From Nitrosomonas europaea (GTDB lineage Bacteria > Pseudomonadota > Gammaproteobacteria > Burkholderiales > Nitrosomonadaceae), in NCBI RefSeq assembly GCF_900167395.1, contig NZ_FUWK01000001.1, positions 1-32,000 of the forward strand: DNA of 32,000 nucleotides, read 5' to 3'. The notes under the pieces were generated by a model. That model did not search any database. It was not told the DNA's origin and saw nothing but the letters and a program-made list of their open reading frames with translations. Positions 1-32,000 of this stretch are shown here, piece after piece. The position numbers and the translations under genes were made by a program. Position 1 is the first letter of the stretch. Each line of letters begins with the position of its first letter.

Positions 1-2
1 TT

Positions 3-329
3 CTGGAAAAAGATGTCATTTTCTGCAGCGATGGTGCGGCTGTTTATCGATCCGTGGCCCGCAGTCTTGGAATCACCCATCGTCCCGTCAATCTTGCTGC
101 CGGGGTTCGAGTCATCGCTGGTGTCTATCATATTCAGAACGTTAACGCTTACCACAGCCGGCTCAAACAATGGATGAAACGATTCCATGGCGTTGCTACC
201 CGGTATCTGGAAAATTACCTCGGATGGTTCAGGTGGCTCGATCAACAGGAAAATCTCAGTTCACCTATTGTCCCACTGCAAGCCGCTCTCGGCCGGGAAA
301 ATCAGTTTCAACTGTTAACGAATACATAG
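3..329 (+). mobile_element. IS1595-family (ISXO2-like) transposase gene, C-terminal part; runs off the left edge of the window
   Basis: The frame is open from base 3 to TAG at 327-329. The translation ...VYHIQNVNAYHSRLKQWMKRFHGVATRYLENYLGWFRW... matches the conserved C-terminal block I recognise from IS1595/ISXO2-type DDE transposases. The terminal inverted repeat was not identified. Confidence 0.75.
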
Positions 330-1282
330 CCAATTTCAACCACGGTCTTACCCTGAATTTCCTCGTTCCTGTACCCCGTAACCGATTCAAAAGCAGCATT
401 GACCGCTATCACGCGCCATACTGGCTCGACGCAAACCATCATCGGGATCGGAGCCAGGTCGAATGCCTTGGAAAAACCCTCTTCGCTGCGTTTCAGAGAC
501 TCCTCGGCCTGCTTACATGCATCCAGATCGATAAAGGTAAACATCATGCATGCTTCATTGGCGACTTCGATCGGTTGACCAGCCACAATCACGAATTTGT
601 CGATTCCCCCTTGCACACGCAATATCGCCTCCTGTTGCGCAATGGGTTCACCCTGCTGAAGTGATTGGATCGCCTGTTCGCGATATTCAGCTTCACGCAA
701 AACATCCAATTCGTACAACGATTTATCAATGACCTGATCACTGCTGTAACCCGTCATTCTCAGGAAACCACGGTTCACTTTGATGTATCGGGTATCCGAC
801 AACCGGCAAACCACCGCAGGTGCAGGATTGACCGCAAAAGCGCGTTCAAAACGCCCTTCAGCATTGACTTGTTCGGTCTCATCCCTGATCACGATGGCCA
901 CAGCCTCGACTTCATCATGCGCTCCTGTGAACAGCACACTGCGCATGACAAGCACACGACGGAAATCGGAGTTTTTCCGGCGTAGCGTCAGTTCCACCCT
1001 GACATCATCGAATTCCTCGCCTGAGACGGCACGCGCCACCGGATATTGTCTGGCAGCAAGTTTATGGTGATTCAGGTACATCAGCACAAAGCGCTTATGG
1101 TACTGGGCAGCAGTTACTCCAAGTTCTGCAAGCTGCTCACAACCATGCATGGCAAGTGCAGCCTTGTTAGCCCAGGTAATCTTGCCACTCGGATCAATCA
1201 GGAGAACTCCCTCAACCAGATGTGAGATGAGTTGCTGAAGCTGTTCCCGACCGGTATCCGGCTTGTTCTGTTTTGTATCCAT
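308..1282 (-). CDS. Multi-PAS-domain sensor protein with no output domain; probably 3'-truncated at the IS junction
   Basis: I prefer the ATG at 1282 (MDTKQNK...), which is preceded by a GGGGG SD-like run. Two full PAS-like units are present (LIDPSGKITWANKAALAMHG..., NPAPAVVCRLSDTRYIKVNRGFLRMTGYS...). A third (PIPMMVCVEPVWRVIAVNAAFESVTGYRNEEIQGKT...) stops after about 55 aa, and the stop at 308 lies inside the 3' end of the transposase ORF. Confidence 0.7.
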   Translation of the reverse strand: MDTKQNKPDTGREQLQQLISHLVEGVLLIDPSGKITWANKAALAMHGCEQLAELGVTAAQYHKRFVLMYLNHHKLAARQYPVARAVSGEEFDDVRVELTLRRKNSDFRRVLVMRSVLFTGAHDEVEAVAIVIRDETEQVNAEGRFERAFAVNPAPAVVCRLSDTRYIKVNRGFLRMTGYSSDQVIDKSLYELDVLREAEYREQAIQSLQQGEPIAQQEAILRVQGGIDKFVIVAGQPIEVANEACMMFTFIDLDACKQAEESLKRSEEGFSKAFDLAPIPMMVCVEPVWRVIAVNAAFESVTGYRNEEIQGKTVVEIGYVFVNS

Positions 1283-1620
1283 ACGCCCCCTGCAAGGCAA
1301 ATCTCTACCAGAACCCGAGGTTTCCATACTCAATCACAAAATGATAAGAGAAATGATAATGGTATAGAAATACTACATTATTCAGTAAATTTGAATCTTA
1401 CTTGTCTGCATAGTGCCATGATCTAATGAATGCGGCCAGTCAATGAAGTAGTAGCGTACTACCGCACGCCTGGCTATCCCATGCAGGTGTTCAGTAGTCA
1501 CATACAGCAAAAGTACGATAAGCAGGTATGTCTGATCGATAAACATAGCTGACTTGTGCATAAGCTGAAAAACTGCTGGCCAGCTCTAATTTTTGATAGA
1601 ACAGGACAAGGAGAACTATC

Positions 1621-1977
1621 ATGAAAATCAAAACTTTACTTTCAATCATTACTGCAATGGCCTTGTTGATACTTGGTACTGAAGTAGCAACCGCACAATC
1701 TACGGGGGTGCCTACTATTGACAGCGGATCTCCGGAAAGCAATCAGCCGTTGAATGATACGATGATTACTACCAAGGTCAAAGCAGAGCTGGCCATCGCC
1801 GAAGGGATCAAAAGTGGTGATATATCAGTCGAGACAGTTAATGGCGTAGTTATACTCACTGGTACACAACCAAACGAAATGCTGATCAAGAAAGCCGAGG
1901 AAGTTGCCAAGAGCGTCAAAGATGTCAAGCAGGTAGATATCTCCGGCCTGACAGTGAATACCACCACAGCCGATTAA
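1621..1977 (+). CDS. Secreted BON-domain protein (OsmY-like)
   Basis: AAGGAGAA RBS lies upstream. The signal peptide is MKIKTLLSIITAMALLILGTEVATAQ. BON-like core: DTMITTKVKAELA...ISVETVNGVVILTGTQPN...KAEEVAKSVKDVKQV. Confidence 0.8.
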   Translation: MKIKTLLSIITAMALLILGTEVATAQSTGVPTIDSGSPESNQPLNDTMITTKVKAELAIAEGIKSGDISVETVNGVVILTGTQPNEMLIKKAEEVAKSVKDVKQVDISGLTVNTTTAD

Positions 1978-2028
1978 TCAGACTGGCAGCAGTTGTTTAT
2001 TTTTAACCTGAATAAAAAGGAGTCAAAA

Positions 2029-2148
2029 ATGAACGAAGACAGAATCAAGGGTCAGTGGAAGCAATTGGCAGGAAAAATCAAGGAGCGCTACGGCATTGCT
2101 CATGATGAAGCCAGGAAACAGGTCAAAAAGTTTCACGACTCGCTGTAA
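2029..2148 (+). CDS. CsbD-family small stress protein (39 aa; below the ORF-track cutoff)
   Basis: AAGGAG lies 7 nt upstream of the ATG. The translation MNEDRIKGQWKQLAGKIKERYGIAHDEARKQVKKFHDSL carries the CsbD signature (KGxWKQxxGKxKExxG). Confidence 0.7.
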   Translation: MNEDRIKGQWKQLAGKIKERYGIAHDEARKQVKKFHDSL

Positions 2149-2166
2149 GGCTAATGCTGTTGGCAA

Positions 2167-2200
2167 GCACGAAATACATCAATACCGGTGTATTTCGTGC
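2167..2200 (+). terminator. Stem-loop downstream of the CsbD gene (12-bp stem, 10-nt loop)
   Basis: GCACGAAATACA (2167-2178) pairs perfectly with TGTATTTCGTGC (2189-2200). The nearest T-run (TGTTTTGT) is about 10 nt downstream rather than adjacent, so intrinsic-terminator status is uncertain. Confidence 0.45.
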
Positions 2201-2277
2201 AACATGCTGTTTTGTGTACCTGGCACAAACCATAACCCAGGTAATGTTGTAATCGTGATGGAAACCAGAGAAACATA

Positions 2278-2340
2278 ATGCTGCATTACGCCATCATTTT
2301 TGATCACCACGCATATCCAGAATTTTTCGGTTTTATTTGA
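2278..2340 (+). pseudogene. Degenerate remnant of a DUF1328 (YtjA-like) gene start
   Basis: A 20-codon ORF, MLHYAIIFDHHAYPEFFGFI*, mirrors the N-terminus of the intact neighbour (MLKWAIIFAIISFISGVFGF) at both its start and its end. Confidence 0.35.
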
Positions 2341-2398
2341 AGCTCTCAGTCTGGCAATGAATCAGACCGAATTCTCAATCAAGACCAGGAGCAAACAA

Positions 2399-2572
2399 AT
2401 GCTCAAATGGGCCATCATCTTCGCGATCATTTCATTCATTTCGGGTGTATTTGGTTTCAGAAGCACCAGTGCCGGCACGGCATCAATCGCAAAATTTCTA
2501 TTTTTCCTGTTCGCGCTTATTACGCTTGTGTTGCTTGTTCTCGGGCTTCTCGGCATTGGGGTGGTAGCTTGA
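2399..2572 (+). CDS. DUF1328/UPF0391 small membrane protein (YtjA-like), 57 aa
   Basis: I prefer the internal ATG at 2399 with an AGGAG RBS. The translation MLKWAIIFAIISFISGVFGFRSTSAGTASIAKFLFFLFALITLVLLVLGLLGIG is the typical two-helix DUF1328 pattern. Confidence 0.75.
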   Translation: MLKWAIIFAIISFISGVFGFRSTSAGTASIAKFLFFLFALITLVLLVLGLLGIGVVA

Positions 2573-2686
2573 CACAGAAAATATAAAATGCCAGGTGACT
2601 ATCATTGAAAAGTGCGATATTTTTCTAAATGTATGTTGCATAAACTACCTGACTCAAACCATACACTTTTATAAAGGAGAAATATC

Positions 2687-3007
2687 ATGATGATATCTCG
2701 TGCAATTGCAATCGTGGTCATCGCCAGCGCTTCCATGGTAATGGTTTCCAGCTGTTCAGTCGCACGGCACCAGGAGTCCGTGGGTGAATATGTAGATGGC
2801 TCGATTATCACGACAGAGGTTAAAGCCAAGTTGGCAAATGATCCCGGCACTTCAGCAGCCAATATCAACGTCAAAACCATAGAAGGTGGTGAAGTGCAAC
2901 TGTCCGGATTTACCAAATCACAAGCGGAAAAAAACCGTGCAGGCGAGCTGGCGCGTACTGTCAAGGGTGTCACCAGAGTACATAACAACCTGGTAGTGAA
3001 GCCTTGA
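2687..3007 (+). CDS. BON-domain lipoprotein
   Basis: AAGGAGAA RBS lies upstream. A lipobox-like ...MVMVSSC is followed by the BON core DGSIITTEVKAKLANDP...INVKTIEGGEVQLSGFTKSQAEKNRAGELARTVKGVTRVHNNL. Confidence 0.8.
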   Translation: MMISRAIAIVVIASASMVMVSSCSVARHQESVGEYVDGSIITTEVKAKLANDPGTSAANINVKTIEGGEVQLSGFTKSQAEKNRAGELARTVKGVTRVHNNLVVKP

Positions 3008-3176
3008 CGAGCGCCAGCGCTTGACAAAATCGCGGAGTAGTAGCTCCGCACAACATGATCATTGCTGTTTTGCTGTATAGCGTGCTCGCAGCATTACTGC
3101 TAGTAAAGGGCCGGTTCATGGATTTTTCGCTTGCAGCGCTTATGATGATCTTGGCTTCTTGCCCAATATTTTGGTC

Positions 3177-3327
3177 TTTAGGGAATCTCTGAAAAACGTC
3201 GACGAGATAGTCAGTTCAAGGCAAAAATCTGCGAAAAAGCGGAGTTTATACGTAATAAATGAGCATTTTAAGCCGATTTTTAACGCAGAAATGGCAACGC
3301 AGGTAGTTTTTCAGAGGTTCCTTAGGG
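3177..3327. repeat. Imperfect inverted repeat (about 21-nt arms, 108-nt spacer); MITE-like or structured-RNA element
   Basis: TTTAGGGAATCTCTGAAAAAC (3177-3197) pairs with GTTTTTCAGAGGTTCCTTAGGG (3306-3327). The innermost 11 bp are perfect; further out there are only a few G-T appositions. Confidence 0.4.
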
Positions 3328-3396
3328 CTACGAACAGAACCGGGATGACTGCTATGTTGTAGACAAGTACGGGTTTCCCAAACCAGCAAGATTACA

Positions 3397-3437
3397 TTGA
3401 AACTACTATCCGACCATATATAATGAGAATCATTATC
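3397..3437 (+). promoter_or_regulatory. Sigma70-type promoter overlapped by a Fur box, upstream of fecI
   Basis: TTGAAA (3397-3402), a 16-nt spacer, then TATAAT (3419-3424). TATAATGAGAATCATTATC (3419-3437) matches the Fur consensus GATAATGATAATCATTATC at 17 of 19 positions. Confidence 0.75.
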
Positions 3438-3532
3438 GAAGTTTTGTACAGATTCTCTGATGGATATTCTGGATACCCGTGATGCTTGGAGTATAGCCTT
3501 TCGTCATATCGATGGGTTTACTTTGATGATCA

Positions 3533-4066
3533 ATGAAATACTTGCTGGAGCCTGCTTTGAGCGTTAATCCCATCCATTCTGACTCGATTACCGAGCTGTA
3601 TCAGGACCATCACGGCTGGCTCCATGGTTGGTTACGCAAAAAACTCGGGTGTTCTCATCAGGCGGCTGATCTCGCGCACGATACCTTTATGCGCCTGCTC
3701 ACACGGGAAGAGCCAATTCTCATTCAGGAACCACGCGCTTTTCTGACTACGGTCGCACAACGGGTTCTGGCGAATCACTGGCGACGTAAGCAGATCGAGC
3801 AAGCCTATTTTGAGATGCTTGTACAGCATCCCGAGGCTTCAGTTCTTTCAGCCGAAGAATGCGCCATTCTGCTGGAAACACTCCTGGAAATCGATCATCT
3901 GCTGAATCGTTTACCACTACCGGTCAAACGTGCTTTTTTATATGCTCAGTTGGATGGCATGAGTCATGCCGAGATTGCGGCTGAATTGAATATTTCGATT
4001 ACGACCGTTAAACGCTATCTGATCAAAGCCGGTGCACAATGCTACTTTGCACTGGTAATCGATTGA
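3533..4066 (+). CDS. fecI: ECF sigma factor, FecI-like
   Basis: LYQDHHGWLHGWLRKKLGCSHQAADLAHDTFMRLL (region 2) and MSHAEIAAELNISITTVKRYL (region 4 HTH). It lies immediately upstream of a FecR-like gene. Confidence 0.9.
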   Translation: MKYLLEPALSVNPIHSDSITELYQDHHGWLHGWLRKKLGCSHQAADLAHDTFMRLLTREEPILIQEPRAFLTTVAQRVLANHWRRKQIEQAYFEMLVQHPEASVLSAEECAILLETLLEIDHLLNRLPLPVKRAFLYAQLDGMSHAEIAAELNISITTVKRYLIKAGAQCYFALVID

Positions 4067-5116
4067 ATGCATCTCGATAACGAGGCTGATCACCATTCTG
4101 AAAACAAGGCAGAGGCTCCCGGTATTCAGCCAGCCGTCACTCGGAATGTAGCTGATATTTCACCGCAGATTGCCCAGTGCGCAGTGGAATGGTTAGTCGA
4201 ACTACAAGCGGCTGATCACGACGAAGCCACCCATGAAGCATTTCAGCGATGGCTGGCGGCACATCCCGATCACAAACTTGCCTGGCAACATATCGAGACA
4301 GTCAATACCCGCTTCAACGGGCTGACTTCACCGCTTGGTTCAGCTGTTGCCAAAGCTGTTTTGACGCCACGTCGTTCCCTTAAGCGTCGCCAGATCATCA
4401 AGACACTGGTCGTCATATTGTTCGCTGGTAGTACCGGCTGGTGGGCTGATGAAAAAATTCCCTGGCGGGCATGGACAGCCGATGAACGCACTCATATCGG
4501 TCAACGGCGCAACATCACACTTGCTGATGGCAGCCGCGTCGTTCTCAATACCGATACCGCCATCAATATCCGGTTCACGGCAAATGAACGCCGACTGCAA
4601 TTGGTACGTGGTGAAATTCTGGTTACCACAAATCAGGATAGCGCATCGATTGTGCGTCCTTTCATCGTTGAAATCGCTCAAAGCGAACTGCGTCCGCTTG
4701 GCACTCGCTTCACCATTCATCAGCAGACAACGTCGAATCGCCTGAGCGTATTCGAGGGAGCGGTCGAAATCCGGCTGCGCCAGGATATCAACTACCGGCA
4801 TATCGTGCAGGCCGGAGAGCAAGTCGATTTCAGCAATCAGGGTATTCATGAAATACACCCGGCTGATGACACGAGCACCGCGTGGAGTAATGGCATGATC
4901 ATCGCCAGCAGTATGCGGCTGGCTGATTTTCTGGCTGAACTGGATCGCCATCGTCCCGGCAAACTCAACTGCGATCCGGCCGTAGCCGATCTGCGCGTTT
5001 CCGGCACCTATCCCCTCACCGACCCGGAGGATATTCTGGATGCGCTGCAAACCACCTTGCCTGTAAAGATCCAGTACTTCACGCGCTATTGGGTAACAGT
5101 AAGGCCTGCATCGTAA
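4067..5116 (+). CDS. fecR: FecR-family anti-sigma / transmembrane sensor
   Basis: The ATG abuts the fecI stop. N-terminal AVEWLVELQA...AFQRWLAAHPDHKLAWQ, one TM segment (IIKTLVVILFAGSTGWW), and a FecR core (...LADGSRVVLNTDTAI...VRGEILV...GTRF...VFEGAV). Confidence 0.9.
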   Translation: MHLDNEADHHSENKAEAPGIQPAVTRNVADISPQIAQCAVEWLVELQAADHDEATHEAFQRWLAAHPDHKLAWQHIETVNTRFNGLTSPLGSAVAKAVLTPRRSLKRRQIIKTLVVILFAGSTGWWADEKIPWRAWTADERTHIGQRRNITLADGSRVVLNTDTAINIRFTANERRLQLVRGEILVTTNQDSASIVRPFIVEIAQSELRPLGTRFTIHQQTTSNRLSVFEGAVEIRLRQDINYRHIVQAGEQVDFSNQGIHEIHPADDTSTAWSNGMIIASSMRLADFLAELDRHRPGKLNCDPAVADLRVSGTYPLTDPEDILDALQTTLPVKIQYFTRYWVTVRPAS

Positions 5117-5246
5117 GTTACCTCAGATACCTCCATCTGCCTGAAAAAATTTTCCTGTTAAGTGGTCTTTTTTCGATTCTCGCGGGACATAGGAAACGAG
5201 TACCTCTTTTTTAACTCGCTTCATTTAACCCGACAGGAATCGGAAC

Positions 5247-7709
5247 ATGAATCATCCGCATAATCATTTCTATGTTTTCTGTGAAAGGCATTTACCAGGC
5301 ATTGTATGGGCAAGTATTATCTGCCATACATTGACCACCCTTACGATCCTTCTGCCGCCTGATAGCGTTCAGGCTGCCGAAACACCCGCCCGGAACGTTC
5401 CCGCTGTTACCCCTTCCCGCAAAACCTATCACATCGCTGCCGGTTCGCTGGAAACAGTGCTTAACCATTTTGGCCGTGAAGCGGGCATCCTGCTTACCTT
5501 CTCGCCGGATACGACTGCTGGCCTGCAAAGTACGGGATTACAGGGCAGCTATACACTCCAGGAAGGGCTGGATCGATTACTGGCCGGAAGTAACCTGTAT
5601 GCAGTACGAGATACCAATGGAAAATACAGCTTGCATAAACTGTCGAAAGCAAGTGCAGCAGAAGGAAACGCAACAATACTACCGGAGATCACGGTGGCTG
5701 CCGATAGCGGACAGACGGGAGGTCTGCCCCAACCCTATGTGGGGGGACAGGTGGCAAGAGGGGGCGACTCGGAATTTTAGGCAATCGAGACATCATGGAC
5801 ACACCATTCAATCAAACGAGCTACACGGCGGAATTAATACAGAATCAGCAGGTGCATCATGTCGCTGATATCCTGAATAATGATCCAACCGCTCATGCAA
5901 ATGGATCCACGTCCACAGGGGCGGATGATTTCAGCATCCGCGGCTTTTATGTCGGGAATACGGATCTACTGTTCAATGGCATGGCAGGTGTCACTCCCTC
6001 CTTTTTCAATTCCATGATGGCTGAATCCATCGAACGTGTCGAAATACTTAAGGGTCCGAATGCTCTGCTTAATGGTGTCACTCCGAATGGTAGCGTGGGC
6101 GGCGTAATCAATATGATCCCCAAGCGGGCGGGCAACCAGCCGCTAACCCAGTTCACTGCTAGCTATATTTCCGATTCCCAGTTCGGCGGGCATGTCGATA
6201 TCGGCCGACGCTATGGCTCAGACAAACAATTCGGTGTGCGCCTCAATGGCGTATATCGAAATGGTAATACTCCTATCAATTATCAATCACGGGAATCTGC
6301 CTTAGCAGCAATTGGTCTTGATTATCGGGGTAAGCGCCTGCGTTTATCTACAGACTTTGGCTATCAGTATCAGAATTTGCAAGGCATCCGCGACTACACG
6401 ACAGTTGCTGCGGGCGTGCCAATTCCCAAAGCACCTGGTACTCGTAACAATTACGATGGCCCTTATGATTTCAGCAATCCAGAAGTTCTATATGGTACGT
6501 TTCGTGGAGAATATGATTTGACCAGCTATTTAACTGGATTTGTTGCTGTGGGCGGCAGCGAGCGCAGCACGCGCTATATCTTGACCAATCGAACCATTAT
6601 CGATGCACACGGTAATCTGATGGCTGGTTCTAGTGGTGTCGGCCTATCGGCTGATAAGATGTACGCATGGACGCTGGAAACTGGGTTGCAAGGGCGCTTT
6701 ACGACGGGTGTGGTGCAACATCAAACGATTCTAGTTTATACGACTCTCGACAGAGAATGGAGACGAATTAGTGTGCCCGCGCCCTTAGCTTACCCGGCGT
6801 CGAACATCTACCATCCAACATTCGGGCCCAAACCAGATCCATCTTTACAGCCGGGTCCGGGCGATGCGCGGAAAATGCAGGATTTGACGCTATCCAGTAT
6901 AGCGCTGGCTGATTGCACGCTTGCAGAAAATTGACTCCACTGGCTTTAACAGGAATACCGGTGCTATCACTTCCAGTTATAAAGAAGACAAGATAACGCC
7001 AATGGTTGGTCTGGTGGTCAAACCCTGGCAGCAGGTGTCACTATACGCGAACTATATACAAGGCTTGCAACAGGGTCCTACCGCACCGTTGACAGCGGCC
7101 AATGCCGGGGAAGTTTTCGCACCCTTCGTAACCCAGCAATACGAAGTTGGTACCAAGATAGACTTCGGTCACATTGCCACTACTTTGGCACTTTATCAGG
7201 TTGCCCAGCCTAGCGGCATTATCGACCCTGCCACTAATGTCTTTGGCGTCCATGGTAAACAACGTCACCGCGGGGTGGATTTCAACGTCTTTGGTGAAGT
7301 AATCAGAGGTGTACGCCTGCTAGGGGGTGCGGCCTATATCGATTCTGAATTGACTAGAACACAGAATGGCATCAACGATGGCAATCGAGGACCTGCCGTT
7401 CCCAAATGGCGGCTAGTGCTCGGTGCGGAATGGGATACACCTTTCTTCACAGGATTTACCTTGTTCGGTCGAGTCACTCACAATGGCCCCATGTATCTCA
7501 ATGCGGGCAACACTCAAAAAATCCCTGACTGGACACGATTGGATATGGGCGCCCGATATATGTTTGAACGATCCAATGGCAAACTCATCACCCTGCGTGC
7601 AAATATTAATAATGTACTCGGTAAAAACTACTGGGATGCGAATGCTTTCGGTCAACTTACCTTGAGTGATCCCCGAGTCTTCTTGGTTTCAGCAACCGTT
7701 GATTTTTAA
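5247..7709 (+). pseudogene. TonB-dependent siderophore transducer (STN signalling domain + plug + barrel), inactivated by at least two frame-disrupting lesions
   Basis: Three consecutive ORF pieces (5247-5780, 5795-6934, 6921-7709) join into one receptor. The pieces carry the STN domain (YHIAAGSLETVLNHFGREAGILLTF...), the plug (DTPFNQTSYTAELIQNQQ..., RVEILKGPNALL) and a barrel ending ...RVFLVSATVDF. Lesion 1 is a 1-nt loss at the G5 run 5760-5764 (ARGG then RLGILGNRDIMDTPFN in another frame). Lesion 2 is near 6911-6916 (IALAD then ARLQKIDSTGFN in another frame, with about 15 aa apparently missing). Confidence 0.85.
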
Positions 7710-7714
7710 CACAA

Positions 7715-7749
7715 TTGATGGTTCCCACGCTTCGCGTGGGAACCATCAA
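7715..7749. other. Perfect 16-bp-stem hairpin directly after the receptor pseudogene; left edge of the cas island
   Basis: TTGATGGTTCCCACGC (7715-7730), loop TTC, then GCGTGGGAACCATCAA (7734-7749). There is no U-tract on either strand. Confidence 0.5.
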
Positions 7750-8048
7750 ACTCGCAATGAACTGTCCGGCTTCATGGTCAGGCTGGAAAAAGGTGACCTA
7801 CATCACGAACAGCCTCAATAGCCAAGACGGACCTGATCTCTACCCCTCCTCCCTCTTGACTAAAATACGTCTATTCCAGACGAGTGTTCAAACATAGGAA
7901 ATATGGTATTACCAGTTTCCTGCAAACGTGTCTCACGCCGAGAAGATATCAACCCGCAAATATCTGTTTCATAAGCCCGCCTGCCCATGGGCATATAATT
8001 TGATGATCCTGGAAACGTACCGTCATTGACAGGTACATTCAATTCGTT

Positions 8049-8062
8049 CGGCAAGCTTGCCG
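8049..8062. repeat. Palindrome CGGCAAGCTTGCCG (copy 1), 65 bp upstream of cas10
   Basis: Perfect 14-bp palindrome read directly from the sequence. It shares the GGCAAGCTTGCC core with the copies at 10681 and 17311. Confidence 0.8.
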
Positions 8063-8126
8063 TTGTATCTGTTACCAGATGACTGATACACAATCAGCAT
8101 CATTAAATCTTCCGGAATAATTTTAT

Positions 8127-10679
8127 ATGTCGCTGCTTCAATCATCCTGCCGCGTTGCATTCGCAGCGCTGCTACACGATCTGGGAAAATTTCACGAACG
8201 AACTGGCCAGCCGGTTAACGGTGATCTCGCTGCGCTGACCACGCTCTACAGATATTCACATGCTGCCCACACCGGCGGCATGTGGGATGTCGTGGAAAAA
8301 TACGCGCCTGATCTTCTGCGAGGAGATGTTGCTCCTTTTTCCGGCCGTACCAGCGGTGCCGATATTACCGATAGCATGGCCAATGCCGCAGCAGCGCACC
8401 ATAAACCGGGAACACTGTTGCAGTGGATCATTGCCACGGCTGACCGGGCTGCTTCCGGTTTCGAACGCACAAAGTTTGATGAATACAACGCTGATGCAGA
8501 AGGAGAAACACCACAGCATAAAAACCGCTTTCAGGCGCGGATGATCAGTTTGTTCGAGCAGATCAAAATCAACGCACAAGCTCCTGTCGGCCAGTTCAAG
8601 CATGCCTACCCCTTGCGGGCACTTGGGCCAGAAGCTATTTTTCCTGACAAACGCGCTGTCATTGAGCCGAATGAAAATAAAACAGCACAAGCCGAGTATG
8701 CCGCGCTGTGGGAACAATTTTTGCAAGCACTGGAATCTATCCCAAAGTCACACCGCAGCAACTGGCCGTTATGGCTGGATCATTTCGATTCCGCCTGGCT
8801 AACCTTTACCCAGGCGATTCCTTCAGCGACCAATCGGGGCGTGGTGCCGGATGTTTCCCTCTATGACCATAGCAAGGCAGTGGCTGCGCTGGCTGCTGCC
8901 CTGTGGCGCTGGCACGAGGAAACCGGTAACACCGGTGCCGATGCCCTGGCAAAACTGAGCGATTCGGAACGCCCTGACTGGGATGAACAAAAATTGCTGC
9001 TGATCCAGGGTGATTTTTTCGGTATTCAGAACTTCATTTTTGCGCAGGGCGCACAAACACAAAAACACGCCCACAAGCTGTTGCGCGGTCGCTCTTTTCA
9101 AGTGGCACTGCTGGCGGAAATGGCGGCACTCAAGCTGCTGGAAACCCTGCAATTACCGTCAACCAGTCAGATTATCAATGCTGCCGGTAAATTTCTTATC
9201 GTCGCACCTAATACGCCTTCAGCGCGCGAGGCAGTAGAAACCTGTCGGCGCAGTTTCGATCAATGGTGTTTGCAGCACACCTATGGCGAGATCAGTGTGG
9301 GGATTGCTTCTACCTCCGCCAGTTGCAACGATCTGCGAAGTGATAGATTTAGAACGCTTACACAAAAGCTGTTCGGGGCGCTGGATGTTGCCAAGCACCG
9401 GCGTTTTGATCTGTGTGGCAACACCGCTGCGGTGCGTGATGTTTCTTTTGCCGACGGACCTTGTGACTATCACGGGCGGTATCCGGCCGATTGTGCAGCA
9501 GAGGGGGACAAATCGGCCTCCTGTGCGCTGTCACGTGACCAGATCGTCATCGGCGAAGCGCTCACCAAACATGCACGACTGCTGGTATTAAACACAGCTG
9601 ACAGCTTCAAAAAGCCACTCGATCTGGATTACTTCGGTTATCGCCTGATATTTGTCAATGAAGCGGATGCTTCCGGCCATTACGGCAAACTGGCCGAACA
9701 GGGGGAACTGGTACGCGCCTGGGATTTTGATCTGCCTGATAAGAATGGTACCTGCTTTCACGGTTATGCCCGACGTTTTGTTAACAGTTATGTGCCGATT
9801 TGGGACGAAAATGAGAAGAAAGATGATCCAGCTTATAAGCGTCTCAGTCAGGAAGATCTAGGCGATACTTCGCCAGGAAAACTCAAAACTCTTCACTCTA
9901 TTGCTGCCGGCAGTAATAACGAAATCGCGCTGGTCACGCTCAAGGGCGATATCGACAACCTCGGGGCGCTATTTCAGAGCGGCCTTGCAGAACCGACTTT
10001 TGCGCGCTGGGCTTCACTCTCGCGTCAGGTCAACGCCTTTTTTGCGCTGTGGCTGCCGTGGTACTGCGCCCATGGCGAGAACAGACGCTTTCGCAACACT
10101 TACACGGTATTTGCCGGTGGTGACGATTTTTTTCTGATCGGCCCTTGGGAATCCACACTTGAACTGGCGGGTGCCATGCGCAAGGCATTCGCACGTTATG
10201 TGGTGCGTGATGACATCACCTTTTCGCTGGGTGCTGTTATGACCCAACCAAAAATACCAGCACGCCAGCTTGCCGTTGCGGCTGAATCCGGTCTGAATGC
10301 CGCCAAACAGCACTATGGAAAGAATGCCGTCAGCTTGTGGGGTGTTACCGTTGGCTGGGCAGAATGGCGAACACTCATGAAGGAGCGTCGTGATGCACTG
10401 GAACGGTTGATCAGTGAAGCGGGGGGGTTATCCACCGGTTTTATTTACAACCTGCTGCTGTTATCCGACCAGGCGGAACGTGATGATCCCAAAAGAGATG
10501 ATCGTCGCCCGGAAGATGCTTTGTGGCGTTCACGCCTGGCGTATCGCTGTGCCCGGCTGCCAAAAAATCAGCAAATGGTTGGTAAAGCACTCGCCCGCGA
10601 ATGTGGCGAAGCCTTGAAACAATACCGTGGTGCTTACCGTCTCCCGGTTTCGGTGCTGCTGTACCGTCAGCGACAATGA
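8127..10679 (+). CDS. cas10: Cas10/Csm1, type III large subunit with HD nuclease and GGDD cyclase motifs
   Basis: HD dyad in FAALLHDLGKF (CAC GAT at 8175-8180). First palm LLLIQGDFFGIQNFIF. Cys-rich segment GPCDYHGRYPADCAAEGDKSASC. Cyclase motif VFAGGDDFFLIGPW (GGDD at 10116-10127). Confidence 0.95.
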   Translation: MSLLQSSCRVAFAALLHDLGKFHERTGQPVNGDLAALTTLYRYSHAAHTGGMWDVVEKYAPDLLRGDVAPFSGRTSGADITDSMANAAAAHHKPGTLLQWIIATADRAASGFERTKFDEYNADAEGETPQHKNRFQARMISLFEQIKINAQAPVGQFKHAYPLRALGPEAIFPDKRAVIEPNENKTAQAEYAALWEQFLQALESIPKSHRSNWPLWLDHFDSAWLTFTQAIPSATNRGVVPDVSLYDHSKAVAALAAALWRWHEETGNTGADALAKLSDSERPDWDEQKLLLIQGDFFGIQNFIFAQGAQTQKHAHKLLRGRSFQVALLAEMAALKLLETLQLPSTSQIINAAGKFLIVAPNTPSAREAVETCRRSFDQWCLQHTYGEISVGIASTSASCNDLRSDRFRTLTQKLFGALDVAKHRRFDLCGNTAAVRDVSFADGPCDYHGRYPADCAAEGDKSASCALSRDQIVIGEALTKHARLLVLNTADSFKKPLDLDYFGYRLIFVNEADASGHYGKLAEQGELVRAWDFDLPDKNGTCFHGYARRFVNSYVPIWDENEKKDDPAYKRLSQEDLGDTSPGKLKTLHSIAAGSNNEIALVTLKGDIDNLGALFQSGLAEPTFARWASLSRQVNAFFALWLPWYCAHGENRRFRNTYTVFAGGDDFFLIGPWESTLELAGAMRKAFARYVVRDDITFSLGAVMTQPKIPARQLAVAAESGLNAAKQHYGKNAVSLWGVTVGWAEWRTLMKERRDALERLISEAGGLSTGFIYNLLLLSDQAERDDPKRDDRRPEDALWRSRLAYRCARLPKNQQMVGKALARECGEALKQYRGAYRLPVSVLLYRQRQ

Positions 10680-10695
10680 CGGCAAGCTTGCCGTC
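10678..10695. repeat. Palindrome GACGGCAAGCTTGCCGTC (copy 2), overlapping the cas10 stop codon
   Basis: Perfect 18-bp palindrome. As RNA it could form a 7-bp stem with an AGCU loop. Confidence 0.8.
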
Positions 10696-10761
10696 CGGCA
10701 ATCAAACCGGGCAGCCATTTATTATCAACACCTACTATCGACAACATCCGGAGATCACAAA

Positions 10762-11148
10762 ATGACACCTGACCTGAAAACCAGCCCGCCCCCAGCCACG
10801 CTTTTTTCCGAAGATGCGGAAGCTATCGCAAAGTACCTTGATGAAAGCGCTAAAAACGGGCGCGATTCAGGCAAAAATAAATCGACTCAAATCCGGCGTT
10901 TCTACGATGAACTGGTTGGTTGGCAGGAGCGCATTGGTACAGATGAGCAAAAATTCAGGGATTACGCAGCCTTTATCCACATGCTCAATGCCAAGGCTGC
11001 CTATGCGCAAGGCCGCAATCTTGTAACCAGAGAATTCGTTCAATGGTTACGCGACTGCATCAAGCAGATTGACGGGCCACGCACTTTGAATCATTTCCGG
11101 CTGCACTTTGAAGCCATGATCGGGTTTCTCAAGGCAATTCGCGGCTAG
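10762..11148 (+). CDS. csm2: Csm2-like small subunit (128 aa)
   Basis: I prefer the ATG at 10762 (GGAGATCACAAA ATG). It is a small helical protein with KSTQIRRFYDEL, which resembles the Csm2 TQxRKFY motif, and it sits between cas10 and csm3. Confidence 0.7.
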   Translation: MTPDLKTSPPPATLFSEDAEAIAKYLDESAKNGRDSGKNKSTQIRRFYDELVGWQERIGTDEQKFRDYAAFIHMLNAKAAYAQGRNLVTREFVQWLRDCIKQIDGPRTLNHFRLHFEAMIGFLKAIRG

Positions 11149-11211
11149 ATAACGCTGCCAACCATGACATTTCCGTTTTTTCGATTATTTGCAGCCTGAA
11201 AGGAACTCACC

Positions 11212-11928
11212 ATGCAACTTGATACCATCCATAAAATCACCGGCACCCTCATCCTCAAATCCGGACTGCATATCGGCGCGGGCGACAGCGAAATGCGTAT
11301 CGGCGGTACCGACAGCCCTGTGGTCAAGGATCCGCTCACCGATCAGCCTTATATCCCCGGTTCATCGCTGAAAGGCAAAATTCGCAGTCTGCTGGAATGG
11401 CGGCATGGGCTGGTAGTAGCAACGGGAGGCGCACCCTATTCGTTCAAACATCTCGCCCAGGATGAAAATAATTCAGCCGGGCGCGATGTCATCAAACTGT
11501 TTGGTGGTGCGCCGGACAAGGCAGAAGATCAGCTCGTCAAAAATATTGGTCCCACTCGCCTTGCTTTCTGGGATTGTCCGTTGAATGGTGACTGGAAAAA
11601 GGAAGCAGCCGATTCCCGTCACCTGCTGACGACCGAAGTCAAATCGGAGAACTCCATCAACCGTATCGCGGGTACAGCTGAGCACCCTCGCTTTATCGAG
11701 CGAGTAATCGCTGGAGCGCGCTTTGATTTCACCCTCACGCTCAAAGTATTGGAAGGAGATGATCTGCTCAACACCGTGCTGCTTGGTCTGCGACTGCTGG
11801 AGCTGGATAGCCTCGGCGGTTCCGGTTCGCGCGGTTACGGCAAGATCAAATTTGCGGAGCTGAAGCTCGACGGCACGGACTTAATGGAACAGTTCCACGC
11901 TATCACCCCATTCAACCAAACGGCCTGA
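11212..11928 (+). CDS. csm3: Csm3 (Cas7-family RAMP, crRNA backbone / target RNase subunit)
   Basis: ITGTLILKSGLHIGAGDSEMRIGGTDSPVVKDPLTDQPYIPGSSLKGKIRSLLE and a C-terminal glycine loop LGGSGSRGYGKI. AAGGAA RBS lies upstream. Confidence 0.9.
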   Translation: MQLDTIHKITGTLILKSGLHIGAGDSEMRIGGTDSPVVKDPLTDQPYIPGSSLKGKIRSLLEWRHGLVVATGGAPYSFKHLAQDENNSAGRDVIKLFGGAPDKAEDQLVKNIGPTRLAFWDCPLNGDWKKEAADSRHLLTTEVKSENSINRIAGTAEHPRFIERVIAGARFDFTLTLKVLEGDDLLNTVLLGLRLLELDSLGGSGSRGYGKIKFAELKLDGTDLMEQFHAITPFNQTA

Positions 11929-11932
11929 AATA

Positions 11933-12883
11933 ATGACTCCACTGCGTGCAATTCTTCGGCTGCGTTCGCCACTGGGTACCCCGCTGGCGGGTGATACCTT
12001 GTTTGGTCAGCTTTGCCATGCTGTCCGCGAAATGCTGGGGGAAGAAAAACTCGAAGCACTGCTCGATGGTTACACCGCCGGCAGCCCCTGGCTGGTGGTT
12101 TCCGATGGGTTCCCGAGTGGTTACCTGCCGCGTCCCACCGTTGCAGCAGCATTACAGGCAAACAGCGAGGAAGATCCGAAAAAACGCAAGGAAGCCAAGG
12201 GCAAACGCTGGATTCCACACAGCCAGATTGCACAACCACTGCGCCAGTTACTCAGTAGCGCCGTTTCTGATGAAGAGGTTTACGGTAAACAGAGCAGGCC
12301 GATCCAGGCTGCCGCGTTTCATAACACACTCAACCGGCTGACCGGCACGACAGGTACAGGTGAATTTGCACCTTACACCCAGTCACAAATTTTCTACCAG
12401 CGCGATCAGCGCATGGATTTGTGGTGTGTACTCGATGAAGATCGCCTACCGCGTGAAACATTGCACCAGTTGCTTGAATATATTGGCAGTGTTGGCTATG
12501 GCCGTGATGCCAGCATCGGCCTGGGAAAATTTGCTGTGGAGCAGATAGAGGAAGCGGCATTATTCAAACAAACACACCCGAATGCCAATGCTTACTGGAC
12601 GCTGGCACCTTGCTCACCGCAAGGACAAGGTTTTAAAACCTCACGCAGTTACTGGCAGGTACTGACCCGTTTTGGCCGGCATGGCGGCACGCTGGCACTG
12701 GGCGCCAATCCATTCAAGCAACCGCTGCTGCTGGCGGCAACAGGCGCCATTTTTGCACCGACAAACAACATGGCGCAAATCCATTTCATTGGCAGCGGTC
12801 TGGCAAAGGTATCGCTGATGCAAACGGCAGCAGTCCACCAGGGTTATGCACCGGTACTGGGAATTTGTATGGAGGCTATCTGA
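11933..12883 (+). CDS. csm4: Csm4 (Cas5-family RAMP)
   Basis: RLRSPLGTPLAGDTLFGQLCHA at the N-terminus and a glycine loop SVGYGRDASIGLGKF. Its position follows csm3. Confidence 0.8.
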   Translation: MTPLRAILRLRSPLGTPLAGDTLFGQLCHAVREMLGEEKLEALLDGYTAGSPWLVVSDGFPSGYLPRPTVAAALQANSEEDPKKRKEAKGKRWIPHSQIAQPLRQLLSSAVSDEEVYGKQSRPIQAAAFHNTLNRLTGTTGTGEFAPYTQSQIFYQRDQRMDLWCVLDEDRLPRETLHQLLEYIGSVGYGRDASIGLGKFAVEQIEEAALFKQTHPNANAYWTLAPCSPQGQGFKTSRSYWQVLTRFGRHGGTLALGANPFKQPLLLAATGAIFAPTNNMAQIHFIGSGLAKVSLMQTAAVHQGYAPVLGICMEAI

Positions 12884-14625
12884 TGAAGTTTCTGGATACG
12901 CAAGAACTGGTTGTGAGTACTTTGTCACCAGTGCACATTGGTTGCGGCGAAGACTATGAGCCTACCGAATATGTGGTTGATACATCTGGCGTACTACATC
13001 GATTCAATGCAGGCATACTGCCTGATTTAAGTGATGCGGGTATTTCCAGCGATATTCTCACCATATTATCTAATGACGAAGCGCACACGGAACAATTGCG
13101 TGCAGTACATAAAGTGCTCAGTAAGTATCGCGACAAAATCATTCCACTAGCCAGCGTCCACGTTTCGATGTGTACTGGTGTGCATGCGCACTATAAAAGT
13201 ACGCAGGATAAAAAAAATGATTTCAACCGGAATGGTGTCGAGCGAACTTCGTATCAACCGTTCAATCAGTTGCCTTATCTTCCGGGTAGCAGCATCAAGG
13301 GTGCTATCCGGACAGCTATTCTCAACGAGCACATCGCAGGTAATAACCCGTGTTCGACGGTGCTCATGAGGCAGATTCAAGATTTCAACACCATGATCGA
13401 GGAGTACGACCCTGGTAATGGCAAATTGCTGTTACGGCTGAAGCTCCAACACACGAAGTGGGATTACGATCGGGCACGTAAAAACATTGAGAAAGCCATT
13501 GCAGATGTTTCATCTGCTCTTGGTACTGATTTGCTCGGCGGTAAATTTGAAACCGATCCGCTGCGCGCCCTCAAAGTGAGTGACGCTGCCCCACTTGATA
13601 TTGAAATTGAGCGCGAGATTCGCTTTTGTCTTAATCGCAGCCGATCCGGCCGTCGCAGTCAGGCGCAGGTAAAGAATCTCTATACTCGCCTGGAATACAT
13701 TCTTGAACACCAACCCGCCGCCTTCAGTTTATCTCTGACATTGCAAAATCTTCATGAGATCGCGGGGAGGCGCAACCATCGCAATGAACTCATAAGCCCT
13801 TCAGCCGATAAATTGTTGTTATGGACAGGTATCGTCAAGGCATGTAACAGCTACTATCTAAATCGGTTGGACGATGACCTCGCTATGCTTGGGAAGCTCT
13901 ATCCGACATCAGAATGGAGAAAACAGACTCAAAGCATCCTTGATGCTGGTTTGCGTGACCAAATTAAAACCGGCAATTGCCTTTTGCTGCGAATCGGCAA
14001 ACATGGTGGCGCAAACAGCAATACTGTTAGTGGCCGCCAAATCAAGATCATGCTCAATGAGGATAAGCGCGAGGCCAATGGCAAAGAAGAAAAGATACGT
14101 CTTTATACGTTCGATGACGAATCCCGAACCATCTGGTATTGCGGTGACGATCTGGACAAGCCATCTGATCTTTTGCCACACGGCTGGATCGTCCTGAGTA
14201 ACCCGGATCAGATTTGGCATGCTGATCTACCCGGTTTTGAGCGACGTTGCGCCAGACAACAGGCGATTGCCGAGAGTGCCCGCCGCCAGGCTGAAGCTGC
14301 CGCCGCCGAACAGGCCAAAGCTGCAGCACAGGCTGCCCGCGAAGCTGCGTTGGCAGCCATGACGGAGAATCAGCGTCGTATCGAAGCATTTGTATCCATG
14401 TGCGCCCGGCGCGCAGAACAGCTCCGGGGTGGCAAGGAGAATCCCAATGCTGCCATTCACACAGCTGCACGAGAATTGGTAAAAGCTGCGCTGGAAGGTG
14501 CGGACTGGACAATCGACGAGAAATGCGCTGTTGCTGATGCGATCGAAGAATGGTTGCCCAAACTGGTCAAGGTGGAGCTCAAAGATGAACGTAAAAAGCT
14601 GAAACTATCAGCCTTGCGCACCTGA
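12883..14625 (+). CDS. csm5: Csm5-like RAMP with internal insertions and a C-terminal extension of about 135 aa (Ala-rich helix plus small domain)
   Basis: The ATG at 12883 is preceded by GGAGG and overlaps the csm4 stop (TGATG). Motifs: LSPVHIGCGEDYEP, LPYLPGSSIKGAIRTAIL, DPLRALKVSDA, LLLRIGKHGGANS, PHGWIVL. Then comes ARQQAIAESARRQAEAAAAEQAKAAAQAAREAALAAM (14251-14361) and a further 88 aa. Confidence 0.75.
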   Translation: MKFLDTQELVVSTLSPVHIGCGEDYEPTEYVVDTSGVLHRFNAGILPDLSDAGISSDILTILSNDEAHTEQLRAVHKVLSKYRDKIIPLASVHVSMCTGVHAHYKSTQDKKNDFNRNGVERTSYQPFNQLPYLPGSSIKGAIRTAILNEHIAGNNPCSTVLMRQIQDFNTMIEEYDPGNGKLLLRLKLQHTKWDYDRARKNIEKAIADVSSALGTDLLGGKFETDPLRALKVSDAAPLDIEIEREIRFCLNRSRSGRRSQAQVKNLYTRLEYILEHQPAAFSLSLTLQNLHEIAGRRNHRNELISPSADKLLLWTGIVKACNSYYLNRLDDDLAMLGKLYPTSEWRKQTQSILDAGLRDQIKTGNCLLLRIGKHGGANSNTVSGRQIKIMLNEDKREANGKEEKIRLYTFDDESRTIWYCGDDLDKPSDLLPHGWIVLSNPDQIWHADLPGFERRCARQQAIAESARRQAEAAAAEQAKAAAQAAREAALAAMTENQRRIEAFVSMCARRAEQLRGGKENPNAAIHTAARELVKAALEGADWTIDEKCAVADAIEEWLPKLVKVELKDERKKLKLSALRT

Positions 14626-14652
14626 AAATCTGTCATTAAATGTAAAAACAGT

Positions 14653-14916
14653 ATGAATTCAGCAATTTTGTCACAAGATGGTCGCGTGGTAATCCCCAAA
14701 AAATTCCGTAACAAACTGGAGATTAAAGAGGGGGATGAGGTTATCTGGAAGGAAGAGGACGAACAAATCATTCTCACCTCACGTCGGCAGGAACTTGAGC
14801 GTGCCGAACGTTTTTTTGGGCAAATGATGGCTGATTATGCCGGTGATTCTCTGGCAGATGAGTTGATCGCGGAGCGGCGAGCTGGAGCAATTTATGAGCA
14901 CACATCACATGGCTGA
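14653..14916 (+). CDS. AbrB/SpoVT (MazE-like) swapped-hairpin DNA-binding protein, 87 aa; no toxin partner
   Basis: ILSQDGRVVIPKKFRNKLEIKEGDEVIWKEEDEQIIL is the typical SpoVT-AbrB domain pattern. The 3' end overlaps the cas6 start by 23 nt. Confidence 0.8.
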   Translation: MNSAILSQDGRVVIPKKFRNKLEIKEGDEVIWKEEDEQIILTSRRQELERAERFFGQMMADYAGDSLADELIAERRAGAIYEHTSHG

Positions 14917-15846
14917 ATTTTCTTCTCCCACCCTGTCTCTGGGGCGTTATCGCCTTGACTGGCAGGTGACACGTTCAATCCGGTTGCCGGATTATGCCGG
15001 TTCCATGTTGCGCGGCGCGTTTGGACATGCCTTGCGCAGCATCGGCTGCATTACCCGGGAGAAGGATTGTACAACTTGTCCGCTGCGGCGCGACTGTCCC
15101 TACACCATACTGTTTGAACCGGTTCCACCTGAACATCATCCGTTGCAGGATTTCAGTAGGATTCCGGTACCTTACATCATTGAACCGCCAGAATGGGGAA
15201 CGCGTGTACTGCATCCCGGCGATACGCTGTCATTCCACTTCACACTGATCGGCTGTGCACTGCAGGAACTGCCCATTGCCATTCTGGCCTGGCGGCGTGC
15301 GCTGGCGCGCGGCATTGGCCCCGATGACGGCACAGCCGAACTGACCAGTATCGTGCTGGAACAGCCGGATAGTTCCATCCCGGTTTATACGCCGGAAAAC
15401 GGTCAGATCGAACCGCACGAAACCCGGCTTGCCTGCCCGCCACCGCCTGCTGCCACTATACGGCTGCATATCACCACCCCACTGCGCCTGCAGAACAATG
15501 GCGTGCCGCTCAAGGCACAGACTGTCACTGAGCGCGCCCTGCTCATGGCGCTGGTACGGCGGTTTGCGCTGATCAGCGAATTCCATGGCGAAGCTGCCTG
15601 GCAGCCGGATTTTCGCCACTTAGGTGAACTGACCAGTAGCGTAACCGGCAAGCGGCAACTCAGCTGGCGCGACTGGCAACGTTATTCCAGTCGGCAAAAA
15701 CAGAAAATGGCGCTAGGTGGACTGACCGGCCGCTGGGATTTGCACGGTGAGCTTGCTGCTTTCTGGCCGGCGCTGTGGTTTGGACAATGGCTCCATGCCG
15801 GCAAGAATGCCAGCTTTGGCCTGGGCCGCTACCGGATTATTGCCGC

Positions 15847-15850
<4 letters not shown>
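14894..15850 (+). CDS. cas6: Cas6-family crRNA endoribonuclease (long form, 318 aa) with a Cys4 cluster
   Basis: GGAG lies 6 nt upstream of the ATG. N-terminal RAMP pattern LPDYAGSMLRGAFGHALR. C52-x6-C59-x2-C62-x5-C68 (15047-15097). C-terminal glycine-rich loop GKNASFGLGRYRI. Confidence 0.75.
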
Positions 15851-17306
<1,456 letters not shown>

Positions 17307-17310
17307 TAAC

Positions 17311-17322
17311 GGCAAGCTTGCC
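17311..17322. repeat. Palindrome GGCAAGCTTGCC (copy 3), 5 nt after the csx1 stop
   Basis: Perfect 12-bp palindrome. It is followed by a TTGCCAT/ATGGCAA 7-bp inverted repeat (17318-17339). Confidence 0.8.
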
Positions 17323-17462
17323 ATATACCATCATGGCAATGCGAAACGATAAACTTTGCATCTGTCAGATTTTCTCGTGTCGTGCCATGAATCCATTCAA
17401 CGGATGACTGAGTTATCTGCCTACATTGGAAATAATTTATTTTTCAAACCAAGGAAAACAAA

Positions 17463-17621
17463 ATGTCAATATTAGACTCGATTCTTGGGGCTCTGGAAGA
17501 TGTGTTGAAAGAAGCCAAGGATATTCCAACAGAGAACCTTGCCATCATCGCAGTGACCACGATTGGCATCGCTGCAATCTTCAAAAATTCCGATTCAGAG
17601 AAGATTTCCTCTGATTGGTAA
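17463..17621 (+). CDS. Candidate 52-aa small protein with one hydrophobic helix (below the ORF-track cutoff)
   Basis: AAGGAAAA lies upstream of the ATG. The translation is MSILDSILGALEDVLKEAKDIPTENLAIIAVTTIGIAAIFKNSDSEKISSDW. I recognise no family, and it sits in the only long gap of the cas operon. Confidence 0.3.
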   Translation: MSILDSILGALEDVLKEAKDIPTENLAIIAVTTIGIAAIFKNSDSEKISSDW

Positions 17622-17803
17622 TTTTCCAGTCTCTCATTTTCGCCATCATTGCGAAGCCGCCCGTGGCAATTCGGTATCTTTGTATTGTCTGACTGGATTG
17701 CTTCGGTGTATCTACCTCGCAATAATTGTTCAAGCATTAGAAGACAGTGTCTTTACTGCTATAAATTTGCTTACTGAATACCTGCCAGGAAAATTGTTCC
17801 ACT

Positions 17804-18928
17804 ATGCCAGAGCCGCTCCAACCCCATGAATATCCGCACCGCATACTGTTATGTGTTACGGGGCTGTCACCGCAGATTGTCACTGAAACGCTGTACGCTC
17901 TGGCTGTGGCACGGGCCACGCCCTTTATTCCGACAGAGATACATCTGCTGACCACTACCGATGGAGCACGGTTGGCGCGGGCAGCATTGCTGCACCCCGA
18001 TGGTGGACATTTTCATGCGCTGTTGAATGACCAGCCACAGATCGGCCTCCCCCGTTTTGATGAAGATTGCATCCATATCATCAGCCATCACCAGGAAAAA
18101 CTCGCCGACATTCGCACACCGGCCGAAAATGCCGCAGCGGCTGACACAATCACGGCACTTGTTGCCCAACTTACTGAGGATGCTGACGCGGCGCTGCATG
18201 TTTCGATTGCCGGCGGGCGCAAGACCATGGGTTTTTATCTGGGGTATGCCTTTTCACTGTTTGCCCGGCCGCAGGATAATCTCTCCCATGTTCTGGTTTC
18301 ATCACCCTTTGAAGGTCATCCGGATTTTTTTTACCCGCCACGTCAGCCACGCCGCCTGGTAACACGAGACGGGCATCATATTGATACTGCCGAGGCCATT
18401 GTTACACTGGCAGAAATTCCTGTGGTACGGTTGCGGCACGGGCTGCCGGCTACTCTGATTGCCGGCCGCGCCGGGTTCAGTGAAACGGTAGTTACCTTGC
18501 AGCAAAGTTTTGCACCACCATGCCTGCTGATTGATCTGGAGCAGCGAAACGTCGTCTGTGGCACTACTGCAGTTGCCATGAAACCGCAACTGCTTGCATG
18601 GCTGGCGTGGTGGGCTACGCTAGCCCGACAGGGGCGGCCTGAAACAACCTGGCGTGAAGCCGATGCCAGATTATTTCTCGATATTTACCGGACAGTGGTT
18701 GGTATTGATGCCATTGATTATGAGAAAACCGCCGAGCTGCTCGGCAACGGCATGGAGAAGGAGTTTTTTCAGACCAAAAACGCGAAACTGGAACGTGTGC
18801 TGAAAGACACACTTGGACCGGCAGCTGCCCCCTATCTGCTAACGACTACGGGCAAACGCCCGCATACACGGCGTGGTCTCACACTGCCTCCCGAGCGTAT
18901 TCGTATCGTTGGCACAGGCAGTAAATGA
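17804..18928 (+). CDS. NE0113-family CARF-domain CRISPR-associated protein, 374 aa
   Basis: HRILLCVTGLSPQIVTETLYALAV is the Rossmann-like CARF start typical of the NE0113 family as I recall it. Also ALHVSIAGGRKTMGFYLGYA. The C-terminal third is helical and basic (...FFQTKNAKLERVLKD...GKRPHTRRGL). I see no nuclease motif. Confidence 0.75.
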   Translation: MPEPLQPHEYPHRILLCVTGLSPQIVTETLYALAVARATPFIPTEIHLLTTTDGARLARAALLHPDGGHFHALLNDQPQIGLPRFDEDCIHIISHHQEKLADIRTPAENAAAADTITALVAQLTEDADAALHVSIAGGRKTMGFYLGYAFSLFARPQDNLSHVLVSSPFEGHPDFFYPPRQPRRLVTRDGHHIDTAEAIVTLAEIPVVRLRHGLPATLIAGRAGFSETVVTLQQSFAPPCLLIDLEQRNVVCGTTAVAMKPQLLAWLAWWATLARQGRPETTWREADARLFLDIYRTVVGIDAIDYEKTAELLGNGMEKEFFQTKNAKLERVLKDTLGPAAAPYLLTTTGKRPHTRRGLTLPPERIRIVGTGSK

Positions 18929-19025
18929 AACTATCGGCGTCGAGTGAGAAAATCTGTTTCCGGTGCTTGGCACGGCAAACTTACCATCCCGCAACAAATA
19001 CAAGGCAAAGGCTACGATACTTCAC

Positions 19026-19304
19026 ATGAATCGGAACTTGTACCTGGTCGCCTACGATATCTGCAATCCGCGCCGTCTGCGCCAGGTTTGTCGCTATCTC
19101 ACCGGCTATAAAGTCAGCGGGCAAAAATCCGTATTTGAAATATGGGTAACCCCGACAGAGTTGCACACCATTCGCACTGAGCTCGACAAGCTGATGGACA
19201 CACAGGCAGATCGCCTCCACATCCTCAGCCTTGATCCGCGTATGAAGCCACGCTGTTACGGCAATGCCAGCACATTCACAGTGCAACACTTTTGTATTGT
19301 CTGA
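19026..19304 (+). CDS. cas2: Cas2 (copy 1), 92 aa
   Basis: I prefer the internal ATG at 19026. LYLVAYDICNPRRLRQVCRYLTGYKVSGQKSVFEIWVT shows the beta1 Asp and the ferredoxin-like Cas2 pattern. Confidence 0.85.
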   Translation: MNRNLYLVAYDICNPRRLRQVCRYLTGYKVSGQKSVFEIWVTPTELHTIRTELDKLMDTQADRLHILSLDPRMKPRCYGNASTFTVQHFCIV

Positions 19305-19325
19305 AAGTGAGGAGGAAAAAACATC

Positions 19326-20309
19326 ATGACCAGCCTGTTCGTTGATCGCCGCGGTGTAGAACTTGGGCTTGAATCTGGTGCTATCGTTTTCCGGGAAAAT
19401 GGTGAACGCATTGGTACAGTGCCCATTGCCCCGTTGACACGCGTATTTCTACGTGGCGATGTCAATCTACCAGCGGCACTACTCGGCAAGCTTGGTGAAC
19501 GCGGTGTTGGCGTAGTCATTCTCAGCGGTCGCACCAGCCGACCAAGTCTGCTTCTGGCCAGACCGCACAACGATGCAGCCCGGCGTGTCGCCCAAGTACG
19601 CTTGAGCCTCGATGAACCAGCCAGTCTAATAATTGCCAGAGAACTCATCGAACGCAAGCTGACGCGACAAATCGAATGGTTTACCGAGCTGCGTGAAAAC
19701 GATATCCAGGCACGTTACGAACTCAGCCGCGCCTTGCGCGGATTAGAAGAGCATCGGGCCCGTCTCGGTAACATCAATAACGCAGCCAGTCTGCGTGGTA
19801 TCGAGGGCTCCGCTGCTGCACGCTACTTCACCGGCCTGCAGGCTGTCATCCCGGGCTCACTGCATTTTCATGGCCGCAACCGTCGTCCGCCGCGTGACCC
19901 GTTCAATGCCCTGCTTTCGCTTACTTACACCCTGCTGCACAGTGAAATTACGATTGCATTGCATGGTGCTGGATTCGATCCCTACATTGGTTTTTATCAC
20001 CGCCTGGATTTTGGTCGCGAATCGCTCGCCTCCGACCTACTGGAGCCACTGCGACCACTGGCGGATCGTTTTGCCTTTGCACTGGTACATCGGCGAGTGC
20101 TCGACAAGGATCATTTCACCACAACTGAATCAGGGTGCCTGCTTGGCAAGGCTGGTCGCGTGCGTTACTACGCAGCGTATGAGGAACATAGTGAGATCTT
20201 GCGCAAAGGAATCAATCAGGAAATTGAACAACTGGCCGAACAAGTTGGCAGCGCTCTGACTCCCGAATCAGGAAATACACCGGATCACGATTCCGGAGAT
20301 TGGGAATAA
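19326..20309 (+). CDS. cas1: Cas1 integrase
   Basis: GAGGAGG RBS lies upstream. Motifs: LRGIEGSAAARYF, DPFNALLSLTYTLL, GFDPYIGFYHR, SLASDLLEPLRP (conserved E/H/D positions). Confidence 0.95.
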   Translation: MTSLFVDRRGVELGLESGAIVFRENGERIGTVPIAPLTRVFLRGDVNLPAALLGKLGERGVGVVILSGRTSRPSLLLARPHNDAARRVAQVRLSLDEPASLIIARELIERKLTRQIEWFTELRENDIQARYELSRALRGLEEHRARLGNINNAASLRGIEGSAAARYFTGLQAVIPGSLHFHGRNRRPPRDPFNALLSLTYTLLHSEITIALHGAGFDPYIGFYHRLDFGRESLASDLLEPLRPLADRFAFALVHRRVLDKDHFTTTESGCLLGKAGRVRYYAAYEEHSEILRKGINQEIEQLAEQVGSALTPESGNTPDHDSGDWE

Positions 20310-20375
20310 ATATGAGAATAAGTGCACCACTACCCGGGTCCCATGCCAGCGGATCATTTTTTGAAAAGACAGGCA

Positions 20376-20660
20376 ATGAGTGACTTTATCATCTGCTACG
20401 ACATCACTGACCCACGCAGATTAGGACGCTTGTATCGTTATCTGATCAAACGGGCAGTACCATTGCAGTATTCGGTATTCCTGTTCAGGGGTGACGATCG
20501 TCAGCTTGAACGCTGTATACAGGATGCCATCGAGCTGATTGACGAAAAACAGGACGATTTGCGGGTTTATCCACTACCGGGCCGCGGCCTGAAAGCGCGT
20601 ATCGGCCGCCCTACACTGCCGGAAGGCATACAATGGAGTGGCCTGCCGGCCAAATGGTAA
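20376..20660 (+). CDS. cas2: Cas2 (copy 2), 94 aa; divergent paralogue of copy 1
   Basis: I prefer the ATG at 20376. FIICYDITDPRRLGRLYRYLIKRAVPLQYSVFLFRGD. By eye it is roughly one-third identical to copy 1. Confidence 0.85.
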   Translation: MSDFIICYDITDPRRLGRLYRYLIKRAVPLQYSVFLFRGDDRQLERCIQDAIELIDEKQDDLRVYPLPGRGLKARIGRPTLPEGIQWSGLPAKW

Positions 20661-20778
20661 AATATAATGTATCTGGAAGAAACAGTCGTTTAAAAAGAGG
20701 TAACTTGCAACATCCCATCAGTTTTCCTTATCGCCCTTTGCAATTTATTGATCTGGCGGAAGAAAAACACGGTGGTCA
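20661..20778 (+). promoter_or_regulatory. CRISPR leader (118 nt, AT-rich)
   Basis: It lies between the cas2 stop and repeat 1. Orientation is supported by the degenerate repeat at the far end and by the ATTGAGAC 3' end of the repeat. Only weak promoter hexamers are present (TTGCAA 20705-20710). Confidence 0.6.
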
Positions 20779-21310
20779 GAAACACCGATGCCCTGATTTC
20801 AAAGGGATTGAGACTCCGTTTGCCTGAACATTGCCGACATTAATATTCTGAAACACCGATGCCCTGATTTCAAAGGGATTGAGACCACTGCCCGAGCAGT
20901 ATTCTCCGAATCTACGCCGAGAAACACCGATGCCCTGATTTCAAAGGGATTGAGACATAGGTCTCGTTGGGAAAGATTTCGGCATGGAATCGAAACACCG
21001 ATGCCCTGATTTCAAAGGGATTGAGACTTAGGATCACCATAACTGATCGCGTTAGCCAAGGGAAACACCGATGCCCTGATTTCAAAGGGATTGAGACGTA
21101 GTAATTTTTGTCTTCTTTCTTGATTCTGGTTTGAAACACCGATGCCCTGATTTCAAAGGGATTGAGACAAAGTAATTTTTGTCTTCTTTCTTGACTAAGA
21201 GATGAAACACCGATGCCCTGATTTCAAAGGGATTGAGACAACGCCCACCTATCTTTTTCAACAGCAGGATACCGAAACACCGATACCCTGAATTACCGCC
21301 GGATTAGTGC
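20779..21310 (+). CRISPR. CRISPR array: 7 identical 36-nt repeats plus 1 degenerate terminal repeat, with 7 spacers of 34-35 nt
   Basis: The repeat GAAACACCGATGCCCTGATTTCAAAGGGATTGAGAC starts at 20779, 20850, 20921, 20992, 21062, 21133 and 21204. The degenerate copy at 21274-21310 is GAAACACCGATACCCTGAATTACCGCCGGATTAGTGC. Confidence 0.97.
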
Positions 21311-21468
21311 GTAAATGCGTTTTGTCTGCTGTTTTCCCCGGCCATATATATCCAAGAATAATTCAACGTTGGCAACGTAAACCCGCAACAGCTCCAGATA
21401 CACCCGCTTTACTTGTTATACTGCTCAGCCTGAAAATAACTGATCAAAATTACATTGATGGAGGAGAA

Positions 21469-21912
21469 ATGGATATTTTGAGTTTGGTGGCAGGATTTCT
21501 GGCGGGTGCGCTTACGATTTATCTCGCCAGTTATTTCATGAAGCCGAGTGAAAACAAGACACAAAAAACGGTCGATGCAGGCACTATCAATTTGTTCGAT
21601 CAGTTGTGGCAGACACATGAGCGCTTGCTCAACGAAATGAAGCAGGATGTAGAAAATCCCGATTTCAAATTTCACCGGGAATTTTATGTGCTGAAAAAAG
21701 GCTGGGGGTGGGAGCGCTGGGGATTTCATCGCAGAGGTCCCTGTATCGCCTATTTCCTGGAGGATCACAGTGATCTGCTGCCGTTGCTGGATTCGCTGAC
21801 TTCTTACGGATTGATCAGCCAGACCGGCGAAACCGGGAAGAATACCGCCAGATTTCAACTGAGCGAAAAACTGGTTGAGCTGCTGCGTGGAAAAAATACA
21901 AATAAATCCTGA
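21469..21912 (+). CDS. Hypothetical membrane-anchored protein, 147 aa
   Basis: GGAGGAG lies directly upstream of the ATG at 21469. N-terminal TM helix MDILSLVAGFLAGALTIYLASYF. Trp-rich KKGWGWERWGF. The C-terminal part (LLDSLTSYGLISQTGETGKNTARFQLSEKLVELL) looks wHTH-like. I recognise no family. Confidence 0.5.
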   Translation: MDILSLVAGFLAGALTIYLASYFMKPSENKTQKTVDAGTINLFDQLWQTHERLLNEMKQDVENPDFKFHREFYVLKKGWGWERWGFHRRGPCIAYFLEDHSDLLPLLDSLTSYGLISQTGETGKNTARFQLSEKLVELLRGKNTNKS

Positions 21913-21950
21913 TTTTCTGTCTTCATTTCAGGCAATCAACACATCTCTTA

Positions 21951-23910
<1,960 letters not shown>

Positions 23911-23911
<1 letters not shown>

Positions 23912-25071
23912 CAGCTCGCTATCCTGATGCCGATATTAGAGAACGCCACGGCAAAGATGGCATCGATCAGGATGACGGCAGTTATCGAAGTCACCACGGA
24001 ATTGGTAGTACCTTCTCCCAGGCTTTCGGTATTGGGTTTGATACGTAACCCGAAATGACAGGCGATCAGGGCAATCGTCATACCACAAACCATCCCTTTA
24101 CCCAGACCGAGCCATAAATTGGCAATCGGCACGGTATCAGGCAAAGCAGTCAGCGCATAGTGAATACTCAACCCGATCTGTAGTTCTGCCGCCACCAGCC
24201 CGCCCAGCAACGCGATTGCACTGGTCCAGAGTACGATCAGGGGCAAGGCAATGCCCAGTCCGATGATTTTGGGCAGCACCAGCCTCATGCTGTGGGGAAT
24301 GCCCATCACCGTCAGCGCATCCAGTTCCTCAGTAACACGCATGACACCCAATTGTGCTGTCATGGCAGAACCGGAACGGCCGGCAACCAGTATGGCGGCG
24401 AGCATCGGGCCCAGTTCCCGGATGATGCTCATCCCGAGAATATTGACGATGTAGATATCCGCCCCGAACATATGTAACTGCTCTGAAGTAAGATAGCTTA
24501 GGACGATACCGATCAGAAATCCCACGACAGCAGTAATACCAAGGGCCTGCGCACCGGTACGATACAGGTTTGCAGAAATTTCCCGCGCCGGAATTCTGCC
24601 TGGATGGGTCATCAGAAAAAAAAGATCCAGCACGATCTGCCCGGACAGGGTGATCATGCCGGTCAAATGGTCGAGAAAGCGGAGCAACTGTTTTCCCAAC
24701 ATAGAGATGGGCAAAAACAATATGCGTCGTGGCTGCTCGGGTAACGATACCGACTTTTCCAGCCGCAAAAACATTCTCTCCTGCTCGGGTCGCAACAGCA
24801 GATGTGCAGGCCGTTGTTCACCCCATATCCGCCACAACATGACTGCTCCCGCATAATCCAGTTGGCTGACATCAGTCAGATCCCAGTGCAGGCTACTGGC
24901 GTCAGATTGGCTGGCCAGTTTTGCCAGTTCTTTTGTTACTGTGGGAAATGATCGATCAAGTGAGGTGAGCGTAAAGCTGCCAGTAAGCTGTAGAAGGGTA
25001 TCACCTGCTGCCGTGGTAACAAGCCGATACCGGGAATTATTCCCGGCCGCCAAATCAGAGGGCATAGCCAT
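23911..25071 (-). CDS. MlaE-family ABC permease with an N-terminal STAS-like domain
   Basis: I prefer the start at 25071 (MAMPSD...), 19 nt after the lgt stop. STAS-like region LQLTGSFTLTSLD...LDYAGAVMLWRIWG, then the MlaE core ...ELGPMLAAILVAGRSGSAMTAQLGVMRVTEELDAL.... Confidence 0.85.
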
Positions 25072-25090
25072 ATCCGATCGATTCCGCCGG

Positions 25091-25927
25091 TCAATCCCGA
25101 TTTTTACGCTCGCGCGGCAGTTTCCGGGCCGCTTTTTCCGGTTTGCCGTCATATCGGTATGCCCAGTATAAAAGCGCGATACCGGCTGCAATCATCGGCA
25201 GGGACAACCACTGCCCCATACTGATACCCAGCGTCATGATGCCGAGAAAACCGTCATCCGGCTCACGGAAAAACTCACAGAACGAGCGGAATGCACCATA
25301 ACCGATCATGAACATTCCGGTAACGGCACCCAGCGGCCTTGGCTTGGCAGAATAAAGCCAGATCAGCGCGAAAAGCACCAGTCCTTCCAATGCGAACTCG
25401 TAAAGTTGTGAGGGATGGCGCGGCAAATTATCCGCATACGGAAAAATCATCCCCCACGGCACATCGGTGGGGCGCCCCCACAATTCACCATTGATGAAAT
25501 TACCGATACGCCCTGCTCCCAATCCAAGCGGCACCAACGGTGCGATGAAATCCGTGACGGCCAGCCATGAAAGCTGGTACTTACGCGCCAGACACAGCAT
25601 GGCGATGGCAACACCGAGAAACCCGCCGTGGAAGGACATGCCACCTTGCCAGATGGCCAATATCTCCAGCGGATGCTGCAGATAGTAACCCGGTTCATAA
25701 AACAGGACATGACCCAGACGCCCACCCAGAATCACACCCAGCACTCCGTAGAACAATGCATCATCCAGCATTTCCCGGGTAAACACGCCATTGGGCTGTT
25801 GTCGGATGCGATAACGCCCCAGCAGAATGAACAGTGAAAATCCGAGCAGGTACATCAACCCGTACCAGCGAACAGCAAGCGGACCGATGGAAATTGCAAC
25901 CGGATCGAATTGTGGGTGAACGAGCAT
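25091..25927 (-). CDS. lgt: Prolipoprotein diacylglyceryl transferase
   Basis: [30 protein letters not shown]..., [33 protein letters not shown]. Confidence 0.93.
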
Positions 25928-26053
25928 GGGCAGCAGCCTGACTTACGGTAAAATATTCATTATACGGCAATGCCCACTGATCGCAGCAGACATCACCCGC
26001 GATCATCCCCTTATCGGGCCCGTAATTCATTCACCTGTCCATGAGGAAACAAT

Positions 26054-27727
26054 ATGCCAGATAATCGACGCAGCCAAACCATTACCCAAGGTGCACAACG
26101 CACCCCCAACCGCGCCATGTTACGCGCAGTCGGTTTCGGTGACGGAGACTTCGATAAACCTATCGTCGGGGTTGCCAACGGTTTTTCCACCATCACACCC
26201 TGCAACATGGGGCTGGATACCCTTGCCAAATGCGCCGAACATGCGCTGAAAACCGCCGGTGCCATGCCGCAGATGTTTGGCACCATCACCGTATCCGACG
26301 GGATCTCCATGGGTACCGAAGGCATGAAGTATTCTCTGGTTTCGCGCGAAGTGATCGCCGATTCGATCGAAACCTGCGTACAGGCGGAAAGTATGGATGG
26401 CGTCATCGCCATCGGTGGTTGCGATAAAAACATGCCTGGCGCCATGATCGCGCTGGCCAGACTGAACGTACCGTCCATCTTCGTCTATGGCGGTACCATC
26501 AAACCTGGCCATTACCAGGGCCGTGATCTGACCATCGTAAGCGCTTTCGAAGCTGTCGGACAGCATACCGCGCACAAGATAGACGATCATGAACTGCTGG
26601 AAGTCGAACGCCATGCCTGTCCCGGCGCCGGTTCGTGCGGTGGTATGTACACAGCCAACACCATGTCATCTGCCATCGAGGCAATGGGAATGAGCCTGCC
26701 TTACTCTTCCACCATGGCAGCAGAAGATGAGGAAAAACGGATCAGCGCCATACGCTCCGCCGAAGTACTGGTGGACGCGGTCAAAAAGCAGATTCTGCCG
26801 CGCAGCCTGATCACCCGCAAATCCATCGAAAATGCGGTATCTGTCGTCATGGCGGTGGGAGGTTCGACCAATGCCGTGCTGCACCTGCTGGCCATCGCCC
26901 ATGCAGCCGAAGTGGAATTCAGCATCGATGATTTCGAAGCCATTCGTGCACGCGTACCGGTATTGTGCGATCTGAAACCTTCCGGACGCTATGTAGCCAC
27001 GGATCTGCACAAAGCGGGCGGTATTCCGCAAGTGATGAAAATGTTGCTGGTACACGACCTGCTGCACGGCGACTGTCTGACCATCAGCGGACAAACCATC
27101 GCGGAAGTGCTGAAAGACATTCCCGAACAGCCGCGTGCCGATCAGGATGTGATTCAACCCTGGGACAATCCGGTATATGAACAGGGGCACCTGGCGATCC
27201 TGAAAGGTAATCTTTCATCAGAAGGTGCGGTTGCCAAGATTTCCGGCATCAAAAATCCCAGTATTACCGGTCCCGCCAGAGTGTTCGATTCTGAAGAAAC
27301 CTGCATGGCTGCCATTCTTGAACGCAAAATCCAGCCAGGTGATGTGGTGGTCATCCGCTACGAAGGCCCACAGGGCGGACCCGGCATGCGCGAAATGCTT
27401 TCTCCCACTTCAGCACTGATCGGTGAAGGGCTGGGTGATTCGGTCGGGTTGATTACCGATGGGCGTTTCTCCGGTGGTACCTACGGAATGGTGGTGGGCC
27501 ATGTGGCACCGGAAGCATTCGCCGGCGGAACGATCGCCCTGGTACAAGAGGGAGATTCGATTACGATCGATGCACACCGTCGCCTGCTGCAACTGAATGT
27601 TCCTGAAGCCGAGCTGGAACGCCGCCGGGCAGCCTGGCATCCACCTGCACCACGCTACACACGCGGCGTACTGGCGAAATACGCCAAGCTGGTATCCACT
27701 GCCAGCCGTGGTGCAGTCACCGATTAA
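26054..27727 (+). CDS. ilvD: Dihydroxy-acid dehydratase (557-aa short form)
   Basis: GAGGAA RBS lies upstream. Motifs: [70 protein letters not shown]. Confidence 0.95.
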
Positions 27728-27748
27728 TCTATTTTCAGCAAAAATCCA

Positions 27749-29818
27749 ATGCCTAACCATCTTGCCGGAGAAACCAGCCCTTACCTGCTGCAACATGCGG
27801 AAAACCCCGTGGACTGGTACCCGTGGGGAGAAGAGGCATTGGAAATCGCACGGATGCTGGATAAGCCGATACTGCTCTCCATTGGTTATTCCGCATGTCA
27901 CTGGTGCCATGTGATGGCGCATGAATCGTTCGAGGATGCTCAGGTCGCCACGGCCATGAATGAGCATTTCGTCAACATCAAGGTCGACCGTGAAGAACGC
28001 CCTGATATCGACCAGATTTATCAGAGCGCGCATTACACATTGAACCATCGTTCAGGAGGATGGCCGCTGACCATGTTCCTGACGCCCGAGCAAAAACCTT
28101 TTTTTGGCGGGACTTACTTTCCGAAAGAGGCACGCTACAGCATGCCAGGGTTTCTGGAACTGCTGCCAAAAGTAGCCGAGCTCTATCGCACGCGTAAAAC
28201 CGATATCGAGAAGCAGAATGCGGTATTGCTGAAATTGCTGGCTCAATCGCTCCCGGCACCGGATACCCGTGCTTCCGCACTTTCCCGGCAACCAATCGAC
28301 CGTGCCTGGGAGCAATTGAATCGCCTGTTCGATGAAACCGACGGCGGTTTCGGAGATGCACCCAAATTTCTCCATCCGGCAGAGTTACAGTTTTGCCTGC
28401 GGCGTTATGTCACCGACAATGACACGCGGGCACTGCATGTCGTAACCCACACGCTGGAAAAAATGGCACAAGGCGGCTTGTACGACCAACTGGGGGGAGG
28501 ATTCTGCCGTTACAGCACCGATCATTCCTGGCAGATTCCGCATTTCGAGAAAATGCTGTACGACAATGCACTGATGCTGCCCCTCTACGCGGAAACCTGG
28601 CTTGTGACCGGCAATCCACTGTTCAAACAGGTAGTCGAGGAAACGGCTGCCTGGGTCATACGGGAAATGCAATCCGGGATAGACGGGGAAGGTGGCTATT
28701 TTTCCTCGCTCGATGCTGACTCTGAGCATGAAGAAGGAAAATTCTACGTCTGGGATCGTCAGGCGGTTTCGGCAATTCTGACACCGGAAGAATATCGGGT
28801 GACAGCGGCTTATTATGGTCTCGACCGCTCACCCAACTTCGAGAATCACCACTGGCATCTTGCAGTCACGGAATCGATCGAGACAGTCGCAGCACGCCAT
28901 CAAATCAGCCAGGAAGCTGTACAGCAACTCATCGACAGTGCCCGCAGAAAATTGCTGAACGAACGCGAACAGCGTATTCGCCCGGGGCGTGACGAAAAAA
29001 TCCTGACGAGCTGGAATGCGCTGATGATCAAGGGCATGACACGCGCAGGACAGATTTTCGAGCGCGAGGAATGGATTAGTTCAGCCGTGCGGGCGCTGGA
29101 TTTCATCCGCAGCAGACTGTGGCAGAATGACCGCCTGCTGGCAACTTTCAAAGACGATAAAGCACATCTGAATGCTTATCTCGACGATCATGCATTCCTG
29201 CTGGACAGCCTGCTGACACTGCTGCAGGCCGATTTCCGGCAGACGGATCTCGATTTTGCCATTACCCTGGCCGATGTACTGCTTACCCGGTTTGAGGACA
29301 AAACATCCGGCGGATTCTTTTTTACCAGCCATGACCACGAAACACTCATCCATCGACCCAAAACGGGCCATGATGGCGCAATTCCAGCCGGAAACGGCAT
29401 TGCCGCCACTACTTTGCAACGACTGGGCCATCTGTTGAATGAACAGCGTTATCTTGAAGCAGCCGAACGCACGCTGAATGTTTTTTCCAGCGGATTGTCA
29501 CTGCATGCCAGCTCGCATTGCAGTCTGCTGATCACGCTGGAGGAATTCCTCGAGCCGACAAAAACAGTAATTCTTCATGGTAACCGGCCAGAACTGCAAA
29601 TTTGGCTGAAAGCACTGCTTCCTTATTCGCTTGACAAAATAGTGATCGCCTTGCCTCTGGAACTTTCCGAATTACCCGACAGTCTTAAAATGCGCTCTAC
29701 CCCGGATGGAAAAATCAGTGCCCGGGTGTGTGAGGGCAGGCGTTGTCTTCCGGAGATCCACTCGCTGAATGAACTACTGCAAATGTGTAAGCTTCACGGT
29801 AGAATGGCACTCCCTTAA
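27749..29818 (+). CDS. Thioredoxin-domain protein (DUF255/YyaL-like, with a six-hairpin glycosidase-like C-terminal region)
   Basis: [25 protein letters not shown]...[24 protein letters not shown]...[14 protein letters not shown] is the typical DUF255 N-terminus. Confidence 0.85.
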
Positions 29819-29838
29819 TCATTCATAAAAGGAAAAAT

Positions 29839-30153
29839 ATGATGAAAACAGCTTGGTTAGGTACATTTGCTGCTTCAGCATTATTAGTAGCCGGTTATGC
29901 TCAGGCAGATGCCGATTTAGCCAAAAAGAACAACTGTATCGCCTGCCATCAGGTCGAAACAAAAGTCGTTGGCCCTGCACTTAAAGACATCGCAGCCAAA
30001 TATGCTGATAAAGACGATGCAGCCACATATCTGGCAGGTAAAATCAAAGGCGGCAGCAGCGGTGTATGGGGACAGATTCCAATGCCGCCAAACGTCAACG
30101 TGAGCGATGCAGATGCCAAAGCACTGGCAGACTGGATCCTGACGCTCAAATGA
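29839..30153 (+). CDS. Periplasmic monohaem cytochrome c-551/c-552
   Basis: Signal peptide, then DADLAKKNNCIACHQVETKVVGPALKDIAAKYA...GVWGQIPMPPN (CxxCH plus a distal Met). The mature sequence matches my recollection of Nitrosomonas europaea cytochrome c-552. Confidence 0.92.
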   Translation: MMKTAWLGTFAASALLVAGYAQADADLAKKNNCIACHQVETKVVGPALKDIAAKYADKDDAATYLAGKIKGGSSGVWGQIPMPPNVNVSDADAKALADWILTLK

Positions 30154-30177
30154 CCTGACGTTTAAGTTTGAATGCGG

Positions 30178-30210
30178 GCCGATACCGGAAACTGTATCGG
30201 CTTTTTTGTT
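30178..30210 (+). terminator. Rho-independent terminator after the cytochrome c gene
   Basis: GCCGATAC (30178-30185), an 8-nt loop, GTATCGGC (30194-30201), then TTTTTTGTTT. Confidence 0.8.
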
Positions 30211-30368
30211 TCTGCAACATCCTTCTGTGATACCTCTGTGATGCCTGTCCGTTTGCAGATACTCACGAAATACATTCCAAGCCGTGCCAGTCGGCCCGTT
30301 TGACAATACCTTGCGCTTTCACTACATTCTTTTGGAATACCCTTTCCAATTCCATCTATCAGACAATC

Positions 30369-31337
30369 ATGCTTACGGTTTTTCTCGATTTCGGTTCTGT
30401 TACCCGCGGTGATATCGATAGAACGGTGCTGGAGCAAGTCGTATCCCCCTGGGTTTATCATGACAACACTTCCCGGGAGCAGGTAGCAGAACGAATCAGG
30501 GAAGCAGAAATCGTCGTCAGCAATAAAACGCTGCTGGACCGTTCAGCCCTGGATGCTGCAAACAAGCTGAAACTGATATGTGTGGCGGCAACCGGTTATA
30601 ACAACGTCGATCTGATCGCGGCTGCCGAGCGCAACATTCCGGTATGCAATGTGCGCAACTATGCCACCGGCTCCGTCGCTCAGCATGTTTTCATGTTCAT
30701 GCTGAACTTTGCCTGCCGTTTCGTGGAATATCAGCAACTGATAAAACGAGGTGGCTGGCAGGCGAGTTCCTATTTCTGTCCGCTTGATTTCGGAATCACA
30801 GAACTGGCCGGAAAAACACTCGGTATTGTCGGATACGGAGAACTGGGCAATGCGGTGGCAAACATTGCCAAAGCATTCGGGATGAAATTGCTGATCGCCG
30901 AACACAAATCTGCTTCAACCATCCGGCCTGGACGAACAGCATTCGATGAGGTCATCCGTCAGACGGATTTCATTACCCTGCACTGCCCTTTGTCGGAAGA
31001 TACCCGCCACCTGATCAGCAACCGGGAGCTGAACCTGATGAAGCCTTCGGCATACCTGATCAATACCGCCCGCAGTGGCCTGATCGATGAAACCGATCTG
31101 CTGAAAAGCCTTTACTCAAAACATATTGCCGGTGCAGCCATCGATGTCCTGAAAGAAGAACCGCCAGTCAGTGGTAATCCACTGCTGGATTACCCTCATC
31201 CGAATCTCATCATCACACCCCACTCTGCCTGGGCCAGTGTGGAATCCCGACAACGCATGCTCAATCTGCTGGCAGATAACATACGCAATTTCCTGCACAA
31301 CAAGCCTTTCAACCAGATCAAAGATGCGTTGGCCTGA
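30369..31337 (+). CDS. D-isomer-specific 2-hydroxyacid dehydrogenase (glycerate dehydrogenase / hydroxypyruvate reductase-like)
   Basis: I prefer the ATG at 30369 (MLTVFLD...). Motifs: LICVAATGYNNVDL, NAD fold LGIVGYGELGNAVA, LINTARSGLIDE, ITPHSAWAS. Confidence 0.85.
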   Translation: MLTVFLDFGSVTRGDIDRTVLEQVVSPWVYHDNTSREQVAERIREAEIVVSNKTLLDRSALDAANKLKLICVAATGYNNVDLIAAAERNIPVCNVRNYATGSVAQHVFMFMLNFACRFVEYQQLIKRGGWQASSYFCPLDFGITELAGKTLGIVGYGELGNAVANIAKAFGMKLLIAEHKSASTIRPGRTAFDEVIRQTDFITLHCPLSEDTRHLISNRELNLMKPSAYLINTARSGLIDETDLLKSLYSKHIAGAAIDVLKEEPPVSGNPLLDYPHPNLIITPHSAWASVESRQRMLNLLADNIRNFLHNKPFNQIKDALA

Positions 31338-31503
31338 TAACCCGTTATTTCTCCAGAAAGAGAATCTGCCGGGCTCTGGAACTCCTTTCTGTTCCAGGCT
31401 GTTTCTGTATTCAATTTGACAAACCACCTGATCCTCATTACTTTCGCGTTCCGTAAGTCCAGGATCAGCCTGGTCATCCGAAAGCCTTGAAGGAAAACTG
31501 ATT

Positions 31504-32000
31504 ATGGTCAGCCCTTTTCGCCAGCACCGCCGTATCCTTGTGGCCAGTCTGGTTGGAACCACCATCGAATTTTATGATTTTTATATCTACGCCACCGCGG
31601 CAGCACTGGTATTCGGGCCGTTGTTCTTTCCTGCAGAATCTCCATCTGCACAATTGATGCTGTCATTCCTGAGCTTCAGCCTCGCCTTCATTGCGCGTCC
31701 TTTCGGTGCAGTTTTGTTTGGTCACTTCGGAGACCGAATCGGCAGAAAATCAACGTTGGTTGCCTCATTATTGCTGATGGGGATATCGACCCTGCTAATT
31801 GCGTTCCTGCCCACCTATTCGACAGCTGGCTGGATAGCCCCGCTGTTATTGTGCATTCTGCGTTTTGGCCAGGGACTGGGTCTGGGCGGCGAATGGGGAG
31901 GCGCAGCGTTGCTGGCTGTTGAAAATGCTCCTCCGGGATGGCGTGGCCGGTTCGGAATGGTGCCTCAGTTGGGCGCTCCGATTGGATTCCTTGCAGCAAA
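31504..32000 (+). CDS. MFS transporter, metabolite:H+ symporter (MHS) type, N-terminal part; runs off the right edge of the window
   Basis: MVSPFRQHRRILVASLVGTTIEFYDFYIYATAAALVFGPLFFP...ARPFGAVLFGHFGDRIGRKSTLV...RFGQGLGLGGEWGGA. The frame is open to the end of the window. Confidence 0.85.
   Translation, partial: MVSPFRQHRRILVASLVGTTIEFYDFYIYATAAALVFGPLFFPAESPSAQLMLSFLSFSLAFIARPFGAVLFGHFGDRIGRKSTLVASLLLMGISTLLIAFLPTYSTAGWIAPLLLCILRFGQGLGLGGEWGGAALLAVENAPPGWRGRFGMVPQLGAPIGFLAA

Follow-up and report, generated by a model that had tools for sequence, protein, structure and literature searches.

A candidate cA4-responsive transcription factor within the type III-A CRISPR-Cas locus of Nitrosomonas europaea

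Nitrosomonas europaea carries a type III-A (Csm) CRISPR-Cas locus in which a single messenger, predicted to be cA4, may meet three fates, i.e., activation of Csx1, destruction by Csx16 and use by NE0113 for tuning transcription. That NE0113 is such a cA4-responsive transcription factor is considered rather likely on the basis of sequence, structure models and analogy. The island itself, which is complete and annotated in RefSeq for strain ATCC 19718, was already known; the conserved palindrome in front of its operons and the C-terminal domain of NE0113 are new.

Locus identity and gene content

The window, i.e., the whole stretch of 32,000 nt that was analyzed, contains the 13 co-directional open reading frames of the island, all on the + strand, with a 497-bp gap after csx1 (Table 1). 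They comprise the genes for Cas10, Csm2-5 and Cas6, the accessory genes csx16, csx1 and NE0113, an AbrB-family gene and the adaptation genes cas2-cas1-cas2, followed by an array of eight repeats. Eight of the island proteins are identical to ATCC 19718 entries within CAD84022-CAD84034 (protein match), and the proteins of the window correspond to RefSeq entries bearing the same names as in a preliminary description of this DNA. All 13 gene assignments made there were borne out by profile searches (NCBIfam, Pfam, PADLOC), with scores far beyond chance and each above the curated cut-off; the two less certain assignments, Csx1 and NE0113, are also backed by predicted structures. Likewise, the HD, GGDD, DVTHG and R-x4-H motifs lie in frame where they had been placed, and the overlaps TGATG (12881-12885), ATGA (15847-15850) and ATGA (16140-16143) as well as the array at the island end are present.

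The closest solved complex is the type III-A complex of Serratia, as seen for Cas10 (9zs2_A, E 9.5e-141) and for the unusually long Csm5, which carries an Ala/Gln-rich C-terminal extension and has its full-length relative in the 559-aa Serratia protein (9zs2_J, E 1.1e-23). Asp34 of Csm3 occupies the place of the catalytic D34 in the Serratia protein, the D34A variant of which was described as RNase-dead in the Serratia paper. The AbrB-family gene overlaps the start of cas6 by 23 nt and is absent from three sister Nitrosomonas loci.

The array repeats GAAACACCGATGCCCTGATTTCAAAGGGATTGAGAC, spaced 70-71 nt and recognized as CRISPR-DR35 (Rfam), end with a degenerate copy at 21274-21309. The array is assigned to the + strand, because the CCCT...AGGG stem is directly followed by ATTGAGAC as the end of the repeat, the degenerate repeat is leader-distal and the phage match of spacer 4 is antisense to the mRNA; the predicted 5' tag of the crRNA is AUUGAGAC. 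Judged by its sequence, spacer 4 is directed against a phage related to the known Nitrosomonas phage PhiNF-1. Third codon positions account for all three mismatches, and the crRNA is predicted to be complementary to the mRNA of the phage.

Table 1. Features of the island, with positions in the window; family scores are bits against the curated cut-off, from NCBIfam profiles except for Cas6 (Pfam).
Feature	Position	Strand	Details
P1 palindrome CGGCAAGCTTGCCG	8049-8062	+	77 bp upstream of cas10 ATG
P1 -10-like CACAAT	8089-8094	+	predicted transcription start about 8101
cas10/csm1	8127-10679	+	850 aa; TIGR02578 697 vs 170; Pfam palm2, Csm1_B; identical to CAD84034.1
cas10 HD dyad H17-D18	8175-8180	+	in-frame motif
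cas10 cyclase GGDD	10116-10127	+	residues 664-667; in-frame motif
P2 palindrome CGGCAAGCTTGCCG	10680-10693	+	adjoins cas10 stop codon; 81 bp upstream of csm2 ATG
P2 -10 TATTAT	10720-10725	+	predicted start about 10732
csm2	10762-11148	+	128 aa, as called in public assemblies; TIGR01870 84 vs 30.6; mechanical ORF starts further upstream, at 10627
csm3	11212-11928	+	238 aa; TIGR02582 251 vs 90
csm4	11933-12883	+	316 aa; TIGR01903 124 vs 55; stop overlaps csm5 start (TGATG)
csm5	12883-14625	+	580 aa; TIGR01899 66 vs 38, N-terminal half only
AbrB/MazE/SpoVT-family gene	14653-14916	+	87 aa; TIGR01439 38.7 vs 28.3; Pfam MazE_antitoxin
cas6	14894-15850	+	318 aa; PF10040 57 vs 25; PF27225 + PF10040 on public gene call
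csx16	15847-16143	+	98 aa; TIGR02620 149 vs 46; PADLOC Csx16 E 3.7e-51
csx1	16140-17306	+	388 aa, CARF-HEPN; TIGR02221 (Csx1/Csx2 type) 296 vs 76; PADLOC CARF2--CARF_HEPN E 7e-162
csx1 DVTHG	16557-16571	+	in-frame motif
csx1 HEPN R-N-x3-H (RNALAH)	17190-17207	+	in-frame motif
Gap after csx1	17307-17803	+	497 bp; homology restricted to N. eutropha (85% nt identity)
P3 palindrome CGGCAAGCTTGCCA	17310-17323	+	four bases past csx1 stop
P3 -10 TAAACT	17350-17355	+	predicted start about 17362
Doubtful 52-aa ORF in gap	17463-17621	+	66% protein identity; 1-bp indel near 3' end
NE0113	17804-18928	+	374 aa; TIGR02584 (cas_NE0113) 305 vs 81; PF09623
NE0113 CARF domain, CARF5 clade	17837-18508	+	aa 12-235; PADLOC CARF5--CARF E 2e-120
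NE0113 winged-helix-like C-terminal domain	18509-18925	+	aa 236-374; from model and profile comparison
P4 degenerate palindrome CGGCAAACTTACCA	18973-18986	+	2 mismatches; 52 bp upstream of cas2 ATG
P4 -10 TACGAT	19013-19018	+	downstream of degenerate palindrome
cas2 paralogue a	19026-19304	+	92 aa; TIGR01573 30.5 vs 24.5; Pfam Cas2 E 2e-13; mechanical ORF starts at 18963
cas1	19326-20309	+	327 aa; TIGR00287 203 vs 72
cas2 paralogue b	20343-20660	+	105 aa; TIGR01573 32.7 vs 24.5; Pfam Cas2 E 1e-13; mechanical ORF starts at 20322
CRISPR leader	20661-20778	+	between cas2b and first repeat; degenerate repeat at far end of array
CRISPR array	20779-21309	+	7 identical 36-nt repeats, 1 degenerate terminal; 7 spacers
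Spacer 4	21028-21061	+	31/34 match to scaffolding-protein gene of PhiNF-1

Palindromes and putative promoters

In front of cas10, csm2 and the NE0113 leader there is a 12-base palindrome, YGGCAAGCTTGCCR, which precedes a -10 box by 27 nt; a degenerate copy lies ahead of cas2. The window contains three exact copies against 0.16 expected, all of them at gene junctions inside the island. The center of the palindrome lies near -45 of the predicted promoters, which feature no conserved -35 sequence. Judged by these elements, cas10, csm2 and the NE0113 leader probably each have a promoter of their own, and cas2 has a degenerate one. The gene overlaps had previously been taken to indicate one translationally coupled operon; they do support coupling within csm4-csm5 and cas6-csx16-csx1, whereas a single operon is improbable given the separate palindrome/-10 promoters. 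The gap between csx1 and NE0113 probably serves the NE0113 transcript as a long 5' leader; it gave no Rfam match and a fold z-score of -1.7.

Among 80 related loci, chosen through NE0113 with one locus per species, the palindrome occurs in 81 exact copies compared to 0.33 expected. No other 12-mer palindrome in these loci comes close, the runner-up reaching 10 copies, and the sequence extends to a 14-mer of the form Y...R. Of the 81 sites, 42 have TAnnnT at +39 (57 if a shift of 1 is allowed), as against one occurrence on the opposite side of the palindrome and a background frequency of 0.4%. Upstream of cas10 the module is found at 78-84 bp and upstream of csm2 at 66-81 bp, and exact copies precede the first cas2 by 52-60 bp. 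In 38 related loci an exact palindrome precedes the start of NE0113 by ≤260 bp, mostly by 42-92 bp, compared to 493 bp from the ATG in N. europaea. In an unbiased metagenome sample of the motif plus -10 box, 15 of 80 matches belonged to such cas loci, directly upstream of the same genes.

Exact copies are distributed over Beta- and Gammaproteobacteria and Bryobacteraceae, and near-exact ones occur in a Nitrospirota locus; thus, the factor reading the palindrome probably travels with the locus. As the comparison loci were selected through NE0113, the link of the palindrome to this protein, and not to some other conserved gene there, is one by elimination, and the palindrome is invariant across sites, giving no covariation with the protein. 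Another factor might read it, with the AbrB-like protein, a factor of the host or a special sigma factor as candidates, or it might act at the RNA level, all of which is together regarded as quite improbable. In favor of another reader, the N. europaea island does encode an AbrB-family DNA-binding protein, and NE0113 is found on the same, often short, contig in only 7 of the 15 cas-linked metagenome matches. Nevertheless, only 6 of the 80 loci have a detectable AbrB gene, which is missing from those loci of N. eutropha and N. mobilis that retain the motif, while a host factor is hard to reconcile with hosts spanning several phyla. The GG and GC lie 3 nt too close together for a sigma-54 promoter, and a sigma-70-type -10 box is found at fixed distance instead; a 12-nt palindrome yields a 4-bp hairpin at best, which argues against an RNA element.

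The NE0113 protein

Moderate evidence from profile and model comparisons points to NE0113 as a CARF5-clade sensor joined to a conserved OmpR/PhoB-type winged-helix-like C-terminal domain. In the AF2 model (pLDDT 88), the N-terminal half shows a CARF fold with Foldseek matches to the CARF domains of Cad1, Cam1, Csm6 and Sso2081, the best being the cA4-bound domains of Cad1, Cam1 and Csm6. In the modeled C-terminal domain, a three-stranded beta sheet is followed by helices, then by a long helix and finally by a basic beta hairpin. OmpR/PhoB-family DNA-binding domains account for 14 of the 17 PDB matches of its profile (best E 0.015), and a comparison with eight E. coli OmpR-family domains gave an hhalign probability of 78.7% (P 1.7e-5; control comparisons P 0.15 and 0.078). 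The OmpR-like assignment is built on sub-threshold matches (E 0.015, hhalign 79%). Pfam found no HTH in this domain, and one PADLOC profile spanning the whole protein is labeled 'CARF+WYL C'. The domain is conserved across homologues of 46-90% identity, among which it features no conserved polar catalytic residues.

NE0113 had been described as an effector-less CARF protein. It is indeed nuclease-less, as no nuclease or other enzymatic domain was detected, but the conserved 140-aa C-terminal domain speaks against a protein without output. The earlier, implicit view of a mere sponge or decoy which buffers the messenger, a role suggested in the literature for Csx15, is accordingly very improbable: a sponge needs no such domain, which is kept full-length in hundreds of clusters and, within phmmer reach, is always fused to the NE0113-type CARF, and the promoter palindromes would be left unexplained.

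A transcription regulator was predicted in NE0113 as early as 2014 (PMC4012209). No experimental work on the N. europaea locus or on any NE0113-family protein was found in the literature. Alternatively, the protein could be a second ring nuclease (long Crn1) beside Csx16, having no transcriptional role and using its C-terminal domain for dimerization or stability. This is suggested by the NCBIfam and UniRef names, which read ring nuclease or Sso2081-like (NCBI family name 'ring nuclease Csm6'; Pfam family PF09623 named after the ring nuclease Sso2081), by the Foldseek match to Sso2081 (probability 0.99), by the conserved Ser/Thr at position 22 and GGRK motif, and by the related CARF5 protein Cad1, the CARF domain of which binds and cleaves cA4 (PMC12669630). 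Still, it appears unlikely, since stand-alone ring nucleases comprise about 180 aa, with a survey limit of 250 aa, and two ring nucleases occur in only about 4% of positive loci (PMC12409355), compared to NE0113 together with Csx16 in 32 of the 80 loci. Moreover, the conserved OmpR-like domain and the locus-specific promoter palindrome would remain unexplained. Roles of NE0113 as ring nuclease and in transcription are not mutually exclusive.

Messenger and proposed circuit

In the families concerned, the crRNA-guided Csm complex binds phage transcripts, which are cut by Csm3, and Cas10 then makes cyclic oligoadenylate. For the N. europaea locus, cA4 is predicted as the Cas10 product and messenger, because Csx1-type CARF-HEPN proteins, Csx16 and CARF5-clade CARF domains are cA4-specific where tested. 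The Serratia Cas10-Csm complex, the closest characterized one, makes mainly cA3, and therefore cA4 is predicted here solely on the strength of the accessory genes. Among cA4 effectors, CARF-HEPN Csx1 is the most common; in the protein encoded here, the HEPN residues R351, N352 and H356 are invariant among 31 homologues, and the AF2 model (pLDDT 88) resembles cA4-bound Marinitoga Csx1-Crn2 (TM 0.70, E 3.5e-14). By sequence, the csx16 product is a member of the cA4-specific ring nuclease family, which was biochemically confirmed to degrade cA4 only (PMC12409355). Between csx16 and NE0113, the related loci encode differing effectors, mostly Card1/Can2 (30 loci), with Csx1, as here, in 7 and an APE2256-type protein in 3, NE0113 being constant. 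The preliminary remark that no work was known on the sharing of cyclic oligoadenylate was overstated in view of the known Csx16 activity, the survey of ring nuclease and effector co-occurrence (PMC12409355) and the regulator prediction for NE0113.

Following the behavior of the respective families, cA4 would switch on the Csx1 RNase, and Csx16 would degrade cA4 and thereby reset the cell. A symmetric NE0113 dimer would bind the palindrome YGGCAAGCTTGCCR and would tune the transcription of interference and adaptation genes in response to cA4, most likely by activation, a direction suggested only by the position of the sites. This tuning would probably be self-limited, if the CARF domain of NE0113 also cleaves cA4 as those of Cad1 and Crn1 do. 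The predicted circuit would be the bacterial counterpart of the archaeal one around Csa3.

The type III-A island and its effector complex

The preliminary description had read 8127-21310 as a complete type III-A locus carrying three accessory genes of cyclic oligoadenylate (cOA) families, and this annotation is right. All genes were found in the order in which it placed them and on the + strand, the motifs it had located (HD, GGDD, DVTHG, RNALAH and three stop/start overlaps) lie at exactly those positions and in frame, and the array does comprise eight repeats, seven of them identical 36-nt units and one a degenerate terminal repeat. The profile searches it had proposed as a check (run here with NCBIfam and Pfam) assign every protein to the family named there, above the curated cut-off. 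PADLOC concurs with these assignments and further places Csx1 in the CARF clade CARF2-HEPN and NE0113 in CARF5. The island is already known and annotated, and its parts come from named, mostly characterised families. Eight of its proteins are exact look-up matches to N. europaea ATCC 19718 entries (CAD84022-CAD84034), and the existing public names are Cas10/Csm1, Csm3, Csm5, Csx16, TIGR02221-family protein, "ring nuclease Csm6"/Sso2081-like and Cas1. The flanks are formed by dapE and by a split TonB-dependent receptor, probably a frameshifted pseudogene, which is followed by a terminator. At the dapE side, a 201-aa ORF starts within the degenerate terminal repeat and extends to dapE; it has no Pfam, NCBIfam or PADLOC match, and public gene calls feature a 147-196-aa gene in this region.

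Features of the island and of related loci (window coordinates, unless a locus label, L plus number, is given)
Feature	Position	Strand	Remark
TonB-dependent siderophore receptor	5795-7709		two overlapping ORFs (379 aa, 262 aa)
Terminator	7715-7749		perfect 16-bp stem
Exact GGCAAGCTTGCC, module P1	77 bp upstream of cas10 ATG		-10 CACAAT (8089)
cas10	8127-10679	+
Exact GGCAAGCTTGCC, module P2	directly after cas10 stop, 81 bp upstream of csm2 ATG		-10 TATTAT (10720)
csm2	10762-11148	+
csm3, csm4	between csm2 and csm5	+
csm5	12883-14625	+	580 aa
AbrB/MazE-family gene	14653-14916	+	23-nt overlap with cas6 start
cas6	after AbrB-family gene, before csx16	+	PF10040
csx16	15847-16143	+	98 aa
csx1	16140-17306	+
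Exact GGCAAGCTTGCC, module P3	four bases past csx1 stop		-10 TAAACT (17350)
Gap	17307-17803		497 bp, csx1 to NE0113
NE0113	17804-18928	+	374 aa
Two-mismatch copy GGCAAACTTACC, module P4	52 bp before cas2		-10 TACGAT
First cas2	19026-19304	+
cas1	between the cas2 genes	+
Second cas2	20343-20660	+	then CRISPR array
Spacer 4	21028-21061
Spacers 5 and 6	21098-21132, 21169-21203
201-aa ORF	21307-21912
Split cas10 in metagenome assemblies	L003 223-2876, L006 301-2876
csm5 in a related locus	L012 5489-7089
Effector swap-site examples	L008 8862-9989, L013 8109-9176, L017 8166-8723
Palindrome in coding context GDxGKLAAWV	L047 16463, L067 16385, L069 9093, L079 7478, L062 18251

The locus is of type III-A (Csm), as Cas10/Csm1 (TIGR02578, 697 bits against a cut-off of 170), Csm2 (TIGR01870, 84 against 31), Csm3 (TIGR02582, 251 against 90), Csm4 (TIGR01903, 124 against 55) and Csm5 (TIGR01899, 66 against 38) each exceed the curated equivalog cut-off. 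An adjoining array, a Cas6 of PF10040 and a repeat predicted to yield an 8-nt 5' tag are likewise those of a type III-A array. The cyclase motif GGDD of Cas10 is intact (residues 664-667; palm2 domain, E 5e-28), and cA4 is the cOA species predicted from the accessory genes. H17-D18 is present and aligned with Serratia H17, with HD/HDIG profiles below their cut-off (17 bits against 22-28) and further His/Asp residues visible at H45/H48, H91-H92 and D106. The closest solved complex is the type III-A Cas10-Csm of Serratia sp. ATCC 39006 (PDB 9zs2/9zs4; bioRxiv 10.64898/2026.03.30.715313), with a related Cas10 (E 9.5e-141) and a similarly long Csm5 (559 aa in Serratia, E 1.1e-23). The residues mutated in that study, Cas10 H17 (HD), GGDD and Csm3 D34, are all found in N. 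europaea at matching positions. Nevertheless, the Serratia complex produces cA3 in excess of cA4 and has the DNase NucC as effector, with Csx1, Csx16 and NE0113 not listed in the construct (bioRxiv 10.64898/2026.03.30.715313), whereas the N. europaea locus features accessory genes of cA4-type families instead.

Some parts of the island vary between relatives. Csm5 carries an Ala/Gln-rich C-terminal extension, and its isolated C-terminal domain gave nothing significant in Pfam. The protein is just 37% identical to that of N. eutropha, compared with 80-85% for the neighbouring csm4 and cas6, and 94% identical in Nitrosomonas sp. SJ624 (L007); this divergence looks like module replacement or very fast evolution. 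In two metagenome assemblies of the locus, cas10 is present as two ORFs; the split could stem from the assembly or reflect a gene naturally inactivated in certain populations. The AbrB/MazE-family gene is missing from the loci of N. eutropha, N. mobilis and Nitrosomonas sp. SJ624 and therefore seems to have been inserted recently; a partner toxin is not visible. AbrB-like genes beside cas6 also occur in a few Rhodocyclaceae loci (L010, L011, L013, L017).

Transcription of the array from the + strand is indicated by the polarity of spacer 4, by the end of the repeat, ATTGAGAC, directly after the CCCT/AGGG stem, and by the leader-distal degenerate repeat. Rfam orients the repeat on the minus strand, which was rejected in view of the 8-nt tag, the placement of the degenerate repeat and the phage mRNA polarity. 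Spacer 4 agrees at 31 of 34 positions with the scaffolding-protein gene of phage PhiNF-1 (OL634959.1, 2937-2970); the three mismatches all fall on third codon positions, and the + strand crRNA would be antisense to the phage mRNA. This match is evidence that the system is or was in use, and the N. europaea assemblies differ in array content. PhiNF-1 belongs to the only cultured group of Nitrosomonas phages and is propagated on N. europaea ATCC 25978; the publications consulted on PhiNF-1 and Nir1 do not mention the spacer match. With these cultured phages and a spacer matching their group, the system is open to study in its natural host, which is of relevance to proposals for nitrification control with PhiNF-1 or Nir1. 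Spacers 5 and 6 have 24 nt in common (AGTAATTTTTGTCTTCTTTCTTGA) before their sequences part, as though two related protospacers had been sampled from one start position, and spacer 5 is found twice in another assembly of the locus (L002). The two Cas2 paralogues flanking cas1 are about 32-35% identical. As most related loci retain the cas2-cas1-cas2 order, the adaptation module may contain a heteromeric Cas2.

A conserved palindrome at the predicted promoters

The 12-bp palindrome GGCAAGCTTGCC occurs in three exact copies in the 32-kb window, where 0.16 would be expected and none of 100 shuffles reached three, and all three lie at gene junctions of the island. For comparison, 80 related loci, one per species, were selected through NE0113. 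They contain 81 exact copies against 0.33 expected, making GGCAAGCTTGCC the commonest 12-mer palindrome in these loci by a factor of eight. Alignment of the sites extends the palindrome to YGGCAAGCTTGCCR and reveals a TAnAAT-like -10 box exactly 27 nt downstream, with no -35 consensus in between. TAnnnT stands at the -10 position in 42 of the 81 sites and once on the opposite side, compared with a background frequency of 0.4%. Distances to the start codons are mostly 42-92 bp for NE0113 (38 loci), about 78-84 bp for cas10, 66-81 bp for csm2 and 52-60 bp for the first cas2. In the window, transcription is predicted to start near 8101, 10732, 17362 and 19025 for modules P1 to P4, respectively. 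Exact copies were found in Beta- and Gammaproteobacteria and in Bryobacteraceae, and near-exact ones in one Nitrospirota locus; within the loci the site is near-invariant, with rare symmetric variants only, e.g., GACAAGCTTGTC. In a metagenome sample of 80 matches to palindrome plus -10 box, 15 belong to cas loci of this kind and immediately precede NE0113, cas2, cas10 or csm2, and the remaining 65, which show no cas genes, correspond to the chance expectation for 15 specified bases and the size of the database. The locus features a conserved cis-element at its predicted promoters, a candidate operator. A sigma-54 promoter was rejected because of the spacing and an RNA hairpin because of the stem length. 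A generic sigma-70 scan had missed these promoters due to the missing -35 box, and a literature search with the motif string returned unrelated primer sequences only. The palindrome was also observed inside two coding contexts: the conserved ...GDxGKLAAWV..., which in Rhodoferax-type loci lies some 5.3 kb downstream of NE0113, and ...LGKLAAxGLW in L010, L020, L029, L070 and L078.

The 497-bp gap between csx1 and NE0113, with the P3 module at its 5' end, is present only in N. europaea and N. eutropha (85% nucleotide identity) and probably serves as a long leader; conservation is highest over its first 150 bp. A 52-aa ORF within the gap was rejected as a real gene: protein identity to N. eutropha is 66% against 85% at the nucleotide level, a 1-bp indel breaks the frame near the end, homologues beyond these two species were not found, and Pfam gave nothing significant. 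A structured RNA found no support either, as Rfam returned no match even at E <=1 and the fold z-score is just -1.7. A search of the gap, the leader and the region upstream of cas10 for short direct or inverted repeats yielded only the palindrome and the upstream gene's terminator.

The NE0113 protein and its relatives

NE0113 is assigned to TIGR02584 (cas_NE0113) with 305 bits against 81 and to PF09623 with E 7e-43. From the family name and the order of the accession numbers we infer that this protein, CAD84024.1 of N. europaea ATCC 19718, is the founding member of the family and the source of its locus tag. The family comprises more than 5,700 clusters at 90% identity, and no experimental characterisation of it was found in the searchable literature. 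In the AF2 model the N-terminal 235 residues form the CARF domain, and its best fold matches in Foldseek are cA4-bound Cad1, Cam1, T. thermophilus Csm6 and the ring nuclease Sso2081. Residues 236-374 were modelled with confidence as a second domain, in which three short strands are followed by helices, a long helix and a basic hairpin. Homologues as distant as 46% identity retain this C-terminal domain in full and, within the reach of phmmer, it occurs solely behind NE0113-type CARF domains; conservation concerns hydrophobic or basic rather than catalytic residues. The isolated domain gave nothing significant in Pfam, and neither the single sequence nor the full-length profile of NE0113 returned anything useful from the PDB. 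The profile of the C-terminal domain alone was informative: 14 of 17 PDB matches are DNA-binding domains of the OmpR/PhoB family, including KdpE, RstA, PmrA, CpxR and PhoB (best E 0.015). Comparison by hhalign with eight E. coli OmpR-family domains yielded 78.7% probability and P 1.7e-5, versus P 0.15 and 0.078 for two controls, and the order of secondary structure elements in the AF2 model is compatible with an OmpR/PhoB-type winged helix. The C-terminal domain is accordingly regarded as a probable rather than proven OmpR/PhoB-like winged helix, an assignment agreeing with the prediction of NE0113 proteins as transcription regulators in 2014 (PMC4012209).

Three known CARF proteins offer themselves for comparison. 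The best structural match of the CARF domain is Cad1, a CARF5-adenosine deaminase (9mmw, 9ofc, 9c6a; 21-24% identity) which is grouped with NE0113 in the PADLOC clade CARF5. The CARF domain of Cad1 binds and cleaves cA4 (PMC12669630). However, the output of Cad1 is a hexameric deaminase, whereas NE0113 features a small winged-helix-like domain instead. The ring nuclease (cOA-degrading enzyme) Crn1/Sso2081 is a CARF fold match (Foldseek probability 0.99) of the same Pfam family, PF09623, and a Ser/Thr after strand 1 is conserved; sequence similarity between the two is below HMMER detection with the NE0113 profile. Homologues of NE0113 preserve S22, in some cases as Thr, and K140 within the GGRK motif, candidate equivalents of the catalytic Ser/Thr and Lys of Sso2081. 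Nevertheless, Crn1 is a stand-alone CARF protein of about 180 aa, and NE0113, with its 374 aa and conserved extra domain, exceeds the size limit for stand-alone ring nucleases in a published survey (<=250 aa; PMC12409355), so that it was not classified as such. The third protein, Csa3, is an archaeal CARF-wHTH transcription factor binding cA4 (PMC8844856, PMC8699464). The proposed likeness lies in a CARF sensor joined to a winged helix on cas promoters, which would tie type III signalling to the expression of cas and adaptation genes. Still, Csa3 represents another CARF clade than NE0113 (CARF5/PF09623), and its wHTH is MarR-like, in contrast to the OmpR/PhoB-like domain with N-terminal beta sheet predicted for NE0113. 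Moreover, Csa3 is archaeal, while NE0113 is encoded within bacterial type III-A loci with GGCAAGCTTGCC as candidate operator. As NE0113 has no Csa3_N match in Pfam and Csa3 is not among the best 50 fold matches of the NE0113 model, membership in the Csa3 family was rejected and the likeness is functional only.

A proposed division of labour around cA4

Csx1 exceeds the cut-off of TIGR02221 (296 bits against 76) and has the DxTHG motif; the narrower equivalog TIGR01897 (MJ1666 Csx1) was not reached (18 bits against 110). Its AF2 model (pLDDT 88) superposes on cA4-bound Marinitoga Csx1-Crn2 (8y7g; TM 0.70, E 3.5e-14), with SisCsx1 (Sulfolobus) and PfuCsx1 (Pyrococcus) as other Foldseek matches. 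The HEPN motif residues R351, N352 and H356 are invariant in 31 homologues, and Pfam gave nothing significant for the isolated C-terminal domain. As modelled, the protein is a Csx1, with CARF at the N-terminus, HEPN with its R-x4-6-H motif at the C-terminus and an overall fold resembling other Csx1 proteins. Csx16, a small protein of the expected size (about 100 aa), belongs by its profile score (TIGR02620, 149 bits against 46) to a ring nuclease family of which a member degrades cA4, not cA3 or cA6 (PMC12409355). A cA4-specific phosphodiesterase activity is predicted for the N. europaea protein from its family. Pairing of a CARF-HEPN cA4 effector and an extrinsic ring nuclease specific for cA4 is common and has been documented (Hoikkala et al. 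2025, PMC12409355), and both N. europaea proteins are clear members of the families surveyed there. Among the related loci, 32 of 80 contain Csx16, whose partner effector in this clade is Card1/Can2 in 26 of these 32, with Csx1, as in N. europaea, in a minority of three. The interval between csx16 and NE0113 holds Card1/Can2 in 30 of the 80 loci (N. mobilis and a further Nitrosomonas among them), Csx1 in seven, including N. europaea and N. eutropha, and an APE2256-type protein in three (e.g., L013); a SAVED-domain protein occurs as an added ORF in one (L017). The effector is thus exchangeable, whereas the ring nuclease and NE0113 persist, which suits a regulatory role of NE0113 better than that of an alternative effector.

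As GGCAAGCTTGCC is distributed across phyla, the most economical assumption is that it is read by a factor encoded in the locus itself. Among the constant proteins, a DNA-binding-like domain is carried by NE0113 alone, with AbrB detectable in just six of the 80 loci. Direct binding of NE0113 to GGCAAGCTTGCC and an effect of cA4 on this binding are therefore proposed. By means of its CARF5 sensor and OmpR-like winged helix, NE0113 would bind the palindrome centred near -45 at promoters without a conserved -35 box, and this position and the absent -35 box suggest activation as the direction of regulation. Detection of phage RNA would then lead to expression of the interference complex, the regulator itself and the cas2-cas1-cas2 adaptation module, and the GGCAAGCTTGCC regulon would travel with a large clade of bacterial type III-A loci. 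That the NE0113 family consists of cA4-gated, probably self-limiting transcription factors on GGCAAGCTTGCC, forming a portable type III-A regulon which couples phage RNA detection to cas expression, is a proposal for which we consider the chances evenly balanced. Most likely, Csx1 is the output, Csx16 the off-switch and NE0113 the gene-expression arm, possibly self-limiting. The first two roles are assigned by analogy to characterised families, and the third is derived from fold, remote homology and the conserved operator. Neither the operator nor a NE0113 circuit was found described in the searchable literature, which excludes Makarova et al. 2020 (CARF classification).

The island as such has little significance; its value is that of a test bed for the NE0113 family, and the residual interest concerns the proposed pairing of NE0113 and operator. 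GGCAAGCTTGCC and cA4 allow a concrete and cheap test of the function of this family. If true, the pairing would explain why one locus combines an effector and a ring nuclease with an "effector-less" CARF protein, namely as output, off-switch and gene-expression arm. Moreover, it would show a bacterial type III second messenger feeding back on cas and adaptation genes, like archaeal Csa3.
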